Virus record (IMG/VR): IMGVR_UViG_3300044633_000899
Span: 62,001-126,000 of that record
Length of the DNA: 64,000 bases
Direction: 5' to 3' (one strand)
In this document: positions 1 through 64,000 of the stretch, in pieces
Position numbering within the stretch: position 1 is the stretch's first letter
Layout of the letters: each line of letters opens with the position of its first letter
Program-made: the position numbers and the translations under genes
Notes under the pieces: model-generated
What the model saw: only the letters and a program-made list of their open reading frames with translations
What the model was told of the DNA's origin: nothing
Databases searched by the model: none

Positions 1-185
1 TTAGAAAGGGAACGAATTAACAAAATTGAATGTCCACTTTGTAAGTCAACCGATAAAATTCATCATATTAAAATAAATAATAATGGTATTATCGGTTCAG
101 GGTATTCTTCCTGGGTGACAGATGAATACTTAATTTGTAAAAGTTGTGGAATACATTATAGTGATAAAACAAAGTTAAAATAGAT

Positions 186-614
186 ATGGAAGGTTTAAAC
201 GTTAAAGATTTAAGATTTGGTAATTTAGTTAAAACAGTTTTGACCGATGAATATCATATACTTGATATATACGATTTAAGAGTTATTTCAGAAGGTAATT
301 ATCAAAATTCTTATAATCCAGATATTAAAGTTTTCAAACCGATTAGATTAAATAGAGATTATCTATTAAATTTAGGTTTTGAACAATGTGGTTATGATTT
401 GTTATATTGGAGACATCCAAGGTTATATAATATTGAGTTTGTTGGAATTAATTGGGCTGATGAGGAATTTCCAGAATATCAATTTTTAAATGCTGAGATT
501 TATGGTAATTTAATTAAAATTGATTATGTTCACCAAATTCAAAACTTTTTTAATATATTGACTGACGAAGAATTGGATATATCATTATTTTCTGTTGATG
601 ATTTAGATAATTAA
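186..614 (+). CDS. hypothetical phage protein
   Basis: 142-aa ORF, co-oriented with its neighbours. Confidence 0.65.
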   Translation: MEGLNVKDLRFGNLVKTVLTDEYHILDIYDLRVISEGNYQNSYNPDIKVFKPIRLNRDYLLNLGFEQCGYDLLYWRHPRLYNIEFVGINWADEEFPEYQFLNAEIYGNLIKIDYVHQIQNFFNILTDEELDISLFSVDDLDN

Positions 615-625
615 AATAATATTCA

Positions 626-633
626 TATATTTG
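626..633 (+). promoter_or_regulatory. Bacteroidota-type sigma-A -7 element (TATATTTG)
   Basis: Matches TAnnTTTG about 20 nt upstream of the ATG at 653. Confidence 0.6.
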
Positions 634-652
634 CAAAACAAAAATTAGTAAA

Positions 653-1561
653 ATGGAAAAAGAATTTGTACCATATAATATTGCCGTTAGATTAAAAGAA
701 CTTGGGTTTAATGATGAATGTTTTGGTTCTTATTATTTAGATAAAGATGAAAATCACCAGGAAGGTAAATTTGATTATAGAGGTGAACTTAATATTGAAT
801 ATTCAATATATAAAGAAAATACATATTACATTTTAGCACCAATTTACCAACAAGCATTTTCATTTCTAATCCCACTTCAAGATGAATTTAAAGTTTGTCT
901 AGATGAAAATGGTTGGTACATATATAATCTGGAAAGTCAAACATATTCAAGTAACGCATTAGAAAAACTATTATCAACAGTTGAGTTAAACCTGATAGTA
1001 AAACCCGATATTGATATAGTGATTGAAAATAAATCAGATTATTTTGAATATTTTATTTATCAATTGTTAACCAAATATAACAAAACTGAAGATAACGATT
1101 TTAGCCGAGTAAAAACATTGTTATTATTAACCTTTTTGGTTCATACAGACTCTGGTAGGGATGAATCAAATAAACTTATAAAAATATTATTTAATAATAT
1201 TGGCGCAAGACCACACGGTGCTTATGATTTTAATATCAGCAAAATAATGAACGAAAATAAACTAAAATATTTGGATATATCAACATCAAAAACAACAATA
1301 GCAAAAACTCCAGATTTTAGTGATTTAAATGTTGAATTAAAAAGAATAATTGATAAATCAATAGAGAAGTTATTAAATTATAACCCAGAGATTCTTGATT
1401 ATAACGTTAATCTGTTAATGGAAGTAAACAAGGACCATCGTTATTGGGATAGAAATTATCACCAAAATAGGGAAGTTTGGGACTTTGATAAACCGATTCC
1501 AATTAAAGAAATAATTGAATCTGAAAAATATTATAAATACAACATTTTTAAACTAATATAA
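653..1561 (+). CDS. hypothetical protein
   Basis: 302-aa ORF, no motif recognised. Confidence 0.65.
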   Translation: MEKEFVPYNIAVRLKELGFNDECFGSYYLDKDENHQEGKFDYRGELNIEYSIYKENTYYILAPIYQQAFSFLIPLQDEFKVCLDENGWYIYNLESQTYSSNALEKLLSTVELNLIVKPDIDIVIENKSDYFEYFIYQLLTKYNKTEDNDFSRVKTLLLLTFLVHTDSGRDESNKLIKILFNNIGARPHGAYDFNISKIMNENKLKYLDISTSKTTIAKTPDFSDLNVELKRIIDKSIEKLLNYNPEILDYNVNLLMEVNKDHRYWDRNYHQNREVWDFDKPIPIKEIIESEKYYKYNIFKLI

Positions 1562-1567
1562 AACAAT

Positions 1568-2644
1568 ATGAACAACAATTTAGATAAACAATACACAGAT
1601 TTATTACAGGATATTTTAGAGAATGGTACAAAAAAAGAAACTAGAAATGGTGGAACACTTTCAGTATTCGGAAGACAAATACGTCACAATATGAAAGATG
1701 GGTTTCCAGCCATTACTACCAAAAAAATGGTATTTAAGACAATGGTAACCGAATTGTTATGGTTCTTACGTGGTAGTTCAGATATTAGGTTTTTATGGGA
1801 AAACAATTGTAAAATCTGGGATGGTGATTGGGAAAAAAATTACAAAACTACTTGTTCAGAACCATATACAATAGAAGAAGTTAAACAAAAAGTAAAAGAT
1901 GGTAACCACCATTTTAACGATTCAATGTTTGATATGGGATTAATTTACGGTAAGCAGTGGAGAAGTTGGAGAGGAAAAAATGGTATGATTGGCGAGAAAG
2001 ATGAAGATGGGGTAAGAGTAATTAATTGGGAGAAAATAGATCAAATTGCAAACCTAATCAACGACCTTAAAACAAACCCAGATTCACGTAGGTTACTTGT
2101 GTCAGCGTGGAATCCCGCAGATTTACCACATCAAGTCCTTCCACCTTGTCATTATGGATTTCAAGTTTATACAAGAGAGTTGAGTGAGAAAGAAAGGTAT
2201 AATCTTTTAAAAAATTACAAAGGGTTATTATGTTATGATGGTATAGGAAATGTTATGGAATATTATGATTCTATTAATATTCCTAAACGAGCAATCTCAT
2301 TAATGTATAATTGCAGAAGCCAGGACGTACCATTAGGAACCCCATTTAATTTAGCATCTTACGGATTGTTATTAGAAATCATTGCAAAAACCGTTAATAT
2401 GGTTCCTGACGAATTGATTACAAATATGGGTGATTGTCATATCTATCTAAATCAAATTGATGGTGTTAAAGAACAATTAACAAGAGAACCTTATCCACTA
2501 CCAACCCTAAAACATATGAAAACTGATGAGTTTTATAAATCATTAGGTGAGGATTTATCATTGTTATCACATTTAACAGTTGATGATTTTGTTTTGGAAA
2601 ACTATAAGTCACACCCAAAAATTTATTTTCCGCTTTCAAATTAA
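1568..2644 (+). CDS. thyA: thymidylate synthase
   Basis: TTKK..K....ELLWFLRG, MGLIYGKQWR, DSRRLLVSAWNP, LPPCH, RSQDVPLGTPFN, GDCHIY motifs. Confidence 0.97.
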   Translation: MNNNLDKQYTDLLQDILENGTKKETRNGGTLSVFGRQIRHNMKDGFPAITTKKMVFKTMVTELLWFLRGSSDIRFLWENNCKIWDGDWEKNYKTTCSEPYTIEEVKQKVKDGNHHFNDSMFDMGLIYGKQWRSWRGKNGMIGEKDEDGVRVINWEKIDQIANLINDLKTNPDSRRLLVSAWNPADLPHQVLPPCHYGFQVYTRELSEKERYNLLKNYKGLLCYDGIGNVMEYYDSINIPKRAISLMYNCRSQDVPLGTPFNLASYGLLLEIIAKTVNMVPDELITNMGDCHIYLNQIDGVKEQLTREPYPLPTLKHMKTDEFYKSLGEDLSLLSHLTVDDFVLENYKSHPKIYFPLSN

Positions 2645-2647
2645 ATT

Positions 2648-3472
2648 ATGACTAAATTTATTACAATATTTAAACAGTATAAGCGAGAACTAACATGGGT
2701 ATACTTATTTATGCTACTTGCCGAACTATCTATACTATCAACACCGTTTTTACTTGGTAAAAGTATTGACGGATTGATTTCTGGTAATTGGTATTGGATA
2801 TGTCTATTAGGTTTGTCGTATTGTATATCCAATTTTTTCATATATAAAAGAATGGTATATGATACAAAAATATACAGTAAAATTTATAACGGTATAGTAT
2901 TACCTTTTCTTGAAAAGACTAACGTGGATGTTTCAACTAAAATTGCTAGAACCGATATGGCGCATGATGTTGTTGGTGTGTTGGAAGGACACGTTCATTA
3001 TTATATCGCAACAATTGTTACGATTATTGGTTCACTAGTTTTTATATATACAGAAAACTGGAAAGTGGGATTGTTAGTTAGTATTTCAACAGTCTTTATT
3101 ATAGGAGCAGTATTTATACTATACAAAAAAATAAAACAAGTAATCATTGTAAGAAATAATCAACATGAAAAAAAATCTAAGTCTATAGAAGGTGGATATT
3201 CAAGTTCAGAAACATTTTTTAAGAGAAAAAGACGTATTGAAATTTATGACTCAACAATACAAGGTAAAAATTGGTTTCTAGTAAATAGTATTAAATATCT
3301 ATTTCTTTTATTATCAATCATATTATTAGTTACCACCACAAAAAATATCACAATAGGTAGTGTAATTACTGTCTACTCTTACGTTAATAATTTTCTCATA
3401 TCTATGATGTCAGCACCTGTTATAGTTGAGATGTATTTACGTATGACTGACATATTAAATAGATTAGATTAA
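2648..3472 (+). CDS. ABC-transporter-like six-TM membrane domain protein (no NBD)
   Basis: Several hydrophobic helices; TPFLLGKSIDGLI resembles the start of an ABC exporter TM domain. Confidence 0.5.
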   Translation: MTKFITIFKQYKRELTWVYLFMLLAELSILSTPFLLGKSIDGLISGNWYWICLLGLSYCISNFFIYKRMVYDTKIYSKIYNGIVLPFLEKTNVDVSTKIARTDMAHDVVGVLEGHVHYYIATIVTIIGSLVFIYTENWKVGLLVSISTVFIIGAVFILYKKIKQVIIVRNNQHEKKSKSIEGGYSSSETFFKRKRRIEIYDSTIQGKNWFLVNSIKYLFLLLSIILLVTTTKNITIGSVITVYSYVNNFLISMMSAPVIVEMYLRMTDILNRLD

Positions 3473-3491
3473 AATTTTAAAAAATTAAGTT

Positions 3492-3860
3492 ATGGCAACA
3501 TTAACAACACAATATAAAAATTATCTTAAAGATAATCATAAAACATCTGACGATCTATCATATAATGATTGGGTAACAAATGTGTTTTTACCAAAATTTA
3601 CAGGGATTGAAACTATGTTTATAGATATTGAAACGGAACACTTAACATTAAAACCAGATGGTAAAAACAGATATTTGGTTTATTTCAAACAGAATATGAA
3701 ATGTCTAGGTGCGTTCTCAATGGATGTTGACGGGTATTATTATTTTTGGTCAAATAATGATAGTGGTTGTTGGGGTTCGTATGAATTAAGAATGATAGCA
3801 GATGCTTTGGACAAAGTTAATAAACCTTATGACGATCACATTAAAGAAAATTTGAAATGA
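3492..3860 (+). CDS. hypothetical protein
   Basis: 122-aa ORF in operon. Confidence 0.6.
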   Translation: MATLTTQYKNYLKDNHKTSDDLSYNDWVTNVFLPKFTGIETMFIDIETEHLTLKPDGKNRYLVYFKQNMKCLGAFSMDVDGYYYFWSNNDSGCWGSYELRMIADALDKVNKPYDDHIKENLK

Positions 3861-3940
3861 TAGAAGAAACCTTGAGTTTAGCCATTGGACTTTTTGCGGC
3901 AACAATGGTATTATTAATATTAATAACAGATTTTGAATAA
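3857..3940 (+). CDS. small single-TM peptide (27 aa, not in ORF track)
   Basis: MIEETLSLAIGLFAATMVLLILITDFE; ATGA overlap upstream and TAATG overlap downstream. Confidence 0.5.
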   Translation: MIEETLSLAIGLFAATMVLLILITDFE

Positions 3941-4740
3941 TGATTGAAACCCCCTTTAATTACACAGGATCCAAGTATAAATTACTGGATCAGATATTAC
4001 CCCACTTTAATTATAATAAATCAAATTTTGTTGATGTGTTTTGTGGTGGTGGATCCGTATATACCAATGTTTTGGGCAAATACGAGAAAATTATAATCAA
4101 CGATATTATTTCCGACTTGATTGGAATTCATTGTGGTTTAATGGTTGACGATAATATTATTGAGTTAACAAAGGGATTATGTCCAGGTAAAGAAAACCCA
4201 GAAGGTTATTCAATTTTAAGGACTGATTATAATGAAATGCCGACACCAGAAAAACTATGGGCATTAATGTTGAGTTGTACTAATAATATGATGAGGTTTA
4301 ATCAAAAATTTAAGTTTAATCAGACGTACGGGAATAGAGGTTGGAATCAAAATACAGATAAAAAAGTTAATAATTTCATTAACCACATTAGGGAATATAA
4401 GAACAAGATTGAATATTCATCAACACATTTTGAAAATTTGAACTTTAATGAAAATCATATGTTATATGTTGATCCACCATATTCAAATACGGAAGCAGGA
4501 TATAACGCTTTTTGGAAAAAAGATGATGATCTTAAACTGTATGACTGGTTAGTTGATAATGATAAAAATGGCTTATCATTTGTTGTGTCAGGAACATTAA
4601 TCCACGATGGTAAATCTTGTGTGTTACTTGACAAGTTAATTTCAGATGGTTATAATTTGGTTGAGTTAGATTTTGATTACAATAAAGTTTCAAGAAAGGG
4701 TGACAAAATAACAAAAGAAATATTAATTAAAAATTATTGA
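3940..4740 (+). CDS. dam: Dam-like DNA adenine methyltransferase
   Basis: PFNYTGSK, DVFCGGGSV (motif I), YVDPPY (motif IV). Confidence 0.88.
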   Translation: MIETPFNYTGSKYKLLDQILPHFNYNKSNFVDVFCGGGSVYTNVLGKYEKIIINDIISDLIGIHCGLMVDDNIIELTKGLCPGKENPEGYSILRTDYNEMPTPEKLWALMLSCTNNMMRFNQKFKFNQTYGNRGWNQNTDKKVNNFINHIREYKNKIEYSSTHFENLNFNENHMLYVDPPYSNTEAGYNAFWKKDDDLKLYDWLVDNDKNGLSFVVSGTLIHDGKSCVLLDKLISDGYNLVELDFDYNKVSRKGDKITKEILIKNY

Positions 4741-4949
4741 TTATGGAAAAAAAATTAACTGGTAGACTAATGATTCAGTTTGGTGATAACGAACCAACAA
4801 AGGTTAAAGATGTTTACAATTATGAATGTGTTGATTTTGGGATAAAACAAAGTCCAATTTTAAATGATGATATGCAAAGGAAGTTAACAAGAAAAGAATT
4901 TAAGGACAATTCTGGTAATTCGGTCGTATTTTTTATTGAGAATATATGA
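4737..4949 (+). CDS. hypothetical protein
   Basis: Coupled ORF in operon. Confidence 0.55.
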   Translation: MIMEKKLTGRLMIQFGDNEPTKVKDVYNYECVDFGIKQSPILNDDMQRKLTRKEFKDNSGNSVVFFIENI

Positions 4950-5218
4950 GAAAATTAAACGCACTTAAAAATACATTTCCGGATATTATTAAACAATGGG
5001 ACGACCTCAAAGTGGTAGACAACTCAAACAAACCCAATATAGCAGAATTAATGGGAAGTGAAGCCGGTAAACTTTTAAAAGAAGAGTTTAACCAACTTGA
5101 TGATTTGAATGACTATTTGAGAATGTTGGCCGATATGGATAAGATTGGAATTAGAAGAAAGATTGTTCTTATTGAAGGATATATAGATAATTTAAAAAAA
5201 AATAAACAAGTAAAATAA
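4946..5218 (+). CDS. hypothetical protein
   Basis: Coupled ORF in operon. Confidence 0.55.
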   Translation: MRKLNALKNTFPDIIKQWDDLKVVDNSNKPNIAELMGSEAGKLLKEEFNQLDDLNDYLRMLADMDKIGIRRKIVLIEGYIDNLKKNKQVK

Positions 5219-5222
5219 AGAA

Positions 5223-5855
5223 ATGAAATTAGAAGAATTTGTTACAAAACTTTGTGATGAAAAAACTGCGTTAAACCAAAAAAATGAGGAATCAACGATT
5301 GATTACCTTAAAGGTATTGTTCCAATCTTAAATTCAAAAGTACTTGAAGAAGTTAAAGATGAACTATTAAAACTTGACGTGTTTTCAGAATGTGAGGATT
5401 TGGAAATAGTACATATTCCAACATTTGTATTGGAAGATGGTAAACCAGTATTGGTACAAAGTTTTAAGTATGGAGAAGGAATGAAACTCAAAGGTAAGTG
5501 TTATTTGTATTCAATATCTCTAACACCCGAAATGTATGATCCAATAAAGGCGTTTGAACCGGTTAAAAATGGGGCATCAATATCACGAACAATATATGAC
5601 CCAATGACATTTGAACCAAGAAAACATATTTTATTAACTTGGTCACCAGAAATGGCTCAAGATTTAAGAGGATCTAATGATGAAAAAACATTAAGAAACG
5701 ATATTCACAAATTATTGGATGATGTGTTAGATAATCCTGAAGAGTATAGGACCAAAGGAACTAGACACGTTTTAATAAGAGGTGTGTTTGAAACCGTTGA
5801 GAACAAAAGACGTGAACCAAGTTATTTGGTTGGTGAAGAACTTAAATCCGAATAA
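5223..5855 (+). CDS. hypothetical protein
   Basis: 210-aa ORF. Confidence 0.65.
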   Translation: MKLEEFVTKLCDEKTALNQKNEESTIDYLKGIVPILNSKVLEEVKDELLKLDVFSECEDLEIVHIPTFVLEDGKPVLVQSFKYGEGMKLKGKCYLYSISLTPEMYDPIKAFEPVKNGASISRTIYDPMTFEPRKHILLTWSPEMAQDLRGSNDEKTLRNDIHKLLDDVLDNPEEYRTKGTRHVLIRGVFETVENKRREPSYLVGEELKSE

Positions 5856-5889
5856 TAAAGTAAAATAGTTTTTACAAAAACTGATTAAT

Positions 5890-6123
5890 ATGAAAACAAG
5901 GATTCACGTAAACCAGCACCACGTTAGATCTAACAAAACCAAAGATACTGATCTTCCTGTTATAACCATTAAACAAGGTAGGAAGAACACCTATTGTAAT
6001 GAAGTAGAAATACTTGGACCAAGTAAAATAAAGTATTGTGGGAGTGGGGATAAAAAACCAATTCTTAGTTGTGGAGCAAGAGTGGTTATTGAAACAGAAA
6101 GTGAAATAAAGATTATAAGTTAA
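5890..6123 (+). CDS. conserved small phage protein
   Basis: IHVNQH..R.N....LPVIT.K.G..N.YC.EV.I.GPS pattern, recalled from large phages. Confidence 0.6.
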   Translation: MKTRIHVNQHHVRSNKTKDTDLPVITIKQGRKNTYCNEVEILGPSKIKYCGSGDKKPILSCGARVVIETESEIKIIS

Positions 6124-6132
6124 ATTAAATAT

Positions 6133-6867
6133 ATGAATTACGGAAAAGAATTTAAAAGTTTTGCAAAGAGCGAAGGAATTTCATCATTAACGATGGATTA
6201 TTATCAAAAACATATTGAGAACTCATTGACACCATACATTTTGGAAGAACGTGAATTACGAGCAACACAGATGGATATTTTCTCAAGATTAATCTTGGAT
6301 AGGATTGTTTGGGCATCAGGTACCGTTGATTCAAAAATGGGAGACATTATACAAGCACAATTAATATTTTTGGACACAACAGATAAAAAGGACATTAATT
6401 TATATCTTAACACTGGTGGTGGATCCGTTATGGTTGGATTGGGAATTCGTGATGTAATGAATTATATTAATTCGGATGTTGCAACGACAAACCTCGGAAT
6501 GTGTGCGTCAATGGGATCAATATTATTATCATCTGGGACAAAGGGAAAACGAAGTTCGTTATTATCATCCAAAGTTATGACACACTTTGTTAGTCACGGA
6601 ACAAGTGGTAACATACAAGATACAAGAATTAATCAATTAGAGGCCGAAAAATACAATTATATGTTATTTAAAATTTTGGCCGAAAACTCTGGAAAAACTT
6701 TTGATGAAATATATGAATTGTCTAGACGAGACTGTTGGTTTAACTCAGATGAATCAAAAGAGATTGGTTTAATTGACAATATTATTGGTCTTGAAAAAGA
6801 TAAGTCAATAACCAATTATTTGGAAGGATTTGAAGAATATTACGCTAAAGAAGTTTTTAAATCTTAA
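6133..6867 (+). CDS. clpP: ATP-dependent Clp protease proteolytic subunit
   Basis: MDIFSRLILDRI, AQLIFLD, DINLYLNTGGGSV, GMCASMG (Ser), VMTH (His), RDCWF (Asp). Confidence 0.93.
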   Translation: MNYGKEFKSFAKSEGISSLTMDYYQKHIENSLTPYILEERELRATQMDIFSRLILDRIVWASGTVDSKMGDIIQAQLIFLDTTDKKDINLYLNTGGGSVMVGLGIRDVMNYINSDVATTNLGMCASMGSILLSSGTKGKRSSLLSSKVMTHFVSHGTSGNIQDTRINQLEAEKYNYMLFKILAENSGKTFDEIYELSRRDCWFNSDESKEIGLIDNIIGLEKDKSITNYLEGFEEYYAKEVFKS

Positions 6868-6868
6868 A

Positions 6869-7249
6869 TTATTTGTTTTTGATGATTATATCAGATATTA
6901 GGTCGTAATACATATCCGCGACAACATCTTCATCCATATCTTCATCTTTAACTTCGTTAAAACCAATTGCGTATAATAGGTTAATAATATCAAAATAATA
7001 GAATGGTAAATCAACAACACTAGGTAGCCCTTGAAGCCATTCTATTATTGCTTTTTTCTCACCCATTCTGTTAATCGCCCAACCGTACTCACTTTGGAAT
7101 ATATTATATAACGAACCAAATTTATCACTTGAATTTTCGTATTCATCATAACCAGTTAAATCAATACCTTCTTCAACAAAGGACTCCAATTCTTCAAAAG
7201 GTGTTTTTTCAATATATTCCAATAATATTCTTTTTATAATTTTTTTCAT
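6869..7249 (-). CDS. leader-bearing hypothetical protein (putative virion cargo)
   Basis: Starts MKKIIKRILLEYIE; TATTTAT just upstream on the minus strand. Confidence 0.6.
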   Translation of the reverse strand: MKKIIKRILLEYIEKTPFEELESFVEEGIDLTGYDEYENSSDKFGSLYNIFQSEYGWAINRMGEKKAIIEWLQGLPSVVDLPFYYFDIINLLYAIGFNEVKDEDMDEDVVADMYYDLISDIIIKNK

Positions 7250-7260
7250 ATCAATAAATA

Positions 7261-8082
7261 TTATCCAACTAACAAATTGTGATATTTTTTAAACTTTTCT
7301 AATCTATCGTCAATACCATTTTCACCACCATTGATACGTTTAGTAAGTTTTTTAACAACCTCATCTGTTGAACCAAGATCACATATTGACCAAAGTTTGT
7401 TTGACTCAAAGAAAAACCCAGCGGAAGCCAAAGGGTATTTTGTTGCAACAAGATCTGGATTAGCAACACAATCTTCACCAATAAAGTCAGAAAATTTTTT
7501 ATAATTGGACTTACCGGTCGCTTGTAGGTAACCTCGCCCACGAAATTTATATCCCTCTTTAGATACTTCATCTCCGTTATCCATACGGTTAGCATAAACC
7601 CTTGACGCAATCTTTTCTGGTTGTTTAGCATATGATTCAGCCAAGTTACCAGGAAAGTATTTACCAAACGTTCTTTTTAATCCGTCAACAGAATAATTTA
7701 AATTTTCTGATACTACTTTAAAATTACCTGACTCGTGGGCACATTGTGATAAAAAGTGAGCAAGTCTGAGATTTGTTGTGATATTAAATTTATTAGCGGC
7801 TTCTGGTATTTGGTTTAATACAACATCAGGGATATGACCCTTTAGTTTCTCAATGTTTAGTCCTGTTACTGGTTTGATTACTACATCTTCTTTAATTACA
7901 ATCGGAAACATTTTGTTCCACGTTATACTACCAACAACACCGTCATCTTTTAGTCCGTTTTCTTTTTGCCAAGACTTAATAGCACTTTCAGTTTTTGAAC
8001 CAAAACTACCGTCAGCAACTAGTCCTAATTTTTTTTGGATTTTTTTTACATCATCACCTTTTGAACCAATTTTAATTTCCAT
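7261..8082 (-). CDS. endolysin: peptidoglycan-binding domain + GH19 glycosidase
   Basis: N-terminal GSKGDDVKKIQ..ADG.FG..TE..IK.WQ..NGL..DG.VG; AHFLSQCAHESGNF, FRGRGYLQATG, TKRINGG. Confidence 0.9.
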   Translation of the reverse strand: MEIKIGSKGDDVKKIQKKLGLVADGSFGSKTESAIKSWQKENGLKDDGVVGSITWNKMFPIVIKEDVVIKPVTGLNIEKLKGHIPDVVLNQIPEAANKFNITTNLRLAHFLSQCAHESGNFKVVSENLNYSVDGLKRTFGKYFPGNLAESYAKQPEKIASRVYANRMDNGDEVSKEGYKFRGRGYLQATGKSNYKKFSDFIGEDCVANPDLVATKYPLASAGFFFESNKLWSICDLGSTDEVVKKLTKRINGGENGIDDRLEKFKKYHNLLVG

Positions 8083-8095
8083 AATATTTCTTTAG

Positions 8096-8111
8096 TTATA
8101 AATATTTATAA
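8096..8111. promoter_or_regulatory. palindromic bidirectional late-type promoter TTATAAATATTTATAA
   Basis: Perfect 16-bp palindrome giving the TATTTAT motif on both strands, between divergent genes. Confidence 0.55.
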
Positions 8112-8121
8112 ATAAAGAATT

Positions 8122-8730
8122 ATGAGTTATAGTAGAGAACAAATTGAAACGGCAGTTAAAGCCAAAGGATATAAGTGGTTTGAAGACGCTTCAAATAAAA
8201 CTTATGATGTAAACATTGTTGGAATAAGAAATAACACATCAACTGTTGCTGATAAAGTAACAAATGTATTTGACGATTTCATTACAATATCGTTTAAAAA
8301 TGAGAAAGGTTTTTGGGAATTTTATTGTTGGAACGCAACTACAGATCCAGGTAAAAAAGGTGTTGAAAAATTTACAAATAAAAATGGCGTTGCTAGATTA
8401 GTACCAAATCAATACAGAGGTGTTTGGATGATTGATAAACATCAAGGTAAATATGACGCATTATGTCAAAGATTAGATAACGTGACTGTATTTCGTGATG
8501 CTAACAAGGATATGACATATGATGAAAAAGTTACAGACACTGGTATGTTTGGTATTAACATACACAAGGCCGGTCAAGATTCCACATGGGTTGACGATTG
8601 GAGTCACGGATGTCAAGTGTTTAAAAGGGTTAAAGATTTTGATGTGTTTATGAAAATTTGTAAAAAAGCGGCTAAGATACACGGTAATAAATTCAGTTAT
8701 ACATTATTAGAAAGTACTGATATTATTTGA
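8122..8730 (+). CDS. YkuD/L,D-transpeptidase-like cysteine peptidase
   Basis: GINIHKAG-x9-WSHGCQV matches the H..S.GC catalytic signature. Confidence 0.55.
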   Translation: MSYSREQIETAVKAKGYKWFEDASNKTYDVNIVGIRNNTSTVADKVTNVFDDFITISFKNEKGFWEFYCWNATTDPGKKGVEKFTNKNGVARLVPNQYRGVWMIDKHQGKYDALCQRLDNVTVFRDANKDMTYDEKVTDTGMFGINIHKAGQDSTWVDDWSHGCQVFKRVKDFDVFMKICKKAAKIHGNKFSYTLLESTDII

Positions 8731-8757
8731 TATTTAAAATCTTTTTTATTACATTTG
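8726..8757 (+). promoter_or_regulatory. Bacteroidota-type promoter TTTG-N20-TACATTTG
   Basis: Both elements present, directly before the ATG at 8762. Confidence 0.7.
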
Positions 8758-8761
8758 TGGT

Positions 8762-9460
8762 ATGAAAAAAAGATTGACATTTATTTCGGATACACACACC
8801 AAACACGACAAACTAAATGGTTTCTTACCTAGTGGTGATATTTTATTGTGTGCCGGAGACATATCTAGTCGTGGATCTATAACTGAACTTGAAAATTTTT
8901 TCAAGTGGTTTGATGGTATTGACAATTATGATACCAAAGTATTTATTGCGGGTAATCACGACTTTGGTTTTCAAGATGAGAACGAAAAAATAAAAGGATT
9001 ACTTACTGGATATAAAACCATAGAATATCTTCAAGACGAAAGGTTGGATCTTTTTGATGAAGAAGATCAACAATTAGTAATTTATGGTTCGCCTTGGCAA
9101 CCAGAATTTAATAATTGGGCATTTAATTTACCTCGTGGTGAAAAGATAAAAGAAAAGTGGGATTTAATCCCAAATGATGTTGATATCTTAATAACGCATG
9201 GTCCACCATTTAGTAAATTGGATTATGTACCGTACAATAATATCAATGTTGGTTGTGAAGAATTATTATTAAAAGTTCAGGGAATTAAACCTAAAATTCA
9301 CCTCTTTGGCCATATTCACGAGGGTTCTGGATATGTTTTTGATGGAAATACCCACTATATCAATGCTGCCGTTTTAAATGGTCGTTACGAATTTAGAAAC
9401 AAACCAATAACTGTTGATTTTGATTTTGAAACCAATGAGATTGATTTCATTGATATTTAA
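8762..9460 (+). CDS. metallophosphoesterase (MPPED-like)
   Basis: SDTH, CAGD, AGNHD, THGPP, GHIHE motifs. Confidence 0.9.
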   Translation: MKKRLTFISDTHTKHDKLNGFLPSGDILLCAGDISSRGSITELENFFKWFDGIDNYDTKVFIAGNHDFGFQDENEKIKGLLTGYKTIEYLQDERLDLFDEEDQQLVIYGSPWQPEFNNWAFNLPRGEKIKEKWDLIPNDVDILITHGPPFSKLDYVPYNNINVGCEELLLKVQGIKPKIHLFGHIHEGSGYVFDGNTHYINAAVLNGRYEFRNKPITVDFDFETNEIDFIDI

Positions 9461-9505
9461 TTCACTTTTTTCTAAAAGTTCATAATATTTATATAAAAAA
9501 ATATT

Positions 9506-10039
9506 ATGGGAAAAAATGTAGATTTAACTGAACAATTGTATGAAGAGTTAAAAAAAAGAAATATGCTTGAACAAGAAGAAATTGAAGATCAGGATGACAC
9601 GGATGAAGAAGAAGAGACTATTTCTGATGAAGATAATGATGAAGATGACGATAATGAAGATGAGGTAGAATCAAATGATGATTTTTGTGAAATGGTTTGT
9701 AATATATTACACTCAAGAAATCAAGCGCATGTGTTTCACCTTCAGACACAATCATTCGCTGAACACAAAGCATTAAACGATTATTATGACGGTGTTGTTG
9801 ATTTATTTGATGGTATCATAGAGTCTTACCAAGGTAAGTATGGTATTATTAAAAATTTTAAAACTTTTAAAATTAATCAATACAAAAATAAAAATAAAAC
9901 AATTTCATATTTTGAAAGTTTATTAGATATCATTGAAAATAATAGAGATTCTGTTGATGATACATATATTCAGAATCAAATAGATACTGTCCAGGAATTA
10001 ATTAATTCAACAATATATAAATTAAAATATCTTAAATAA
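9506..10039 (+). CDS. ferritin/Dps-like protein (DUF5856-like) with acidic N-terminal tract
   Basis: HSRNQAHVFHLQT.S.AEHKALNDYY....DL.D...ESYQG; D/E-rich N-terminus. Confidence 0.55.
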   Translation: MGKNVDLTEQLYEELKKRNMLEQEEIEDQDDTDEEEETISDEDNDEDDDNEDEVESNDDFCEMVCNILHSRNQAHVFHLQTQSFAEHKALNDYYDGVVDLFDGIIESYQGKYGIIKNFKTFKINQYKNKNKTISYFESLLDIIENNRDSVDDTYIQNQIDTVQELINSTIYKLKYLK

Positions 10040-10368
10040 TGAGACAAAAAAACAACGAGAATCAACAAAACAATAAAGATTGTGAAATTGATTCTCGTGT
10101 TTTTAATTTTTTGATACGTAGATTAAACACTGAAGAAAAAATACATTTTTCAGATTTGAGAGTTGTTACCTATTCTTTTGAAGGTTACCCAAATTATGGG
10201 TTTACTAATTTTATGAATAAAAAACAAATGGAATCAAGAATTATTTTGTTATTGAGTGAAAACGATATTGTTGATATTGATTTATATTCCAGTTTTAAAA
10301 AATTCAATCCTGAAATACAAAAAATAATTAGAACTGTTCGGGTATTTTTAAATTCTATTTTGAGATAA
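10039..10368 (+). CDS. hypothetical protein
   Basis: TAATG-coupled ORF. Confidence 0.6.
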   Translation: MRQKNNENQQNNKDCEIDSRVFNFLIRRLNTEEKIHFSDLRVVTYSFEGYPNYGFTNFMNKKQMESRIILLLSENDIVDIDLYSSFKKFNPEIQKIIRTVRVFLNSILR

Positions 10369-10369
10369 T

Positions 10370-11344
10370 CTACCAAGTAACATTACAACCAGACATAGGT
10401 AAACCACTTTTATTACCAAAATCAATAACAAAACTACTAATAGTGTTCTCAATATAGTCTCTAAATTCAAAAGATTCTTCGAAATCATCAAATGGTGATT
10501 GTGTACTACTAAATCTAAGAGGTTCATCGTTTTCATCATAAACAACACCTTCGGTCACTGTTGCGTCAACGTAACAATATATTTTACCATCTTCATCATC
10601 AAAACGGATAGAATCTATAGTAAACCTAAGTTTACCTTCAAACCAATCATCAGAAAAATCATTTTCAGTGAAAACTTGATCCTCAAGTAATTCTTTAATA
10701 ATTTGTGCGCGACTATTGATATCACTATATTCGGCATAAAACTCCATAATATTTTTTAGTTTTGATTTTAAACCCATTCTTTTAATATCATTATAATTTA
10801 ATTTAACTTCTAAACCACTTTCTTTTTGTTTATCCCAAAGATTAAATAAGAACACTTTAAAAGGGTCATTATTTGTCTCAACAATTCTATTTTTTTTACG
10901 TAAAGTTTTTGACTCGTAATATTGATTAAATTTGTTTAACATTTTATAATATTGTTGTAACAAATCGTACCTATCAAATTTATTTGATAACCAGTTTTCA
11001 CCATTTCTATATTCGTTATTTTGGTCATCAAAAGTTATAAAGTTATTTGGGTTGTTACCATATAAACGATAAATAGCAAAAGCATTACTACCAAGTTTTT
11101 CTTTTATTTCTTTATTTCTAATTACGATATAACCTAAAACGCCCAATTTTATATGTTTATTAAAATCTTTATCACAATCTCGTTTTGTTGTACACCATTT
11201 TGTGTCGGATCCATATTTTCTTGAAGCACTATGTGTTAACGGAATTGTTAATATAAAGTCATCGTCACGATACAACTCAACGGATTCGTCGGTTGAAACT
11301 TTATGTACTTCTTTTAAAATTTTTTTAATAATCGTCTTCATCAT
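10370..11344 (-). CDS. leader-bearing protein with PLT..YG..TKWC domain
   Basis: M(M)KTIIKKILKE start; IPLTHSASRKYGSDTKWCTT. Confidence 0.65.
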   Translation of the reverse strand: MMKTIIKKILKEVHKVSTDESVELYRDDDFILTIPLTHSASRKYGSDTKWCTTKRDCDKDFNKHIKLGVLGYIVIRNKEIKEKLGSNAFAIYRLYGNNPNNFITFDDQNNEYRNGENWLSNKFDRYDLLQQYYKMLNKFNQYYESKTLRKKNRIVETNNDPFKVFLFNLWDKQKESGLEVKLNYNDIKRMGLKSKLKNIMEFYAEYSDINSRAQIIKELLEDQVFTENDFSDDWFEGKLRFTIDSIRFDDEDGKIYCYVDATVTEGVVYDENDEPLRFSSTQSPFDDFEESFEFRDYIENTISSFVIDFGNKSGLPMSGCNVTW

Positions 11345-11960
11345 CAAATTCTTCAATATCGTAAGTGTAATTTTGTTGAAACTCTATAATCCATATTGTG
11401 TCAAAATATTTATTTAATTGTTCGTCAGTTAAATCAACAATTGGTATATTTTCACCATCAATATACGCCATAGTACGACCAACAGATTTAAACCATTCAA
11501 TTTTTTGTTCTCTATTGTAATTCGGTATCTTTTTTTGAATTTCAGATTTACATAAACCACCTTTAAAATTATAAGGTGCAACACGATCAACATCAGTTAA
11601 TGAAAGTTTTGAACGACTATTAAAATCATCAAGATATGTCTCTTCAATGTAATCACCTATCATTTCAGTAACTAAACCCTTTCTAATTTTAAAATACTTA
11701 CTAACCTCATTGATTATTTTATCATCTATTAATATTTCAACATCTTTATCGGTACCCATAAATAGACCAATTTCTTTACCATTAGAACAAAATTCAACAC
11801 GATAGTCACCGTATGTTTGATCTTCAGTATAATGGTCTAAAGTATATCTCTTAAACACTAAGTTAATATACTTCATAATTATTGAATATAACTCTGGTGT
11901 TACTTTATTATAACGTTTTTTTATTTCTTCCCTTAAAATTTTTTTAATAATTGATCGCAT
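11325..11960 (-). CDS. leader-bearing hypothetical protein
   Basis: MRSIIKKILREE; TATTTAT upstream on the minus strand. Confidence 0.65.
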   Translation of the reverse strand: MRSIIKKILREEIKKRYNKVTPELYSIIMKYINLVFKRYTLDHYTEDQTYGDYRVEFCSNGKEIGLFMGTDKDVEILIDDKIINEVSKYFKIRKGLVTEMIGDYIEETYLDDFNSRSKLSLTDVDRVAPYNFKGGLCKSEIQKKIPNYNREQKIEWFKSVGRTMAYIDGENIPIVDLTDEQLNKYFDTIWIIEFQQNYTYDIEEFDDEDDY

Positions 11961-12016
11961 ATTTTTATAAATAGTGGTATTATTTGTAAATTTTTATTAT
12001 ATTTGTAAAAAAAACT

Positions 12017-12370
12017 ATGGCACATCCATTAATTCATGCAAAAAGTTCTGTCAAGAAAAATGGTGGTAAAATAGAAGATTATATTGATATCCATAATTGG
12101 TTTGATGAAACTAAAGCCTGGGTTGGTAATAGTACTCACAGAATGTTTAGACATCATTCTGAGGGGATTTTTGAGTGTGAGAGAATATTTGGAACGTCTT
12201 TTGAAAATAGTGACGGGAAAACCGTTTATACTAGGTATATTGGAGAACAACACGTTAAAGAGGATTGCTTCAACTATATCCCAACGGCTAAAGAATGGAT
12301 TATAGCGTTGGAATCAAAAGAAAAACCATTATGGATGATACGAACTTTGGAGTTAAAATTTGACGATTAG
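12017..12370 (+). CDS. DUF6915-like His-rich phage protein
   Basis: MAHP..HA.SS....GG..EDY..IH.WFDETK..HRMFRHHSEGIFECE..FG; TATATTTG promoter at 11998-12005. Confidence 0.55.
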   Translation: MAHPLIHAKSSVKKNGGKIEDYIDIHNWFDETKAWVGNSTHRMFRHHSEGIFECERIFGTSFENSDGKTVYTRYIGEQHVKEDCFNYIPTAKEWIIALESKEKPLWMIRTLELKFDD

Positions 12371-12385
12371 TCTATATTTATTTAT

Positions 12386-13027
12386 ATGAAACAAAAATTT
12401 AAAATATTACTAACATATTTAAAACCAATAAAAAAACCGATATCTGTTACTTGGTTTGTGTATGATGCAGAACCAGATTGGTTTGCACTATTAATATCGG
12501 ACAATTTAACTATACAACAAAATATATTAAATATAATAATTGAAATCGCTGAGGATAATTGGGAGGATGTGTTAGATAATGTTTATTCAGATATAAATAA
12601 CTATCAATACATCTTAACAATTGATCCTATTAATAATGAAATTAGATTAAACTGTTTGGTTGAAGAAGATGTTGATTCTGACGATTATAGAACATATCAG
12701 ATTAATGATGATGTGTTTTTAAAATATATGAAAGATAATAATATTACTGAAATTACTTGTGGGTATAATGGTAGTGGTGATGACGGATCAATAAATGATA
12801 TTATAGTTAATGGTGAAAAATCAGATGATACCAAGATTGATGAATTTTTATATAATCAATTAGAAAAAACATTTTTAGGTTGGGAAATGGATTCAGGTTC
12901 ATATGGTGATATAACAATTGATAATGAAGGGTTAATAACATTTAATCATATGTGGATGGAGAGAGATTGGTTTGAAGACGATTGGGAAAAAACATTAACG
13001 ATAAATAATATTGACGATGAGAGATAA
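12386..13027 (+). CDS. DUF6878-like acidic protein
   Basis: YNGSGDDGSI and GWEMDSGSYG motifs. Confidence 0.45.
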   Translation: MKQKFKILLTYLKPIKKPISVTWFVYDAEPDWFALLISDNLTIQQNILNIIIEIAEDNWEDVLDNVYSDINNYQYILTIDPINNEIRLNCLVEEDVDSDDYRTYQINDDVFLKYMKDNNITEITCGYNGSGDDGSINDIIVNGEKSDDTKIDEFLYNQLEKTFLGWEMDSGSYGDITIDNEGLITFNHMWMERDWFEDDWEKTLTINNIDDER

Positions 13028-13718
13028 ACTGAGAATGTTATTTGCCTATTTTAGAGGTTTTAAAAGTCAAACTGTAACAACTTCAATACTAATTGATGAC
13101 GCTGATAATGAGATTTTTGATTGGGATCAAAATTATTTTTTTGAACCTGATAAAAGATACACACCCATTCAACCGATAAATGATACAATTGAAAAACTTA
13201 TCAAAATTTATTATGATGAATTAACCAAACATAATACATATGAATGGGATACTTTATGGTCTTTAGATATAACAATATCACCATTTGAGAATAAAATATT
13301 ATTTGAAAGTGAATGTAAACAACCGCACGATATTGATATTGATAGAATGTTTGAGATTAAAGATATGAACTCAACTAGAAAACAACCAGTATTAGATTTC
13401 CAATCAAAGGTTGAAGCGACAATTATAGACATTCAGTTCTTTGGGAGTTATGATAGTGGTGAAGTTACAAATTTAGAGTTTGATAACCGAGAAAAACCTA
13501 TTAATGGACCAGATTGGGACGAAGACGATCTCCTTAATGTTGTTGATTCAATAATGACTTCGTTTGATAGTAGATATTGGAATGAAAGTGGGGGTTACAG
13601 TGGTGACATTAGAATATGGGGTGATGATATAATATTGAATTGTGTTAAGCATGAATTAGAGTATTCACCAACAGGATTGAATTTAGTAGTAACACCTGAA
13701 AATGTAAAAGATGAATAA
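13011..13718 (+). CDS. DUF6878-like acidic protein (paralog of upstream gene)
   Basis: FFGSYDSGEV and WNESGGYSG motifs. Confidence 0.45.
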   Translation: MTMRDKLRMLFAYFRGFKSQTVTTSILIDDADNEIFDWDQNYFFEPDKRYTPIQPINDTIEKLIKIYYDELTKHNTYEWDTLWSLDITISPFENKILFESECKQPHDIDIDRMFEIKDMNSTRKQPVLDFQSKVEATIIDIQFFGSYDSGEVTNLEFDNREKPINGPDWDEDDLLNVVDSIMTSFDSRYWNESGGYSGDIRIWGDDIILNCVKHELEYSPTGLNLVVTPENVKDE

Positions 13719-14562
13719 TGATCAAATAATTAGTGAAGTTAGAAACGAGTCAATGTTAAATAAAAAACAAGATCGTATAATAACGATTGATGACACAATA
13801 ATTAAAAAATACATCAATATTAACGTATATGGTTACGATAATGATTATAATAATTTAAATATTGATTATATCTCCAAACATAGAGGTTTTCCAAATTTAA
13901 TTAATAGGTTATTATATGAGGTTTATGTTGATTATTTAAATGATAATGAAGATAAAACAATGACTGGTATTGTAGGTATTTTTACACCAAATGAATATAC
14001 CAATTGGTCAATACTTAATTATTTTGGTGGACATAAATTTGTTAAAGACATTTTAATCCAGGAGTTTAAAAACGATAAAACAACACAAAAAACGCCAAAA
14101 GAATTTTACCGTTGGTTAATAACCAATAAGAGTATGTTGTTTGGTGAAAAATCACAGATTTTAAAAAAGTTGGTTAGAACAAACCTAAATACTTTTAATA
14201 AAGGAACAAAAACGGAATTATTTTTAACAAAAGTACTTAAAGAATCTGGATTTGATGTTAAGTACTTTCCGCCAGGTTCAACATATGATAGAAAATATGG
14301 TATTGATTTAATTATAAATAACACCTCATACCAAATTAAAGAATTAGTTGGGATTGAGGAATTAAATGATGGGTATTATTTAAAAACACCATTACCTAAA
14401 GAATATAAAAACCTTAATGTTAAACGAATAATGTTAGTTGATATCAATAATGGTGAGTTTGTATCGTTTCCGAATAAAGATTATGTTGTTAGTCAGAAAG
14501 ATAATGCTTTTATTGTTGATAAATCTACTAAACTAAAAGTTGGAAATATATTTAAACTATGA
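13711..14562 (+). CDS. putative PD-(D/E)xK nuclease-fold protein
   Basis: G..TE....L...GF.V..D..YGIDL.....YQIK pattern in the C-terminal half. Confidence 0.4.
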   Translation: MNNDQIISEVRNESMLNKKQDRIITIDDTIIKKYININVYGYDNDYNNLNIDYISKHRGFPNLINRLLYEVYVDYLNDNEDKTMTGIVGIFTPNEYTNWSILNYFGGHKFVKDILIQEFKNDKTTQKTPKEFYRWLITNKSMLFGEKSQILKKLVRTNLNTFNKGTKTELFLTKVLKESGFDVKYFPPGSTYDRKYGIDLIINNTSYQIKELVGIEELNDGYYLKTPLPKEYKNLNVKRIMLVDINNGEFVSFPNKDYVVSQKDNAFIVDKSTKLKVGNIFKL

Positions 14563-15065
14563 AAATAATTATAACCGAAAGCCAATATAAATTCTTAACT
14601 GAAAATTTTGATTCTGTTTTGGATATATACTCAAAGAAAAATAAAGGTGAAACATTAAAACCTTCCGAATTGGATGTGTTAAAAGTTTTTAATGATTATG
14701 TAAAAAAAGGTGGCACACCAGAAGAATTTGTTTTTAATCAAGACGATGTTTATGGATTTGATGAGAGAGAAGGTATGTTATTTAATTATAATCTAAAAGG
14801 TCGGCCATTACAATTTGAGTTCACTGAAGAAACTGAAACCGAAAATGATATTGACTATTTTGGTGAAATAACATTTGATGGTGATGAATACCTCGGCGTT
14901 ATTGTAACGGATAAAAATGGTTATTTAATTGATTATGATTTTTACTCAACGTTAACAAAAGGTGATGTTAGATTACAGGAATTATTAATTGTTGATAATA
15001 GTGATGCAGAATTTAGAAATTTTTTACAAGAAATGGTTATTAACGTTTTAATAAATGAAAAATAA
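14559..15065 (+). CDS. leader-bearing acidic hypothetical protein
   Basis: MKIIITESQYKFLTE start. Confidence 0.65.
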   Translation: MKIIITESQYKFLTENFDSVLDIYSKKNKGETLKPSELDVLKVFNDYVKKGGTPEEFVFNQDDVYGFDEREGMLFNYNLKGRPLQFEFTEETETENDIDYFGEITFDGDEYLGVIVTDKNGYLIDYDFYSTLTKGDVRLQELLIVDNSDAEFRNFLQEMVINVLINEK

Positions 15066-15453
15066 TTTAAAAGAAAAATTAAAGGACTTAATCAAAAAGG
15101 TTGGTTTTGAATCAACGATAAGAGTTGTCGGATCCTTGGATAAAACTTTTGAAATTTTTGACATTAAAAAGCCAATGGATTTCTTAAATTTATTTAATGA
15201 CCTAGAATCAGTTCAGAGTGAAGAACGTCAAGAGTGGACATTGTATAGATATAAAAAGGGACATAATTTAATGGTTTACAATAGAGAAAATGATTATGTT
15301 TATATCAATTATGATGAAATTTGGTCAGTTTTGGGAGATAAATTCGGTCTTAACTACTCTGAAATACAGGATCTTACAAAGAGATGGTTGGATGAGGTCT
15401 ACAATTTAAGGGGAGTCACACCTAACGAAGTATACTATTACGTTTGGTGCTAG
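15055..15453 (+). CDS. family-A paralog 1 with spacer-encoded C-terminus
   Basis: Close paralog of 16977-17426; ends WLDEVYNLRGVTP-NEVYYYVWC*. Confidence 0.7.
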   Translation: MKNNLKEKLKDLIKKVGFESTIRVVGSLDKTFEIFDIKKPMDFLNLFNDLESVQSEERQEWTLYRYKKGHNLMVYNRENDYVYINYDEIWSVLGDKFGLNYSEIQDLTKRWLDEVYNLRGVTPNEVYYYVWC

Positions 15454-15488
15454 TTGGATGAGGTCTACAATTTAAGGGGAGTCACACC
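15387..15488 (+). repeat. CRISPR-like repeat-spacer-repeat (36+30+36 nt) overlapping gene 3' end
   Basis: GTTGGATGAGGTCTACAATTTAAGGGGAGTCACACC exact at 15387-15422 and 15453-15488 (identity extends 3 nt, TAA); 30-nt unique spacer. Confidence 0.85.
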
Positions 15489-15536
15489 TAATACTAAATA
15501 TTTAAATTCTTATGATATTTATAAATAAATAATATT

Positions 15537-16973
15537 GTGAAAATTTTATTAAACGAGAAACAATTCAAAAATATTGTAGTTCTATTATCTGAAGATGACG
15601 ATAAAAAAATAAACGTAATGTTTGTTGGTGACAGCCATAGTGATGGCCAAGGGTACACCTGGAATTATGATTTAGAGAAACAACATCCAGAATGGAATGT
15701 AACACATATTGTAAAAGGTGGTAAAACAACAGAGTGGATGTTAGAAAATATGTTACCAGAATTATCAAAAAAACATTATGATTTAGTTTTCATATTAGGT
15801 GGTACAAATGATGTTATGTCACCATTACCAATAGAGACACCAATCAACAATATTCAAAAAATGGTTAATGCAGTCAACACCCAAGGTGGAAAAGCAATTG
15901 TTGTTATCGGATTTGATAGTGAATCTATTATGGATGTAAATAAATTACGAACAACGAAATATTGTGACAAAGAATGTTTAAAAAAGTTTAAACCAAAAAG
16001 AGTTGAATTCCAACGTAAATTAGAAAGTTCAATCCAAAACGCAACAATAGTACCACCACTTGTTGGTGATTACACTTGGGCAAATGATGGTATACACGTC
16101 GGCGGATCAAAACACAAACTATTATCAAGTACCGTTGAAAATTATATAACAAAAGGTGAGGTTAAAAACCAAAAAAAATCACTAATTAATCAACTATTAG
16201 ACAAGTATACAGAAGTAATCCAAAACAAAAGTACAATTGACGCAATAAGTCCAAGAAAAGAGATTAAATTATTACAAATACTTTTTTCAATTGCTGAAGG
16301 TCAAAAGAACAGAAATTTTTCTGGTACATTAGATTCTGACACCATTACTAGACTTAAAAAATATCAAACAACTAATAATTTACCGAATACAGGTATTTTT
16401 GATTATCAAACAATTTATAGTATAAACAACAAGATAAGCCCAAAATTAAATAAAGTTTTAAAACCAGAAATGGCAAAAGAAACAATATCAGATCCTGGAT
16501 CCTCAATTGTTAGTACGAGTAAATTAGTTAATGATTTAAAATCATTTGGTTTAACTGAAAATGCTGCAAAAGGTTTGACAGCAAACGCATATGGTGAAAG
16601 TGGTTTAAATTATAAAGCGAAAGGTGATTCGGGTTCCTATGCGAAGAACACTACAAAATCAATTGATATTGGTGGTAAAAAATATTGTTCATTTGGTTTA
16701 TGGCAATTTAATGTGTGTGGTGGGTTAGGTATTGAGTTTTTAAAAAAATACAATACACTTAACAGTGGTAATACGGATAAAATAGAAACTCTGTTTGATT
16801 ATAATAAACAATTAGAGATTATGGGTTCTAAGATAATGAAAGAACAATCTAAAGGTGATAAGAGTGTTAAAACTTGGATTGACTGGATTGTTGATAATGT
16901 TGAACGACCTGCTGACAAATCTGGTGCAAAACAAAAACGACAAAATTTTGCTAAACAACAAGGTTGGATATAA
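15537..16973 (+). CDS. leader + SGNH/GDSL esterase + PG-binding + phage tail lysozyme-like protein
   Basis: FVGDSHS, GGTND, DGIH; LKKYQTTNNLPNTGIFD; AAKGLTANAYGESGL..FGLWQF; GTG start after TATTTAT. Confidence 0.7.
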   Translation: MKILLNEKQFKNIVVLLSEDDDKKINVMFVGDSHSDGQGYTWNYDLEKQHPEWNVTHIVKGGKTTEWMLENMLPELSKKHYDLVFILGGTNDVMSPLPIETPINNIQKMVNAVNTQGGKAIVVIGFDSESIMDVNKLRTTKYCDKECLKKFKPKRVEFQRKLESSIQNATIVPPLVGDYTWANDGIHVGGSKHKLLSSTVENYITKGEVKNQKKSLINQLLDKYTEVIQNKSTIDAISPRKEIKLLQILFSIAEGQKNRNFSGTLDSDTITRLKKYQTTNNLPNTGIFDYQTIYSINNKISPKLNKVLKPEMAKETISDPGSSIVSTSKLVNDLKSFGLTENAAKGLTANAYGESGLNYKAKGDSGSYAKNTTKSIDIGGKKYCSFGLWQFNVCGGLGIEFLKKYNTLNSGNTDKIETLFDYNKQLEIMGSKIMKEQSKGDKSVKTWIDWIVDNVERPADKSGAKQKRQNFAKQQGWI

Positions 16974-16976
16974 GTG

Positions 16977-17426
16977 ATGAAAATAATAATAACTGAAAAT
17001 CAATATAAATTGATTAAAGAAAATATTTCTTTAAAAGAAAAATTATTGGGTTTAATCAAAAAAGTTGGATTTAAATCTGTTGTAAAAATTGTCGGATCTT
17101 TGGATAAAACATTTGAAATTTTTGATATCAAAAAACCAATGGATTTCTTAAACTTGTATAATGATTTGGAATCAGTTCAGAGTGAGGAACAACCTGATTG
17201 GACTTTATTTCGTTATGAAAAACACAAAAATTTAATGATTTACCATAGAAAAAATGACTACGTTTACATCAATTATGATGAAATTTGGTCAGTTTTGGAA
17301 GATAAATTTGGTCTTAACTACTCTGAAATACAAAAACTTACAGAGAGGTGGTTGGATGAGGTATACAATTTAAGGGGAGTCACACCAACGGAAGGAAATT
17401 GGAACCAAAAAGATTGGGTTGGATGA
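16977..17426 (+). CDS. family-A paralog 2 with leader and spacer-encoded C-terminus
   Basis: MKIIITENQYKLIKE; ends WLDEVYNLRGVTP-TEGNWNQKDWVG*. Confidence 0.7.
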   Translation: MKIIITENQYKLIKENISLKEKLLGLIKKVGFKSVVKIVGSLDKTFEIFDIKKPMDFLNLYNDLESVQSEEQPDWTLFRYEKHKNLMIYHRKNDYVYINYDEIWSVLEDKFGLNYSEIQKLTERWLDEVYNLRGVTPTEGNWNQKDWVG

Positions 17427-17450
17427 GGTCTACAATTAAAATAGCCACAC
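17351..17450 (+). repeat. second CRISPR-like repeat-spacer-degenerate repeat
   Basis: Repeat at 17351-17386 (1 mismatch), 31-nt spacer, copy at 17418 identical for 20 nt then degenerate. Confidence 0.8.
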
Positions 17451-17518
17451 AAATAACAATAATATAATTTGTTAATATCAAATTATATTATTATTTTTTT
17501 AATCAAAAGTTAATCATT

Positions 17519-17905
17519 ATGAATGAAAATAATAAATTATATTGTACTGACTGTAAAAAAATAACAAACCACATACCAAAATTATCAGCACTTATGGATG
17601 GTTGTATGGTCTGTGATAATTGTTCAAAGATGAATGGTTTTTGTTCTTTAATTAAAGTCGGTGACGATAATTTTCAAAAACATTCTAAAGAAGTACGTTG
17701 GGTTGAATTTAATGAAGAGGGTAAAGGTAAAGAACTACGTGATAAAGTCGTAGTCGGTTCTAGTTTAATTATGAGTCCATTTAATGAATCTTTCACCTGG
17801 ATGACAACAATAGTTACTGAGATCGTAGAAGAACGTGATAATTACGTACATTTCAAAACAGAAAATACTGAATACAAACTATACTATAACATACAAAATG
17901 TTTAG
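17519..17905 (+). CDS. hypothetical protein with N-terminal Zn finger
   Basis: CTDC..CDNC. Confidence 0.6.
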   Translation: MNENNKLYCTDCKKITNHIPKLSALMDGCMVCDNCSKMNGFCSLIKVGDDNFQKHSKEVRWVEFNEEGKGKELRDKVVVGSSLIMSPFNESFTWMTTIVTEIVEERDNYVHFKTENTEYKLYYNIQNV

Positions 17906-18006
17906 ATTTTCTTGGTTTGATATAAAATAATTAATTTTTTTTTTAAAAATGTTTTGTGGTTTGAAAAAAATGATTACATTTGTACTGTAATCTTAAATTA
18001 ATTATT

Positions 18007-18378
18007 ATGTCAAGAACAAAAACATTAGGTCTTCACGAGTGGTCAAAGGAAGACACAATCATTACTTTGTATTTCGCAAAGTTCGGTACTTTTGGGTTAT
18101 ATTTAAAAACCGAAAAAGCGCTTGCCGATTTTATTGGTACGTCAGTTTCATCGTTTAAGATGCAAGTGGCAAACGTTAGGACGTTGTTGGGTAAACACGA
18201 AGCAACATTATCCGATTATTCAAAACTACAAGAAGATGTTTTTTCTGAATTTAATCGTGTGTCACAACTTTCTTTGATGAATAAAGTACGATCCATTATT
18301 AATCACGATGAAAATGAGTTAAGAGAAATTTTCAGTAAGATGGGTAAGGACTTTAGTAAGATGAGGAAAATCTCGTGA
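18007..18378 (+). CDS. hypothetical protein
   Basis: Probable start MSRTK; TACATTTG promoter at 17975-17982. Confidence 0.6.
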   Translation: MSRTKTLGLHEWSKEDTIITLYFAKFGTFGLYLKTEKALADFIGTSVSSFKMQVANVRTLLGKHEATLSDYSKLQEDVFSEFNRVSQLSLMNKVRSIINHDENELREIFSKMGKDFSKMRKIS

Positions 18379-18638
18379 TGACTATCAGAAACTGGTGTAT
18401 TATGAATATGACTGATTTTAGAGAGTCCGAAAAGTTTTTATTATCCTTGAACGTTGGTGAGGGTTATAATGATATTATTGTAACCAAAAAAACAAAAAAA
18501 AGGATCCATTTATCAAACGGAAAAATTGTTACAATTAAAAATGGTGGTAATTTTTTATATTTGGACTCTGCTAAAAACGGTATCAATCAAATCCTAAGAG
18601 ATATTCAAGGGTTTTTAATTTATAAAATTCATTGCTAA
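18375..18638 (+). CDS. hypothetical protein
   Basis: Coupled ORF. Confidence 0.55.
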   Translation: MMTIRNWCIMNMTDFRESEKFLLSLNVGEGYNDIIVTKKTKKRIHLSNGKIVTIKNGGNFLYLDSAKNGINQILRDIQGFLIYKIHC

Positions 18639-18833
18639 ATGAAAAAACCTTGTAAAGAATGTCCCCACTTTAATAGAAATCGTCATAACGATATGATTGT
18701 TGGTTTTGCTGAGAGAATTGGTAAGAAACACAATTGTCATATGACTGAAGGAAAAAAAGATTTGTGGAATGTTACAGATAATAAAATAGAGTGTTATGGA
18801 TCAAGAAAAAATAAATTGGATTATATTATCTGA
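18639..18833 (+). CDS. small Cys/His protein
   Basis: PCKECP..HNCHM..C motif. Confidence 0.55.
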   Translation: MKKPCKECPHFNRNRHNDMIVGFAERIGKKHNCHMTEGKKDLWNVTDNKIECYGSRKNKLDYII

Positions 18834-19641
18834 CCCTTTAAACACACCACCTCATCACGGGGGACCACTGATATTACACTATATATCAAAAAAACTTTTA
18901 GAGTTTGGTGATAGAGTATGTATGAATCATCCGTTTTATGAGGGGTGTGAAAAAATAACTAAAGATTTTTTAAAAACTTTAAATACTAAAGAGTGGGTGC
19001 TTATAACAACAGAAAACGATTTTAGGTTGGAAGATTTTAAATTTAAAACAGTTAGACTCATATTATTTACAGGAAAAAATATGGAAAAATACGGGAGTGA
19101 TGAATTAATATTTCAGTATGGTAAATCGTTTACTGTTGGAACTAAATATGAAAACGCTTTATCTATAAGACCGATTGTAACAAATATAAGTTTTTGGAAA
19201 GATTTAGAATGTCAGAGATCTGAAACACCACTAATACTACTTAAAAAGGGTGTTATATCTAAAGACGATAAAATTATTGAAGGTCGGTTAATTGATGAAG
19301 TAATTAATATGAATGACACAAGGGAAGTCATTGATTTTGAATTACTAAAACTTTTTAATACACATAAGACTTTTATTACATATGATAACAATACATTCCA
19401 TTCAACACAGGCAGCATTATGTGGTGCAATATCTATTGTTATCCCCGATGGTAAATTAAATGAAAAAGAGTGGAGAAGGTCTACAAAAAGAGAATATGGT
19501 ATAGCATACGGGAATAATAAAGAACAAATTGATTTTGCTTTAAATACTATTGATAATTTAAAAGAATTAATTAAATCTGAATTAAATAGAAGTCACGAAG
19601 AAATTTCTTTTCTTAGAGAAAAAGTTTTATTAAGTTTTTAA
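18796..19641 (+). CDS. putative glycosyltransferase-like protein (WavQ-like)
   Basis: GG..ILH.I...L at the N-terminus and LFN....F..YD..TF....AALCG...IVIP at the C-terminus; heads a sugar cluster. Confidence 0.4.
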   Translation: MDQEKINWIILSDPLNTPPHHGGPLILHYISKKLLEFGDRVCMNHPFYEGCEKITKDFLKTLNTKEWVLITTENDFRLEDFKFKTVRLILFTGKNMEKYGSDELIFQYGKSFTVGTKYENALSIRPIVTNISFWKDLECQRSETPLILLKKGVISKDDKIIEGRLIDEVINMNDTREVIDFELLKLFNTHKTFITYDNNTFHSTQAALCGAISIVIPDGKLNEKEWRRSTKREYGIAYGNNKEQIDFALNTIDNLKELIKSELNRSHEEISFLREKVLLSF

Positions 19642-19655
19642 TACTTATATTATAT

Positions 19656-20480
19656 ATGAAGAAGATAATTAATTTTACCCCCACTGGTACTCAAACTACC
19701 AGAGAAAACTCATACGCACCACTTGAACCTAATGAGATTGTTGATTCGGTAATTGAAGCCAATGAATTAGGTATAACATTAGTTCATTTACATGCACGTG
19801 ACGAAAATCTTAAAAACACTTATGAAGTTAAACATTTTTCAAAAATTGTGGATGGTATTAGGAAGTATTGTCCAGAACTTGTCATATGTGTTTCAATGTC
19901 GGGTAGGAATTTCCCCGAAGTTGAAAAAAGAACGGAAGTTCTCCAACTTATGCCAGATATGGCTTCACTCACACTATCTTCACTTAATTTCCAAACAGGG
20001 GCTTCTATAAATGAACCTGATGTTATTATACAATTAATTAAAGAGATGGATAAGTGGGGGGTCATCCCTGAATTAGAATGTTTTGATACAGGTATGATAA
20101 ATATGACAAATAATTTAATTTCAAAAAACATTTTAAAACCACCATTTTATTTTAATGTTATTTTAGGTAATCTATATAATAGTCAATCAGATATTCTTTC
20201 TGTTGCCAATATGAAACACCAAATACCAAAAAACGCTATAACAACAATTGGTGGTATTGCGAGTCAACAATTAAAGAGTAATATTTACGGACTTATTGAT
20301 TTTGATGGGATCAGGATTGGTTTAGAAGATAATTTGATGTTTAGAAAAGGTGAGAAGGCAACAAATTCTGAATTAATAAAAAGAATACACCGAATTATGA
20401 CAGAACTAGATTTAGGTGTTATGAGTTCAAACGAATTTAGAAAATTAGGATATGAAAACAGAAACATTAATAATAGGTAA
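19656..20480 (+). CDS. beta-keto acid cleavage enzyme (BKACE/DUF849, Kce-like)
   Basis: FTPTG, VHLHAR, PDMASL, PELECFDTG, RIGLEDN. Confidence 0.88.
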   Translation: MKKIINFTPTGTQTTRENSYAPLEPNEIVDSVIEANELGITLVHLHARDENLKNTYEVKHFSKIVDGIRKYCPELVICVSMSGRNFPEVEKRTEVLQLMPDMASLTLSSLNFQTGASINEPDVIIQLIKEMDKWGVIPELECFDTGMINMTNNLISKNILKPPFYFNVILGNLYNSQSDILSVANMKHQIPKNAITTIGGIASQQLKSNIYGLIDFDGIRIGLEDNLMFRKGEKATNSELIKRIHRIMTELDLGVMSSNEFRKLGYENRNINNR

Positions 20481-21084
20481 AGGTGATGATATCATAACAA
20501 TGATATTAGATAACCTAAGTTCTGAAAATGAGACAGGTAAAATTACAATCTATAATAATTTAGATTTACCAATCAATAGTGATTTTTCTCATTCCGAATT
20601 TGAAATTAATCTGTTAAATGAATTAGAACTTTCTGATTATAACAAATGGGTTTTGGGGATTTACAAACCAAGTTTAAAAAAGAAAATTATTGATGGTTTA
20701 GAGATATATGGTCATATCAATTTTATTAATTGTATACATAAAGGTCTTGACATATCTAAAACCACAAAAGTCGGTGTAGGTTGTTTAATAAATTCTAAAG
20801 TTTCAATTGCTGCTCACACAATTATAAAAAACTATGTTTCCATTAATAGACATACGTCAATTGGTCACCACACAATTATTGAAGATTATGCCTCAATAAA
20901 TCCAGGATGTAATATTGCGGGTCATTGTCATATTGGGGAAGGGACAACAATCGGTATAGGATCTCAAATATTAGATGGTATAACAATTGGGAAAAACACA
21001 ATTATTGGTGCCGGTTCGGTTGTTACGAGAGATATACCAGATGGTGTTGTTGCCTGGGGGAGTCCTTGTAAAATTAAAAACTAA
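20452..21084 (+). CDS. hexapeptide-repeat sugar N/O-acetyltransferase (PglD/NeuD family)
   Basis: Left-handed beta-helix repeats, IGAGSVVTRDIP..VVAWGSP. Confidence 0.88.
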   Translation: MKTETLIIGKGDDIITMILDNLSSENETGKITIYNNLDLPINSDFSHSEFEINLLNELELSDYNKWVLGIYKPSLKKKIIDGLEIYGHINFINCIHKGLDISKTTKVGVGCLINSKVSIAAHTIIKNYVSINRHTSIGHHTIIEDYASINPGCNIAGHCHIGEGTTIGIGSQILDGITIGKNTIIGAGSVVTRDIPDGVVAWGSPCKIKN

Positions 21085-21086
21085 TT

Positions 21087-21734
21087 ATGGCTGAAGGTGT
21101 TCACAAAATAACTCAATCATTTGAGGAAGAAATTTCTAAATATACGGGCGCTAAATATACCGTTGCTTTAGACAATATGAGTAACGCGTTATTTTTGGCT
21201 CTCTATTATGAAAATAAAATCAAAAATAACACATCTGAAACAATAAGTATTCCTTGTAGAACCTACCCTTCTGTTCCGTGTGAAATTATACATGCCGGTT
21301 TAAAAGTTAATTTTTATGAAGTTAATGGTGATACAATCAAAGGGGCTTATCAACTGATAGGAAGTAAGGTATGGGATTCCGCTTTGAGGTTTACAAATGA
21401 TATGTATTTACCAAATACACATATGTGTTTATCGTTTACTGGGCCATATAAACAACTTAAATTAAGTAAAGGTGGTGCAATTTTAACCGACGACTATGAC
21501 GCTTATAAATGGTTTAAAAAGGCAAGATTTAGTGGTAGAGATGAATGTTCTTACCATATTGATAATTTTGACTTAAATCCTATTATTGGTTGGAATTTTT
21601 ATATGATGCCTGAAATATCCGCTAGAGGTTTATTACTTATGAGTCAATTTTATAATATGGATGGAAGTAAAAAACAAAATGAAGATTTGGAATTATCTTA
21701 TCCAGATTTATCCAAGTTTGAAATTTGGAGGTAA
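21087..21734 (+). CDS. DegT/DnrJ/EryC1/StrS-family PLP aminotransferase (short)
   Basis: FEEEISKYTGAKY.VA....S.ALFLAL, WDSA, SF...K.L....GGAILTDD, GWNFYM. Confidence 0.82.
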   Translation: MAEGVHKITQSFEEEISKYTGAKYTVALDNMSNALFLALYYENKIKNNTSETISIPCRTYPSVPCEIIHAGLKVNFYEVNGDTIKGAYQLIGSKVWDSALRFTNDMYLPNTHMCLSFTGPYKQLKLSKGGAILTDDYDAYKWFKKARFSGRDECSYHIDNFDLNPIIGWNFYMMPEISARGLLLMSQFYNMDGSKKQNEDLELSYPDLSKFEIWR

Positions 21735-21812
21735 CGAAACTTAAAAAAATAACTATTATATTCGTTTTTAATAAGTCAAATCTTAATCAAAGGTAATTTA
21801 TTTATTTAATTT

Positions 21813-21844
21813 TTTGTTTTATTCAAAAACATTACATATCTTTG
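21813..21844 (+). promoter_or_regulatory. Bacteroidota-type promoter TTTG-N20-TATCTTTG
   Basis: Both elements present, directly before the ATG at 21849. Confidence 0.7.
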
Positions 21845-21848
21845 CAAT

Positions 21849-22460
21849 ATGAAAACTGAATTGACATACGAAGAAAGAATCGCATGGTTTGTTGAAAACT
21901 ATTATGAGAGTGGTATGGAATACCAAAGTCTTTTAGTTACAATGAAGGAGGAGGATTTAGATAATTTTAAATGGTACGATGATTTCATATCAATACCAAA
22001 ACACAAAGTAGAATCAAAATTTGGAACATATATGGAAACAGAAAGTACAACAAAATTAACCAGTGATAAGATCACAAGGTTTGTTGAAAGGTTGAAAAAA
22101 ATTGGAATTGATGTGAAACTAATAGGAAACTTTCCTTGGGTTTATATTGATGAGATCTGTGGGATCAGAGTTACTGAAAGTTTTGCTGCGAACCACGGAT
22201 TTACTTTGATATTCCTTCCTGGTAGAAACGATAGTCCTGTGTCTGAATTTACAGACATTGAAGAGATTTTCAAACTTATACGAAAGTACGTTAAAGAAGC
22301 AAAATTTAGACAAATTGAAAAGTTAAAGGCTCAGATTGAAGTATTAGAAAGTATTTGTGATAATACTATGGAACAAGACGATGCAACTAAATACTTTGTG
22401 TTGTGTAAGTTATCTGATTTAAAAATAAAACTAAAAGAAATAAAAAATGAAAATCAATAA
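21849..22460 (+). CDS. hypothetical protein
   Basis: 203-aa ORF. Confidence 0.65.
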   Translation: MKTELTYEERIAWFVENYYESGMEYQSLLVTMKEEDLDNFKWYDDFISIPKHKVESKFGTYMETESTTKLTSDKITRFVERLKKIGIDVKLIGNFPWVYIDEICGIRVTESFAANHGFTLIFLPGRNDSPVSEFTDIEEIFKLIRKYVKEAKFRQIEKLKAQIEVLESICDNTMEQDDATKYFVLCKLSDLKIKLKEIKNENQ

Positions 22461-22860
22461 ATTATTTTTAGATGACGTAAGAATCCCAAAAGATGCGATA
22501 GGATTAATTCCGGATAAACATAATCAGTTTTACTTCTCTAACGATTGGGAGATAGTAACAAACTATGATGATTTCGTTCAACACATTGAACTTAACGGAG
22601 TTCCTAACTTTGTATCATTTGATCACGACCTGGGTGATACCGCAATGGATGAGTATTTTAGAAATGTTGCAACCAATGGAACTTTGGATTATGAAAACAT
22701 AGAAGAAAAAACTGGTCTTGACTGTGCAAAATTTCTTGTGGAATATTGTGTAGATAAAAACCAACCATTACCAGAGTATTTGGTTCATAGTGCAAACCCA
22801 GTTGGAAAAAGAAATATTGAAGGATTTTTAGAAAACGCAAAAAAACATTTAAGTATATAA
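22447..22860 (+). CDS. cyclic-phosphate-processing receiver domain protein
   Basis: LFLDDVR.P, SFDHDLG, TGLDCAKFL, VHSANPVG. Confidence 0.75.
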   Translation: MKINKLFLDDVRIPKDAIGLIPDKHNQFYFSNDWEIVTNYDDFVQHIELNGVPNFVSFDHDLGDTAMDEYFRNVATNGTLDYENIEEKTGLDCAKFLVEYCVDKNQPLPEYLVHSANPVGKRNIEGFLENAKKHLSI

Positions 22861-22863
22861 ATT

Positions 22864-23157
22864 ATGGAAGACATTACATTAAAAAGAGTTTGGACAATAG
22901 AAGGACATAAATTTGAAATAACCAGTTATTTAAAAAAATATGGTTTAACTATAACACATATTATTAAATATGAGGAAAAATCTGGGTACGCTAGCGGATT
23001 TCAAATGAATCATCATTATATTAACCTTGAAAATTTATCAGAAAATTATGATCAAATATTTGAAAAATGTGAGGCAATTGCTGAAAGATTATCCGGATGG
23101 AAAAATGTGATAGATAAGTTATCAGAAGATGGATTTGAAATTATAGAAAATATATAA
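22864..23157 (+). CDS. hypothetical protein
   Basis: ORF in operon. Confidence 0.6.
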   Translation: MEDITLKRVWTIEGHKFEITSYLKKYGLTITHIIKYEEKSGYASGFQMNHHYINLENLSENYDQIFEKCEAIAERLSGWKNVIDKLSEDGFEIIENI

Positions 23158-23160
23158 ATT

Positions 23161-23685
23161 ATGGATCTTACTAAATTAACAATGGACGAACTTATTTCAT
23201 TACGAAATAAAATTGAATATAAAATAAATTCTTATGAAGATGGATATTTGTATATCTGTTCTGTCCGTCAGTTCGGTAGTGTCTGGGAAGAAAGACCAAG
23301 TAGTTTATATGGTTTAAAAGAACTTTGTGATTCATATAATGGAGACAATGGTATTGTTGATGTCTATACCAACAACCCAAACTTAGAATTTCCCGAAATG
23401 GAGTTTGAAAACTATGGTGATGTTATGTTTATTAAATCTGAAGATGATTACAGAGAGTGGATTAAACACACTAAGGCTAAAAACCTTATTGAAGATGTAA
23501 CACAACGACTTGATGAGTGGGATGAAAGTAAAGATTTACCATTTAAGTATCGTCCTTCTTTTGCCCCACATTGGACAAGGGAACAAGTTAGTGAATGGGT
23601 TACAGAGTTTGAAAGTAAGAAGTGGGATTTTGTTGAACCAAGATCAATGAAAGTAAATTATTTTGAAGAAGATAGTGACGAATAG
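23161..23685 (+). CDS. hypothetical protein
   Basis: ORF in operon. Confidence 0.6.
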   Translation: MDLTKLTMDELISLRNKIEYKINSYEDGYLYICSVRQFGSVWEERPSSLYGLKELCDSYNGDNGIVDVYTNNPNLEFPEMEFENYGDVMFIKSEDDYREWIKHTKAKNLIEDVTQRLDEWDESKDLPFKYRPSFAPHWTREQVSEWVTEFESKKWDFVEPRSMKVNYFEEDSDE

Positions 23686-23709
23686 AAAAATAATTAATAT
23701 ATTTGCATT

Positions 23710-23958
23710 ATGGAAAATCAAACATTAGGTCAAATATTGGGTGCTAAGTCTAGTGGAATATTCATTAATGATAAACACGAGTATTGTTCGGTATATTCGT
23801 ATTACATCAGTAATAAACGGAAATTCCAGATAATCTTTTCAAAAGGGCTTACAAGTATTGCAACAAGACCAGCAATAAACTCAACATCAGAAAAAAAAAT
23901 ATTAAAGTTTTTGAGTTCTGAAAATTTTGTAATAGTAAAAACTGAAAATAATATATAA
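23710..23958 (+). CDS. hypothetical protein, paralog of 27883-28116
   Basis: TLGQ.L..KSSG.F.N...EYC.V..YYI.NK.KFQ.IFS...INSTSEKKI shared; TATATTTG at 23698-23705. Confidence 0.7.
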   Translation: MENQTLGQILGAKSSGIFINDKHEYCSVYSYYISNKRKFQIIFSKGLTSIATRPAINSTSEKKILKFLSSENFVIVKTENNI

Positions 23959-23959
23959 T

Positions 23960-25075
23960 ATGGAAAATCAAAATAGCGTAGCATACGTAGGAAAAATAGG
24001 TTCAGTATCTGAAATACCAGGCGCTGACAACATAGAATTAGTAACGATTGGTGGTTGGACTGCAATAACCAAAAAAGGTGAATATCGTATAGGATCTTTA
24101 GTAGTTGTTGCTACAACGGATGCTATAATACCACAGAAACTTTCTGATGGAATAGGTGTCACTAATTATTTAAGAAAGGGTCAAAGAGTAAGAACAGTTA
24201 AGTTACGTGGGGTTTATTCAGAATGTTTAATTATTCCAATATCAAATGTTCCCGATTCATATCGTTATGATGGATGTGACTGTATGGAATTGTTAGGTAT
24301 AAACAAGTATGAACCACCAGTTAAAACAATCACCTTATCATCTGGTGGTCGTAAGTTTAAATACCACCAAAACCCAAATTTCCACATTTACCATAAGTTT
24401 CCAAACCAAAAGAACGTACCAGATATGTTCAATGAGGACGATGCGGTTGTAATAACTCGTAAGTTACACGGAACTAATGCCAGATTCGGAATAATCAGAA
24501 AGAATAAACTTTCTTTATGGGATCGTGTTAAAATGTTCTTTGGTGATAAATGGGCCGGATTTGAATACGTCGCGGGCAGTCACAACGTAGAGAAAGGATC
24601 CGACTCGCAAGGTTTTTATGATACAAATGTTTGGTTTGAAATCGCTGATAAATACAATATCAAATCAAAACTCTTGGAACACGTAAAAGACACATATGAA
24701 TATCTTGAAAGTGGTTTTATTGTGTATGGTGAAATATATGGCGCTGGAATACAAAAAAACTATGACTATGGTTTAACTGAAATAAAGTTTGCTGGATTTG
24801 ATGTTGAGGTTGATGGAAAATACGAACCATATATGAGAGAAAAGGTACACTTTGAAGTAATGGATCTACCACAGGTTGAGGTATTATATAGTGGTAACTG
24901 GAATAAAGAAATGCAAGATAGTTTTGTGTTTGATAATTTCATAGAAGGAACAAAAGTTCCACACGAGGGTGTTGTTGTGAAAACTGTAACTGGTGTTCGT
25001 AGTAAAGTTTCAAAATGTATAAATCCTATGTATTTAATCTACGGAGAAAAACATAACGTTGGTGATTCACATTAA
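23960..25075 (+). CDS. ATP-dependent RNA ligase (Rnl2/DRB0094-like)
   Basis: N-terminal IPGADNIEL..IGGW....KKGEY; motif I KLHGTN; VYGEIYG; FDV; EGVVVK; K.IN..YL. Confidence 0.85.
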   Translation: MENQNSVAYVGKIGSVSEIPGADNIELVTIGGWTAITKKGEYRIGSLVVVATTDAIIPQKLSDGIGVTNYLRKGQRVRTVKLRGVYSECLIIPISNVPDSYRYDGCDCMELLGINKYEPPVKTITLSSGGRKFKYHQNPNFHIYHKFPNQKNVPDMFNEDDAVVITRKLHGTNARFGIIRKNKLSLWDRVKMFFGDKWAGFEYVAGSHNVEKGSDSQGFYDTNVWFEIADKYNIKSKLLEHVKDTYEYLESGFIVYGEIYGAGIQKNYDYGLTEIKFAGFDVEVDGKYEPYMREKVHFEVMDLPQVEVLYSGNWNKEMQDSFVFDNFIEGTKVPHEGVVVKTVTGVRSKVSKCINPMYLIYGEKHNVGDSH

Positions 25076-25088
25076 AATAAATTAAAAT

Positions 25089-25355
25089 ATGAGTTATATT
25101 AGAATTGATGTTGATTTAAGTAACATCTACGATGAAATGGATCGTAATGACAAACAAGTTATTACTGAATGGTTATATGAAGATGGGATAATCCAATCAC
25201 ACTCAAATCCAGAAATAAGAAGTCTAGTTAAAGGTACAGACGAATCAAATGGTGAAAAAGAATTGAGAGACGCTCTTACAAAATTATGGAATTCATATTA
25301 CCGATTATCAAATGAAGATGAATTATTAATTAAACAAATAACAGATAAATTATGA
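25089..25355 (+). CDS. hypothetical protein
   Basis: ORF in operon. Confidence 0.6.
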   Translation: MSYIRIDVDLSNIYDEMDRNDKQVITEWLYEDGIIQSHSNPEIRSLVKGTDESNGEKELRDALTKLWNSYYRLSNEDELLIKQITDKL

Positions 25356-25594
25356 AAAACGCAGCTAAAGAGATTATTTATGGTGTCTGTGATAAGACAA
25401 ACAAAAATGATTCGTATTTTGGGTTCTTTAAAAATCTTGAAGACGCACAAAAAGAAATATTAATACAAGCAAATAGATTAAAGGAAGATCTTGGGATTAT
25501 GGATATCACCATTAAAAATGATAGAGCATTTAAAACAATAGATGAGCGAGAAGAAGAGTTATTAATTGTTATACACCAATACGTTTTAAGATGA
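25352..25594 (+). CDS. hypothetical protein
   Basis: Coupled ORF. Confidence 0.6.
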   Translation: MKNAAKEIIYGVCDKTNKNDSYFGFFKNLEDAQKEILIQANRLKEDLGIMDITIKNDRAFKTIDEREEELLIVIHQYVLR

Positions 25595-25788
25595 AAGTAA
25601 ATTATATTGAATTTATCTCCAAAAATATATTTTGGTACTCACTTATGGTGTTTTTCAATAAATCATTTAACCCAACTGACTGGTGGATGTATCAATATTT
25701 TTGGGGTGGGGCCTTGTTTGTTATATTTGAATTTTTTATATTTAGTTCAAGTCTAAAAGAAATTAATACTGAAGAAAATGGGAATTAA
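25591..25788 (+). CDS. small membrane protein
   Basis: Two hydrophobic segments. Confidence 0.55.
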   Translation: MKVNYIEFISKNIFWYSLMVFFNKSFNPTDWWMYQYFWGGALFVIFEFFIFSSSLKEINTEENGN

Positions 25789-26785
25789 AAAATTAAAAAA
25801 AGAAAATGATTTCTTAAATATATCAATAATTGATATGTTAGGAAAGTTAGATACTAGTAAAACTAAAAAATACACACAATTTTTAGTTAAGATGGTAAAC
25901 AAAGATCGTAAAAATTTTGATGACGATCTTCTCCCAGACATATCAGGTCGTGAAAGTAGTCCTTTAACACAAACTTTACCACGGGATTCATACACTAATA
26001 ATATGATTAGAAATTTTCTTGACTATACTATCCAATATGAAAACTCAAAAATTTTTGTTGAATTTACAAAATTAATGGAAAAGGGTTTAGTTGACGAAAA
26101 TGATATTAGTAAGTATGACTCTTGGGATATGTTACACGAACAAACTTTTAAGGCAAAAAACCGAGAGATTTTAAAAAACTCAAAAAAAGTAATTCATACA
26201 ATATATGAAGATGATGATTATTTAATTTTCAAACCACTAACATATTTAACATCGGTAACATATGGATACCAAACAAAGTGGTGTACAGCAATGATTGATA
26301 ATCCAAATTATTTTTATAACCATTCTCTTGGTGTTTTGATTTATTTGATTGACAAAAAAAATACGAAAAAATTTGCCTTCCATAAATCAATTAGTTACCC
26401 TGGGCATTACTTTGTAGACTCACCAGATTCTGAAATGATTAAAACATATAATGAAAGTGATAAACAAATTGATACTTTTCAAACGGGGTTACCATATGAC
26501 ATTATAAAAATTGTTAGTGATAATATTTCTGACGAAGGTAATTATAAATTATTTTCTGAGGATGAGTTAACAGAAATGAGGAAACATACTCAAATACCTG
26601 GAGAAAATATACGCAGAGGATTGAAAGTAGTTTCTAATAGACCTTTAGATCGTTATTTTGGTGATGAAGTACAATATGATGATGATGAATCAGTACCAGT
26701 ACCAATGTCAGCACAAATTTCCTATGATGAATCACTAGTACCATTATCAGAACAATTTCCTTATTTGGATGATGAATTACCTTAA
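25778..26785 (+). CDS. protein with PLT..YG..TKWC domain
   Basis: KPLTYLTSVTYGYQTKWCTA. Confidence 0.65.
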   Translation: MGIKKLKKENDFLNISIIDMLGKLDTSKTKKYTQFLVKMVNKDRKNFDDDLLPDISGRESSPLTQTLPRDSYTNNMIRNFLDYTIQYENSKIFVEFTKLMEKGLVDENDISKYDSWDMLHEQTFKAKNREILKNSKKVIHTIYEDDDYLIFKPLTYLTSVTYGYQTKWCTAMIDNPNYFYNHSLGVLIYLIDKKNTKKFAFHKSISYPGHYFVDSPDSEMIKTYNESDKQIDTFQTGLPYDIIKIVSDNISDEGNYKLFSEDELTEMRKHTQIPGENIRRGLKVVSNRPLDRYFGDEVQYDDDESVPVPMSAQISYDESLVPLSEQFPYLDDELP

Positions 26786-26869
26786 AATTAATTGACATAG
26801 AAAAAACTGAAATGTACGTTAGATTTGCGGCAACGATTAAAGAATGATTAGAAATTAAAAATATTTAAT

Positions 26870-27811
26870 ATGAACAATAAAAAATTACAAAAAATAACCG
26901 ATGCTCTTAATGATAATCTTGTTGACGAAACAATACAAGATTTAGACTCGCCTTCTTGTTGGAGTAGTTTAAAGAACGATGAATACGCACCAGCATACTC
27001 AACGATTGAACAAGTACCGGCTGGTATTTATGAGGTCGCTTGGAATTCCTCATTATCCAATTACACATTAAAAAAACAACCATTTAAAACAGATGAGTTG
27101 TATCAGTTACCATCACCAGAAATTATTGATATTTTAACAGATATTGATAATTTCTGGGAACGACAACATAAGTATAAACAATATGGTTTTATACATAAAC
27201 GAGGTATTTTAATGTATGGTGATCCTGGATGTGGTAAATCGGGTATAATCCAATTAATATTACAAAAATTAATTGAAAGAAACGGTATCGTAATAAACAT
27301 CAAAGATCAAGAAGACATTGAAATGTTCTCATCATTTATTGGTACATTTCGTAAAGTTGAACCAAATAGATTTATTGTTGTAATATTGGAAGATATTGAT
27401 TCAATCGCGGGAGAATATACACATCAAACGTCAAGATTGTTAAATATATTGGATGGTGTAAAACAAATTGAAGGTGTTGTATATATCGCAACGACAAATT
27501 ATCCAGAGAAACTCCAGGAAAGGATTACAAATAGACCTTCTCGTTTTGATAGACGATACAAAGTTGAATTACCAAACTCAGAAATTAGACGTGCTTACAT
27601 TAAGTATAAGTTAACCAATAACGATATTGAGGGTATCAATATTGAAGAGTGGGTTGAAAAAACTGAAGGGATGTCATTATCACATCTAAAAGAAGTTATC
27701 ATTTCTGTTATAGTTATGGGCCGAACATTTGAGGAAACAATTGGTAATTTAGAAGAATTATCAGAACGACCAAGAATTAAAGGATCTGGAAATGTTGGTT
27801 TTGGAAAATAA
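26870..27811 (+). CDS. AAA+ ATPase (BCS1-like)
   Basis: GDPGCGKS, ILEDID, LLNILDG, TTNYPE, RPSRFDR. Confidence 0.9.
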   Translation: MNNKKLQKITDALNDNLVDETIQDLDSPSCWSSLKNDEYAPAYSTIEQVPAGIYEVAWNSSLSNYTLKKQPFKTDELYQLPSPEIIDILTDIDNFWERQHKYKQYGFIHKRGILMYGDPGCGKSGIIQLILQKLIERNGIVINIKDQEDIEMFSSFIGTFRKVEPNRFIVVILEDIDSIAGEYTHQTSRLLNILDGVKQIEGVVYIATTNYPEKLQERITNRPSRFDRRYKVELPNSEIRRAYIKYKLTNNDIEGINIEEWVEKTEGMSLSHLKEVIISVIVMGRTFEETIGNLEELSERPRIKGSGNVGFGK

Positions 27812-27856
27812 GTCTGGAGACTTATAATCGTGAAAAATAAGTCTGGAGACTTATAA
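27805..27856. repeat. two tandem palindromic operator-like sites ATAAGTCT-GG-AGACTTAT
   Basis: Palindromes at 27808-27825 and 27837-27854, 29-bp period. Confidence 0.75.
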
Positions 27857-27882
27857 AAAAAATTACTGAAAAAACAACAAAA

Positions 27883-28116
27883 ATGGAAAAGGATATTACA
27901 TTAGGTCAGTTACTACGAGGTAAATCATCTGGTAAGTTTGTTAATAATAATGGTGAATATTGTACCGTGTTAAGATATTACATAGGGAACAAACAAAAAT
28001 TTCAAGTAATTTTTAGTGAGAACTTATATAGTTTAGCAACAAGAGCTGTGATTAATTCAACATCCGAAAAAAAAATAATTAAATTATTGACGACTGAAAA
28101 CTTTATGTTAGTATAA
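27883..28116 (+). CDS. hypothetical protein, paralog of 23710-23958
   Basis: Direct sequence similarity. Confidence 0.7.
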   Translation: MEKDITLGQLLRGKSSGKFVNNNGEYCTVLRYYIGNKQKFQVIFSENLYSLATRAVINSTSEKKIIKLLTTENFMLV

Positions 28117-28197
28117 GTTATTAACTTTTTTGAAAAAAAATAGGATAATTAAAAAACTATATATACATTCGTGAAATAAATTTTAAAACAATATATT

Positions 28198-28494
28198 ATG
28201 ACTTCAAAATTTTATTCAAACAACAACAAAGGATTCCAAATGACATTTGGGAATGGTTGGTCAATTAGTGTTCAATTTGGTTATGGTAATTATTGTCAAA
28301 ATAATCACCACCCAATGGGTTTTTATTTCAGTAAAAATCAAGATACAACCACATCAGAAGATGCTGAAATTGCAATTTGGGATAAAGATGGGAATTGGTA
28401 CAATTTCGGAAATGACACTGTTAAAGGTTATTGTTCGGCAGATGATGTTGCTGGATGGATAAATAAAGTTTCTAACTTCACACAAGTAATTTAA
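28198..28494 (+). CDS. conserved hypothetical phage protein
   Basis: GFQMTFGNGW.ISVQFG.GNYC..AEIAIW. Confidence 0.65.
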   Translation: MTSKFYSNNNKGFQMTFGNGWSISVQFGYGNYCQNNHHPMGFYFSKNQDTTTSEDAEIAIWDKDGNWYNFGNDTVKGYCSADDVAGWINKVSNFTQVI

Positions 28495-28508
28495 GAAAAA
28501 CAATAAAT

Positions 28509-28673
28509 ATGGGAATAAGTCAAATTATAATGTTAGTATTATTAGGTATAAATCTATTATTAGGTGCAAACGAACACGGAAAAGAAAAAACAGGTAATCA
28601 CAATTTTTGGTTATCAGCAATTAGTGTTGGTTTGTATTTAACACTTTTAATAACCGGGGGATTTTTTAAATGA
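28509..28673 (+). CDS. small two-TM protein (54 aa, not in ORF track)
   Basis: MGISQIIMLVLLGINLLLGANEHGKEKTGNHNFWLSAISVGLYLTLLITGGFFK; ATGA-coupled to the next gene. Confidence 0.6.
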   Translation: MGISQIIMLVLLGINLLLGANEHGKEKTGNHNFWLSAISVGLYLTLLITGGFFK

Positions 28674-28855
28674 AAACTTATAAAAAAGTAATATGGGAAT
28701 GTTTATCTTGTAACAAACAACACGAATCATATTCACATAAAAGATGGGATATGCAAGTTTGTGAATGTGGTAAATCTGGTTATGATCTGGAAGAATTTTA
28801 TTCAAGAACAATGGGTGAAATAAAAATTATTAAAGAAGAAGAATATCAAAAATGA
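28670..28855 (+). CDS. Zn-ribbon protein
   Basis: CLSC..CECG. Confidence 0.6.
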   Translation: MKTYKKVIWECLSCNKQHESYSHKRWDMQVCECGKSGYDLEEFYSRTMGEIKIIKEEEYQK

Positions 28856-29262
28856 GACATCACGCAAATTTCTACACAAATAGACTAGTAACTGAGTGGT
28901 TAAAAAATGATAAAATCATAATTGCTTGTGATCTTGATGACACGATTATACCTTACAACGAAGAGATAAAAGACAATTGTAAAATAATGGTTGACTTAAT
29001 TTTAGAGTGTCAAAAAGAGGGTATTATTTTTTTAATTAACACGGCAAGAAGTGAATATCAATTACAGAAAGCAAAAGAACAAGTTGAGGAATTAGGAATT
29101 GTGGTCCACGGAATTAATAAAATGCACGAAGGTTGGGATAAACCATATGGATTAAACGGAAAATTATATGCGAATATATTTCTTGATGATCGTGGGGGAT
29201 TTTGGGAATGTTATTGGACTTTATCAAATGCTTTAACTATTGTTAAACAAAATAAAAATTAA
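28852..29262 (+). CDS. HAD-superfamily phosphatase-like protein
   Basis: IACDLDDTI, INTAR, LDDRG. Confidence 0.7.
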   Translation: MRHHANFYTNRLVTEWLKNDKIIIACDLDDTIIPYNEEIKDNCKIMVDLILECQKEGIIFLINTARSEYQLQKAKEQVEELGIVVHGINKMHEGWDKPYGLNGKLYANIFLDDRGGFWECYWTLSNALTIVKQNKN

Positions 29263-29272
29263 AAACATTATA

Positions 29273-29518
29273 ATGGATTTTAGACTTTTAATTGTAACTA
29301 TTTGTGTTATTATAATTTCAACACTTGGTGTGATACACTGGCAAATTAAAGAAAGTGAGATTTGTGATGAATTAGTCATATTAAATGATGGGTCACAATT
29401 TGGAGCAACTTATGTTGGAACAAGTGATAATGGTTTATGTTACATAAAACAATGTAATGGGGAAATAATTGAGATACCAACAGCACACATTAAAATTATT
29501 AAACATATTGAAAAATGA
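29273..29518 (+). CDS. membrane-anchored hypothetical protein
   Basis: N-terminal TM helix from MDFRLL. Confidence 0.55.
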   Translation: MDFRLLIVTICVIIISTLGVIHWQIKESEICDELVILNDGSQFGATYVGTSDNGLCYIKQCNGEIIEIPTAHIKIIKHIEK

Positions 29519-30087
29519 GAAAAAATAATAATTATTTATCGGATCAAGAATTTGAGGATTTCCTTGAACATATTGGTGGGATTAAATCTGGATATAGAAC
29601 AGATCTTGAACCGACAACAAAACGAGGTTCGGTTGGTGTTGAAAATGGATGGTTAGGAATATTACAACGTTTATTTGAAACACTAATTAAATTGGGTTGG
29701 AACAAAGAAGTTTTAAATATCAAGGAAAAATTTGGTGGTATGAGTATTTTTTTATCTGAAATACCAGAAAATTCACATAACTTTATAATTGAAGCCGAGC
29801 GACAATCTTTTAGTGTCTGTGAAGTTTGTGGTGAACCAGGTGAACATCACAGAATAAATGGTTGGATATTTACATTATGTGATGAACATAGGGATGAAAA
29901 ATTATATGTTGATTATGAAGGTAAAAAATATCTAAAAAAATTAAAAGAACCAGTTTTAAAGGGTGATATCTATTTCAACGCCTTAACAAATAAGATTGAA
30001 ATATGTGATAAGGACAATTTTTTTGATCCTTGGTCACTAAAAGTTGTTGAGGTTTTAACAATAAACGATAGTGATAATGTAAATTAG
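29515..30087 (+). CDS. conserved phage protein with C-terminal Zn site
   Basis: GW..IL..L...IKEKFGG..CEVCG.PG..TLC. Confidence 0.6.
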   Translation: MRKNNNYLSDQEFEDFLEHIGGIKSGYRTDLEPTTKRGSVGVENGWLGILQRLFETLIKLGWNKEVLNIKEKFGGMSIFLSEIPENSHNFIIEAERQSFSVCEVCGEPGEHHRINGWIFTLCDEHRDEKLYVDYEGKKYLKKLKEPVLKGDIYFNALTNKIEICDKDNFFDPWSLKVVEVLTINDSDNVN

Positions 30088-30198
30088 ATGTTAGGGTTGT
30101 TGTTTTTTTTCGTTGTGGTCTTTATATTTAGTTTTATATTCAAAGGAAAACGAATTACAGGTGAAACACACCCAATTTATATATTTTTTAGAAAAAAA

Positions 30199-30514
30199 TA
30201 TGGAAAAAAGAAAAAGGATACTGATTGAGAAGTTTTTAGATACACACGTTGGTTTTGATTTAATAAAAAATGAGGATGATCGTTCTATTGTTTTAACTCA
30301 AAAGACGAAAAATAGAGAAACAGATTATTTTGTTTATAATAATGTAAATGACACATTAGTCGTCAATTATGATGTGGTTATTTTAACATTGTCCAGTGTT
30401 TTTAATATTAAAGAAGGAATTGATGATGTTTATAATATTGTAAAAGATTGGGTTTTTACAAATTATAATATTAATGCACATACAATAATAGGGGCTATGA
30501 TATGGAAAATGTAA
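30199..30514 (+). CDS. hypothetical protein
   Basis: Probable start MEKRKR. Confidence 0.55.
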
Positions 30515-30807
30515 TAATTAATAGTTTTAATGAACTATATAAGGGAAAAGAGTTTGTTTACGATGGTAAATACGGACGTGTATTTGGTGTTGTTGATTCT
30601 ATATTTGTTTCTCAAACAATGATGTTTGACGAAAACCGTGAAAAATTATTAACTTATAAAGTTGATCATTCAGTAAAGGGAACACAGACAATGGAAAAAC
30701 CAGAATTAAAAGAGATGAAAGAATTTGTTGCAACACGTATGGAATTTCAGATACGTTCAACAAAGGGTGTATTATATGAATTTGATAAATGTTATATTAT
30801 TATTTAA
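30502..30807 (+). CDS. hypothetical protein
   Basis: Coupled ORF. Confidence 0.55.
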   Translation: MENVIINSFNELYKGKEFVYDGKYGRVFGVVDSIFVSQTMMFDENREKLLTYKVDHSVKGTQTMEKPELKEMKEFVATRMEFQIRSTKGVLYEFDKCYIII

Positions 30808-30810
30808 GAT

Positions 30811-31089
30811 ATGGGAAAGAGACTTACATACCAAGAAAAGATTGATCAATCAGTAGTTGATTTAATTAACGAGATGTTTAAAATCGCTGGACATACGATT
30901 ACATATGAAGATATTAAAGACAGAAAAGATCCGTGGTTTAAAGAATATACGATGACCGAAAAACAATATGATAAATGGAAAAAATTTGGGGTTAAATATT
31001 TGATTAAAAAATTAGATATGACAGAGTTCAAAGCCCAAAAAGAAATGGCAATGTTTGGTTTGATGTATGGTCTTACATTTAGTGAATAG
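30811..31089 (+). CDS. hypothetical protein
   Basis: ORF in operon. Confidence 0.6.
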   Translation: MGKRLTYQEKIDQSVVDLINEMFKIAGHTITYEDIKDRKDPWFKEYTMTEKQYDKWKKFGVKYLIKKLDMTEFKAQKEMAMFGLMYGLTFSE

Positions 31090-31310
31090 TTTAATTATGA
31101 AACAACCAAAAGTAAAAATAATTGATAACAACCAAAAGGATTGTGGTGTTAGACCTATTAGATCTTCACACTGGGACAATAATGGTTTTTGTTGGGTTAT
31201 AATGGTTGATTTTATGGGTGATAATAACTCAAACGAATATTTGGCGATGTATCAAGATACTGAGGGTAATTTCATAAGTTCAAATAAAAATTTAACAGGT
31301 AAAATACAAT

Positions 31311-31718
31311 ATGATTAGTAGTATTATTGAACAATGGGAAAATAATAAATCCAAGTTAGAAAACTATTTTAGAACTACGGACCAATATGAGTATTGTGGT
31401 TACAAACAAATCGTTGAGAAATTGTTTGAACTATGTATTACAAACGCGGACGAACATTGTGGATTTAATATTGAACGAATGATAGTTATTGATGATGGTG
31501 ATTACCAAGGAACAAAATTATTCATAATACCAAAAGATACATATCAACCATCCGTTGATGATTATATTACAACACATACGTATTACGGTAGTTGTTCTGG
31601 GTGTGATACCTTACAATCTATTTGTGGATATGATTATGGTTTACCAACAGAAGAACAAGTTAAGTTATATATGACTTTAGCGTTACACTTGGTACAAAAA
31701 CTTAGATGGTTAGAATGA
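31311..31718 (+). CDS. hypothetical protein
   Basis: YYGSCSGCD motif. Confidence 0.6.
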   Translation: MISSIIEQWENNKSKLENYFRTTDQYEYCGYKQIVEKLFELCITNADEHCGFNIERMIVIDDGDYQGTKLFIIPKDTYQPSVDDYITTHTYYGSCSGCDTLQSICGYDYGLPTEEQVKLYMTLALHLVQKLRWLE

Positions 31719-31748
31719 CAAAAGATATATAACCTATATTTATATGAT

Positions 31749-32126
31749 ATGGGAATGTATAACTTATCACCAGAGTTCATTAGGAGAATTGATTGGTCTA
31801 AAATTGACCAACACATCAATGATGTGATTGACTCTGAAATTAAGGTACTTAATCATACAACATCAACTAACGATCTTAAAACCTCCAAGAGTCATCTATA
31901 TCATATGATACTTAAAAAAGCCGCGGAAAATTTGGTATATACCGATGAATTTAGAAGTTTAACAGATAAACCCTGGGATTGGTATATAAAACATGTTGAT
32001 ACCCTAAAAGTATTTTTTAAAAACAAATATGGTAATTTAATAAGACGAAAGGTTAAAAAGGCTGTTGACACGCGATACAAATACCTTGATGATTATTATT
32101 GGGGAAAAACCACAGATATTAAGTAA
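31749..32126 (+). CDS. RR-family protein
   Basis: FIRRIDWSKID; TATTTAT upstream. Confidence 0.6.
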   Translation: MGMYNLSPEFIRRIDWSKIDQHINDVIDSEIKVLNHTTSTNDLKTSKSHLYHMILKKAAENLVYTDEFRSLTDKPWDWYIKHVDTLKVFFKNKYGNLIRRKVKKAVDTRYKYLDDYYWGKTTDIK

Positions 32127-32200
32127 TATTATTAAAAATCCTTGTATATTAGAGTATTAATTTATACATTTGTACCATTCGGAACAAAATTATAGGTTAT

Positions 32201-32518
32201 ATGGATAAATATGATATTGCATTACTTAGGAGATTGGTTATTATTGATGAATTGATTGATTCAAATTTAAATAGGAATAACAATAAAATAAAAATATTCT
32301 GTAACACAAATACTTTAACTCAGTTTATAGGATATGTGGTAGAGTATGTTAAAATTGAAATTATGAATACACATTTTAAGATACCACTTAGTATAATATT
32401 TTATGATATCACTGATGAACATAAAGAACTTGATCTTAAAGTAACAGACTTTATAAAAAACAAATATAAGAACAAACTCAACGAATACTATCACAACGTT
32501 AATATTGGTTTATATTAA
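32201..32518 (+). CDS. RR-family protein
   Basis: LLRRLVIID; CTTG-N20-TACATTTG promoter 32141-32172. Confidence 0.55.
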   Translation: MDKYDIALLRRLVIIDELIDSNLNRNNNKIKIFCNTNTLTQFIGYVVEYVKIEIMNTHFKIPLSIIFYDITDEHKELDLKVTDFIKNKYKNKLNEYYHNVNIGLY

Positions 32519-32544
32519 ACCTAATTTGTTCTATATTTATAATT

Positions 32545-33060
32545 ATGAATATACAAAAATCCATAAGAAAAATATTACGGGAATATTTAGAAGAAGCAAG
32601 ATTATCTGACCTTTTACGTGTTACTGGTAATAAAAATGAATTACACAAACAGATTGAGAAAGAGATTTCAAAAGAATTTGAAATAGATAGAGAACTCCCA
32701 ACACAATTAACATTAAAAAAAAGGTATAATAATAAAAAAATAAAAGTATATTTTAATTATTATGATAATTTAAAACATAATTTAAAACAAAGAATTAAAG
32801 AAAGAACAAGTTTCAAAAGTATTTCAGAGTTTGCCGAAATTATTACCGATGTTGTTAATTATGTTTTACCAGATGAACTTGGTGATAATATTAATCAAAA
32901 TGGTAAATACGCGGTTAAGTTAATGGAAAGACAACTGACTATTATATTTTCTGTTAATTTAAACAACATCAAAGATAATCAAATACAGATTAATATCATC
33001 ACAGTTTTATCAAAAACACAAATAGAAGAAAAAGATATAATACATTCTTTTATATATTAA
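32545..33060 (+). CDS. leader-bearing hypothetical protein
   Basis: MNIQKSIRKILREYLEE. Confidence 0.65.
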   Translation: MNIQKSIRKILREYLEEARLSDLLRVTGNKNELHKQIEKEISKEFEIDRELPTQLTLKKRYNNKKIKVYFNYYDNLKHNLKQRIKERTSFKSISEFAEIITDVVNYVLPDELGDNINQNGKYAVKLMERQLTIIFSVNLNNIKDNQIQINIITVLSKTQIEEKDIIHSFIY

Positions 33061-33083
33061 AATAGTAGTAACGAATTAATAAT

Positions 33084-33338
33084 ATGGTATTTAAAAACGA
33101 AGAGAAAGCAAAACAACTAATTGTGGAAATTGTATCAAGTGAATATGTAGACATTATTCCTGGTAAAGGGTTACATTTCAACGATGATATTGTTTATGAT
33201 AAAAACTTTTCACACATAACAAATGATGATGAATATTCATTAATTGAGGAAAAACTTAAATCAATTGTTAAGTTAATTAATGACGATCCAAATTTGGTAC
33301 ATAAAGATTTGGAAGACGAACTTTGGTATATGGTTTAA
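33084..33338 (+). CDS. hypothetical protein
   Basis: 84-aa ORF. Confidence 0.55.
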   Translation: MVFKNEEKAKQLIVEIVSSEYVDIIPGKGLHFNDDIVYDKNFSHITNDDEYSLIEEKLKSIVKLINDDPNLVHKDLEDELWYMV

Positions 33339-33497
33339 TATTAAAAAAGACACGAAAAAGATTTGAGATAATTCATATACCAAATGGTTTAAGTACACTT
33401 GAATTAATAGAAAATCGTGATGACTGGGTAAATATAATAAAATAATCAATTTAGAAATAAGTTGAGGATTTTTATATTTGATATATATTTATATTAT

Positions 33498-35048
33498 ATG
33501 AACCTACAACAAACCATAAGAAAAATATTAAGAGAAGAATTTAAATCACATAATAACTTACAAGAAACTGTAAGAAAAGTATTAAGAGAAAAACTTAGAC
33601 AAGAGAAAGTCGTGTTAAACGAACAGAAAATAAGTTTACCAATTATATTAAGAGATAGTTATACAGCACCAAAAGGTGATGGGGATGCTTTACACTCGTT
33701 TGAAAGACGTAAAAGTGATGGTTTTGGAGGAAAAATGACAACAAAGATTGATCAAAAATTAAAAGAGGTTTATGACTCGGGTATTAATCCAGATCTTGTT
33801 AGTTTAAAAATTGTTGTAGATTCATCACAATATAAAGTTACTTGGGAAGCAATAATTGATGAGAGTAAAGACGGTAAAGCATATATGGGTTCATCAACAA
33901 GAGGATCCGCTGGTGGTGGTGCCGACAGAAGAGCCTTAGGTCAATTAGATAAATTAAAAAGACAACTCAGCAGAAATGGCGCTGAGGATATAACAGAAGT
34001 GTTAGACTTTGTTAATCCAACAGGTGTCTATATTAGACAATATTTTTTTAAATATACATTACCAAAAAAATACCCACCATATACAACAAGTGGTGACTAT
34101 GATAGAACCCAAAAACCTTCAATTATCAATTTAAGTCTTGATGACCCAAGTAGTCAAACTGAGTTGGCATCTAACACACAGTATTCTGTGTGTGTTGGTG
34201 ACACATACAAAAAAGGATGTAAAGATATTGGAACTAAGTATAATCGTCCAAATTATGACGGTATTATTTATAAAGTACAAGGTTGTATTGGGACAATTCA
34301 AGATGGGTTTTTTGGTAAAAAAACGGAAAAGAGTTTAAAAGAGAAATTTGGAAAAAGTGAATTTAAATTGTCGGATGTTGATACAATATGTAAAGATTCG
34401 GAAACAGACAACATTAGTGGTTCACAAACTAATTTTAAAACTATCACTAAATTTATTATAGATAATTTTGAAGGTGGTTACTGGAATCCTTTTTGCAAAC
34501 ACCCAACGAGTAGTATGGGAAAATCAACAGAAACAATGTTTGGTTTGGATAGGTATAATGGAAATATTGAAAGTAAACCTGATGGTAAAAAGTTTTTTGA
34601 AATTATAGATAACGCAAAAACCGATGCGGGGGCAACATCTTCAGGAAGTGGAAAAAATATGACTTGGTCAAATATGTCAAAATTTTGTAAAACGTGGAAA
34701 TGGTTATATCGAGGTGGTGACAAAGAAGATGAACTTAAAGATTTAGCGGTAAACATTATGAAAACCGCTTACGACAGAAATATGTCAAATTATGTTAAAT
34801 CTGATAAAACAAGGGAAAAAATTGAAACAATTCCAGCGTTAACATTACATATGTCTTACGCTAGTTGGAACGGTCCTGGTTATTTTCAGACATTTGCAAA
34901 AGATTTAACAAACGCCGTTAATCAAGGTAAGTCCGATAAAGAATTAATTGATGTGGCACTTAAATCACGAACTGACGATCGTAGAATGAATAAACCAAAA
35001 GTTTTAGCTGCAATCTCAAAATTAAAAAATTCAAGTAATATTAGTTAA
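33498..35048 (+). CDS. double-leader protein with C-terminal lysozyme-like (GH108/T4-lysozyme-type) domain
   Basis: MNLQQTIRKILREE..NLQETVRKVLRE; IIDNFEGGY..ETMFGLDR. Confidence 0.55.
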   Translation: MNLQQTIRKILREEFKSHNNLQETVRKVLREKLRQEKVVLNEQKISLPIILRDSYTAPKGDGDALHSFERRKSDGFGGKMTTKIDQKLKEVYDSGINPDLVSLKIVVDSSQYKVTWEAIIDESKDGKAYMGSSTRGSAGGGADRRALGQLDKLKRQLSRNGAEDITEVLDFVNPTGVYIRQYFFKYTLPKKYPPYTTSGDYDRTQKPSIINLSLDDPSSQTELASNTQYSVCVGDTYKKGCKDIGTKYNRPNYDGIIYKVQGCIGTIQDGFFGKKTEKSLKEKFGKSEFKLSDVDTICKDSETDNISGSQTNFKTITKFIIDNFEGGYWNPFCKHPTSSMGKSTETMFGLDRYNGNIESKPDGKKFFEIIDNAKTDAGATSSGSGKNMTWSNMSKFCKTWKWLYRGGDKEDELKDLAVNIMKTAYDRNMSNYVKSDKTREKIETIPALTLHMSYASWNGPGYFQTFAKDLTNAVNQGKSDKELIDVALKSRTDDRRMNKPKVLAAISKLKNSSNIS

Positions 35049-35100
35049 AGAATTTAGAAATAAGTTGGGGATTTTTATGTTCGGGATATATTTATAAGAT

Positions 35101-35418
35101 ATGAACCTACAAGAACAAATATCAAGAATCCAGTCAATGATGGGGGTTAACGAATCATTTTTTGATTGGTTTAAATCGTCAGAAGAAAAACCAACTCAAT
35201 CAGAAGAAAGATTTACCTGTGAAGATTGTGGTGAACAAAACTACAATATGTATATGGTTAATGATGATTTATGGGATAAATATGGTAATGAAAAAATGAC
35301 TTTATGTAAAAGTTGTTTGGAACAAAGAATGGGTAGAGAATTAACCAAAGATGATATCTCACAACATAAAGACGCATTGACAAATATTCATAATCCAGAA
35401 TTAAAAAACTTTTACTGA
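35101..35418 (+). CDS. leader + Zn-finger protein
   Basis: MNLQEQISRIQSMMG; CEDC..CKSC. Confidence 0.65.
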   Translation: MNLQEQISRIQSMMGVNESFFDWFKSSEEKPTQSEERFTCEDCGEQNYNMYMVNDDLWDKYGNEKMTLCKSCLEQRMGRELTKDDISQHKDALTNIHNPELKNFY

Positions 35419-35420
35419 TT

Positions 35421-36713
35421 ATGAACTTACAAGAGCACATACGAAAAGTATTAAAGGAAATTAGAGTACCAAGAGAAGAAAGGGTACAGTTATATAAGGA
35501 CGATAATATTATCGTTGTAGTTCCGTTAACACATAGAGCCTTACAGAAATATGCCCACAGATGTCAGTGGTGTATTAATGATGATAAGGATGAGTGGGAA
35601 GATTACCATAAAGGATTACACGCGGTTATTATTCAAAGAAACCCCAAAAAAATAAAGATAGGGATCACAGGAAATCCAGTACCAACAGAAATTTTTATTA
35701 TGGATAGATGGGATGAAGGTGGTTACCGCTTTAAAGACGTTTGTGACATATTAAACCATAATTTCAAAGATGAGGTTGATATGAAAGATTATTATACGAC
35801 AATATTAAACGACATTAATAATTTTGGAACCAATATAGTTTATTATTCCCCTAGTAATGAGTTATATGATCAAGAAGATAATTATTTAGGTGGTTTTAAT
35901 TATAAAATATCAGACATACCAAATGTCACACCAGAAGTAATTAAGATTATGGATGAATATTTAACAAAAGAAGAGTTTGAAAGACCGGACGCACCAAAAA
36001 GAAATCAACAAGAACTTGATGAATACGCAAGAACATTAAAAAACGCAAGACAACAAGGTGTTGGATTAAGATTCCCAAAATCGGCAATAAAATCAAATCC
36101 ATCAAGATTTAGACCATATAATAGAAAAGGTGTTAATGAGTCAGACCTTGAAACAAAACAGAATGATAAAAGGATTGTTTGTGAGAAATGCGGATGGTCG
36201 TGGGATTTATCTGAAGGTGGTGATGATCCATATACGTGTCATAAGTGTGGAAACGAAAACCATAAATCTGAGTTAACGGAAAAGTGTTGGAAAGGTTACA
36301 CCCAGAAAGGAATGAAAACAATGTTTGGTAAAAAATACCCTAATTGTGTTAAAAATAAAAAATCCAAAACGAACCTACAAGAATCCATAAGAAGAATAAT
36401 ACGGGAAGAAACCAAACTTAACCCAATGATTCTACGTAGAGTCCGACGCGATGATTTAGAAAGAGAATTTGAGGAGTCTTTAGACGATACATCAAATAGT
36501 GTATTTCATTTAATTAGAAATGGTGGGGGTATTATGGTTTTAGATAGATTTAAATATATTACGGTGTCAAGATTAATAGATGGAATCCATTATGAAATAT
36601 ATAGTACAACACCAGAAGATTCAGAATGGTATGATGAAGTGTTTAATAGTTTAAAAGATTATTATACAGATAGAATTGAGGTTAGATATAAAAAATTAAT
36701 GTCAGAAATATAA
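35421..36713 (+). CDS. mosaic leader-linked polyprotein (WC domain, Zn ribbon, CWKGY module, RR domain)
   Basis: MNLQEHIRKVLKE; VPLTH..QWC; CEKCG..CHKCG; CWKGY..PNCV; internal TNLQESIRRIIREE. Confidence 0.7.
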   Translation: MNLQEHIRKVLKEIRVPREERVQLYKDDNIIVVVPLTHRALQKYAHRCQWCINDDKDEWEDYHKGLHAVIIQRNPKKIKIGITGNPVPTEIFIMDRWDEGGYRFKDVCDILNHNFKDEVDMKDYYTTILNDINNFGTNIVYYSPSNELYDQEDNYLGGFNYKISDIPNVTPEVIKIMDEYLTKEEFERPDAPKRNQQELDEYARTLKNARQQGVGLRFPKSAIKSNPSRFRPYNRKGVNESDLETKQNDKRIVCEKCGWSWDLSEGGDDPYTCHKCGNENHKSELTEKCWKGYTQKGMKTMFGKKYPNCVKNKKSKTNLQESIRRIIREETKLNPMILRRVRRDDLEREFEESLDDTSNSVFHLIRNGGGIMVLDRFKYITVSRLIDGIHYEIYSTTPEDSEWYDEVFNSLKDYYTDRIEVRYKKLMSEI

Positions 36714-36758
36714 TAAGAACCTACAATAAAACATAAGAAAAATATTATTTCGTAAAAG

Positions 36759-36790
36759 TTTGGTGTTTTAAATATAAATACATATATTTG
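36759..36790 (+). promoter_or_regulatory. Bacteroidota-type promoter TTTG-N20-TATATTTG
   Basis: Both elements present, directly before the ATG at 36795. Confidence 0.7.
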
Positions 36791-36794
36791 TCCT

Positions 36795-37208
36795 ATGAAA
36801 ACAAATAAGAACATAGCGGTTGTGGGAACACGTAACTTCACAGATAAAGATACCTTTAAAAGGATAATAAATGAGGTTATAACCATTGAAGGTATACCCA
36901 ATAAAATTGTATCTGGTGGTGCTATTGGTGCTGACACCTTAGCATTTGAATGGGCAATAGAAAATAGTACCGAGATTTTAGTGTTCAAACCAAGGTACGA
37001 GGACTTCCCCAAGAAAAAAAGATGGATGGCACCTAAAGAGAGAAATACGACAATCGTAGATAACTCAGACATAGTTTTGGCTTTTTGGGATATGGAATCT
37101 ACTGGTACTAAAGATACAATCAACAAATCAATAAAAAAAGGAAAAAAGATATATTTATACAATATAAAAGAAAATAATGTATCTTTAATTGGTGATGAAA
37201 TTGTATGA
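36795..37208 (+). CDS. SLOG-superfamily (YspA/DUF2493, DprA-like) protein
   Basis: IAVVGTR, IVSGGA.GAD, RN..IV..SD...AFWD..S.GT..TI. Confidence 0.8.
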   Translation: MKTNKNIAVVGTRNFTDKDTFKRIINEVITIEGIPNKIVSGGAIGADTLAFEWAIENSTEILVFKPRYEDFPKKKRWMAPKERNTTIVDNSDIVLAFWDMESTGTKDTINKSIKKGKKIYLYNIKENNVSLIGDEIV

Positions 37209-37941
37209 TGTTTTTAAGAAATGTGTTTATGAGGGTATTCGTTACGATAGTGAGGAATACAAGATAGATTACGAAAAAGATTTGGTTGACGATTTGATTA
37301 GATTCAGTGATAAAATATCTTTTAAAAAGGATGAATACGGGAATGTGGTCATCATAGGTATTCCAATTAAAAAATCAGAACATAAAAATAAGTTGTTAAA
37401 CGACATTAAAAAGGGTATTAATATTAACCCAGAGGATCTTTCAACCATTATTGACAAGATAGTTACTAATTTAACCGAATATGTAAATTTGGACGATTTT
37501 GATTATGTGGTTTCACCTAAAAGTTCCTCACTTTTAACAAAAAGTTTAATAGATAAACTAAATTCGTTGAGTAATAAACCAACCTTTATTAGTGATATGT
37601 TCTTAAAGAATGATATTGATAATATTTGGTTAGATATTGAGGCTGCGGAAAAAGAACTCAGCAATAAATTCTTAAAGAAATTGGTTAAGGATTTTGAACG
37701 ATCCAAGGGGATTGAAGGTCAGTCAATGAAACTACAGCCCTTAACAAACTTTCAAAGGAAATATGTTAGGGATATGTTAAAAGTAAATCCAAAACATAAT
37801 AATATTCTTACAGATATGTTGGATAAAAACATATTAGTTATTGACGACATATTAACAACGGGAAAGACTTTGAACGATATTCGGGATACGTTATCTAAAT
37901 TAAGTACTGGACAAATAAAATTATTTACAATGTTTGGATGA
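37195..37941 (+). CDS. phosphoribosyltransferase-domain protein
   Basis: ILVIDDILTTGKTL PRPP-binding motif. Confidence 0.75.
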   Translation: MKLYDVFKKCVYEGIRYDSEEYKIDYEKDLVDDLIRFSDKISFKKDEYGNVVIIGIPIKKSEHKNKLLNDIKKGININPEDLSTIIDKIVTNLTEYVNLDDFDYVVSPKSSSLLTKSLIDKLNSLSNKPTFISDMFLKNDIDNIWLDIEAAEKELSNKFLKKLVKDFERSKGIEGQSMKLQPLTNFQRKYVRDMLKVNPKHNNILTDMLDKNILVIDDILTTGKTLNDIRDTLSKLSTGQIKLFTMFG

Positions 37942-37942
37942 T

Positions 37943-38395
37943 ATGAATCTACAAGAATCCATAAGAAGAATATTACGGGAAGAAACAACACTCCAAAGTA
38001 GAGTAAACGAGTTGATTAACACAAAAGGGGTTGTTCTTGCATCAACAATGGTTGGTGGACTTGACACACTATCAAAGATATTAAACTTAGATTTAAATGA
38101 TGTGGACACACAAGAAAAATTAGTTAAAAACTTTATTAATTTTTATGATCTTAAAGAAGAAAGTATTATTATAGATTCTTTAGAAGTTAGGACAACGGTA
38201 AATAGGGGAAAGGTTATCAAAGTAAATGGAACGGTTAATGACGATTGGGAGAATTTTAGTTCGTGGTACGTTCTCCACATTTGTGGTGAGATGGAGAGAT
38301 TTTTCCCATTTAACACTCAACCTTATGATCACTCTGTTTTTACCAATAGTGGTGTTAAAATATTCATAGAATCGGAATTTTTATACGAAGAATAG
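37943..38395 (+). CDS. leader + family-A-like N-terminal module
   Basis: MNLQESIRRILREE; LI...G...A...VGG...L. Confidence 0.65.
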   Translation: MNLQESIRRILREETTLQSRVNELINTKGVVLASTMVGGLDTLSKILNLDLNDVDTQEKLVKNFINFYDLKEESIIIDSLEVRTTVNRGKVIKVNGTVNDDWENFSSWYVLHICGEMERFFPFNTQPYDHSVFTNSGVKIFIESEFLYEE

Positions 38396-38423
38396 AATAA
38401 GAAAAAATAGATATTTATAACAT

Positions 38424-39947
38424 ATGAACTTACAAAAATCCACAAGAATAATAAAAGAAGAATCTAAATTACCCATTAATATTTTGAGGAGGTTAGATTT
38501 ATCGGTTGGATTATTTGATAGGATGAAAAAAGCGGCATTAATTAAATCAATTGATGGACCATTTAACGTTCATAATGTTGCAAGATATGCCGCGGAAGAA
38601 ATTATACCTTGGCATGATGAGGATGGTAATGATTATGAGGATTTTGGTATTTGGGTTTACGATTTTAAAGATTTTTTAATTAACAAATATGGAGAACAGA
38701 CCAAAGAATATATAAACAAAGTATATCCTCAAGGTGGTTTTAAGAGTGATGGTTATGATTATATTTTCTTGAAACATTCCGATATAAATGGTGGAAGTGG
38801 ATTTAGTGAGAGTTATAATACTTGGGGTAATTTACTTTTAGGTCGTGGATGGCGGTTTCCATTGGATTGGTGGGAGATCAAAGCCGATTTGGATAAGATG
38901 GACGAGGGAAAAAAAATAATATTAAAACCAAACGACAAACATAATACTTATGGATATTATTTCTCAATTATAAAAAAGAATTCAAATGTACAAGAGACCA
39001 TCAAAAAAACATTAAGGGAAGAACTGGAATCAAAATGGAATATAGGAAACAAACACGGAAACAAATATAATTATCAACACGGGTTTTGTCATTACTTTGC
39101 ATATAATATTATTGGTAAATTAAAAAAATTATATCCAGATAGAAATATTAGATATTACTTAATACTGGCCGATGAGGTTTATGATTTTGACGAGGGGGAA
39201 GTGGAGCAATCATATCTTGTTCACGCTTATATAAAGATTGATGATTTATATTTAGATTCAAATGGGTTTGCAACAGAAGAAGAAATAAAACAGAGAACCC
39301 AGGGTTGGTATGATAGACAATTAAACCAATTACCAGAAGATTATAGGATAGATATTTGGCACGATGAATATAATAAAATACCAAAATATTATTTTAATAA
39401 CCAATTCTGTAATGTAGGTACAATAAAAAAAGATGTAGAAAAATTCTTATCACATCCAGAGGTAAAAGAACTATTACAAATTATTGATAATAATCAACAG
39501 ATAAAGGAGGGGTTACCAAACCGAACCAAAGAATTAATTTTAGATAAGATTAGGACAATGGGGTTTGACGATGCTGCAAGTATAGTTGGTGGAAAAGATA
39601 ACCTTTCAAAAATAACTGGGATAAATACGTATGAAGAATATCTTAACTTGTTTAATGATCTTACTATTTCAACCAGTCAAGAAAAACCATATATAACATT
39701 ATATAAGAATAACAAAGGTATAAATGTTTTCGTTAAGTATTATGAGGCTAAATCCAAAATGTCTTATATTTTTATTAATCACAACATACTTCAAAAACCA
39801 CTTAGTGAATATAACATACAAAAAAGTAGAGTATTAAGAAAATGGTTAAAAAATACTTATGATATAGAAGTTAAAAATACGGATTTTTTACAAGCATACT
39901 ACCCAGGTGAAGAAAATGCTGGGGGTTATTTAGAATATTTAACATAA
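38424..39947 (+). CDS. mosaic leader-linked polyprotein (RR domain, unknown domains, family-A domain)
   Basis: MNLQKSTRIIKEE; internal NVQETIKKTLREE; C-terminal LILDKIRTMGF..A..IVGG..FNDL..WLKNTY. Confidence 0.7.
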   Translation: MNLQKSTRIIKEESKLPINILRRLDLSVGLFDRMKKAALIKSIDGPFNVHNVARYAAEEIIPWHDEDGNDYEDFGIWVYDFKDFLINKYGEQTKEYINKVYPQGGFKSDGYDYIFLKHSDINGGSGFSESYNTWGNLLLGRGWRFPLDWWEIKADLDKMDEGKKIILKPNDKHNTYGYYFSIIKKNSNVQETIKKTLREELESKWNIGNKHGNKYNYQHGFCHYFAYNIIGKLKKLYPDRNIRYYLILADEVYDFDEGEVEQSYLVHAYIKIDDLYLDSNGFATEEEIKQRTQGWYDRQLNQLPEDYRIDIWHDEYNKIPKYYFNNQFCNVGTIKKDVEKFLSHPEVKELLQIIDNNQQIKEGLPNRTKELILDKIRTMGFDDAASIVGGKDNLSKITGINTYEEYLNLFNDLTISTSQEKPYITLYKNNKGINVFVKYYEAKSKMSYIFINHNILQKPLSEYNIQKSRVLRKWLKNTYDIEVKNTDFLQAYYPGEENAGGYLEYLT

Positions 39948-39949
39948 TA

Positions 39950-40456
39950 ATGAGAGAGAAACCAATTTTAACAAAAACAAATGTATTTTCCGATGATAGG
40001 GGAACGTTTTTTCCTTTAGACCTTAAAGAACCTAGGTGGATACAAAGTAACGTCAGTATAAGTAAAAAATGGACACTTAGAGGATTACACCACCAGATTG
40101 GTAACACAGCACAAAGTAAGTTGGTAACGGTGATTAAAGGGGAGATTTTGGACTTTATCGTTGATTTAAGAAAGGAAAGTTTCGGAGACGTGTTTTTCTT
40201 TAGGATGCAACCTGGGGATCAACTATACGTACCAAAAAGATTCGCACACGGATTCTTGGCACTTCAAGAAGATACAATTATCCAATACTTGGTGGATAAT
40301 GATTATTCACCAAAGACCGAAATGAGTTTTGACTGGAAATCAATACCAATGATTAAAGAATCAATATTAACTGAAGTTGGTGACAGTAATAATTTATATC
40401 TATCACCCAAAGATATGTTAGGTGAACCACTTGACAAAAAATGGATGGAAGAATAA
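39950..40456 (+). CDS. rmlC: dTDP-4-dehydrorhamnose 3,5-epimerase
   Basis: FSDDRG.F, Q.N.S.S....LRGLH.Q..Q.KLV.VI.G.I.D..VDLR, HGFL, Y.VDN.Y. Confidence 0.9.
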   Translation: MREKPILTKTNVFSDDRGTFFPLDLKEPRWIQSNVSISKKWTLRGLHHQIGNTAQSKLVTVIKGEILDFIVDLRKESFGDVFFFRMQPGDQLYVPKRFAHGFLALQEDTIIQYLVDNDYSPKTEMSFDWKSIPMIKESILTEVGDSNNLYLSPKDMLGEPLDKKWMEE

Positions 40457-40554
40457 ATATATTCAATGTGATCTCAACTTGTTCACCTCATAGTCCTACA
40501 CTTCGTTTCGGAATTCGCCTCACAAATTTACATCACATTGATATTTATTAGTAT

Positions 40555-40878
40555 ATGGAATACAAAGATAAAATAAGAGTAAGGAAATACAAAGATATAA
40601 TAAGAAGATACGATTTATCAAAGATTGACTATCAGTTTAAATTATTTTGTAGAAAATACTCACCTTGTCATTTTATTGATGAAGGATATAACTATTACTT
40701 CAAAGAAATGAAAAGAATGACTATCGGTACTATAATAACTAATATGTTATTCCAAGATTTAATAAGTGACGATGGAGATATAGCATCTAAAATGAAATTA
40801 TTAATAGATTATTATATTACTGAAGAATTATCAGAATATTGTGAAAGTTATTTTGATATAACGACAGAAAAATGTTAA
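40555..40878 (+). CDS. RR-family protein
   Basis: IIRRYDLSKID..MLFQDLISD; tandem paralog of the next gene. Confidence 0.65.
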   Translation: MEYKDKIRVRKYKDIIRRYDLSKIDYQFKLFCRKYSPCHFIDEGYNYYFKEMKRMTIGTIITNMLFQDLISDDGDIASKMKLLIDYYITEELSEYCESYFDITTEKC

Positions 40879-40906
40879 ATCCAACAACATTGATATTTAT
40901 TAACAT

Positions 40907-41194
40907 ATGAAATACTTACCATTAATAAGAAGAATTGATTTATCAACAATTGATCGTATTTTTAAAGACCTTTGTCGTAGATACTTTGTGTGTGGTGATA
41001 CATATGAGGATTTTACTAAAGACATTGTAAGAATGACAGGTAATAGAATATTACAAACTATGATATTCCAAGATTTAATAAGTGATAATGAAGAACAATT
41101 ATCTAAATTAAGACCAGAAATAGAATTCTATATTAAAGAAGAACTAGAAGATTATTTTAATGAATTTTGGGAAACAAGTAATAAGGATTGTTAA
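40907..41194 (+). CDS. RR-family protein
   Basis: LIRRIDLSTID..MIFQDLISD. Confidence 0.65.
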   Translation: MKYLPLIRRIDLSTIDRIFKDLCRRYFVCGDTYEDFTKDIVRMTGNRILQTMIFQDLISDNEEQLSKLRPEIEFYIKEELEDYFNEFWETSNKDC

Positions 41195-42400
41195 CCCCCC
41201 AATCTTACTACCAGTCTTATACCATTTAACACTACCACATAACACTACCATTTAATAAGCCAGTTATGGTACACATTTAAGTAACACGTTATTGTATAAT
41301 GATGAGGTGTTTTAAATTATATTCATTTAGATATAATTGATTATAAATGAGATGAATTATATGGTAAAACATATATGGTATTATATTAAGTTAATTTGTG
41401 ATGGGGATTACTAAATATATCACCATAGTTAGGTTTCACCTGGTTTAATTGATATAAATTATAATCCCACATTCTACCACTGACTTTACTATGTGTTCAT
41501 TATTGTGTATCATTTAAGGGTCAAAAGGTTAAAGGAAACCCCTTACGGGTCGTTGAAGAAATGATGATAAAGTGAACTACTAACAACATAAATGTCTTCT
41601 CGGGCCTCTGAAACCTAATTGTACATTTTTAGCGGGGAAATAGGTATAGTAATAAAAAGTGGTCATACAACACTCACAGAGGGGGTTATATTGGTCACAA
41701 GGTATCAGGAAGGACAATTTTGTATTACTGGTGTGGGAGAAAGTGGGAATGAATTGTGGTAAAAAGTGGGAGATATTACGGTGGGGGGGATTGTGTAGTC
41801 CTTAACGATCACCTGACATTTTGACATTTTCAAGTAAATTGATAAAAAGTTATTAACAAAAAATGATTATATGGAATCTGTATTAGACATTTTCAACCCC
41901 CAACTTACCAGATCTGGTAGTACTATAAGTGTGACATATTGTCACGGTGAGTATAGTGGAGTTTGTATTTACGAGGAGAGGATCCTTAGGGGACCAAAGT
42001 TAACACAAAATATTGTTATTTTGGTAAGTTGTGAGATGGGTGATGTTATTGAGTGGTTGTACCGAGAGGGTAAGATTTTTGGTTCTGGAGATATGGAATG
42101 GGTTAATCGTGAGATTCGGGATCATTCTTTGAGTTTGGTTGATTGTCATCGGACATCATCCAGATAAATGTGTAGACTAAAATAAAAGATATAATAAAAT
42201 CGTACATTATATGTTTTTTTATAAATATGTGTATATTTATAAAAGAGTTCATTTCCCCCACGTTGGGGATTGGTTGTCCAAAGTCCTGGTGACTTGTAAA
42301 GTTCAAGATGAATTTAACAACTTTAAAATATATCTTCACAACGGTGAGGGAAATGTGTTTATCTCCTTGATTTAATTATCTTGGGGGTTTTCTTGTGGAA
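41195..42400. other. long, mostly non-coding region with abrupt C-rich/G-rich switches and repeated motifs (candidate ori/pac region)
   Basis: GTGG(T/G)A(G/A)AA(T/A)GTGGGA-like motif at 41465-41480 (inverted), 41733-41748 and 41756-41771; TGACATTTTGACA at 41814. Confidence 0.4.
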
Positions 42401-42408
42401 TGATAATT

Positions 42409-42795
42409 TTATTCGTATGTTATTTCCACAACGACCCCATCATTATCAATCACATCAAATAAATGTGTCTTCTTCTTTTTGATGGGGATAAACAAGATAT
42501 CATATTTACCTTTAAATCTTACTATAACACCAATGTTTACCATACCTTTTGTTTCAGATTTAAATGAATCAAAGACTACCGGATTGTTCCCCCAATAAAT
42601 AACCATAGATGTTGTGTCAACCCCATTGGCGTCAATTACGGAACGATACCTTGTGATGGCCTCTTGTTCTGTATTAACTGTGGTTGAGAAAGAACCATCA
42701 TCAAACACATCAAATCCTGACATTCCCATTAATTGACCAAACGATGTTATGCTAATCATTAACATTAATCCAAACACTACTACCTTACTTTTCAT
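42409..42795 (-). CDS. secreted protein (Sec signal peptide, Gln at +1)
   Basis: MKSKVVVFGLMLMISITSFG|Q. Confidence 0.6.
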   Translation of the reverse strand: MKSKVVVFGLMLMISITSFGQLMGMSGFDVFDDGSFSTTVNTEQEAITRYRSVIDANGVDTTSMVIYWGNNPVVFDSFKSETKGMVNIGVIVRFKGKYDILFIPIKKKKTHLFDVIDNDGVVVEITYE

Positions 42796-42846
42796 ATGTA
42801 TAATTTAAATGATCCCCACGTTATTGGTTGGGGGATAAAACCATTG

Positions 42847-42918
42847 TAGTCCCACCGGGAATCGAACCCGACTTTCCAGGATGAAAACCTGACGACCTAA
42901 CCGATAGTCGATGGGACC
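42847..42918 (-). tRNA. trnE: tRNA-Glu (TTC), no encoded CCA
   Basis: Full cloverleaf: GGTCCCA/TGGGACT acceptor, TCAGG-TTTTCAT-CCTGG anticodon arm, GGTTCGATTCC T-arm. Confidence 0.92.
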
Positions 42919-42993
42919 ATAATAAAAGAGTCAATGTACAGTATCTACAATTTCCTTTTCATACATTTGTTATGCGAAACTTTCACTCTTCAT

Positions 42994-43101
42994 TAGTCAG
43001 GACAGGATTCAAACCTGTATGTTAATACCAAAGCTCCACGATATTAACCATTACTTTATAGGAACTTTCTAATGTGCGTCTACCAATTCCGCCACCTGAC
43101 T
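42994..43101 (-). ncRNA. tRNA-like RNA (Leu/Ser-type body, non-canonical anticodon arm, long extra arm)
   Basis: AGTCAGG/CCTGACT acceptor, GGCGGAATTGGTAGACGC D-arm, ACAGG-TTTGAAT-CCTGT T-arm; 108 nt. Confidence 0.7.
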
Positions 43102-43108
43102 ATATTAA

Positions 43109-43252
43109 CTACCTATTGTAATCAATTAAAAAGACCCCCACAATAACCGACATAATCCCCAACCCAATAATACCATTGACAAATAACAAGGGGGAAACAA
43201 TACCAACCAAACCAAAACCAATGATATCAATTACCAAATTATTTCTTCTCAT
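43109..43252 (-). CDS. small two-TM protein
   Basis: Hydrophobic; probable start MRRNNL. Confidence 0.45.
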   Translation of the reverse strand: MRRNNLVIDIIGFGLVGIVSPLLFVNGIIGLGIMSVIVGVFLIDYNR

Positions 43253-43323
43253 ATATAAAACTTTCAACAAAGATATATAAAATATTTGATTTACCAAAGA
43301 TATTTATAAATAAATTATTAATA

Positions 43324-43794
43324 ATGGAAAAATCAAAGTTAGAAACACTACCAGACAAACAATTAATACAATACCTAAAGTATCTACTAAAGATAATAAG
43401 TGATGATTACATACTACCCACATTAAATAGTTTCTATACATTGTTTGATGACCACGAACTATACGGTAAAGCCAAAGCCCCAATTGGGGGATCCTTATCC
43501 AGGTTGGATATTGAATACATATACTGGATACTAAAACATAATGACATTGATGAGACCAATGAACTAACAAGACCAAACATAGTAATGAAAGAAGTAACTC
43601 ACATTGAAGAATATAATGCAATACACACAATGCAAAGATCAACTTCATTACCAACATACGTAAACAAAGATATGACACCCCAATACTTAAACAACCTGGC
43701 ATTTAACGATGACATTGATGTATTCCAGTGGGATGATATAACAACCAACGTAAGTGATGACTTTGATCTTATACAAAATTACTTCATAGTATAA
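43324..43794 (+). CDS. hypothetical protein
   Basis: 156-aa ORF after TATTTAT. Confidence 0.6.
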   Translation: MEKSKLETLPDKQLIQYLKYLLKIISDDYILPTLNSFYTLFDDHELYGKAKAPIGGSLSRLDIEYIYWILKHNDIDETNELTRPNIVMKEVTHIEEYNAIHTMQRSTSLPTYVNKDMTPQYLNNLAFNDDIDVFQWDDITTNVSDDFDLIQNYFIV

Positions 43795-43996
43795 TTAATA
43801 CCTATACCCCCTTATCTCATTATGATCCCCCTGGAATGGGGGTGTATGACAATATGACCCCCCCGCCCCTCCCGTATCCCCCCCATATATGACATTTTGA
43901 CACCCAAAAAGGGGGCTCAGAGGTAAAGATAACATATTCGTAAAAAATTTTCTGGGAAAAATTTCCCAATTTTTGGGAGTATGATTTTTGTTTTTA

Positions 43997-44497
43997 TTAT
44001 AAGTTATTTCTTTTTTGGTTTATTTTATCATACTTTTCTTGTATACGTAAATCATTTTGACTAAGTGTCCTTTTTAGTTTATTGATTCTAGATTTTATTT
44101 TTTCTTCTTTTGATTTGGGGGGTGTTTTTTGTTTATACCCTACTGATTTTATTTTTGTGGTTCTATGTACTTCAGTATGACAATTCACACAGAGGGTAAT
44201 TAAATCCGAATTTCTATATTCCCAAGGTGGAACACCCCCAACTTTATATATTAAATGGTGTACTTGTAGGTTATGTTTTAACCCGCAATGTTGACAAGTG
44301 TGGTTATCTCTTTTAAGAATTATAAGACGTTTACGTTTCCATCTATCATCTAATAGTAGTTCGGCATATTGTTGTTTTCTATTCACATTCAAAGAATAGA
44401 AAATAATTTTAACATAAAAAAGTATTTTCCAGAAACACGACCGTATATTTAAGGTTAAGTCAAAATCTAAAAAAAATTTTCTGGGAAAAATTGACAT
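43997..44497 (-). CDS. HNH endonuclease (true start probably downstream of the annotated one)
   Basis: RW..KR..IL.RDNHTCQHCG...LQVHH..LITLCVNCH. Confidence 0.82.
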   Translation of the reverse strand: MSIFPRKFFLDFDLTLNIRSCFWKILFYVKIIFYSLNVNRKQQYAELLLDDRWKRKRLIILKRDNHTCQHCGLKHNLQVHHLIYKVGGVPPWEYRNSDLITLCVNCHTEVHRTTKIKSVGYKQKTPPKSKEEKIKSRINKLKRTLSQNDLRIQEKYDKINQKRNNL

Positions 44498-44536
44498 TAA
44501 TTTTAAATAGTATTATCATTAAATAAAATTTTAATT

Positions 44537-45004
44537 ATGGAATACAGTGAAGATAAAATAAATGATGGTTGGCGGACAGTACACAATAAATTAGGAATGA
44601 CAATATATTGGGATATCCAGAGTCTAAAAAAAAGATTCAAAAATGAAGAACCATTAAAATTAAAAATGGAATCAATGACAGATTCACTTATTAATCGACT
44701 TATAAAAAACCCAAAGATTGATTATTTTAGTGAAGACTTTATGTCTTACTACAATACAGACCCAACATTCTACAAAAAACTTATTACTGACGAATATATT
44801 AGAGAATATGAAAATAAATTCCACTTATTATATGATTTCCATAATGAATTGGAAACCCATAAAAACAATATTGAAGTTATTTTGAAAAGAATCAAAACTA
44901 AAAAAGATAAAACAGAAGAAGATTACAAATATGTTGAGTTTTTAAAAGATTACATTTTAACAATAAAAGAAAAGTTTTCAGACAAAATAAATGACCTAGT
45001 TTAA
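44537..45004 (+). CDS. hypothetical protein
   Basis: TTGACA-N17-TATCAT promoter at about 44491-44519. Confidence 0.6.
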   Translation: MEYSEDKINDGWRTVHNKLGMTIYWDIQSLKKRFKNEEPLKLKMESMTDSLINRLIKNPKIDYFSEDFMSYYNTDPTFYKKLITDEYIREYENKFHLLYDFHNELETHKNNIEVILKRIKTKKDKTEEDYKYVEFLKDYILTIKEKFSDKINDLV

Positions 45005-45017
45005 AGTTAATTAACCC

Positions 45018-45047
45018 CCCCACCTCATCAAGTGGGGTTTTTTATTT
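45018..45047 (+). terminator. intrinsic terminator, repeated at 52452-52478
   Basis: CCCCAC-CTCATCAA-GTGGGG followed by T-tract; 27 nt identical to the 52452 copy. Confidence 0.7.
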
Positions 45048-45161
45048 CCCTATAAACACAACCCCCCCCTTTCTAGAATAACTCCAATTTCTAAAAAAAA
45101 ATTTTTGGTATATAAGCCCCACCTCATCAATAGATTTTCACATCAACATATATTTATTAAT

Positions 45162-45560
45162 ATGAAAATTATTATTACTGAAGACCAACATAACAAATTA
45201 AAAGATAATTTAATGAAACTTATTAATCGTTCCGAATTTAGTGTTGGGGTTAAAGCGGTTGGTGGTTTAAAGAACTTGATTAAAATTTTATATGATGGTG
45301 ATTATAATTCATTTGTTAAATATGTGTCTGATGATTTAATTTACAACACACATAAAGTTAGACATCATTATTTTTTATTTGATTGTAACATCTCTATCTT
45401 TTTAGATCATTCAGAGAGATATAACCCTGTTTTTAGTTTTAGACCTAGTTGTTTTAATAGTGTTATGCGGGAGAAATATGGTGTGGACGATAAATATATT
45501 TCTTCCATATGGAAACAATATTCAAACTATGTTATTAATAGGTATTTAAAAGAGAATTAA
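45162..45560 (+). CDS. leader + family-A-like module
   Basis: MKIIITEDQHNKL; LI....F..GVKAVGGLKNL. Confidence 0.65.
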   Translation: MKIIITEDQHNKLKDNLMKLINRSEFSVGVKAVGGLKNLIKILYDGDYNSFVKYVSDDLIYNTHKVRHHYFLFDCNISIFLDHSERYNPVFSFRPSCFNSVMREKYGVDDKYISSIWKQYSNYVINRYLKEN

Positions 45561-45679
45561 TTTTTATTTCCCTATAAACACGACCCCCTCTTTTTATAAG
45601 GGTCAATTCCTCAAAAAAAATTTTTGATATTTTTTGGTTAAAATTTGATATTTTAATTTTTTATAATTACATTTACATT

Positions 45680-46615
45680 ATGAATAAAATAATGTCTGTA
45701 AGAATTATTATTAATATGCGTGACTTAAAACGTATAAAAGGTTCATTCAAGAAAAACTTTAACAATATTAATCTGTCTTTAGATATTTTAAAAGGTTTGC
45801 CATTTTTAGAGGAAGATACTAAAAATCGTATAGAGAATGGATTATTACCACAACCAGGTAAAATCTTTGAAACTATGGTAACCCAACAAATTGCAAACAT
45901 ATTAGAATGTAAATATGTTGGTAATGGTTGGTATCGTGGTGAGGATTATTCTCTATATCAAGATGGTGGATCAAATAAATCCGACTTAACCATATATAAT
46001 CATCTAAATGGTATATCATATAGAATAGAGATAAAGGAAAGTTTGTCATATGTAAAAACTTGTGGGTTCACCTATGACGATGATGGGGGCATACTTGAAT
46101 GTACCTCAAGAGATTTGGTTTTCAATAACTATGTTAAGTCTTTATTTAATGGTGGTGTTTTGTCTGACTATAACATATTGGATAATTTGGGTGTTAATAA
46201 GAGATATGAACTTAATGTTGGTATTGATAACATTACAACAACCAGATTTGATTACATTATATCACACAACGGTGACGGTGTATTAAATGTTATGACGATT
46301 GATGAGTATAATAGTAACCATTCATTTTTAATTGAAGTTAGAAGTTGTAGTAGAAACACCAAAAAAGTATTTACCCCAAATAAATTGGATATTATTGATG
46401 ATTTCTTATATTTGAATGTTGACGAAGTTTCTGAGATGAAACAGAGGGGTGGTAACAAATCATCAAGATATAAATACATAACAAAAAACACCACATTTTC
46501 ATTTAAAAAAAATAATATTGAGATGTTGGGTAATAATAACTTTCGTATTCACATTGGTAATGTTAATCAACACGTTGGGGATGTGTCTATAATCCAAAAA
46601 CCGTTATTTGTGTAA
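45680..46615 (+). CDS. putative type II restriction endonuclease
   Basis: FE..V...KSDLTI-x11-IEIKE PD-(D/E)xK pattern; convergent with an MTase. Confidence 0.55.
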   Translation: MNKIMSVRIIINMRDLKRIKGSFKKNFNNINLSLDILKGLPFLEEDTKNRIENGLLPQPGKIFETMVTQQIANILECKYVGNGWYRGEDYSLYQDGGSNKSDLTIYNHLNGISYRIEIKESLSYVKTCGFTYDDDGGILECTSRDLVFNNYVKSLFNGGVLSDYNILDNLGVNKRYELNVGIDNITTTRFDYIISHNGDGVLNVMTIDEYNSNHSFLIEVRSCSRNTKKVFTPNKLDIIDDFLYLNVDEVSEMKQRGGNKSSRYKYITKNTTFSFKKNNIEMLGNNNFRIHIGNVNQHVGDVSIIQKPLFV

Positions 46616-47773
46616 CCACAATAAATCAACATCAATAAATAAATCATTTAATTTAGACACCAGTTCCATTGGGTGTTTAATATTCTCTTGTTTTTTTCCC
46701 GCGTTCATCTTATATACTTTATTGATATTTTCACTTTCCAGTATTTCTTGAATTAACGACATATCAACTGGTACGTCAATCCAGGGTAATGATAATAAAG
46801 TCTTTTTGGTTAACGTCATTGAACTGTCGGATGTTCTCCACCACCAATATAAGTATGTACTATTTAATAGAATTAATGCTTTGTGGTAAGTCTCAAAATC
46901 CTTTAAATATATTACAATTTGACCAGACCTATCTAATTTTTTTGTTGATGCTGAAATAAAATATCTTGGTGTACTTGTAATATACAAGGGATAATCTGTT
47001 ATTTCTGTTGTATATTTTGATAATGTATCATTATGTATATATTTTGTTGTGTTCGGAGATGTTTTATAAAAAATTTCTTTTGTAAATAAACCATCATCAA
47101 GTTTATCATCAAGAGATAATATCATTTTATCCCTCTGGTTACTTTGCCATCTAATTTGTGTTGTTGTTTTTCTATTATTGTCTGTGTTATGAGCTATGAT
47201 TATTGATACCCTAACTGTTGCGTCATCAAAAATATGTCCTGGTATGTTATCAAAATGATATGTTGTTAGTGATGAATATGTTAATAAACCTTCTCGTGTT
47301 TTTTTAAAATCCCTACCATTTGAAAATGACATTGGGTTTATACTAATAAATCCCCTTGCTTTTTGAATCACCTCATCTAAAAAATATGCGTACATATCAT
47401 TGTCCATATATTTGAAATATGGGGGGTTCATTATTACGTAGTCATAATCAATTGTTAATGTTAAAAAATCCTCATTGTAACTACTTGGTACCACACCAAA
47501 CTTTTCCATAAAATTGTTTAATGCAATGGCTAACTGATATTCATCTTTCTCATTAATTATTAACCTATTTTTAATAAAATCAATCGGATCTTCTTGTATT
47601 GAGGCCAAAAGAATTGATAAAACACCCAAACCACAACAAGGATCAAACCATATTCCTTTACCATCATCAAACACTTTGGTTTTATTCACCATAAATAACG
47701 CAATATCTTCTGGTGTGTGAAAAATTCCCTCCTTCTTCTTCTTTTCTTGGTCGTACGGATTGATAAAATTCAT
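46604..47773 (-). CDS. N6-adenine/N4-cytosine DNA methyltransferase
   Basis: FHTPEDIA, FDPCCGLG (motif I), MNPPY (motif IV). Confidence 0.85.
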   Translation of the reverse strand: MNFINPYDQEKKKKEGIFHTPEDIALFMVNKTKVFDDGKGIWFDPCCGLGVLSILLASIQEDPIDFIKNRLIINEKDEYQLAIALNNFMEKFGVVPSSYNEDFLTLTIDYDYVIMNPPYFKYMDNDMYAYFLDEVIQKARGFISINPMSFSNGRDFKKTREGLLTYSSLTTYHFDNIPGHIFDDATVRVSIIIAHNTDNNRKTTTQIRWQSNQRDKMILSLDDKLDDGLFTKEIFYKTSPNTTKYIHNDTLSKYTTEITDYPLYITSTPRYFISASTKKLDRSGQIVIYLKDFETYHKALILLNSTYLYWWWRTSDSSMTLTKKTLLSLPWIDVPVDMSLIQEILESENINKVYKMNAGKKQENIKHPMELVSKLNDLFIDVDLLWLHK

Positions 47774-47955
47774 ATCATTAATAATACATCTTTTTTTCTA
47801 TTATGTAAACGTCTTGAACCATAGAACTTTGTTATCCCATTCTAAAACACGACGCCTTCTTTTTATAAATAGAAAATTCTAAAAAAAAAATTTTGATAAT
47901 TTTCTTGGAAAAACCGAAATTATTTATATCTTTGTTTATCATTAATCTAAAAACT

Positions 47956-48174
47956 ATGAAAAACTTTTTTATTTATCAGATTTATTTTATTTTAAACCTT
48001 CTTGTTTTAAAATTATTCATTGGGTTTCTTATTACCTATTTTATTGGTGGTAGTTATCTTTATGTCATTATGTGTTCGCTTGTTATTGCGATGGATTTGG
48101 ATGATATGATTGATCGTCAACGAAACTTTGATAGATATTATCCCCACTTCAGTAATAAGTGGTTGTATTTTTAA
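47956..48174 (+). CDS. small membrane protein
   Basis: Hydrophobic; CTTG-N19-TATCTTTG promoter 47904-47934. Confidence 0.55.
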   Translation: MKNFFIYQIYFILNLLVLKLFIGFLITYFIGGSYLYVIMCSLVIAMDLDDMIDRQRNFDRYYPHFSNKWLYF

Positions 48175-48220
48175 CCATTAATCCCCATTTTCTAATAAGA
48201 ATTTGGGGTTTTTATTTTTT
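48142..48220 (+). terminator. repeated intergenic hairpins/terminators
   Basis: CCCCACTTCAGTAATAAGTGGTT recurs at 48648; CCCCATT..TGGGGTTTTT recurs at 49010 and 50173. Confidence 0.65.
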
Positions 48221-48250
48221 GATATATTTATTAAATAAAACAAAGAATTT

Positions 48251-48628
48251 ATGAAAAAAGTAATAAGATTAACAGAATCTGATTTAACAAGAATTGTTAA
48301 ACGAGTAATTAAAGAAAATAGATTGACCTCTCCACCGAATGAAAATGTCCGAAAATTAATGTCATTACTTACCAAGAATAACTTAATTGATCTTGAATAT
48401 GTTAATGTGTATCAAGATTATATTGAGGTTTATAAAATAATTGGTTGCGACTCAGGTTATTTTATGGACAACTTTATTCGTCTTCATCCGGAAGATATTG
48501 ATAATGATGTTGTTTATGTTGATGGTGAACATTATGGGGAAGAAATTGATGAAGAGGAGTATGAGGAGGTTTTGGAATATATTATAGAAAATTGGGAACC
48601 ATTACTAAATCTTGAGTTTGTTGAGTAA
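48251..48628 (+). CDS. leader-bearing acidic protein
   Basis: MKKVIRLTESDLTRIVKRVIKE. Confidence 0.7.
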   Translation: MKKVIRLTESDLTRIVKRVIKENRLTSPPNENVRKLMSLLTKNNLIDLEYVNVYQDYIEVYKIIGCDSGYFMDNFIRLHPEDIDNDVVYVDGEHYGEEIDEEEYEEVLEYIIENWEPLLNLEFVE

Positions 48629-48741
48629 TTTAAAACACTTTATTTACCCCCACTTCAGTAATAAGTGGTTATATTTTTAATTTTTTTCAGAAAGTTCGGT
48701 TTTTTTATTAATGTATATATTTATATATAAATAAAAATATT

Positions 48742-48996
48742 ATGAAAAGAATAATTAGACTAACAGAATCCGATTTAACTAGGATTATTAAAAGAACCAT
48801 TATAGAGATGGAGGAAGATGACGACGAAGTTATTGTAAATGTTAACGACATCGCAAAAGAAGACATGGCCTGTTTTAATGATGTTGCAACACCTTCAGGA
48901 ATGAACGGAGGAAAATATAAGAGAAAAAAGAAAGGTTGTCAAACTAAAACAAGATATAAAAGTAAAACAAAATATTACGGAAACAATAGATTCTAA
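48742..48996 (+). CDS. leader-bearing protein with basic C-terminus
   Basis: MKRIIRLTESDLTRIIKRTIIE. Confidence 0.65.
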   Translation: MKRIIRLTESDLTRIIKRTIIEMEEDDDEVIVNVNDIAKEDMACFNDVATPSGMNGGKYKRKKKGCQTKTRYKSKTKYYGNNRF

Positions 48997-49111
48997 ATTA
49001 ACCATTAAACCCCATTTTAGAAATAATTTGGGGTTTTTTATTTTTCTTCCTTTCTGATTGGGTGTGTTAACCGAAATTCGTTTTTTTTGTTTTATATGAT
49101 ATTTATTGTAT

Positions 49112-49501
49112 ATGAAAAAAATTGTAAAACTAACCGAATCAGATTTAACAAGAATTGTTAAACGAGTACTTAAAGAGGAAGTTACCGAGACCAATATTCT
49201 TCACTGGGAGTTACCAAAAAAATTAGTTAAAGAGCTTGAGGATAGAGTACCAGATGGACTGAAATTATATAGGGATAATGATATTGTTTATGTTCAGGAA
49301 CTTTGGTTTGATACAAGAAAAATTATTTTTGCTCTTTACACACAAGAGCAATTTGGTGTTGAGATAAATTATGATGACTCATTTGATGTTCCGTCAGGTT
49401 ATAATGGGTATTATAGTGTTGATTTTGATAGTGTATCAAAAGACCTCAAAATTTTTATTTTAAGGAGATTAGAACATAACTATATTAGATATTTATTATA
49501 A
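49112..49501 (+). CDS. leader-bearing hypothetical protein
   Basis: MKKIVKLTESDLTRIVKRVLKE. Confidence 0.7.
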   Translation: MKKIVKLTESDLTRIVKRVLKEEVTETNILHWELPKKLVKELEDRVPDGLKLYRDNDIVYVQELWFDTRKIIFALYTQEQFGVEINYDDSFDVPSGYNGYYSVDFDSVSKDLKIFILRRLEHNYIRYLL

Positions 49502-49502
49502 T

Positions 49503-49694
49503 ATGAAAATCATTATAACGGAACAACAATACAAATACATATCAGAAATGATTAAACTTGACATTAAAGTTGGGGATGTGATTATGGGTGGTAAATTTAA
49601 AAACAAAAAGATTGTTGTTAAAACCATTGGTAAAAATGATAAGGGGGATATTACAATTAATGGTAAACCACTATTAAGATTTAGACTATTATGA
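49503..49694 (+). CDS. leader + small conserved beta-domain
   Basis: MKIIITEQQY; IKVGDVIMGGKFKNKKIVVK.IG. Confidence 0.65.
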   Translation: MKIIITEQQYKYISEMIKLDIKVGDVIMGGKFKNKKIVVKTIGKNDKGDITINGKPLLRFRLL

Positions 49695-50161
49695 AAAAAA
49701 TTATTATTACAGAAGAACAAAAGGAAACCTTGGTTGATAAATTATTATATATGATTGACCTTCACGGTTTTGATGTTGCGGTATCCACCGTTGGGTCGGT
49801 TAAAAACTTGGTTAAAGTGATTGGTAAAGATAATTTTGAAACCGTTTTAATTGACCGTAAATTTGATCCAAATGAAATTAAACTGGTAACATCAACTTAT
49901 GATGTTCCGGATACTTTCACTAGATTTGGTGGTGTTGACCGTAATAAATTACTTAGGTTTCTCAATAGGTTTGGTCCAATGTATCTACTCACTATTGGTG
50001 ATGATAGTGTCTTATACCAAAACCAAGATGATACCGAATATTTCACAACAGCATTTGGGTTTTCACCAATGGAACGAACCCTTGACAGAGTTGGGTTAAC
50101 CAAACTGAAAATTAAAGATGTTATAACCATATTTGACGATAAAATTGATGAACAATATTAA
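49691..50161 (+). CDS. leader + family-A-like module
   Basis: MKKIIITEEQ; MID..GF.VA...VGS..NL. Confidence 0.65.
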   Translation: MKKIIITEEQKETLVDKLLYMIDLHGFDVAVSTVGSVKNLVKVIGKDNFETVLIDRKFDPNEIKLVTSTYDVPDTFTRFGGVDRNKLLRFLNRFGPMYLLTIGDDSVLYQNQDDTEYFTTAFGFSPMERTLDRVGLTKLKIKDVITIFDDKIDEQY

Positions 50162-50226
50162 ATTTTTTTAAACCCCATTCCTAATAAGAACTTGGGGTTT
50201 TTTGTTTTCCCATATATTTATTTAAT

Positions 50227-50592
50227 ATGAAATTTATTATATCAGAATCTCAATATGAAAGATTATTTGGTGAACTTCCACTTTCTCTTAAAAGAAGGAT
50301 AACTCGGAGTGACCTAGAATTTTTGGATGGTGAGTTGGTCTATTATATTGCAAATACCCGGCCTATGAATAAATTTGAAGACTTCTTAGAACATGTCATC
50401 AATAACCTTCTATATGAATTTATTATGAATATTAAAAGTGATGAGATTGATGTTGATGAGGATGATGAATACATTGAGACCAGCCGAGATAAAGTTATGG
50501 GTGTATATTGGCAAATAAAACCATTTCTTGAAAAAAGATATAATGATTGGATACATAGGGCTTGGGAAAAAAAGAAAAGTCTATTTTTATAA
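50227..50592 (+). CDS. leader + RR-family domain
   Basis: MKFIISESQYERL; LKRRIT. Confidence 0.65.
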   Translation: MKFIISESQYERLFGELPLSLKRRITRSDLEFLDGELVYYIANTRPMNKFEDFLEHVINNLLYEFIMNIKSDEIDVDEDDEYIETSRDKVMGVYWQIKPFLEKRYNDWIHRAWEKKKSLFL

Positions 50593-50642
50593 AATTCTTC
50601 CTTTCTGATTGGACGTTTTAACAAAAAAAATATGTTATATAT
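50591..50642 (+). repeat. 52-bp exact duplication of a promoter-upstream block (second copy 52822-52873)
   Basis: AAAATTCTTCCTTTCTGATTGGACGTTTTAACAAAAAAAATATGTTATATAT; partial third copy near 49043. Confidence 0.8.
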
Positions 50643-50659
50643 TTATATATAAAACCAGT

Positions 50660-52441
50660 ATGAAAAAAATAATTAGATTAACAGAATTGGATTTGGTATC
50701 AACGATAAATAAAATTATCACTGAACATAAATTTATTACTGAAATAGGTGATTTACAATCACCATATGAAAAATTAATGACTTGCAAATTCACATCTGAT
50801 GGTAAACATGTTGTTTATGAAGGTAAAGCATACTCAACAATAAATGGGAACGAAGTCTTAATTAATGAAAATTGGAGTTTGAGTGATATATTACATACTG
50901 GTGCGGATCTTTTATCTGCTGGTATGGATTTTGTAATCCCAGGTTCTGGTGCTGTTATTGATGTTTTAAATGCACTTAGTTATATTATTGAAGCACAATT
51001 TAAATCTGAAAAAGAAAGAGATTCACTATATATTATGGCGGCAATAACATTCGCTTTTGTTATATTGCCTGGACCATTACAAGCAATTGCAATACCACTT
51101 AAACGAGCAGTTAAGACTGGTGTTGGTTTGGCGTCAAAAATTGTTGTTAAGGGTTTAAAAATTGTTGGTGGAATTTTGGATACAATATTACTTAAATTAC
51201 CAAGTAAAATAAAATCTGCATTACAATCAACTTTGGCAAAAAAGATTCTCGGTAGATTTAGAGGTAAAATTACTGGATTTATTGATAAGTTTACATCAAG
51301 GATTAAACAAATATTATCAACAATTACAGGTAAAACCGGTAAGAAGGGTGTTGAAAATTCAGTAAATGTTAGTTCCGATCAATTTAAAAAAATGTTTGAT
51401 ATTGATAGAACTCTTGGTAAATATGGTTTCAAGGAAACTCCTGAAACAATAAACGCAACATTAAAAAATGTTAACTTTACCAAAGATGGAATAAAAGTTG
51501 TTAATAAAACAACACACAGTCAAGGTCAAGAAGCGTTTTCGGCGGTATTACCTAATAATGTGAGAATGATATTTTATAATAGTAGTAAAGGCTGGATTCC
51601 AATAAAAGGATATAATGGAAAAAAAGCAATACAAATGACAGATATAGACTCAAAGTATGTTAAAGATTTAATATCGGTTTTGAACCGTGAGGGACTGAGT
51701 GGGTTAGGTAAACAAGTTGGTAAACAAGTTGGTAAAAATACCATTACTCCTGTTGCGATACAAGCAGCAAAAAACTTTTTTAGTAGAATACCAAAAATTT
51801 CACAAGGAGCAAAAGTTTTAAGAAAAGCGGGCTTTGCTAAAGGTTATACGTATAAATATATGGGTCCTAAAGGTCCTTTAAAGGGAACAATTTCGGAAAT
51901 AACGGACAGTGGCGTTAAGATATTATTTGAGAAAAACGGTAGGAAATTCACAACAATGGTTCCTGTTGAAACCTTCATTAATAAGGCTGTGGGTGCACCT
52001 TGGTTGAGAAGAGGGTGGGGAGTAACAGTTCCGTTGTTTGTTAAAAGATTTAGTGATATGTTATTAGCTGACGGATCAAATATTGATTATAATAAGTTAG
52101 ATTCTATTCCAGATTTAGATCCCAAACAAACATCATCAGAAACAGAAACTTTTTTACAAGGTGAAGTTGCGGAGTATGAAGGTGAAAGTGATTACACAGT
52201 AAATACAAACGTCCAAAATATCCAAAACGCATTACTAGCATTAGGATATCAATTACCTAATGCAGGTGCTGATGGTAAATTTGGTCCAGAAACAAAAACT
52301 GCTTTAGAGAAATTCCAAAAGGATAATGGTTTAACAACATCCGTAGGAAAAATGGATAGATTAACAACTAAAAAATTGGCGGAAAAATTAAAGGGTAAAA
52401 ACCTTGAACCCGATTTACAAAATAATTTAAACAAAATGTAA
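50660..52441 (+). CDS. leader + pre-toxin-like helical segment + C-terminal PG-binding domain
   Basis: MKKIIRLTELDL; LHTGADLLSAGMDFVIPGSGAVIDVLNALSY; IQNALLALGY....ADGKFGPETK.AL..FQ..NGL. Confidence 0.6.
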   Translation: MKKIIRLTELDLVSTINKIITEHKFITEIGDLQSPYEKLMTCKFTSDGKHVVYEGKAYSTINGNEVLINENWSLSDILHTGADLLSAGMDFVIPGSGAVIDVLNALSYIIEAQFKSEKERDSLYIMAAITFAFVILPGPLQAIAIPLKRAVKTGVGLASKIVVKGLKIVGGILDTILLKLPSKIKSALQSTLAKKILGRFRGKITGFIDKFTSRIKQILSTITGKTGKKGVENSVNVSSDQFKKMFDIDRTLGKYGFKETPETINATLKNVNFTKDGIKVVNKTTHSQGQEAFSAVLPNNVRMIFYNSSKGWIPIKGYNGKKAIQMTDIDSKYVKDLISVLNREGLSGLGKQVGKQVGKNTITPVAIQAAKNFFSRIPKISQGAKVLRKAGFAKGYTYKYMGPKGPLKGTISEITDSGVKILFEKNGRKFTTMVPVETFINKAVGAPWLRRGWGVTVPLFVKRFSDMLLADGSNIDYNKLDSIPDLDPKQTSSETETFLQGEVAEYEGESDYTVNTNVQNIQNALLALGYQLPNAGADGKFGPETKTALEKFQKDNGLTTSVGKMDRLTTKKLAEKLKGKNLEPDLQNNLNKM

Positions 52442-52504
52442 ATACCAACCACACCTCATCAAGTGGGGTTTTTTATTTTGTAATTTTTTCATATATTTAT
52501 TACA

Positions 52505-52819
52505 ATGAAAAATATAAACCAATTATTTCGTAGAAACCCCGGACTACTTGATGAACCTGAAGTAAAACAATTAATTGAATACACCCAGGATCTTGAAGGT
52601 CAAGTTATGGAAAATAAAGTTGATGATGATTATAACAAAGAACATATGTTAAAATCAATGTTATCAGATATTCTATTAAGTTGTAGAGAATATGAAGAGA
52701 ATAAACTTCTACAAGACCGTTACCCAGATTTATATAAGAATCTTGATCCAGACACTTTGGTTAAGAACTTAATGGTTTATATTTTGGATATGAACCGTAA
52801 AAATAATTTAAAACTATGA
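52505..52819 (+). CDS. hypothetical protein
   Basis: TATTTAT upstream. Confidence 0.6.
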   Translation: MKNINQLFRRNPGLLDEPEVKQLIEYTQDLEGQVMENKVDDDYNKEHMLKSMLSDILLSCREYEENKLLQDRYPDLYKNLDPDTLVKNLMVYILDMNRKNNLKL

Positions 52820-52893
52820 AAAAAATTCTTCCTTTCTGATTGGACGTTTTAACAAAAAAAATATGTTATATATATTTATATATAAACATCAAT

Positions 52894-53124
52894 ATGAAAA
52901 GAATAATAAAACTAACAGAGTCTGATGTAACAAGAATTGTTAACAAAATTATAACCGAATCTGAAACAACAGAAATGATGGCACACACTCAAAAATCGTT
53001 AAGACATGAGGCCGTTTTTTTATTAAAAAATTTAGGGTTAAAAACTGAAGATGAAACCGTCAGTGATGTTACAGATATAATTAAATTCATAATACAAAAA
53101 TATGGTGGTAAGGTTTTAGATTAA
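52894..53124 (+). CDS. leader-bearing small protein
   Basis: MKRIIKLTESDVTRIVNKIITE. Confidence 0.65.
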   Translation: MKRIIKLTESDVTRIVNKIITESETTEMMAHTQKSLRHEAVFLLKNLGLKTEDETVSDVTDIIKFIIQKYGGKVLD

Positions 53125-53164
53125 TTACCATTTCCTTTTTTTATAATATGTTTATATATAAATT

Positions 53165-53344
53165 ATGGATAATCAAGAAAAAGCACAAAAGTATAATCAA
53201 CTTATGTATGTTTATACAAAAATACAAAACCAAATTTCATCAATTAAAGGTGAATCATTAGAGTTAAACAATGTACAACTCAGAGAAATTAGTTTATTGG
53301 AAAATAAACTAAGAACCATAATGGAAGAAGCATCACGTTTATAA
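53165..53344 (+). CDS. small coiled-coil protein (59 aa, not in ORF track)
   Basis: MDNQEKAQKYNQLMY...EEASRL; followed by a terminator hairpin. Confidence 0.6.
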   Translation: MDNQEKAQKYNQLMYVYTKIQNQISSIKGESLELNNVQLREISLLENKLRTIMEEASRL

Positions 53345-53350
53345 TTAAAG

Positions 53351-53378
53351 AACTCACAATTAATTTGTGAGTTTTTTT
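53351..53378 (+). terminator. intrinsic terminator
   Basis: AACTCACAA-TTAAT-TTGTGAGTT plus T-tract. Confidence 0.7.
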
Positions 53379-53399
53379 GTTTAATAACTATTTATGTTT

Positions 53400-53699
53400 A
53401 TGGCAAAAGAACTTATTAGACGACATAGACAAATTAAAGATGAACTCATTTTTTTATTATCTGATAATGGACTTGTCTCGTCGTTTAATTTGGGTGATAG
53501 AGACGCTATGACTGATTTTAGGTATATTATGTCAAACATTGTTGCAAGTAAAATTGTGTCCATTGAATTTCCAGATAATTCAAATTTACCTGGTAATTAT
53601 GTTATGCTTAGAAATCAAATCGCAAATTATATTAGGAATGAATTTTATGATGAACTTAATTCAACGTTTAAAAAAACAAAATTCCAATCTGATAATTAA
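53400..53699 (+). CDS. RR-family-like protein
   Basis: ELIRRH; TATTTAT upstream. Confidence 0.55.
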   Translation: MAKELIRRHRQIKDELIFLLSDNGLVSSFNLGDRDAMTDFRYIMSNIVASKIVSIEFPDNSNLPGNYVMLRNQIANYIRNEFYDELNSTFKKTKFQSDN

Positions 53700-54460
53700 T
53701 TAATATTAAGTTCTTTTATCTTATCAAGATCAACAACTGGAATCCATTTGGAAATACCAAGTGTTGGTGAATCTTTATCTTCAGCCCATTTTAAGTAAAA
53801 TTCAAAATTACTACTTTCTCTAAAATCTTCTTCATCCCAAAGATCAAATTTTGAGTAACGCATATTAGGGTTAATTGTTTTATAATATCTATCCATAAAA
53901 TCTCTCAAATCATAGTCAAGTTTATTTATTTCATCATAAAAAACTGAATCGGTATATGTAAATAAATAATGATTTTTATCATTCAACAAATCTAATAGAT
54001 GGTCTTTATGTTGATAATCACTATCATAATGTGTGTTTGTAAATTTATAAAATTTATATAAATCAAAAACAATATCAAAACTTAATAAAGTACCATATTT
54101 TTTTAATGACTCAAGTTTTGGTATAATATCAATAATAAACGGATAACGACCTTTTAATGTTTTAAATAACATATAAAACCCAATATCCTTTTTTTCCTTC
54201 GGCATTTTGTCGTAAGTAGATTCGTTAATGGTTTCTGAAACGTCATCATCAATATCCATATCACCAATTAATACCACATTTGATTTTAAATTATCTTTCC
54301 AGTTATTAAAGTCGTCTTCAGATTTAAACTCTTTAATTATTGATTTATAAAATTCACCATTCTCATCTTGAACCTTTAGTGCTAACCCTTTTTTTATGTT
54401 TGTAGATTCTTTTAACATTATTCGTGTCATTTGATCTTCAGTAATAAGGTATTTTTTCAT
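53696..54460 (-). CDS. leader-bearing two-module protein
   Basis: MKKYLITEDQMTRIMLKE; internal TINES. Confidence 0.65.
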   Translation of the reverse strand: MKKYLITEDQMTRIMLKESTNIKKGLALKVQDENGEFYKSIIKEFKSEDDFNNWKDNLKSNVVLIGDMDIDDDVSETINESTYDKMPKEKKDIGFYMLFKTLKGRYPFIIDIIPKLESLKKYGTLLSFDIVFDLYKFYKFTNTHYDSDYQHKDHLLDLLNDKNHYLFTYTDSVFYDEINKLDYDLRDFMDRYYKTINPNMRYSKFDLWDEEDFRESSNFEFYLKWAEDKDSPTLGISKWIPVVDLDKIKELNIN

Positions 54461-54520
54461 TTTTTATTTCTTTATAAATAAATATCAATAAATTATGTTA
54501 TGTAAATATATTTATAGGAT

Positions 54521-54814
54521 ATGACTAAAGAAGAATTAAAACGATTAAGACGTATTCACGAGGTTAGAGACACAATTGAATTTCAGATGGAAATTCAGGA
54601 TCCTTGTAATTTTGAGGATGGTGATGAGTATGCTGACTTTTGTATTGGTGAGGGTATTAGTTTTTTTTATGGTGATGAAGGTTACGAAAGAACTGATGAT
54701 ACTTTTAATGACGAAACTGAAGACTATCTACGTGATTATATAACCGAGATGATGTATGCCGAATACTTTGATGAATTGGTTACACTTTGGGATGAAAATA
54801 ATGATGAGTGTTAA
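54521..54814 (+). CDS. acidic RR-family-like protein
   Basis: LRRIHEVRD..DPC.F; TATTTAT upstream. Confidence 0.6.
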   Translation: MTKEELKRLRRIHEVRDTIEFQMEIQDPCNFEDGDEYADFCIGEGISFFYGDEGYERTDDTFNDETEDYLRDYITEMMYAEYFDELVTLWDENNDEC

Positions 54815-55239
54815 TGAAAATAATAATAACTGAAAACCAGTATAATATAATTAAAGAAAATATTTCTTTAAAGAAAAAACTACTTAACGTGGTTAAAGAG
54901 TATGGGTTTGATACGGGTATTATTATCACTAGATCAGCCGATAAATTAAAGGAGTTAGCATTTAACAATGATCCGATGGAGTTTTTAAATATATATAACG
55001 ATTTAAAGTCCGTTCAAAGTAAAGAGAGTTCAGATTGGGTTTTATTTTCAAATAAGAAAGATGAAAAATTTATCTTTTACTCAGTGTCAAAAAATATCGC
55101 GTATATTGATTATATTAAAATCTGGTCAATCTTGGAGGACGAATTTAAATTAACTTACATTGAAACTGAAGACTTGACGCAAAAATGGTTATCAACCACT
55201 TACGGATTAACTGGTGTTAAAACAGCACAAATAACATAA
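54814..55239 (+). CDS. family-A paralog 3 (no repeat cassette)
   Basis: MKIIITENQYNIIKENISLK; ends WLSTTYGLTGVKTAQIT. Confidence 0.7.
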   Translation: MKIIITENQYNIIKENISLKKKLLNVVKEYGFDTGIIITRSADKLKELAFNNDPMEFLNIYNDLKSVQSKESSDWVLFSNKKDEKFIFYSVSKNIAYIDYIKIWSILEDEFKLTYIETEDLTQKWLSTTYGLTGVKTAQIT

Positions 55240-55245
55240 TAAGAT

Positions 55246-55788
55246 ATGAAAAAAACTATTAAATTAACAGAATCTGAATTAAAAACTGTAATAACAAAAA
55301 TTATTGAGCAGGCCGCTGGTTATGATGATTTCCAGGTAATGAATCACCACGGAAGAATATCATTGAGAGTGTTAATAACGACTTTGTCTGATTTATTAAG
55401 TGTCTTCAGATCAATTATGAATATCATTGATTCTGAATCACTTGAATATAATACAATTGTAGGTCTATTATATAAAGCAATTGGCATTATAACAGACATT
55501 AATAGTGTTATGGGTGTTGTCTTTAAAGATTTCACTGATAGAGATGTTGTTAGAAAGGGAAAACTATTGGGTAGAGCACTAGAATCTTATCAGGAAAAAC
55601 TAATTACGTTTATGGATATGGGTGAAGAATTAGTAACTAAAGATATGTTACTAACTAAACTGGTTGAGCTAACAGATATTGTGACAATAAAAACCAAAGA
55701 ATATGCTATTGAGTTAACAAATTATCAAAAACGATTTAAATCTAGAATTGATTTTGGTAAAGATGAACCCAAGGGTAGTTTTAACTAA
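55246..55788 (+). CDS. leader-bearing helical protein
   Basis: MKKTIKLTESELKTVITKIIEQ. Confidence 0.65.
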   Translation: MKKTIKLTESELKTVITKIIEQAAGYDDFQVMNHHGRISLRVLITTLSDLLSVFRSIMNIIDSESLEYNTIVGLLYKAIGIITDINSVMGVVFKDFTDRDVVRKGKLLGRALESYQEKLITFMDMGEELVTKDMLLTKLVELTDIVTIKTKEYAIELTNYQKRFKSRIDFGKDEPKGSFN

Positions 55789-55829
55789 GTTTTTTTTGAA
55801 TTAGGGTATATTTATAAAAAAAGAATATT

Positions 55830-57101
55830 ATGGACTTAAAGAAATTATTATTAAGTGAAGGTCAACGTACTAATACAAGAAAAGGTTTGACTAAAAACCT
55901 TATGGAACAGGTTAGTTCTGAATCACAATTTAAATTATCCGAAACAATAACCTTAAAGTCAGCCCAAGCTGCTGGTCAGGATGAATTGAAGTTGTTCAAG
56001 GGGGCTTTGTTCAAAGTAGGAAAAAATAGAATTTTAGTTTCTAATACAAAATACCAAATGGTTAAATCAGATAATGGTAATCCAACAACAGGTACGATAG
56101 AAGGAACAGTACATTATAATTGTAAAGCTGGTAAATTTTATATACCTGGAAAACAAAATACTTATTATAATAAAAACTATGATAATATAAGACCAGATTT
56201 TAAGAAATTCTGTGCTGTTGCTAAACAAACTAAATCAATTGGTGGTGGTGGTAATAAAGTAAATGATCAAAAATTAAATGATTACCCTTGTGTTACAAAA
56301 TTATTAAAAGACGGGAAAGGTAAAGTTTTTGATCAAGAAACGTCAGGTGTAAACCCTATAAAAGACGGTAGTCAATATATTAGTTTTGGTACTTTTCCAA
56401 ACGAGATCAAATTTTTTAACAATGGTCGTTATTACAACGATAAAACCAATAAAGGGGGTGATTATCATTGTGATGGTAATAAAATAATATGGTCTAAAAA
56501 ACAAACAACACCAGAACGTACACCAGGTAGTGGTGGTGCACCAACTACACAATCTCAAACACCAACATTAATTAAACAAATACAAAAAACAATTGGTGTT
56601 ACAGAAACTGGTAAACTTACCGATACTGAAATTCAAACAATATATGATAAGTTAAATCCGTCAGAACAACAAGTTCCAACACCTAGTAACACATCAGATA
56701 ATCAAGCACTAAAAAAGGCACTTGGTGGTAGTTTGGACGCAAAACCATTTGCGTTTGATTATAAAAAGAAGATGGTTAGTGAAGAAATCAATAGAATTAA
56801 AGAAATGATGGGTATTGTTTTAAATGAACAAACGACAACACCAACAGAACAACCAGAAAAGACACCAACAAAAAAATTACAAGAATTATTAAATACTAAA
56901 TTTAGTGCAGGTTTAACTGTTGATGGTAAAATGGGACCAAAAACGGCTCAAGCGATTATAAATGCGTTAGGTAAAGCAACTGTAACAACACCGACACCAA
57001 GTTCCACAAATCAAACGTCAAGTGGTACACCAGTAGATACTAAACCAACTGATAATACGTCATTAGGAACTCCTGAACAAGAGACGTTTACAACATTTTA
57101 A
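55830..57101 (+). CDS. leader-linked multi-module protein with PG-binding-like segments
   Basis: MDLKKLLLSE; internal EEINRIKEMMGIVLNEQ; LQELLN....GLTVDGKMGPKT; T/P-rich linkers. Confidence 0.6.
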   Translation: MDLKKLLLSEGQRTNTRKGLTKNLMEQVSSESQFKLSETITLKSAQAAGQDELKLFKGALFKVGKNRILVSNTKYQMVKSDNGNPTTGTIEGTVHYNCKAGKFYIPGKQNTYYNKNYDNIRPDFKKFCAVAKQTKSIGGGGNKVNDQKLNDYPCVTKLLKDGKGKVFDQETSGVNPIKDGSQYISFGTFPNEIKFFNNGRYYNDKTNKGGDYHCDGNKIIWSKKQTTPERTPGSGGAPTTQSQTPTLIKQIQKTIGVTETGKLTDTEIQTIYDKLNPSEQQVPTPSNTSDNQALKKALGGSLDAKPFAFDYKKKMVSEEINRIKEMMGIVLNEQTTTPTEQPEKTPTKKLQELLNTKFSAGLTVDGKMGPKTAQAIINALGKATVTTPTPSSTNQTSSGTPVDTKPTDNTSLGTPEQETFTTF

Positions 57102-57104
57102 AAA

Positions 57105-57127
57105 ATGGGGATTATGAAATCCCCATT
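57105..57127. terminator. bidirectional terminator between convergent genes
   Basis: ATGGGGAT-TATGAA-ATCCCCAT hairpin. Confidence 0.6.
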
Positions 57128-57537
57128 ACTTCTAATTCAAAAATTAACTTCTCACCAGCTAAAGGATGATTTGCATCAATCACAACTGATTCGTCTTTAA
57201 TTTCCAAAACTTTAACTAACGCTGGACCTTCAGGACCAAATGTTTGTAAAAGCATACCAACCTCAACATTTTCAGGTACGTTTGTTTTTACAACGTCAAG
57301 AATTAATTCCTCATTTCTTTCACCATACGCTTCTCTAGGATCAATCTCAACGGTTTTTTTATCACCAACCATCATTCCAATTAGTCCTGTTTCAAAACCA
57401 GGGATTAATTGTCCTTCACCTAATTTAGCGTTCAAAGGTTCTCTACCTTCTAATAATGAAGAATCAAATACGGATCCGTCAGTTAATTTTCCTGTGTAAT
57501 TCACAACTACACTACTACTTTCTGTTACTTTACTCAT
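57112..57537 (-). CDS. FKBP-type peptidyl-prolyl isomerase (SlyD/FkpB-like)
   Basis: V.VNYTGKL.DGSVFDSS, LG.GQLIPGFE.GL, D.NHPLAG..L.FE. Confidence 0.92.
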   Translation of the reverse strand: MSKVTESSSVVVNYTGKLTDGSVFDSSLLEGREPLNAKLGEGQLIPGFETGLIGMMVGDKKTVEIDPREAYGERNEELILDVVKTNVPENVEVGMLLQTFGPEGPALVKVLEIKDESVVIDANHPLAGEKLIFELEVMGIS

Positions 57538-57602
57538 TTTCTTTTGTTTTGTGAAATCATAATTTATTTTTTCTGTGTTGTCAAATATTTATATCAAAAA
57601 AA

Positions 57603-57818
57603 ATGAAATTTGTAAAATACCTCATCATACAATTAATGAACAAGTATGGTTCATTTATATGGTTTGGTACACATTTATCAATGACACAAACAAATTGGCA
57701 TTACTTACTAGAAACTTTTTTATGTATTATTGCTAACTTTTTAATTATTTTTTCGTTATACTTACAATATAAAGATGAACAATATGAAAAACTACAAAAA
57801 ACTAACAATTCCCAATGA
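57603..57818 (+). CDS. small membrane protein
   Basis: Hydrophobic segments. Confidence 0.55.
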   Translation: MKFVKYLIIQLMNKYGSFIWFGTHLSMTQTNWHYLLETFLCIIANFLIIFSLYLQYKDEQYEKLQKTNNSQ

Positions 57819-58374
57819 ACCAATTTGGGATAGAAAAACACCATTAGCATGGTTAAGACGAAATGTTCACTGGCGGATTAGGTATTTCATCGTCGGTTGT
57901 AAGAACGTTGTTAGATGGTTTCCAACAATATTTAAAGATAGAAACTGGGATGGTTGGTTTATATATACAATACTACAAAAAAAAATTGAATACCAAAGAG
58001 AAGAAATAATCTATACGAATAGACACGTTGATGTTGATCGTGATAATCGTGATATGACAATCGTTCTTAATCTACTTGAACGAGTTAAAGAAGACTATTA
58101 TGGTATTGAGTATATTGATTATTATACAAGTAATTACCGTTTTGAACCTATTGAAGGTAAAAAAGAATTATATTCATTAGAAGAAGATTTAATTTCTGAG
58201 AGATATGATGAATTTTTAAAGAAATACCCATCAACAGTTCGTAAGGTTTTAAAAAAGAAAGGTGATTTAGATAAAAAAATATTATGTCATCACGTTGCAC
58301 AATATAATCAAGAAAAAGCACATAACCTATTATTTAAAATCCTAAATGAACGAATGGAATGGTGGTGGGACTAA
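57781..58374 (+). CDS. conserved hypothetical protein
   Basis: RWFP.I.KDR.WD..F. Confidence 0.6.
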   Translation, partial: NMKNYKKLTIPNEPIWDRKTPLAWLRRNVHWRIRYFIVGCKNVVRWFPTIFKDRNWDGWFIYTILQKKIEYQREEIIYTNRHVDVDRDNRDMTIVLNLLERVKEDYYGIEYIDYYTSNYRFEPIEGKKELYSLEEDLISERYDEFLKKYPSTVRKVLKKKGDLDKKILCHHVAQYNQEKAHNLLFKILNERMEWWWD

Positions 58375-58649
58375 GGTATTAGGTCAAAGGATGAGGAAAT
58401 TGTTAGTTGGGTTTTATCCCCAACCACAGACCAAGCACTAACGACTAAAGTTTCTAAACCAATAGGGTATAAATCCACGATGTAATTTGGTTCTGAAACA
58501 AATAATGTTAAATTAATTGTTGTTGCTTTATTACTTCTAACATAAAACAAATTTGTTATAACAACATATGACCCCTCACCAAACATTTTATGTAGTTCTT
58601 TTTTTAACACGGTGTCAAAGAACAATTGAAGATATTTTTTTCGTACCAT
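58371..58649 (-). CDS. hypothetical protein
   Basis: 92-aa ORF. Confidence 0.55.
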   Translation of the reverse strand: MVRKKYLQLFFDTVLKKELHKMFGEGSYVVITNLFYVRSNKATTINLTLFVSEPNYIVDLYPIGLETLVVSAWSVVGDKTQLTISSSFDLIP

Positions 58650-58698
58650 TTAATAAAATATAATTGATTTTTAAAACATTTCAAGGTAATATTTATAT

Positions 58699-59295
58699 AT
58701 GATGAAACATACATTAACTATATTATTAATTTTATTTAATTTGTACACATTTGGACAATGTAATGGTACAACGTCTTTTACATTAACACCACAACCAGTG
58801 AATAACACCTATCAATCAGGTCAAACCGTCACTATGTGTTTTACAATGAATGGCTATACACAAGCAGGGACAAATTGGTTTGAAGGTTTTGACCTTAACT
58901 TGGGTGTTGGTTGGCAAAGTGTGTCACCACAAACAACACCAGCAAACTGTGGTGGTAATAACAGTGGTGGACAATGGGTATGGAGAACCTCCGTGACATC
59001 AACGACAACACCAATTACAACTGTTGGTCCTGGTTATTTCTTTGATTTAAACAACGATGGTAATCCAGGTAATGATTTTGGTGATTCAGGATCTTGTATT
59101 TGGTCGTTTTGTGTTACATTAGTTGTTGCAAACACTTGTACAACACAAAGTTTATTAATCCAAGTAACACCAGGTTCCGATGGTGTATGGGGAAGTTACA
59201 ATAGTTCATCGTGTGATAATGTTACACCAATAAATGTCTTTAACGGAACAATAAACTCGGTACCAATAACACTTGGGCCAATAACACATAATTAA
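58699..59295 (+). CDS. secreted beta-rich protein ending GPITHN
   Basis: Signal peptide ..LYTFG|Q; Thr/Gly/Cys-rich. Confidence 0.7.
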   Translation: MMKHTLTILLILFNLYTFGQCNGTTSFTLTPQPVNNTYQSGQTVTMCFTMNGYTQAGTNWFEGFDLNLGVGWQSVSPQTTPANCGGNNSGGQWVWRTSVTSTTTPITTVGPGYFFDLNNDGNPGNDFGDSGSCIWSFCVTLVVANTCTTQSLLIQVTPGSDGVWGSYNSSSCDNVTPINVFNGTINSVPITLGPITHN

Positions 59296-59297
59296 TT

Positions 59298-59876
59298 ATG
59301 AAAAAACTATTAGTATTTTTAATGATAATGATATCGGGAATAGCATTATCACAATCAACGGTAAACCCAGACACAGTTTGTTATCAATCAACAGCGTTAT
59401 CAACGTATTCCGTACCAAATATTGGTGCTGGAACATACACTTGGACTGTAACAACACCGGGGGTAATAACAAGTGGGCAAGGAACAAGTACAATTTCTGT
59501 TAATTGGTCTACAGCAGCACCTGGATTAATACCAAATGGTGTTTCTGTGACGTATTCATCACCACCACCAGCCAATTGTCCAGCAACACCTGTTACTCTA
59601 AACGTTTTAATCTATAATATTACACCAACAATAACACAAATTGGCCCTTTTTGTGAGTCAGATCCTTGTGTTACATTAAATGGAACACCAATTGGTGGTG
59701 TTTTTAGTGGTGTTGGGGTCAATGGTACACAGTTTTGTCCTGATTTAGTTGCTAATGGTACAAATAATACCTCAACAATAACATATACAATAACATCTGG
59801 TGGTTGTACATTCTCAACACAATCAACTGTTGGGGTTTATGGTACGCCATCATTATCACCAATACAACATAACTAA
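59298..59876 (+). CDS. secreted PKD/Ig-like protein ending SPIQHN
   Basis: Signal peptide ..GIALS|Q; YTWTV..G.ITSGQGT..I.V.W. Confidence 0.7.
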   Translation: MKKLLVFLMIMISGIALSQSTVNPDTVCYQSTALSTYSVPNIGAGTYTWTVTTPGVITSGQGTSTISVNWSTAAPGLIPNGVSVTYSSPPPANCPATPVTLNVLIYNITPTITQIGPFCESDPCVTLNGTPIGGVFSGVGVNGTQFCPDLVANGTNNTSTITYTITSGGCTFSTQSTVGVYGTPSLSPIQHN

Positions 59877-60439
59877 TGAAACTCATTATTTTTATATTAT
59901 TCTTTTGTTCATTTACCTTATTAGGGCAACAAACCTTTGAATTATGTCCTGGTGAGTTAAAAACTGTTAGTTATTTCTCAGAAACTAATAGTATTGGTAT
60001 AAATATATGGTCAGTTAACGGATTAACATACATTGGAGACACCTTAGTATACAGTTTTAATCAACCAGGTGTGTATAATATTGATTTAGTTAGGGAAAAT
60101 GTACTATGTAGGACTGAAGAGTCGTACAATGTCACAATAACACCCTGTATTGGGGTCATTTATTGGATTCCAAACGCATTTACACCAGATAATAACGAAT
60201 TTAATCAAACATTTAGACCTATTTTTAATGATGGGATAGATATTGATGGTTTTTCGTTCACTATTTATAACAGATGGGGTCAATTAATCTGGGAAACAGA
60301 GGATTTGAACGTAAATTGGGATGGAACATACAATAATACTATATGTTCGGATGGTATTTATATCTGGAATCTTAAATTTAACGTAAAAAACAACGATGAA
60401 AAGAGAAATGACCACGGACATATTGTAATAATACGTTAA
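59876..60439 (+). CDS. T9SS type-B sorting domain (gliding motility-associated CTD) protein
   Basis: IPNAFTPDN...N..F.P..F.IYNRWG..I.ET....WDG....DG.Y.W..GHI..IR; signal ..TLLG|Q. Confidence 0.85.
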   Translation: MKLIIFILFFCSFTLLGQQTFELCPGELKTVSYFSETNSIGINIWSVNGLTYIGDTLVYSFNQPGVYNIDLVRENVLCRTEESYNVTITPCIGVIYWIPNAFTPDNNEFNQTFRPIFNDGIDIDGFSFTIYNRWGQLIWETEDLNVNWDGTYNNTICSDGIYIWNLKFNVKNNDEKRNDHGHIVIIR

Positions 60440-60491
60440 AAGTTGACATTTACTCAATTTTTACCTATTTTTTAATAAAAAAGTAATAATT

Positions 60492-60710
60492 ATGGCAGTT
60501 TTAATCGTTTTATGTGTGTTTATGGTAATTTTAATAGGTATGTCAGTGGTTTTTTACCTATGGTGGAAGAAATATGGTAAAAAAATCTTTGATATGGTCA
60601 TAAATCTTAAAAATATCCAAAAAAATACAATGAATACCTTTGATTCTTCTCATTTTAATCAAGAAATGGAAAGAATTAAGAAAATTATGGATAAATATCA
60701 GAAAAAATAG
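60492..60710 (+). CDS. membrane-anchored small protein
   Basis: N-terminal TM; TTGACA-N17-TATTTT upstream. Confidence 0.55.
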   Translation: MAVLIVLCVFMVILIGMSVVFYLWWKKYGKKIFDMVINLKNIQKNTMNTFDSSHFNQEMERIKKIMDKYQKK

Positions 60711-61141
60711 TCGTTTTCAGTGTCAATTTCTTCAATTCTAACGATTTTTACGTTTTTTCCGTTGTTTTTGACTGTAATTTCTCTTTCGTGAGGGTAAAGT
60801 ATGTTATTTTCTATGGTTTCAGACACATTTATTTCATTTTTAGGGATTTTTACCGTAATTATGAAGTATTTTTCACCAAAACCAGTCAAATATGAGTGAT
60901 TTCTTAACAAATCATCCTTATTTTCACCAAAATGTGACCCAATTTCCTTTAAATTGATATCTTTTTCATCATCAACACGTAAAATTCGGTAACCTTTAAC
61001 GATTTCTGGTAGGTTTTTTAACCTATTTATGTGGTATTTTAACTCTTTTTGAGCCTCTTTTTCACTAAAATCCATCGTTTTTAGTGCCGAAATAAGGGTT
61101 TCTCTATTAATAATTTCACTTAAAACAGGTAGTAACTTCAT
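60698..61141 (-). CDS. putative ADP-ribosyltransferase-fold protein with leader-like N-terminus
   Basis: GYRILR (R), IGSHF (S), PHEREI (ExE) in R-S-E order. Confidence 0.4.
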   Translation of the reverse strand: MKLLPVLSEIINRETLISALKTMDFSEKEAQKELKYHINRLKNLPEIVKGYRILRVDDEKDINLKEIGSHFGENKDDLLRNHSYLTGFGEKYFIITVKIPKNEINVSETIENNILYPHEREITVKNNGKNVKIVRIEEIDTENDYFF

Positions 61142-61158
61142 AATATTAAATATAATGA

Positions 61159-61314
61159 TTAAACGGTTTTCTTTAATTGTTTAATTTCAACCTCATATGG
61201 TCCTGTATTTGTTTTATAATTATCATATTTCCAAATCATAATACAATCAGTCATCACATATGTTCGTTCAAACTTCTTTTGTTCTATTGTTTTTTTAGTT
61301 TTTTTATCGTTCAT
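61159..61314 (-). CDS. small protein (51 aa, not in ORF track)
   Basis: MNDKKTKKTIEQKKFERTYVMTDCIMIWKYD..GPYEVEIK. Confidence 0.55.
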   Translation of the reverse strand: MNDKKTKKTIEQKKFERTYVMTDCIMIWKYDNYKTNTGPYEVEIKQLKKTV

Positions 61315-61377
61315 AGTACAAATATAGTAAAAAAAATAAAACCCCTCTTATGGAGGGGAGTAAAATTTAATAAAATG

Positions 61378-61611
61378 TTAATCTTGTGACTCTTTTGTGT
61401 CGTCTTTAAAGAAATTTGTCAGAAATTTACCGACTACACCAAAAACGATTGAGGATACAATCATAATTTTTAATTCGCCAGTACTGAAAATTTCCTTTAG
61501 ACTGTCATATTGCCAAATACCACCAATTGCAATAACTGTTGCTACAGCCAATAAAGAGTCTCCTAACCTTCTCCATTTTTTTGGAGTTGGAGTCCAATAA
61601 TTCTTCATCAT
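61378..61611 (-). CDS. two-TM holin-like membrane protein
   Basis: MMKNYWTPTPKKWRRLGDSLL followed by two TM helices; TATTTAT upstream. Confidence 0.5.
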   Translation of the reverse strand: MMKNYWTPTPKKWRRLGDSLLAVATVIAIGGIWQYDSLKEIFSTGELKIMIVSSIVFGVVGKFLTNFFKDDTKESQD

Positions 61612-61707
61612 ATTTTTATTTATAAATAGTTTGAAAATAAAAAAGGGACAGTAGCGAATTGTCCCCTTTAACATTACCATAACCAGTAATGGTCCTAAGC
61701 AAAATTA

Positions 61708-62238
61708 TTATTGTCCTTTGACTAAATTAATACATTGTTTTAAATATTCTTTTGTTCTTGGTGATGGTGTAAATTCGTCATCCTTTGTTTGTAGATTTAA
61801 AACACGTTCAATATCTTTAACTAATTCTGTACCATGCTCATTTTCCTTATATAACTCAGTAACTTTATCCATCGCCTTACGACATTCATTTGTTGTTTCG
61901 TCATAATAGTGTTTATTTCTAAAACGATTTAAACCATTCATCATTTCGTAAGCCAAATGTGATCCACCATCTTTTATATCTTTAAATAATCTTACATTAT
62001 TTAATATACCTAAAGTATCAACCATTGAGTTAACACCACTTCTTCTTTTTGTCACACCTGGACCATATTTAATATATTCATCTGCAAACCCAACAATTTC
62101 TGTTAAGGGTACAACGTTTTCAGGTAAACATCTTGGTTGTACATCTGTTTTTTTAGGTGATTTTTTTTCTGATTGTTCGGATAAAACTTTACCAATAATT
62201 CTATTAATATCACTCTCGTTTAATCTATATTTTTTCAT
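61708..62238 (-). CDS. leader-bearing hypothetical protein
   Basis: MKKYRLNESDINRIIGKVLSEQ. Confidence 0.65.
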   Translation of the reverse strand: MKKYRLNESDINRIIGKVLSEQSEKKSPKKTDVQPRCLPENVVPLTEIVGFADEYIKYGPGVTKRRSGVNSMVDTLGILNNVRLFKDIKDGGSHLAYEMMNGLNRFRNKHYYDETTNECRKAMDKVTELYKENEHGTELVKDIERVLNLQTKDDEFTPSPRTKEYLKQCINLVKGQ

Positions 62239-62305
62239 AGTAATAATTTAATATGTTTGTTTATTCTACTTTTAAATGTATTTATATTAATAAATATCTG
62301 TTATT

Positions 62306-62920
62306 ATGAGAATTTTAGAAAATATTATTAAAAGAGTTATAAAGGAAGAACTTAGCCCAAAATTAACATTATTAGAAAATGTTGGAATATCGGATAATTT
62401 AAAATATCATATTGATAATAATATTAATCTTTCTGAAACTATCTTTAGAGTTTATTCTGATTCTTATTTTAGTTTAATAAATGAAGTTAGAGAGTTGTAT
62501 TTTAATGATCAGATTAGAGTCCCTAATCGTGATCTTTGGATTATTGAAAGTGATTTAGGTAAATCAGTAATACTTGAAGATGGTAGAAAGATCTGGTTAG
62601 ACGTACCATTTGAAATTGATGAACAATTGAATGAGGCAAAACATAGAGGTAGGGATGTCAAACTAAATAAACCTTTTAGAACACCAGGTGGGTCTAAGAA
62701 ATTTGCTGTTTACGTTAAAACACCTAGAGGAACAATAAAAAAAGTAACATTTGGTGACCCAAATTTAAGAGTTAGAAACGCTAACAAAAAAGCCGCAAAA
62801 TCATTTAGGGCTAGACATAAATGTGACCAGAAAAAAGACAGAACAACCGCAGGATACTGGTCGTGTAATGTGGGTAGATATGCTAAGTCACTTGGGATTG
62901 TATCTAAGAACAAATGGTAG
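62306..62920 (+). CDS. leader + conserved basic phage domain
   Basis: MRILENIIKRVIKEE; KKFAVYVK..KKVTFGDP..SFRARH.C..AGYWSC. Confidence 0.65.
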   Translation: MRILENIIKRVIKEELSPKLTLLENVGISDNLKYHIDNNINLSETIFRVYSDSYFSLINEVRELYFNDQIRVPNRDLWIIESDLGKSVILEDGRKIWLDVPFEIDEQLNEAKHRGRDVKLNKPFRTPGGSKKFAVYVKTPRGTIKKVTFGDPNLRVRNANKKAAKSFRARHKCDQKKDRTTAGYWSCNVGRYAKSLGIVSKNKW

Positions 62921-62959
62921 TGATAAAATCAAATAATTTTTTTTTCAAAAAAATGTAAT

Positions 62960-63241
62960 ATGAACGAAAATTTTCCGTTTAAGGAGATAAATAGGAATGG
63001 TATAAAAAAAAGAACATTTGACGAATCTATTGATGATCACGAATTAAAATGGCATTTTGATGCTAAAGATAGAAAAGTTAAAATTCTTGAATCAGATGGT
63101 TGGCAAATCCAAATGGATAATCAACTACCGAAAATATTAAGTGAGGGTGATACTTTATTTATACCGAAAGGTGTATATCATAGGGTTATTAAAGGTAATG
63201 GTAAACTTGTTATTTTAATTAAAGAAAATGAAAACAGATAA
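62960..63241 (+). CDS. small cupin-fold protein
   Basis: ELKWH.D..DR..GD.LFIPKG.YHRVIKG. Confidence 0.65.
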   Translation: MNENFPFKEINRNGIKKRTFDESIDDHELKWHFDAKDRKVKILESDGWQIQMDNQLPKILSEGDTLFIPKGVYHRVIKGNGKLVILIKENENR

Positions 63242-63578
63242 TTTGGTTGTAAAAAATTTTGATTATTATGAAGAAATAATTAATAAATTTTTAGAAAATA
63301 ACAACTTAGGTATTAATGATGATAATTTTATCGGATTTAAAGTAATTGTTGGTTCACAATATGATGAAATGTCTATTAAGTTGACTGGTGTGTTTAAAGA
63401 TGTATTTAATGAGAAATCCTCAGATACTGCGATGCGTAAAGGTAATGAAGTAAAAAATCTTCTGCACTCTGTGTTCCCATTCACAAAAAATTCTAGAATA
63501 AATTGTAATGCGACATCAACAATCACTCATTATAAAAAATCTTCAGAATGGGAACGAAAGTACCTTAAAGAGTTTTAA
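63228..63578 (+). CDS. hypothetical protein
   Basis: 116-aa ORF. Confidence 0.5.
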   Translation: MKTDNLVVKNFDYYEEIINKFLENNNLGINDDNFIGFKVIVGSQYDEMSIKLTGVFKDVFNEKSSDTAMRKGNEVKNLLHSVFPFTKNSRINCNATSTITHYKKSSEWERKYLKEF

Positions 63579-64000
63579 TCGTTTAATACATACTCAACAG
63601 TACAAAAACAGTCAATTGTATTTGGGTTGCCCCCAGCGTAGGATATGGCACTCTGTATTGATTCTTCAATTTCTGTTAACTTATTAAAAATTGAAACTTC
63701 TTTACAAGGTACTAATTTTTTAATCCCCTCAATTCTATTTGTTTTACCCAATTGTGATGATGATGCGCTACCCCAAAACTCCTTATGACAATCTCCATAT
63801 ATTGCGTTCTTAACCCTTTTACCTGGTGATTCATTGTATCCTGCTAACATACCACCAACCATAACCATTGATGCACCAAGAACAAGACTTTTAATGATAT
63901 CACAATGTTCTTTTATTGAGCCATCAGCGATAATTGGTTTTTTAGCAACCTTAACACAATCTGAAATCATTGCCGCTTGCCACCCACGATTACCAAAACC
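63575..64000 (-). CDS. guaC: GMP reductase (5' part lies outside the window)
   Basis: GFGNRGWQAA, KPIIADG.IK..DI.K....GA.MVM.G.MLAG..ESPG. Confidence 0.8.
   Translation of the reverse strand, partial: GFGNRGWQAAMISDCVKVAKKPIIADGSIKEHCDIIKSLVLGASMVMVGGMLAGYNESPGKRVKNAIYGDCHKEFWGSASSSQLGKTNRIEGIKKLVPCKEVSIFNKLTEIEESIQSAISYAGGNPNTIDCFCTVEYVLND

What the first reader, a model, noticed from the sequence alone, without database searches (positions are those of the whole stretch)
35421..39947. Cassette fusions make polyproteins with internal leaders, including a fossil ATG-to-ACG start
Seen: 35421-36713 strings together a leader, a WC domain, a CxxC Zn ribbon, a CWKGY..PNCV module, a second complete leader and an RR domain. 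The internal leader DNA at 36369 (ACG AAC CTA CAA GAA TCC ATA AGA AGA ATA ATA CGG GAA GAA AC) is almost identical to the start of the gene at 37943 (ATG AAT CTA CAA GAA TCC ATA AGA AGA ATA TTA CGG GAA GAA AC). 38424-39947 has an internal NVQETIKKTLREE near 38985, 33498 has a doubled leader, and 55830 has an internal EEINRIKEMMG..LNEQ echoing 35101. Inference: genes are assembled by joining tagged modules, and the internal leaders act as protease-cleavable linkers that release separate effectors inside the head.
Basis: partly seen in the sequence, partly recalled or inferred. Interest (0 to 1): 0.72.

Follow-up and report, generated by a model that had tools for sequence, protein, structure and literature searches.

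The report
Leader-tagged gene cassettes fused in-frame
A lake-water giant phage related to T4 carries an array of small genes that all start with the same 14-residue leader, and small slips at gene junctions have welded neighbours into multi-module proteins that keep the leaders inside, much like the swappable injected 'internal proteins' of T4.

Summary
The window comes from a 296-kb lake-water jumbo myovirus with a T4-type head module, including a gp21-like protease.

Window 32545-39947 is an array of cassette genes. Each opens with a ~43-nt block encoding M-NLQESIRRILREE.

The ACG at 36369 is a dead ATG. Seven of seven related loci have two separate genes there, overlapping by ATGA. Free-standing 114-aa proteins up to 95% identical begin with M at that residue. 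The window has a 4-nt insertion that merges the frames.

The 38424 gene is a triple fusion, and each of its modules is common as a stand-alone protein.

Leaders mark the differences from a close relative (89-94% nt identity): three blocks present here and absent there all end at leader blocks. Leader codons are conserved at synonymous sites using non-preferred codons.

The leader is a portable tag. It precedes unrelated domains, is interchangeable with MKIIITESQ-type leaders, and is not part of the predicted folds.

Not shown: that the leader targets proteins to the prohead, or that it is cut by the protease. This remains plausible (~45%). The leaders contain L/I-x-E motifs like T4 gp21 sites, including ITE and LTE.

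Verdict: module joining is supported; cleavable linkers are untested.

The parts
32545..33060 (+). Cassette gene (171 aa) starting MNIQKSIRKILRE
   Evidence: ATATTTAT motif 12 nt before its ATG
33430..33526 (+). Direct repeat copy 1: upstream block plus start of leader. Left flank of the 33498 gene.
   Evidence: the repeat finder D2, 77% identity to 35033-35129. The gene between the two copies is absent from close relative L086.
33498..35048 (+). 516-aa gene with a doubled leader (33501-33539 and 33555-33593). The rest has no Pfam or PHROG match. Present here, absent in L086.
35033..35129 (+). Direct repeat copy 2: upstream block plus start of the leader of the 35101 gene
35101..35418 (+). 105-aa gene with the second leader type, MNLQEQISRIQSMMGVNE, and a CxxC pair
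   Evidence: phrog_6053. The same leader type precedes WC-domain proteins elsewhere.
35421..36713 (+). Fused 430-aa ORF: leader 1, WC domain, mid module, Zn ribbon, CWKGY..PNCV tail, leader 2, RR domain
35424..35459 (+). Leader 1 (NLQEHIRKVLKE)
35463..35981 (+). WC domain (aa 15-187). Confidently folded, no known fold match. 65-75% identical in over 100 homologues, where it sits at the N-terminus, middle or C-terminus.
35982..36275 (+). Mid module (aa 188-249) and CxxC..CxxC Zn ribbon (aa 250-285). Predicted flexible. In relatives the mid module is the C-terminal end of a gene.
36267..36371 (+). Block absent from L086. It holds the CWKGY..PNCV tail module, a 4-nt insertion (about 36362-36365) that joins the two frames, and ACG (36369-36371) in place of the ATG.
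   Evidence: Seven of seven relatives have ...AAATGA... with ATG here.
36372..36410 (+). Internal leader 2 (NLQESIRRIIREE); with the ACG, 36369-36412 is 41/44 nt identical to 37943-37986
36414..36710 (+). RR domain (aa 332-430), a helical bundle. With leader 2 it equals a free-standing 114-aa gene in relatives.
   Evidence: 32 of 65 hits are exactly 114 aa; P0122 is 95% identical and starts with M
36715..36747 (+). Non-coding leader stub (AAG AAC CTA CAA TAA AAC ATA AGA AAA ATA TTA). It aligns to the live leader of the next gene in L086.
36748..38421 (+). Segment absent from L086: SLOG/DprA-like gene (36795-37208, TATAAATA at 36773), PRTase-like gene (37189-37941), and leader gene 37943-38395.
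37943..38395 (+). 150-aa cassette gene starting MNLQESIRRILREE
   Evidence: Contigs of other phages break off at 37941-43 and 37983-86.
38424..39947 (+). Triple fusion. Module A is aa 1-186, module B aa 187-353, module C aa 354-507. An intact internal leader lies at 38985-39023. A decayed MKIIITESQ-type leader (LLQIIDNNQQ) lies at 39471-39500.
   Evidence: Also fused in L086.
56781..56831 (+). Internal copy of the MMG-type leader (EEINRIKEMMGIVLNEQ) inside the 55830-57101 gene, just before a weak PG_binding_3 match

Best explanation
Window 32.5-40 kb is a hyperplastic cassette array of a lake-water T4-like jumbo phage.

**Cassette anatomy.** A cassette has three parts:
- a conserved ~43-nt 5' block that encodes a 14-residue amphipathic leader (M-NLQESIRRILREE);
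- a variable domain;
- often a short conserved tail module (mid, or CWKGY..PNCV).

Neighbouring cassettes abut with ATGA or TAATG-type overlaps or a 1-nt gap.

**(1) Shown: fusion by junction indels.** Small indels at these junctions put two cassettes in one frame.
- The 35421 ORF was fused at 36369 by a 4-nt insertion, followed by loss of the start (ATG to ACG).
- The 38424 ORF is three cassettes.

**(2) Shown as a pattern, inferred as a mechanism: leaders are recombination joints.** Cassettes are gained, lost and swapped at the leader DNA and at the tail modules. This would also keep the blocks alike at synonymous sites.

**(3) Inferred, about 45%: the leader peptide is a T4-CTS-like tag.** It would take the protein into the prohead core and be cut after Glu of its L/I-x-E motifs by the gp21-type protease.
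- A fused ORF would then be processed into the same products as separate genes.
- That would make fusions nearly neutral, and would explain why internal leaders stay intact.
For: **Fusion**
- Seven of seven relatives have separate genes with ATG at the ACG position.
- 114-aa stand-alone homologues exist, one 95% identical.
- The three modules of the 38424 product are each common alone.
- The junction is confirmed in reads-derived contigs and in independent assemblies.

**Recombination joints**
- Against L086 (89-94% nt identity), all three large present/absent blocks end at leader blocks.
- The 33498 gene lies between 97-nt direct repeats.
- A 105-nt CWKGY block sits next to leader 2.
- A 1.7-kb insert sits next to a leader stub.
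- Metagenome contigs break or re-join at 36349-61, 37941-43 and 37983-86, with depth spikes on the blocks.
- Leader codon use differs sharply from background:

| Codon | In leaders | Background |
|---|---|---|
| AAC | 73% | 29% |
| CTA | 64% | 8% |
| TCC | 84% | 7% |
| AGG | 69% | 13% |

**Portable tag**
- 182 leaders occur in 80 related loci, 181 of them on the gene strand.
- The same domain occurs with an NLQES leader, with an MKIIITESQ leader, or with none.
- In the AlphaFold2 model the leaders are isolated low-confidence helices outside the two folded domains.

**CTS-like reading**
- A Peptidase_S77 gene lies between portal and scaffold.
- T4 gp21 cuts after Glu, for example at ITE-6 and LTE-619 of Alt. 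T4 internal proteins share only a leader (PMC5694885, PMC3012670, PMC12373910).
- The genome's other leader classes read MKIIITE.. and ..RLTE...
- One MKIIITENQ gene sits between portal and protease.
- Internal leaders occur in 70 of 120 homologues against 0.2 expected by chance. They are as close to consensus as N-terminal ones.
Against: - There is no proteomic, cleavage or expression evidence.
- The complex prediction of the protease with the junction peptide gave no answer.
- The NLQES genes carry ATATTTAT at -13, not the TATAAATA motif found before the sheath and other structural genes. Late expression is therefore not indicated.
- Some internal leaders are decayed (LLQIIDNNQQ, Glu lost) or shortened (NLKESEE).
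- Mosaic breakpoints also occur at module borders without a leader.
- Synonymous-site conservation could instead reflect an mRNA or translation-start function.
- The leader has no sequence similarity to the T4 CTS. This comparison is from memory, not from a tool.
Confidence: 0.65

Rival explanations
1. The fused ORFs are stable multidomain proteins. The internal leaders are only flexible linkers or fossils of past gene starts. They are not cleaved and have no role in packaging.
For: - The B/C junction of the 38424 product has a decayed leader that has lost its Glu.
- Several homologues have shortened internal leaders.
- The stub at 36715-47 shows that leaders can die.
- The region around leader 2 is predicted disordered, as any linker would be.
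Against: - Internal leaders are found in 70 of 120 homologues. They are at least as close to consensus as N-terminal ones (10.3 against 9.9 of 13).
- Recurrent junction types are conserved across diverged loci.
- Even the shortened linkers keep the L-x-E-S core.
Confidence: 0.3
2. The conserved block acts at the nucleic-acid level only, and the peptide is incidental. Possible roles are a translation-start or re-initiation enhancer for genes without a Shine-Dalgarno sequence, or a binding site for a regulator or nuclease.
For: - Non-preferred codons are conserved at synonymous sites. At the variable fourth residue after the ATG, the third base C is kept while the amino acid changes.
- Genes are packed with ATGA overlaps or 1-nt gaps and no obvious ribosome-binding site.
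- The ATATTTAT motif lies at -13.
Against: - Replacements are conservative (R/K, I/V, L/I) and keep an amphipathic helix.
- Internal copies without ATG (26 of 27 in the related loci) are equally conserved, although no initiation can occur there.
- Different leader classes with different DNA replace each other before the same domain.
Confidence: 0.15
3. Internal leaders mark internal translation starts. The long ORFs would be nested genes that yield both the fused protein and the downstream module on its own.
For: In the WC-domain family, the residue before the internal leader is Met in 33 of 56 distinct junctions.
Against: - In this window the three internal leaders are preceded by ACG, AAT and TCA, not ATG.
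- In the related viral loci, 26 of 27 internal leaders lack ATG.
- The retained Met can be explained by descent from one ancestral WC-leader junction.
Confidence: 0.1
4. The fused frames are assembly or sequencing artefacts in a repeat-rich region.
For: Leader blocks are repeated and tangle metagenome assemblies, giving many joints and loose ends.
Against: - A 1979-nt contig spans the 36369 junction with no difference, and no indel is reported there.
- The same junction occurs in independent JGI and ENA proteins.
- L086 has the 38424 fusion too.
Confidence: 0.02

Closest known systems
T-even phage internal proteins (IPI, IPII, IPIII, Alt) with the capsid targeting sequence, in the hypervariable IP loci
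   Same: - The phage is T4-like and has a gp21-type prohead protease.
- Many unrelated small proteins share only a short N-terminal leader.
- The leader contains L/I-x-E, the type of site cut by gp21.
- The genes are clustered in a hypervariable locus where cassettes are exchanged (PMC3012670, PMC5694885, PMC12373910, PMC2839356).
   Different: - The leader is 14 residues, basic, and unrelated in sequence to the T4 CTS.
- It also occurs inside long ORFs, in 70 of 120 homologues.
- There are several interchangeable leader classes.
- No packaging, cleavage or anti-defence function has been shown.
- The host and virion are unknown, since this is an uncultured lake phage.
PeSL cassettes (promoter-early stem-loop) of T4-type hyperplastic regions
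   Same: - Short conserved repeats flank ORFan cassettes.
- The repeats coincide with insertions, deletions and replacements between close relatives, as expected of homologous-recombination joints (PMC2839356, PMC4122927).
   Different: - Here the repeat is mainly coding: the first 43 nt of each gene, sometimes with 50-60 nt upstream.
- There is no stem-loop or terminator enrichment.
- Because the joint is in frame, exchange and slips create protein fusions.
Multi-site processing of head and ejection proteins by prohead proteases in giant phages (phiKZ, SPN3US) and in T4 (gp22, gp67, gp68, Alt)
   Same: Cleavage follows Glu in a three-residue motif, at several sites within one protein. The released fragments stay in or leave the head (PMC5694885).
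   Different: Those proteins are not built from independently occurring, leader-tagged modules. Processing here is only inferred.
Multi-module virion proteins of T4-like cyanophages carrying the CWxGY..PNCV module (S-SCSM1 ORF29, S-PRM1 6619-8733)
   Same: - They share the ~27-residue CWKGY..GKxYPNCV module, with 79% nt identity over 77 nt.
- S-SCSM1 ORF29 is annotated 'virion protein' in a record whose paper identified virion proteins by mass spectrometry.
   Different: The cyanophage proteins have no NLQES leader. The module lies inside them, not at a gene end.

Membership tests
T4-type CTS-bearing internal or prohead-core proteins | Encoded by a phage with a T4-type head module and a gp21 (Peptidase_S77) prohead protease | tested here: met
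   PF03420 match at 78.9 bits, G000 167920-168348, lying between portal and acidic scaffold and MCP. MCP is homologous to T4 gp23, E 6e-27.
T4-type CTS-bearing internal or prohead-core proteins | Short N-terminal leader shared by otherwise unrelated proteins and ending in an L/I-x-E site | tested here: met
   The leader precedes unrelated domains. It contains LQE and LRE. Other leader classes in the genome contain ITE and LTE.
T4-type CTS-bearing internal or prohead-core proteins | Sequence homology of the leader to the T4 CTS | not tested
   No tool comparison was made. From memory, the T4 CTS (about 10 residues, acidic) is not similar to this leader.
T4-type CTS-bearing internal or prohead-core proteins | Protein present in the virion, with the leader removed by the protease | not testable with these tools
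   This needs virion mass spectrometry or a protease assay. The complex prediction gave no answer.
T4-type CTS-bearing internal or prohead-core proteins | Late (or early plus late) expression compatible with prohead assembly | tested here: inconclusive
   TATAAATA precedes the sheath, other structural genes and several leader genes of other classes. It does not precede the NLQES cluster, which has ATATTTAT at -13.
PeSL-type mobile regulatory cassettes | Intergenic promoter plus stem-loop between ORFans | tested here: not met
   The conserved block is coding. Most leader genes abut the upstream gene (58 of 79 with an overlap or a gap of 2 nt or less). Terminator-like sites are not enriched.
PeSL-type mobile regulatory cassettes | Insertions, deletions and replacements between close relatives end at the repeated element | tested here: met
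   Window against L086; 97-nt direct repeats around the 33498 gene; stub at 36715-47.
Viral polyprotein | One ORF gives several mature proteins by proteolysis at defined linkers | not testable with these tools
   Shown only: the ORFs consist of modules that exist as separate genes elsewhere, and the linkers are predicted flexible.

The most novel reading that the evidence does not exclude
A clade of uncultured freshwater T4-like jumbo phages uses one short element for two jobs. As DNA it is the recombination joint that shuffles cassettes. As peptide it is the prohead-targeting and protease-cleavage signal. Any in-frame fusion of cassettes would then be a self-resolving polyprotein of packaged, probably injected proteins. 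That would be a combinatorial system for evolving a large arsenal of virion-delivered proteins.
Probability: 0.3. Interest if true: 0.8.

Novelty: new variant of a known kind. Interest (0 to 1): 0.62.

Why it matters
T4's internal proteins are the textbook case of proteins that a phage packs in its head and injects to disarm host defences. They are few, and they share only a targeting leader.

Here the same logic may operate on a much larger scale:
- There are dozens of leader-tagged genes per genome.
- There are thousands of homologues in lake metagenomes.
- The modules are shuffled and fused at the leader.

If the leader is a packaging and cleavage tag, three things follow:
- It would name a large set of candidate virion-delivered proteins in uncultured jumbo phages.
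- It would explain how gene fusions can be tolerated.
- It would offer a portable tag for loading cargo into large capsids.

Even without that, the locus is a clean natural example of gene fusion. The mechanism is a 4-nt slip at an ATGA overlap followed by loss of the start codon. It is also an example of an in-frame coding repeat acting as a recombination joint.

Tried and rejected
**Complex prediction.** The prohead protease was folded with the 50-residue junction peptide (aa 296-345). The result was no answer, score 0.00. It is not evidence either way.

**Fold searches.** The AlphaFold2 model was searched against PDB with Foldseek, against AFDB clusters, and with VIA wide.
- No hit was significant for the WC or RR domain.
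- The best Z was 6.2, on a helical bundle, which is within noise.

**Family searches.** Pfam and PHROGs found nothing for the leader-gene bodies beyond weak Zn-ribbon hits, PG_binding_3 and unnamed PHROGs.

**Cultured phages.**
- tblastn of the 430-aa protein found only the CWKGY module, in cyanophages.
- The MKIIITENQ head-module protein found nothing.

**Literature.** Searches for the leader strings gave no hit. Repoila et al. 1994 could not be read.

**Promoter scan.** The sigma-70-type scan is uninformative in this AT-rich DNA: 53 sites found against 59.5 expected.

**MCP cleavage site.** I tried to map the T4 gp23 cleavage site onto this MCP.
- The HMMER alignment does not reach the site reliably.
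- FLINE|A at residue 60 is only a candidate I-x-E site.

**Alignment problem.** MAFFT alignments built from domain fragments mis-placed the WC fragments (A3, A4). Alignment A5 was used instead.

**Rejected readings.**
- An alternative genetic code: nothing in the genome calls for one.
- A genome-wide signal peptide: the NLQES form is confined to one cluster.


Full report
**What the window is.** The window is bases 62001-126000 of a 296,330-bp virus record (30% G+C, CheckV 100%).
- It is a distant T4-like jumbo myovirus. The tail sheath is related to T4 gp18 and the major capsid protein to gp23, E 6e-27.
- The head module reads: portal, three small ORFs, a Peptidase_S77 (gp21-type) protease at 78.9 bits, a very acidic 508-aa scaffold, then the MCP.
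- Public runs that hold the stretch are all lake-water metagenomes.

**The observation.** The motif N[LIV]Q[EKQ]xIR[KR]xLRE occurs seven times in window 32545-39023.
- Four copies are N-terminal and three are internal. There are none elsewhere in the genome.
- A degenerate 36-nt pattern finds six copies where none is expected.
- The repeat finder lists nine DNA copies.
- 36369-36412 and 37943-37986 share 41 of 44 nt, with chance-level identity directly outside.

**The ACG is a dead start codon.** In seven of seven related IMG/VR loci, a gene ending in the CWKGY..PNCV module is followed by a separate leader gene.
- The stop and start overlap as ATGA or lie within a base or two of each other.
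- In the alignment the window carries a 4-nt insertion at about 36362-36365, which puts both frames in phase. It has ACG where all seven relatives have ATG.
- A search with residues 317-430 returns 65 proteins. Thirty-two are exactly 114 aa and nearly all begin M-NLQES.
- One of them, P0122, is 95% identical to the window's module.
- The same fused junction occurs in an independent JGI cluster.
- A contig of a public run spans the junction with no difference.

**The 38424 gene is a triple fusion.** An exhaustive HMMER search splits the 507-aa product into residues 1-186, 187-353 and 354-507.
- Each part is common as a stand-alone protein of matching length.
- Stand-alone copies of module B start with the NLQES leader or with none.
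- Stand-alone copies of module C start with NLQES, with MKIIITESQ, or with none.
- At the window's B/C junction a decayed MKIIITESQ-type leader remains (LLQIIDNNQQ, 39471-39500).

**Scale of shuffling.** The 430-aa protein has 2272 database homologues.
- The WC domain (65-75% identical) sits at the N-terminus, in the middle or at the C-terminus.
- The mid, Zn, CWKGY and RR modules occur in many orders.
- Seventy of the 120 best hits have an internal leader, against 0.2 expected. These are as close to consensus as N-terminal ones.
- In 56 distinct junctions of this family, the residue before the internal leader is Met in 33. In most of the rest it is a residue whose codons include a one-step neighbour of ATG.
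- In 80 related viral loci (894 kb) there are 182 leaders, 181 of them on the gene strand and up to 10 per 12 kb. One hundred and five follow an ATG near a stop, and 27 are internal.

**Leaders as joints.** The close relative L086 (89-94% nt identity) differs from the window by three present/absent blocks.
- The 33498 gene. In the window it lies between 97-nt direct repeats of 'upstream block plus leader start'.
- The 105-nt CWKGY block next to leader 2.
- A 1.7-kb segment (SLOG-like gene, PRTase-like gene, and the 37943 gene). It begins right after a 33-nt dead leader stub at 36715-36747, which aligns to the live leader of the next gene in L086.

Contigs from four lake runs add to this.
- They pile up on the conserved blocks.
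- They break or re-join at 36349-36361, 37941-37943 and 37983-37986.
- Some join the CWKGY tail to other leaders.

Leader codons are conserved at synonymous sites with codons that are rare in these genomes:

| Codon | In leaders | Background |
|---|---|---|
| AAC | 73% | 29% |
| CTA | 64% | 8% |
| TCC | 84% | 7% |
| AGG | 69% | 13% |

This fits continual exchange at the block, or an added RNA-level constraint. The mechanism is inferred. The pattern is shown.

**The leader as a peptide.**
- Replacements are conservative and keep an amphipathic helix.
- The leader precedes unrelated domains and can be swapped for other leader classes or dropped.
- In the AlphaFold2 model the WC domain (15-185) and RR domain (335-430) are confident. 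Residues 190-331 and both leaders are low-confidence, isolated helices.
- It is therefore a tag or linker and not part of a fold.

**Is it a T4-like capsid-targeting and cleavage signal?**

Points in favour:
- The phage has the gp21-type protease.
- In T4 all internal head proteins reach the core through a CTS. gp21 cuts after Glu, for example at ITE-6 and LTE-619 of Alt (PMC5694885).
- T4 internal proteins share only the leader and sit in hypervariable loci (PMC3012670, PMC12373910, PMC2839356).
- The NLQES leader contains LQE and LRE.
- The genome's other leader classes read MKIIITE.. and ..RLTE...
- One MKIIITENQ gene lies between portal and protease.
- A cyanophage protein with the CWKGY module is annotated 'virion protein' in a record whose paper identified virion proteins by mass spectrometry.
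- Four of five leader-bearing contigs also hold the protease. They belong to the same phage clade, so this is not independent support.

Points against or neutral:
- There are no proteomic data.
- The NLQES genes have ATATTTAT at -13, not the TATAAATA motif seen before structural genes.
- Some internal leaders are decayed.

I put this reading at about 45%. If it holds, fused and separate cassettes would yield the same mature products. That would explain why fusions are so common and why internal leaders are kept.

**Function of the modules.** This is unknown. Neither the WC nor the RR domain matches a known fold or family.

**Verdict.**
- The 'cleavable linkers releasing effectors in the head' inference is a reasonable hypothesis that remains untested.
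- Relative to known systems, this is a new variant of the T-even internal-protein and PeSL cassette theme. The joint is an in-frame coding leader, so it also generates fusions.

Noticed in passing
G000-wide; in the window e.g. 32533, 33485, 35088, 38411: ATATTTAT lies 12-14 nt before the ATG of 41 ORFs in the genome. Most have leader-type N-termini (MKIIITESQY at least 11 times, MKKIIKKILREE, ..LTESDL.., NLQ types). In relatives, 13 of 19 leader genes with a real intergenic region have the motif, against 0.03 expected. Its role (promoter -10 for leaderless mRNA, or a translation signal) is unknown.
   Followed up: partly
G000-wide; window 36773, 48726: TATAAATA (the T4 late-promoter type) lies 4-14 nt before the ATG of the sheath gene and other structural genes. 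It also precedes the SLOG-like gene at 36795 and several leader genes of other classes, but not the NLQES cluster.
   Followed up: partly
L001:8874-11969 (G000 162873-165968): The portal gene is 1031 aa and appears to carry an intein-like insertion. A Cys-led block with a homing-endonuclease-like middle interrupts the portal sequence.
   Followed up: no
G000 239200-242671, 283644, 166712 (L001:12713-13159); window 45162 and 39483-39944: 'Module C' (~148 aa, MKIIITESQYKLIKEN.. then ..VGG..NL..) is a multicopy family with at least 8 paralogues. Five are in tandem, one lies in the head module between portal and protease, and one is fused as the C-terminus of the 38424 gene.
   Followed up: partly
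window 36280-36356: The CWKGY..PNCV module is 79% identical in DNA over 77 nt to genes of marine cyanomyoviruses (S-PRM1, S-SRM01). That is remarkable conservation between a lake jumbo phage and marine cyanophages, and it suggests a mobile mini-module.
   Followed up: partly
L086:3790-4641 versus window 31749-32126: In the close relative, the orthologue of the window's 125-aa gene runs on into a module-C domain (283 aa). Fusion state therefore differs between genomes that are 89% identical.
   Followed up: partly
window 10370-11356 (-): A paralogue of the WC domain with a short leader (MMKTIIKKILKE) lies on the opposite strand, 25 kb from the cluster.
   Followed up: no
window 31749-32518 and 40555-41194: Four small genes flanking the cluster begin with an ..IRRxDxSxID.. 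motif like the start of the RR domain and module A, but lack the NLQES leader. They may be leaderless members of the same domain family.
   Followed up: no
window 42846-42918 (-): tRNA-Glu (anticodon TTC), the only tRNA in the window.
   Followed up: no
window 39950-40456; 36795-37941: Metabolic-type genes sit next to or inside the array: dTDP-4-dehydrorhamnose 3,5-epimerase (E 1e-33), a SLOG/DprA-like protein and a phosphoribosyltransferase-like protein.
   Followed up: no

What the first reader, a model, noticed from the sequence alone, without database searches (positions are those of the whole stretch)
44420..55830. Self-contained gene cassettes (TATTTAT promoter, leader gene, CCCCA/TGGGG terminator) with shared flanking DNA
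Seen: most leader genes have TATTTAT about 4-20 nt before the ATG (for example 33498, 35101, 38424, 45162, 48251, 48742, 49112, 50227, 50660, 52894, 55830). Terminators recur nearly verbatim: 27 nt identical at 45021 and 52452; 33 nt near-identical at 48142 and 48648; CCCCATT..TGGGG at 48183, 49010 and 50173. Leader DNA is also shared (GATTTAACAAGAATTGTTAAACGAGTA in both 48251 and 49112). Inference: an integron-like array of interchangeable late-expressed cassettes shuffled by short-homology recombination, analogous to the promoter-stem-loop cassette arrays of T4-like early regions.
Basis: partly seen in the sequence, partly recalled or inferred. Interest (0 to 1): 0.65.

Follow-up and report, generated by a model that had tools for sequence, protein, structure and literature searches.

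The report
Tagged gene cassettes in jumbo phage
A 296-kb lake-water phage with a T4-type head carries an array of small genes, each with its own promoter and terminator, and many begin with the same short peptide tag fused to unrelated proteins; the tag is probably an address label that loads them into the capsid, as in the internal proteins of phage T4.

Summary
TATTTAT is the most enriched 7-mer upstream of genes genome-wide (107 of 370 genes).

Relatives keep the flanks and a few island genes but replace everything between them. Breakpoints fall at promoter/ATG and terminator borders. The array is not integron-like: it has no integrase and no attC sites, and every cassette has its own promoter.

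It encodes N-terminal peptide tags:
- a 22-residue MKKxIRLTESDLTRIVKRVIKE tag;
- MKIIITE;
- MNLQ..IRKILRE.

At least 39 genes with about 30 unrelated protein bodies carry these tags. Synonymous changes are frequent inside the tag, and similarity stops abruptly after its last Glu. The LTESDL tag heads more than 1000 uncharacterised metagenomic protein clusters.

The genome encodes a T4 gp21-type prohead protease, which cleaves after L/I-x-E, and every tag ends in such a motif.

My best reading is a hyperplastic array of probably late genes for capsid-targeted internal proteins. It combines T4's capsid-targeting sequence with PeSL-style modular shuffling. Capsid targeting and late timing are inferred, not shown.

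The parts
43800..43990 (+). Conserved C-rich non-coding block; left anchor of the variable region
   Evidence: 82% identical to L027 9743-9889; sequence; a hairpin lies at 43953-43979.
43997..44497 (-). HNH endonuclease gene at the left edge of a 4.3-kb block (43973-48248) that relatives L027-L029 lack
   Evidence: Pfam HNH E=3e-5; block absent from L027-L029.
44405..44536 (+). Copy 1 of the 65-nt intergenic repeat (AAACACGAC ... run of A, then TTTTTG), about 103 nt before the ATG
   Evidence: Alignment A1; this element occurs genome-wide only here.
44537..45004 (+). 155-aa ORFan cassette
   Evidence: No Pfam or PHROG hit.
45018..45047 (+). Intrinsic terminator; 27 nt identical to 52452
   Evidence: folds at -10.7 kcal/mol.
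45030..45161 (+). Copy 2 of the 65-nt repeat, plus TATTTAT at 45151
45162..45560 (+). 132-aa gene with MKIIITE tag
45555..45679 (+). Copy 3 of the 65-nt repeat
45680..46615 (+). 311-aa ORFan, convergent with the methyltransferase gene
46604..47773 (-). N6-adenine DNA methyltransferase
   Evidence: Pfam N6_Mtase E=1.4e-6; PHROG DNA methyltransferase.
47820..47955 (+). Copy 4 of the 65-nt repeat
47956..48174 (+). 72-aa hydrophobic ORF
48138..48231 (+). Two terminators (48144-48162 and 48183-48208) followed by the TATTTAT promoter motif at 48225
48251..48628 (+). 125-aa gene; codons 1-22 (48251-48316) form the LTESDL tag
   Evidence: conserved island in L027-L029.
48644..48724 (+). Terminator (95% identical to 48138) plus TATTTAT at 48718
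48742..48996 (+). 84-aa gene with LTESDL tag
49007..49106 (+). Terminator of the CCCCA..TGGGG family, a partial copy of the TTCTTCCTTTCTGATTGG repeat, and TATTTAT at 49100
49112..49501 (+). 129-aa gene with LTESDL tag
49503..49694 (+). 63-aa gene with MKIIITE tag; TATTTAT at 49490
49691..50161 (+). 156-aa gene with MKKIIITE tag
50170..50221 (+). Terminator plus TATTTAT at 50215
50227..50592 (+). 121-aa gene with MKFIISE tag; conserved island in L027
50591..50659 (+). 5' flank repeat (97% identical to 52822-52886) containing TATTTAT at 50640
50660..52441 (+). 593-aa protein with a degenerate LTESDL tag and a C-terminal peptidoglycan-binding domain; orthologs elsewhere carry other tags and have other neighbours
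   Evidence: PG_binding_1 E=7e-13.
52446..52500 (+). Terminator (27 nt identical to 45021) plus TATTTAT at 52494
52505..52819 (+). 104-aa untagged ORFan
52822..52893 (+). Second copy of the 5' flank repeat, with TATTTAT at 52873
52894..53124 (+). 76-aa gene with LTESDV tag
53165..53344 (+). 59-aa gene, followed by a strong terminator at 53347-53377
   Evidence: folds at -14.1 kcal/mol.
53394..53699 (+). 101-aa gene; TATTTAT at 53389
53696..54460 (-). 254-aa gene with MKKYLITE tag; TATTTAT on the minus strand
   Evidence: only 78% identical in L021, against 93-98% for the flanks.
54521..54814 (+). 97-aa gene; TATTTAT at 54509
54814..55239 (+). 141-aa member of the 9-copy MKIIITE paralog family
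55246..55788 (+). 180-aa gene with LTESEL tag
   Evidence: 74% identical in L021.
55830..57101 (+). 423-aa gene; TATTTAT at 55809; terminator at 57104-57127
   Evidence: 50% identical with an insertion in L021.
57112..57537 (-). FKBP-type isomerase gene; right anchor conserved in relatives
   Evidence: Pfam FKBP_C E=7e-21.
32545..39947 (+). Second array of the same kind: MNLQ..IRKILRE-tagged genes with 9 tag copies, three of them internal and in frame (33552, 36369, 38982)

Best explanation
The region is a hyperplastic stretch of a 296-kb freshwater jumbo phage whose head module is T4-type. It holds about 20 small, mostly ORFan genes built as autonomous units.

Each unit has an upstream intrinsic terminator. 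Next comes a phage-specific -10-like element, A-TATTTAT-(A/T), ending 4-17 nt before the ATG, so the mRNAs are leaderless or nearly so. It is probably read by host RNA polymerase carrying a phage sigma factor. The ORF follows.

Many ORFs begin with one of a few conserved N-terminal peptide tags. These are the 22-residue LTESDL tag, MKIIITE, MNLQ..ILRE and KKILxE. Each ends in hydrophobic-x-Glu, after which the protein body is unrelated.

I infer that the tags work like the capsid-targeting sequences of T4 internal proteins. They would bind the scaffolding core, load the protein into the prohead, and be cut off after the Glu by the gp21-type protease. The bodies would then be packaged with the DNA and ejected into the host.

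The repeated terminator-promoter-tag DNA gives the phage's recombination system short homologies. New bodies can be swapped in, duplicated, fused or deleted at those points.

Shown: the architecture, the protein-level conservation of the tags, and cassette turnover in relatives.
Inferred: promoter activity and late timing, capsid targeting, and cleavage.
For: Phage type:
- Peptidase_S77 (gp21) hit, E=5e-23, and Gp23 major capsid hit, E=3e-64.
- The head module runs portal, small ORFs, protease, scaffold-position gene, capsid gene.
- The protease is 32% identical to T4 gp21.
- The capsid protein places I-N-E|A where T4 gp23 has its L-T-E|A cleavage site.

Tags:
- 39 tagged genes fall into 30 body families.
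- Among eight LTESDL paralogs, codons 1-22 give 273 identical, 129 synonymous and 214 non-synonymous pairs. Codons 23-44 give 13, 15 and 588.
- 1063 protein clusters share the tag, and all that were named are called hypothetical.
- All 30 sampled proteins carry a near-invariant tag followed by unrelated sequence.
- h-h-(K/R)-E motifs are about 10x enriched at residues 10-29.
- Orthologous bodies carry different tags.
- In-frame internal tag copies occur in larger proteins.
- A tagged gene sits between portal and protease, and relative L010 lacks it.
- The S77 protease is present in 9 of 10 large contigs chosen only by the tag, and in all 5 that are at least 90% complete.

T4 precedent:
- gp21 cuts after L/I-x-E. 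A 10-aa capsid-targeting sequence suffices for packaging. The internal proteins are hypervariable and only the targeting sequence is conserved.
- T4 ipII and ipIII share MKTYQEFIAE and have upstream stem-loops.

Promoter:
- The motif precedes the portal, protease and scaffold-position genes.
- It is rare in the first 100 kb, which holds ThyA and the sigma factor gene.
- 27 of 39 tagged genes have it, against 78 of 331 untagged genes.

Shuffling.
Against: - No virion proteome, N-terminal sequencing or RNA data exist for this phage or any relative. No RNA run holds the sequence.
- The tags have no sequence similarity to T4 internal proteins.
- The tag is 22 residues, against 10 in T4.
- The residue after the putative cut is N, S, Q or E rather than T4's Ala.
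- About 40 packaged protein species would be many.
- No cultured phage carries the LTESDL tag or the 149-aa MKIIITE family, so nothing can be transferred from experiments.
- Co-occurrence with the S77 protease may only reflect one clade.
- T4 gp55, gp45, gp44, gp46 and gp47 have no detectable homologs, so T4-type late transcription cannot be assumed.
- Breakpoints at gene borders are expected under selection even without repeat-mediated recombination.
Confidence: 0.55

Rival explanations
1. The tags are functional N-terminal modules unrelated to the capsid. Examples would be an amphipathic helix for oligomerisation, docking to a common host or phage partner, or intracellular localisation. The cassettes would then encode cytoplasmic accessory or anti-defence proteins.
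For: The tag is invariant across more than 1000 clusters, which implies a conserved binding partner but does not identify it. Most bodies are ORFans. Protease-tag complex prediction gave no answer.
Against: - This reading does not explain why every tag type ends in hydrophobic-x-Glu, the gp21 specificity.
- It does not explain the internal in-frame tag copies at module junctions.
- It does not explain the tagged gene inside the head module.
- It does not explain the peptidoglycan-binding body.
Confidence: 0.22
2. Simple tandem duplication and rapid divergence: the cassettes are fast-evolving paralogs of one or a few ancestral genes. The tag and flanks are merely the slowest-evolving remnant, and no modular exchange occurs.
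For: The non-coding repeats are local to 44-53 kb. The 125-aa and 129-aa genes share a short internal motif (repeat families D15 and D19). The 149-aa MKIIITE family has 9 true paralogs.
Against: - There are 30 body families without detectable similarity, and similarity drops abruptly exactly after codon 22.
- The same tag sits on over a thousand unrelated bodies of 70-210 aa.
- Orthologous bodies carry different tags and have different neighbours.
- Recombinant chimeras occur in close relatives.
Confidence: 0.12
3. One reading: an integron-like site-specific cassette system in which the shared leader DNA and hairpins are recombination sites.
For: Hairpins and 5' DNA are repeated, and gene content varies between relatives.
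Against: - No integrase is among the ORFs, all of which were scanned or are too small.
- The hairpins are followed by T runs and lie after stop codons, so they are terminators.
- Each cassette has its own promoter.
- The leader is coding and varies synonymously.
Confidence: 0.03
4. TATTTAT is not a promoter. It would be an AT-rich translation-initiation context, or a chance product of 30% GC intergenic DNA.
For: The motif lies very close to the ATG (4-6 nt in 40 genes). The genome lacks Shine-Dalgarno-like sequences.
Against: - Strand asymmetry is 107 against 49 for the reverse complement in the same windows.
- Spacing is bimodal rather than fixed.
- The motif is class-specific along the genome, with 0 of 18 genes in the 80-90 kb bin against 11 of 18 at 110-120 kb.
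- It follows terminators directly.
- It is conserved upstream of head genes in relatives.
Confidence: 0.08

Closest known systems
T4 internal proteins IPI, IPII, IPIII and their capsid-targeting sequence (CTS), processed by the gp21 prohead protease
   Same: - A short conserved N-terminal peptide heads otherwise unrelated, hypervariable small proteins.
- The peptide ends in L/I-x-E.
- A gp21-family protease is encoded.
- The genes are preceded by stem-loops.
- T4 ipII and ipIII begin MKTYQEFIAE and ipI has ..ITE|A, compared with MKIIITE.. and MKKIIRLTE.. here.
- The reviews state that only the CTS is conserved among T-even internal proteins.
   Different: - There is no sequence homology to the T4 internal proteins.
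- The main tag is 22 residues, not 10.
- At least four tag types are used on about 39 genes, against 3-4 genes in T4.
- Tags also occur internally in larger proteins.
- Packaging and cleavage are untested here.
PeSL elements (promoter-early stem-loop) of T4-type phages (Arbiol et al. 2010, PMC2839356; Comeau et al. 2014, PMC4122927)
   Same: - Small composite terminator/promoter repeats are concentrated in hyperplastic regions and lie upstream of ORFans.
- Insertions, deletions and replacements between relatives are bounded by them (searches compared).
   Different: - The promoter part here is not sigma-70-like. Sigma-70 scan hits equal chance, 90 against 96.5.
- The motif is probably a late, phage-specific one.
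- The homology extends into the coding region as a peptide tag.
- Mini-circles were not tested.
Propeptide-bearing inner-body and ejection proteins of phiKZ-like and SPN3US giant phages
   Same: Many head-internal proteins are cleaved after Glu at a short motif by a gp21-related protease.
   Different: Those proteins form paralog families and do not share a single portable N-terminal tag. The head genes here are closer to T4 than to phiKZ.
T4 late promoter TATAAATA read by gp55
   Same: It is a single AT-rich -10-type octamer without a -35 element, placed in front of virion genes.
   Different: On the coding strand the motif reads TATTTAT(A/T), not TATAAATA. No gp55 or gp45 homolog was found. 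A sigma-70-family factor is encoded instead.
Integron gene cassettes
   Same: Arrays of small, interchangeable ORFan genes.
   Different: There is no IntI and no attC. Each cassette has its own promoter. Exchange appears to be by homologous recombination.

Membership tests
T4-type internal protein / CTS system | A gp21-family (Peptidase_S77) prohead protease is encoded by the phage | tested here: met
   PF03420 E=5e-23; 32% identity to T4 gp21.
T4-type internal protein / CTS system | A conserved short N-terminal peptide is shared by otherwise unrelated proteins | tested here: met
T4-type internal protein / CTS system | The peptide ends at an L/I-x-E cleavage motif | tested here: met
   Tags end in VIKE, IITE or ILRE. 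The motif is positionally enriched. The capsid protein keeps I-N-E|A at the T4 gp23 cleavage site.
T4-type internal protein / CTS system | The proteins are present in the virion with the propeptide removed | not testable with these tools
   There is no isolate and no proteome. No cultured phage carries the tag.
T4-type internal protein / CTS system | Sequence homology to T4 IPI, IPII or IPIII | tested here: not met
   No PHROG or Pfam hit. The T4 N-termini differ.
PeSL modular-shuffling elements | Repeated composite stem-loop plus promoter motifs in intergenic DNA of hyperplastic regions | tested here: met
PeSL modular-shuffling elements | The promoter part matches the host sigma-70 early consensus | tested here: not met
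   90 sigma-70-like sites against 96.5 expected. The motif is TATTTAT.
PeSL modular-shuffling elements | Indel and replacement breakpoints between relatives lie at the elements | tested here: met
   Gene-border selection cannot be excluded as a contributor.
PeSL modular-shuffling elements | Mini-circles are formed by exchange between neighbouring elements | not testable with these tools
   Only assembled contigs were available. The joints seen have short sides.
Integron | An IntI tyrosine recombinase lies adjacent to the array | tested here: not met
   No recombinase is among the ORFs of 43-58 kb. The remaining ORFs are under 181 aa.
Integron | attC recombination sites bound promoterless cassettes | tested here: not met
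   The hairpins are terminators with T runs. Each cassette has its own TATTTAT motif.
T4 gp55-dependent late promoter | TATAAATA on the coding strand, with gp55, gp33 and gp45 | tested here: not met
   The motif orientation differs. phmmer with T4 gp55 and gp45 found nothing.
Intrinsic (rho-independent) terminator | A GC-containing stem-loop followed by a U run, placed after a stop codon | tested here: met

The most novel reading that the evidence does not exclude
The LTESDL, MKIIITE and MNLQ peptides would be portable capsid-loading and cleavage tags used by a large clade of uncultured 150-320 kb aquatic phages with T4-type heads. More than 10% of each proteome would then be an exchangeable arsenal of packaged, ejected effector proteins. 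Internal tags would mark polyprotein cut sites. The tag would give a purely sequence-based way to list the injected proteins of phages that have never been cultured, and a ready-made packaging tag for engineering.
Probability: 0.4. Interest if true: 0.8.

Novelty: new variant of a known kind. Interest (0 to 1): 0.62.

Why it matters
If the tags are capsid-targeting signals, they identify from sequence alone which proteins uncultured jumbo phages inject with their DNA. In T4, that protein class includes anti-restriction factors. The tags would also show how such arsenals diversify, by swapping bodies behind a fixed promoter-tag module.

The tag heads more than 1000 uncharacterised protein clusters in lake and marine metagenomes. 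A literature search for LTESDL found no paper containing it. One cleavage or packaging experiment would therefore annotate a large block of viral dark matter.

The finding also extends PeSL-type modular shuffling to a distant lineage that is T4-like only in its head, and to a different promoter class.

Tried and rejected
- A megablast of the region against deposited phages found nothing.
- tblastn of the LTESDL tag and of the 149-aa MKIIITE family against deposited phages found nothing. No experimental data can therefore be borrowed.
- Pfam and PHROG scans of 30 proteins gave only a methyltransferase, PG_binding_1, HNH, FKBP and ThyA. All tagged bodies remain ORFans.
- The ESM Atlas returned only viral hypothetical clusters with scores below 0.9.
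- Complex prediction of protease plus tag peptide gave no answer, with scores of 0.00 and 0.01. This is evidence neither for nor against binding.
- phmmer with T4 gp55, gp45, gp44, gp46 and gp47 found no hits. The idea of T4-type late transcription was dropped in favour of a phage sigma-70-family factor. No phage RNA polymerase beta subunit was found.
- A Bacteroidota-type -7 promoter (TAnnTTTG) was considered as a host clue. It is not enriched, with 35 genes against 27 for the reverse complement. The host stays unknown.
- Rfam found only a tRNA in 40-58 kb.
- No RNA runs hold the sequence, so start sites could not be mapped.
- The joints have short sides and less than 95% likeness. I use them only to show that the elements recur in other contexts, not as proof of deletions in this genome.
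- Repoila et al. 1994 (PMC395341) could not be read. It is cited only through the review read.

Full report
**What the genome is.** The window is bases 62001-126000 of a single 296,330-bp IMG/VR virus record. The record has 30% GC and about 370 ORFs covering 93% of the sequence, and its two ends overlap. The DNA occurs in lake-water metagenomes, and no RNA run holds it.

The genome encodes a T4 gp21-type prohead protease (PF03420, E=5e-23) and a Gp23-type major capsid protein (E=3e-64). The head module runs portal, three small ORFs, protease, a 71-aa ORF, a 508-aa gene in the scaffold position, then the capsid gene. The nearest capsid proteins are only 41-46% identical: uncultured huge phages, Microcystis phage Mel-JY01 and the Flavobacterium 'immuto' phages.

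T4 gp55, gp45, gp44, gp46 and gp47 have no detectable homologs. Only the head is demonstrably T4-like. A sigma-70-family factor is encoded near 23.3 kb, and no RNA polymerase beta subunit is present.

**Checking the observation.** TATTTAT is the most frequent and most enriched 7-mer in the 50 nt before genes. Within 60 nt upstream, 107 of 370 genes have it, at 10.9x expectation. Its reverse complement occurs in 49 of the same windows. Of the 143 ATATTTAT sites, 75 lie sense-upstream of a gene. The motif ends 4-6 nt or 12-17 nt before the ATG.

The extended consensus is A-TATTTAT-(A/T), with no -35-like partner. Sigma-70-type sites are at chance level. Terminator-like hairpins are 3.4x over shuffles, and they fold stably before T runs.

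The motif precedes the portal, protease and scaffold-position genes and their homologs in relatives. It is rare in the first 100 kb, which holds thymidylate synthase and the sigma factor gene, and dense from 100 to 180 kb. This fits a class-specific, probably late, promoter read by host polymerase with a phage sigma factor. That is an inference. With 4-6 nt spacing, the mRNAs would be essentially leaderless.

The 'shared leader DNA' is coding. Genome-wide counts are:
- 10 genes starting with an LTESDL-type tag; eight of them keep the full 22-codon register MKKxIRLTESDLTRIVKRVIKE;
- 19 starting MK(K)IIITE;
- 4 starting MNLQ..IRKILRE;
- 6 with a KKILxE variant.

Among eight LTESDL paralogs, codons 1-22 give 273 identical, 129 synonymous and 214 mostly conservative non-synonymous codon pairs. 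Codons 23-44 give 13, 15 and 588. Selection therefore acts on the peptide, and similarity stops exactly after Glu22.

The 39 tagged proteins fall into 30 body families. A search restricted to residues 1-40 found 1063 protein clusters, and all that were named are called hypothetical. All 30 sampled proteins show a near-invariant tag followed by unrelated sequence, and two carry a second, internal tag.

In the window's other array (32.5-39.9 kb) the MNLQ tag occurs nine times. Three of those copies are in frame inside larger proteins. No deposited phage carries the LTESDL tag. No paper containing LTESDL was found.

**Why I read the tags as capsid-targeting propeptides.** T4 gp21 cleaves after L/I-x-E. 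The first 10 residues of IPIII suffice to load proteins into the prohead core. T-even internal proteins are hypervariable, and only this sequence is conserved. T4 ipII and ipIII both begin MKTYQEFIAE, ipI has ..ITE|A, and each gene is preceded by a stem-loop.

Here every tag type ends in hydrophobic-x-Glu: VIKE, IITE, LTE or ILRE. The stricter motif [VIL][IL][KR]E occurs 61 times in the proteome, and 26 of those end at residues 10-29. The capsid protein aligns I-N-E|A with T4 gp23's L-T-E|A cleavage site, so protease specificity is probably conserved. The proteases themselves keep G-I-L-(V/I)-E near their N-termini.

Further support:
- A tagged gene lies between portal and protease, and relative L010 lacks it.
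- One body has a peptidoglycan-binding domain.
- Of ten large IMG/VR contigs chosen only because they carry the tag, nine encode the S77 protease. That includes all five that are at least 90% complete. So do five of five relatives found through another gene.

None of this shows packaging or cleavage. The co-occurrence could simply reflect one clade. Complex prediction gave no answer.

**Cassette turnover.** A 25.8-kb contig from another sample is 99.98% identical and colinear, so it is uninformative.

L021 is colinear with 53.4-63.3 kb. Its flanking genes are 93-98% identical at the protein level, but the genes at 53.7-57.1 kb are 50-78% identical.

L027-L029 share the C-rich block 43827-43972 and the FKBP gene at 57.1 kb. 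Between these they keep only three islands: 48249-48684, 50220-50612 and 55526-55650.

The 4.3-kb block 43973-48248 is absent from L027-L029. It holds an HNH endonuclease, a 155-aa ORFan, an MKIIITE gene, a 311-aa ORFan, an N6-methyltransferase and a 72-aa ORF. In the window this block is punctuated by four copies of a 65-nt repeat found nowhere else in the genome. L027 has a single copy at the same position.

Island borders fall at the promoter/ATG on the left and just past the terminator on the right.

The 593-aa protein has orthologs in at least four other genomic contexts, and they carry a different tag.

In four lake metagenomes, contig depth is high on terminator-promoter-tag segments and near zero on bodies. 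Homology ends cluster at the ATGs, at 48316 (the last base of tag codon 22), and at terminator stems. I take this only as showing that the elements recur in many contexts.

L027 and L028 are about 99% identical. They differ by a deletion that fuses two adjacent paralogs at a short shared stretch. This is a direct example of short-homology recombination in this lineage.

**Comparison with known systems.** The architecture combines two T4 themes. One is the capsid-targeting sequence with hypervariable internal proteins. The other is PeSL-type modular shuffling.

It differs from the T4 systems in five ways:
- promoter class;
- tag length;
- number of tag types and of tagged genes;
- internal tags in larger proteins;
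- a lineage whose replication and transcription genes are not T4-like.

It is not an integron. There is no integrase or attC, and each cassette has its own promoter.

**Verdict.** My best explanation is a hyperplastic array of autonomous, probably late cassettes encoding proteins with capsid-targeting-like tags.

| Claim | Confidence |
|---|---|
| Cassette architecture | about 0.9 |
| Modular turnover | about 0.85 |
| Promoter role of TATTTAT | about 0.6 |
| Capsid targeting by the tags | about 0.45 |

Noticed in passing
window 42846-42918 (-): A tRNA-Glu (anticodon UUC) lies just left of the variable region. It is the only tRNA in the window.
   Followed up: partly
window 43800-43990: A C-rich non-coding block with runs of C in a 30% GC genome. 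It is conserved at 82% in L027-L029 directly upstream of the cassette array. No Rfam match; function unknown.
   Followed up: partly
window 41281-41944: About 660 nt with no ATG-started ORF of 50 aa or more, yet 73% identical to L027 7266-7931. It could be a conserved non-coding element or an unusual gene.
   Followed up: no
window 45680-47773: A 311-aa ORFan is convergent with, and overlaps by 12 nt, an N6-adenine methyltransferase gene. Both lie inside the strain-specific 4.3-kb block next to an HNH endonuclease. This could be a restriction-modification-like pair or an orphan methyltransferase.
   Followed up: no
G000 162873-165968 (outside the window; L025:2873-5968): The portal gene encodes 1031 aa, against 609 aa in relative L010. 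The extra roughly 424 residues carry an HNH endonuclease domain, which suggests an intein or in-frame homing element in the portal.
   Followed up: partly
window 33498-35048, 35421-36713, 38424-39947: In-frame internal copies of the MNLQ tag, without Met, at residues about 19, 317 and 187. In L027 the same tag sequence starts separate genes. This suggests gene fusion or fission at tags, or polyproteins.
   Followed up: partly
window 49044-49061, 50591-50659, 52822-52886: A further 5' flank repeat containing TTCTTCCTTTCTGATTGG lies upstream of three LTESDL-type genes. The two long copies are 97% identical. It has no obvious hairpin and its role is unknown. L027 has a similar string after its 121-aa homolog.
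   Followed up: no
L027 11991-12614 versus L028 3329-3475: L028 has one chimeric 193-aa gene where L027 has two adjacent paralogs of 149 and 203 aa. The junction lies in a shared stretch encoding SYKVYTALLTQSG.
   Followed up: yes
G000 about 23349-23561 and 189574-189762: A phage-encoded sigma-70-family factor (Sigma70_r2, E=5e-18) and a weak second candidate in the structural region (E=0.005). Either could read the TATTTAT motif.
   Followed up: partly
L030 (G003 29791-33273) and G003 233494-233940: The 268.7-kb relative G003 has two separate Peptidase_S77 hits, so it may carry two prohead protease genes.
   Followed up: no
window 10370-11344 (-) and 35421-36713 (+): Two paralogous bodies within one genome carry different tag types, KKILKE and MNLQ..VLKE.
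   Followed up: partly

Follow-up and report, generated by a model that had tools for sequence, protein, structure and literature searches.

How might a phage place its own proteins on the surface of the bacterium it infects? The question is raised by three consecutive genes in a lake-water phage of Bacteroidota. A first-pass annotation, made from the sequence alone, described them as an operon of three coupled genes for Sec-exported proteins, each with Gln at +1, the last carrying a type-B type IX secretion system (T9SS) sorting domain. It inferred that the phage decorates the infected cell or occupies the host T9SS, for example to mask receptors (superinfection exclusion) or to alter gliding and adhesion. 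The window analyzed here is a 64,000-nucleotide stretch, positions 62001–126000 of a 296,330-bp IMG/VR virus record that CheckV rates 100% complete; positions below are those of the window. The features are as follows.

58650–58698 (+), intergenic region of 49 nt between g1 and a divergent 92-aa ORF, the presumed promoter region
58699–59295 (+), g1, the tip subunit (198 aa), a Cys-rich β-sandwich in the predicted model, no sorting domain
58699–58755 (+), g1 Sec signal peptide (residues 1–19), with cleavage before Gln20
59275–59292 (+), g1 C-terminal tail GPITHN, an instance of the I-x-H-N-COOH motif
59298–59876 (+), g2, the stalk or adaptor subunit (192 aa), two predicted Ig-like domains and a free C-terminal tail, no sorting domain
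59298–59351 (+), g2 Sec signal peptide (residues 1–18), with cleavage before Gln19
59361–59519 (+), g2 PKD_6-like domain 1, inferred to receive the tail of g1
59838–59873 (+), g2 C-terminal tail (mature residues 163–174, ending SPIQHN), the predicted docking strand
59874–59878 (+), TAATG stop/start overlap between g2 and g3 (translational coupling)
59876–60439 (+), g3, the anchor subunit (187 aa), a PKD-like N-domain followed by a T9SS type-B sorting domain
59876–59926 (+), g3 Sec signal peptide (residues 1–17), with cleavage before Gln18
59927–60160 (+), g3 N-terminal PKD-like domain, the predicted receptor for the g2 tail
60167–60436 (+), g3 type-B T9SS C-terminal sorting domain (CHU_C/TIGR04131)

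To ascertain whether the locus is as described, the reading frames, signal peptides and sorting domain were examined in turn, and the observation held in full. The gap between g1 and g2 is 2 nt, and the g2 stop overlaps the g3 start by 1 nt, an overlap that recurs in 50 of 71 related loci. Each protein begins with a basic n-region, a hydrophobic stretch of 12–14 residues and small residues at −3/−1, followed by Gln (YTFG|QC in g1, IALS|QS in g2 and TLLG|QQ in g3), as judged by eye and with a hydropathy heuristic. The Gln at +1, expected of Bacteroidota Q-rule SPase-I substrates (PMC5837995), is invariant in 47 of 47 homologues of each gene, and at least four other ORFs of the phage show the same pattern. 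A lipoprotein (SPase II) reading of g1 (FGQC) was rejected, because Gln rather than a small residue precedes the Cys. A profile search, which had been proposed beforehand as a check, confirmed the sorting domain of g3 above both curated cut-offs and at the very C terminus: PF13585 (CHU_C) scored 49.9 bits against a cut-off of 27 (residues 98–184, profile positions 3–85 of 86) and TIGR04131 36.0 bits against 35 (residues 98–187, positions 3–85 of 85). The motifs PNAFTP, NRWG and WDG are present. The PNxFTP, NRWG and WDGTY blocks are invariant or nearly so in 47 homologues, although they were not mapped onto the boundaries of the five conserved motifs A–E that secretion of the SprB CTD requires (PMC12618676). 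Neither g1 nor g2 matched either profile. No second CHU_C or PKD_6 gene and no type-A sorting domain was found in the 296-kb genome.

The cassette is phage sequence rather than host or contaminant DNA. The record, that of a jumbo myovirus, holds a portal (phrog_213, E 1e-56), a tail sheath (phrog_23, E 5e-55), a DNA polymerase and virion proteins, with an endolysin and an RNA ligase inside the window, and contigs of independent lake metagenomes join the cassette to both flanks. A megablast search of 14 kb against GenBank phages gave no match. A scan for promoters found sigma-70-like sites no more often than in shuffled sequence, and no terminator was found after g3. One metatranscriptome holds contigs of a ∼90–93% relative across g1, the g1|g2 junction, g3 and the flanks, and another holds a 156-nt identical piece of g2. 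Because the flanks are covered too, DNA carry-over is not excluded, and these contigs only hint at transcription.

What, then, are the three proteins? No Pfam, NCBIfam or PHROG family matched g1, and a PHROGs scan of all three proteins returned nothing. The g1 model (pLDDT 80.8) showed only weak likeness to adhesin or cohesin sandwiches; its PDB matches in a Foldseek search were generic β-sandwiches with TM 0.3–0.45, from which no ligand is inferred. Stand-alone g1 clusters in the ESM Atlas are 98%–100% viral. In g2, PKD_6 (PF19408) scored 33.2 bits against a cut-off of 25 at residues 22–74. The g2 model (pLDDT 91.1) contains two β-sandwiches with the last ∼11 residues as coil, and the nearest solved folds are the SraP stalk modules and the Aureispira GhpA fibre. 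The N-domain of g3 is a distant homologue of g2 domain 1, found only by profile-profile comparison (hhalign probability 96.9%, E 1.4e-10). None of the three proteins matched the SprB repeat (PF13573), so the cassette would work like a small SprB-type adhesin without being a SprB-repeat protein.

Comparison with other loci indicates that the three genes are not independent secreted proteins, but correspond to the tip, stalk and anchor modules of one SprB-like adhesin that other phages and bacteria encode as a single chain. Such chains were found at loci L016 (in LR745206, 634 kb; 732 aa; SprB, PKD_6 and CHU_C), L017 (in LR756502, 642 kb; at least 1481 aa; a g1-like domain, 13 SprB repeats, PKD and CHU_C), and L168 and L169 (IMG/VR contigs; 527 and 526 aa; g1, PKD_6 and CHU_C). 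g1 is homologous to the N-terminal domain of single-chain SprB-repeat/CHU_C proteins. The split form recurs in at least 60 distinct viral contigs; the order g1>g2>g3 was counted in 62 distinct viral loci, in 10 or more different flanking contexts. The same layout occurs in freshwater Flavobacteriales chromosomes, at loci L181 and L182, the latter with two g2 copies, although the closest bacterial copies are only 53%–57% (g2) and 27% (g3) identical. The existence of single-chain homologues raises the possibility that the three ORFs are decaying fragments of one adhesin gene, or part of a chimeric assembly. This reading is contradicted by the evidence and remains a remote one: each piece has its own complete signal peptide with an invariant Gln, the split sits at the same linkers in 60 or more diverged loci with 50%–80% mean identity and synonymous change, and independent assemblies join the cassette to phage flanks. 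Read-through or frameshifting that would join the ORFs is likewise excluded, because a second in-frame stop follows each junction (TAA TTA TGA and TAA TGA) and each downstream ORF starts with a complete signal peptide.

How could separate subunits form one fibre? Almost every subunit without a sorting domain ends in I-x-H-N-COOH, whatever its tip domain. Of unique proteins, 67 of 68 in the g1 class and 66 of 69 in the g2 class end in HN, and the rest in HD. At least five unrelated tip types also end in I-x-H-N, whereas fused forms do not. In g1, H178 and N179 are invariant in 47 of 47 homologues; in g2, P166, P170, I171 and H173 are invariant and L168, S169 and N174 are conserved in 90% or more. 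This is far more than chance, as only 2 of 643 ORFs of 60 aa or more in the genome end in HN, and they are g1 and g2. The possibility that the tail is an RNA or DNA signal for coupling or recombination was rejected, because the His, Asn, Ile, Pro and Gly codons vary synonymously while the residues stay fixed, and Asn changes only to Asp. An intein-like meaning of the terminal His-Asn was also dropped, since there is no intein domain and nothing downstream to splice.

A complex prediction with controls placed the tail of g2 on the PKD-like N-domain of g3, with an ipSAE of 0.73 in three runs against a best control of 0.01. That mark was reached by 58 of 80 solved complexes and 2 of 110 mismatched pairs, counts that are only rough because our own alignments were used. 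The runs agree in 98% or more of their contacts, and the partner's pLDDT is 88. All of g2 residues 163–174 lie in the predicted interface, with I171 making the most confident contacts, against residues 2, 14–20, 22–24, 52, 54 and 56–67 of mature g3, among which Y16, I52 and C61 are conserved. The score may partly reflect the way neighbouring domains pack in single-chain relatives, and says nothing about affinity in trans.

Taken together, the favored explanation, held with moderate confidence, is that the cassette encodes a small SprB-like cell-surface fibre of three separately exported subunits. The analysis itself establishes the Gln-exposing Sec signal peptides, the full type-B domain of g3, the collinearity of the three proteins with the tip, stalk and base of single-chain adhesins, and selection on the tail at the protein level; the docking of the g2 tail, with Ile171 at its center, rests on a controlled prediction. 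The remainder is inferred, as are export, its dependence on the T9SS, assembly and surface display themselves. The like tail of g1 would dock on the homologous first domain of g2, giving the chain g1-g2-g3. Assembly would occur in the periplasm, and the type-B domain of g3 would carry the whole fibre through the host T9SS, which moves folded proteins (PMC9251779). A literature search found no report of partners without a sorting domain riding on a T9SS cargo, so this step has no precedent. Type-B cargo need PorP/SprF shuttles, usually encoded next to the cargo gene, and "orphan" cargo share one (PMC12618676, PMC9143113). No PF11751 match was found in the phage genome even at E ≤ 1, so g3 must use host T9SS parts and would be an orphan cargo, held on a host PorP/SprF-type shuttle that it must share or compete for. 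In the bacterial MAGs the cassette likewise has no adjacent shuttle, although each genome has 5–10 elsewhere.

The purpose of such a fibre is inferred only weakly. It would redecorate the infected cell with a conserved tip, perhaps as an adhesin that keeps infected cells on particles or neighbouring cells, or perhaps as an exclusion device that masks receptors or displaces host type-B adhesins, which phages of flavobacteria often depend on; no evidence separates the two. The interpretation in the first-pass annotation is therefore supported in part: a phage operon of Q-rule Sec substrates ending in a genuine T9SS type-B cargo stands, but it overlooked that only g3 has a sorting domain, that the genes correspond to modules of one adhesin with a conserved docking tail, and that the cassette occurs in many phage lineages and in Flavobacteriales chromosomes, while nothing here speaks for or against receptor masking, superinfection exclusion, altered gliding or adhesion, or occupation of the T9SS.

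Three other readings bear on the same evidence. The cassette may jam the T9SS or its shuttle, which is the suggestion of the first-pass annotation that it occupies the T9SS, its main job being to compete with host SprB-like type-B adhesins for a PorP/SprF shuttle so that the infected cell is stripped of phage receptors and superinfection is blocked, or progeny are kept from adsorbing to debris, with the tip incidental. In agreement with this, the phage has no shuttle of its own, type-B cargo and shuttles form specific pairs with some crosstalk (PMC12618676), and resistance to Flavobacterium phages maps to gliding and T9SS genes (PMC9804748). In addition, g3 is the fastest-evolving part (mean pairwise identity 0.50, against 0.78 for g1), as expected if it tracks host shuttles. 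However, g1 is the most conserved part and is under clear purifying selection, which is odd for an incidental passenger, a jammer would need only g3, and bacteria carry the same split system for their own use; this reading is considered unlikely. Similarly unlikely is that only g3 reaches the surface while g1 and g2 act in the periplasm, for example on the envelope, with the tail a stability or sorting tag unrelated to assembly. The absence of a sorting domain in g1 and g2 and of any described T9SS piggy-back would fit. Collinearity with single-chain surface adhesins, the fixed gene order with overlapping stop and start, and a predicted interface that uses exactly the conserved tail do not, nor does the presence of the same tail on unrelated tip domains typical of surface adhesins (SprB repeats, CUB, PKD and a T9SS-associated galactose-binding-like domain). 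Decoration of virions rather than service on the cell surface, for instance by capture after lysis, much as Ig-like decoration proteins do, is very unlikely. In one phage lineage (locus L023 and 13 similar loci) the cassette does sit between the tail tube and tape-measure genes, and Ig-like domains are common on virions (Fraser 2006, as cited in PMC6949934). In contrast, signal peptides and a T9SS sorting domain send the proteins out of the cytoplasm, where virions are built, the neighbours in this phage and most others are not structural genes, and bacterial chromosomes carry the same system.

As currently understood, the T9SS exports single polypeptides that each carry their own C-terminal sorting domain. 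A conserved three-subunit cargo in which only the last subunit has that domain makes a sharp and testable prediction: either folded complexes can ride through the SprA translocon, or there is an unknown route across the outer membrane. A bolder reading, which is tentative and somewhat less likely than not, is that the I-x-H-N tail is a general docking tag with which Bacteroidota, and the phages that copied the system, build multi-subunit fibres in the periplasm and export partners without a sorting domain by piggy-backing on a single type-B cargo. This would be the first multi-subunit cargo and the first hitch-hiker route described for the T9SS, with interchangeable tip modules that many lake phages would use to re-surface the cells they infect. 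The tail, being short, nearly invariant and portable across unrelated tip domains, could also serve as a natural tag for displaying proteins on Bacteroidota surfaces. For phage biology, T9SS hijacking would no longer be the single anecdote of the type-A enzymes of "Cryophage" but a widespread, mobile cassette in freshwater phages, from small myoviruses to genomes of more than 600 kb, which points to manipulation of host surface adhesion or of receptors during infection of abundant lake Flavobacteriales.

Among known systems, the closest are the SprB-type gliding adhesins and other type-B CTD cargo of Flavobacterium johnsoniae with their PorP/SprF shuttles (PMC12618676, PMC9143113). Both have a Sec signal peptide and a CHU_C/TIGR04131 domain, relatives of the cassette carry SprB repeats and PKD domains, and orphan cargo without an adjacent shuttle gene are known. 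Here, however, the adhesin is cut into three polypeptides, each with its own signal peptide and joined, in this view, by a conserved I-x-H-N tail rather than a peptide bond; it is tiny (about 520 mature residues in all, against 6497 aa for SprB) and is carried by phages. The single-chain homologues in other phages have the same modules in the same order (g1-like tip, PKD_6 stalk, PKD-like base and CHU_C), with 31%–46% identity for L016/L017 and 29%–50% for L168, but are one polypeptide with one signal peptide and no His-Asn at the junctions, and the split points of the cassette fall in their inter-domain linkers. The "Cryophage" T9SS cargo genes (Bellas et al., 2020, PMC7468147) and the T9SS sorting-domain proteins near BACON genes in gut phages (de Jonge et al., 2019, PMC6949934) are also phage-encoded and presumed to use the host's secretion system. 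The Cryophage proteins are single enzymes or PA14 proteins with type-A domains, and term searches of the two papers found no multi-subunit arrangement or docking tail, whereas the present cassette is type-B and tripartite. Type V (Mfa1/FimA) fimbriae of Porphyromonas gingivalis, with the T9SS-dependent tip protein Mfa5 (PMC7835359), would likewise be Bacteroidota surface fibres of several subunits, one of which depends on the T9SS. Donor-strand complementation has been proposed for Mfa subunits (cited in PMC7835359). Type V pili assemble by exchange of C-terminal strands. The other Mfa subunits are lipoproteins that use another route and are matured by gingipains, whereas here all the subunits are SPase-I substrates, the T9SS subunit is the anchor rather than the tip, and the folds and motifs are unrelated. 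Finally, Tat "hitch-hiker" export and chaperone-usher donor-strand complementation share the concept that a partner without a signal is exported bound to a signal-bearing subunit, and that a terminal strand of one subunit completes or extends an Ig-like domain of the next. They use different machines and membranes and have no sequence relationship to the cassette, for which, in the T9SS, the mechanism is a proposal rather than an established one.

Three ORFs lie on the + strand between 58699 and 60439.

58699-59295, + strand: g1, 198 aa
59298-59876, + strand: g2, 192 aa
59876-60439, + strand: g3, 187 aa

Two bases separate g1 from g2, and the stop codon of g2 overlaps the start codon of g3 as TAATG. 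Each product opens with a short basic stretch, 12-14 hydrophobic residues and small residues at -3/-1, followed by Gln (..YTFG followed by QC in g1, ..IALS by QS in g2 and ..TLLG by QQ in g3). This is the pattern described as the Q-rule for signal peptidase I substrates of Bacteroidota (PMC5837995). The assignment rests on the sequence, on a hydropathy heuristic and on the fact that this Gln is invariant in 47 of 47 homologues of each gene. g3 carries a complete type-B T9SS sorting domain, with PF13585 CHU_C scoring 49.9 bits against a cut-off of 27 and TIGR04131 scoring 36.0 against 35, both over the full profile. In g2 a PKD_6 domain was found (33.2 bits against 25), whereas g1 matched no Pfam, NCBIfam or PHROG family. 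The first-pass annotation had described three coupled genes with signal peptides exposing Gln, the last with a type-B sorting domain, and this observation is confirmed.

The mature g1 protein (58756-59292) has seven invariant cysteines, an odd number, including Cys2 directly after the N-terminal Gln, and g3 has three. One Cys in each may be free for an intermolecular disulfide; disulfides to the gliding track are known for SprF (PMC12635249).

To ascertain whether the cassette is phage DNA, the surrounding record was examined. The window corresponds to positions 62001-126000 of a 296,330-bp IMG/VR virus record (G000:C1) with 30% GC, which CheckV rates 100% complete and whose first 127 nt recur 174 nt before the end. 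The record encodes a portal with an HNH insert, a tail sheath, a DNA polymerase and virion proteins, and inside the window an endolysin, an RNA ligase and a thymidylate synthase; it is a jumbo myovirus. The stretch is present in 24 lake-water or freshwater sequencing runs from 24 studies, and contigs from independent runs join the cassette to both flanks. The cassette is phage DNA. No PorP/SprF gene, no type-A sorting domain and no second CHU_C gene was found in the genome. At least four more ORFs have Q-rule signal peptides, which fits a Bacteroidota host. Further features of the genome are as follows (window coordinates unless stated).

162873-165968 of G000:C1 (873-3968 of locus L008), outside the window: portal gene, 1031 aa
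1568-2644, + strand: thymidylate synthase, 358 aa
42409-42795, - strand, and 30375-30785, 138700-139152 and 280740-281156 of G000:C1: four small ORFs (128-150 aa) with Q-rule signal peptides
42846-42918, - strand: tRNA-Glu(TTC), the only tRNA gene in the 64-kb window
50609-52441, + strand: large endolysin-like protein, 610 aa
55830-57101, + strand: Thr/Pro/Gln-rich protein, 423 aa
57112-57537, - strand: FKBP-type peptidyl-prolyl isomerase

The portal match covers only residues 658-917 of its gene product and an HNH-endonuclease match lies at residues 229-412, which may reflect an intein or a homing-endonuclease insertion. Thymidylate synthase matches phrog_160 over 279 profile positions and a second family in two separate stretches, and the gene seems to carry an insertion relative to its relatives. 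The four small ORFs (..SFGQ, ..VNSQ) have no family match and may be further secreted morons. The endolysin-like protein has PG_binding_1 at residues 533-590 and PHROG endolysin hits, and the 423-aa protein has no family match but, by eye, contains PG-binding-like repeats. The isomerase (PF00254, 74.6 bits) has no signal peptide and lies 1.2 kb upstream of the cassette on the other strand; any link to folding of the Pro-rich tails or cargo is conjectural.

A tblastn search with g3 found two GenBank records of uncultured phages, of 634 and 642 kb. In the first, a single 732-aa secreted protein contains g2-like and then g3-like sequence (SprB repeat, PKD_6 and CHU_C). In the second, an ORF of at least 1481 aa starts with a g1-like domain, continues with 13 SprB repeats and a PKD domain, and ends in CHU_C. 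Two IMG/VR contigs, L168 and L169, encode g1, PKD_6 and CHU_C as one chain of 527 and 526 aa, respectively. The split points of the cassette fall exactly in the inter-domain linkers of these single chains, so that the three genes are pieces of one adhesin, with g1 as the tip, g2 as the stalk and g3 as the base with the sorting signal.

The split form is conserved and mobile. Pattern scans of IMG/VR gave 163 stretches related to g2, of which 80 were kept, and 75 related to g1. After removal of duplicates, 62 loci have the order g1>g2>g3, nine have another first gene followed by g2>g3, and four are fused forms. The cassette sits in ten or more different flanking contexts and therefore behaves like a moron. 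In 14 loci, a smaller myovirus lineage (L023:1501-9588), it lies behind a tail-tube gene, inserted between the tail sheath/tube genes and the tape-measure gene, where it is probably expressed late together with structural genes. Stand-alone g1 clusters in the ESM Atlas (71, 141 and 177 members) are 98-100% viral. The same layout occurs on large chromosomal contigs of freshwater Flavobacteriales/Bacteroidota MAGs. One of these, L181, has a 901-aa tip with SprB repeats, then g2, then g3, with methylmalonyl-CoA mutase-like and MazG-like neighbors (judged by eye from their sequences). Another, L182, has a 771-aa tip with CUB, PKD and P-domains, then two copies of g2, then g3. The two g2 copies (L182:4185-5507) are nearly identical and lie 200 nt apart in tandem, which suggests that stalk length can be varied by adding adaptor subunits. 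These genomes have 5-10 PorP/SprF genes each, none beside the cassette. The system is thus host-borne as well, and either phages picked it up or they share it with their hosts.

The subunits without a sorting domain share a C-terminal tail. Among unique proteins, 67 of 68 g1-class proteins end in His-Asn and one in His-Asp, and 67 of the 68 have Ile at -4, the other having Val. Of 69 g2-class proteins, 66 end in His-Asn and three in His-Asp, and all have Ile at -4; SPIQHN alone accounts for 48 of the g2 tails. Alternative tip genes of at least five unrelated kinds (Gly-rich, SprB-repeat, a weak, below-cut-off fn3-like match, a weak, below-cut-off galactose-binding-like match, and CUB/PKD; 262-901 aa) all have a signal peptide, with Gln at +1 wherever the annotated start is clear, and end in I-x-H-N or I-x-H-D. 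The fused forms have Pro-Ile at the equivalent place but no His-Asn. The tail residues are fixed while their codons vary: His is CAT 49 / CAC 20 in g1 and CAT 53 / CAC 18 in g2, and the Asn, Ile, Pro and Gly codons also vary. This indicates that the constraint acts on the peptide and not on the RNA. His is otherwise rare in these genes, and of 643 ORFs in the whole phage genome only g1 and g2 end in HN.

The model of g2 (pLDDT 91.1) shows two Ig-like sandwiches and leaves the last ∼11 residues as coil. Its nearest solved folds are stalk modules of fibrillar adhesins, including the Aureispira GhpA fiber. To assess whether the tail could serve in docking, a controlled complex prediction was carried out with mature g2 and mature g3, and it supports binding. 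The ipSAE is 0.73 in three runs against a best control of 0.01, a mark reached by 58 of 80 solved complexes and by 2 of 110 mismatched pairs, although these counts hold only roughly here because separately built alignments were used. The runs agree in 98% or more of their contacts, and the pLDDT of the partner is 88. The score is the model's own confidence, however, and may borrow from the way these domains pack in single-chain relatives. The g2 side of the predicted interface consists of residues 163-174, exactly the tail, plus a few residues of domain 2, and the g3 side consists of residues 2, 14-24 and 52-67 of its PKD-like N-domain. The most confident contacts center on the invariant Ile171, then Leu168 and Pro166. 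The g3 residues Y16, I52 and C61 are conserved, although the g3 N-domain is the most variable region of the cassette. Domain 1 of g2 is homologous to the g3 N-domain (hhalign probability 96.9%, E 1.4e-10), and the similar tail of g1 therefore plausibly docks on g2. The tandem g2 copies in L182 fit such a chain-forming rule.

In the mechanism proposed here, all three proteins cross the inner membrane by Sec, the subunits join tail-to-head in the order g1-g2-g3, and the type-B domain of g3 takes the assembly through the host T9SS, which is known to move folded proteins (PMC9251779). A host PorP/SprF-type shuttle would then hold it on the surface, as for type-B cargo in general and orphan cargo in particular (PMC12618676, PMC9143113). 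The Sec step is shown by sequence only and the joining of g2 to g3 is predicted, whereas the joining of g1 to g2, export through the T9SS and retention on the surface are inferred. In particular, no precedent for the piggy-back step was found in the limited literature searched, and it is the main point of doubt. The anchor evolves fastest and the tip slowest, with mean pairwise identities of 0.50 for g3, 0.69 for g2 and 0.78 for g1, which fits an anchor tracking different host shuttles and a tip with a common target.

As to its purpose, the cassette could be an adhesin that keeps infected cells on particles or neighbors, or it could instead be an exclusion device that masks or displaces host surface adhesins. 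The latter had been suggested in the first-pass annotation and is made plausible by the link between phage resistance and gliding/T9SS genes in Flavobacterium (PMC9804748). It is ranked here as a rival rather than as the main reading, because the tip is strongly conserved and because bacteria keep the same system for themselves. Taken as a whole, the earlier interpretation is partly supported.

Phage-encoded T9SS cargo have been reported previously. Type-A enzymes in 'Cryophage' were called a unique occurrence (PMC7468147), T9SS sorting-domain proteins lie near BACON genes in gut phages (PMC6949934), and Q-rule proteins occur in P. gingivalis phages (PMC10367356). No description of a type-B, three-subunit cargo with a conserved docking tail, shared by many phages and by Flavobacteriales, was found in the limited literature searched. 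A T9SS-dependent subunit of a multi-subunit fiber is known in Mfa5 (PMC7835359). Phage-borne T9SS cargo are in themselves already known, and what differs here is the type-B, three-subunit form with its conserved, predicted docking tail, which carries a testable and potentially new export principle.
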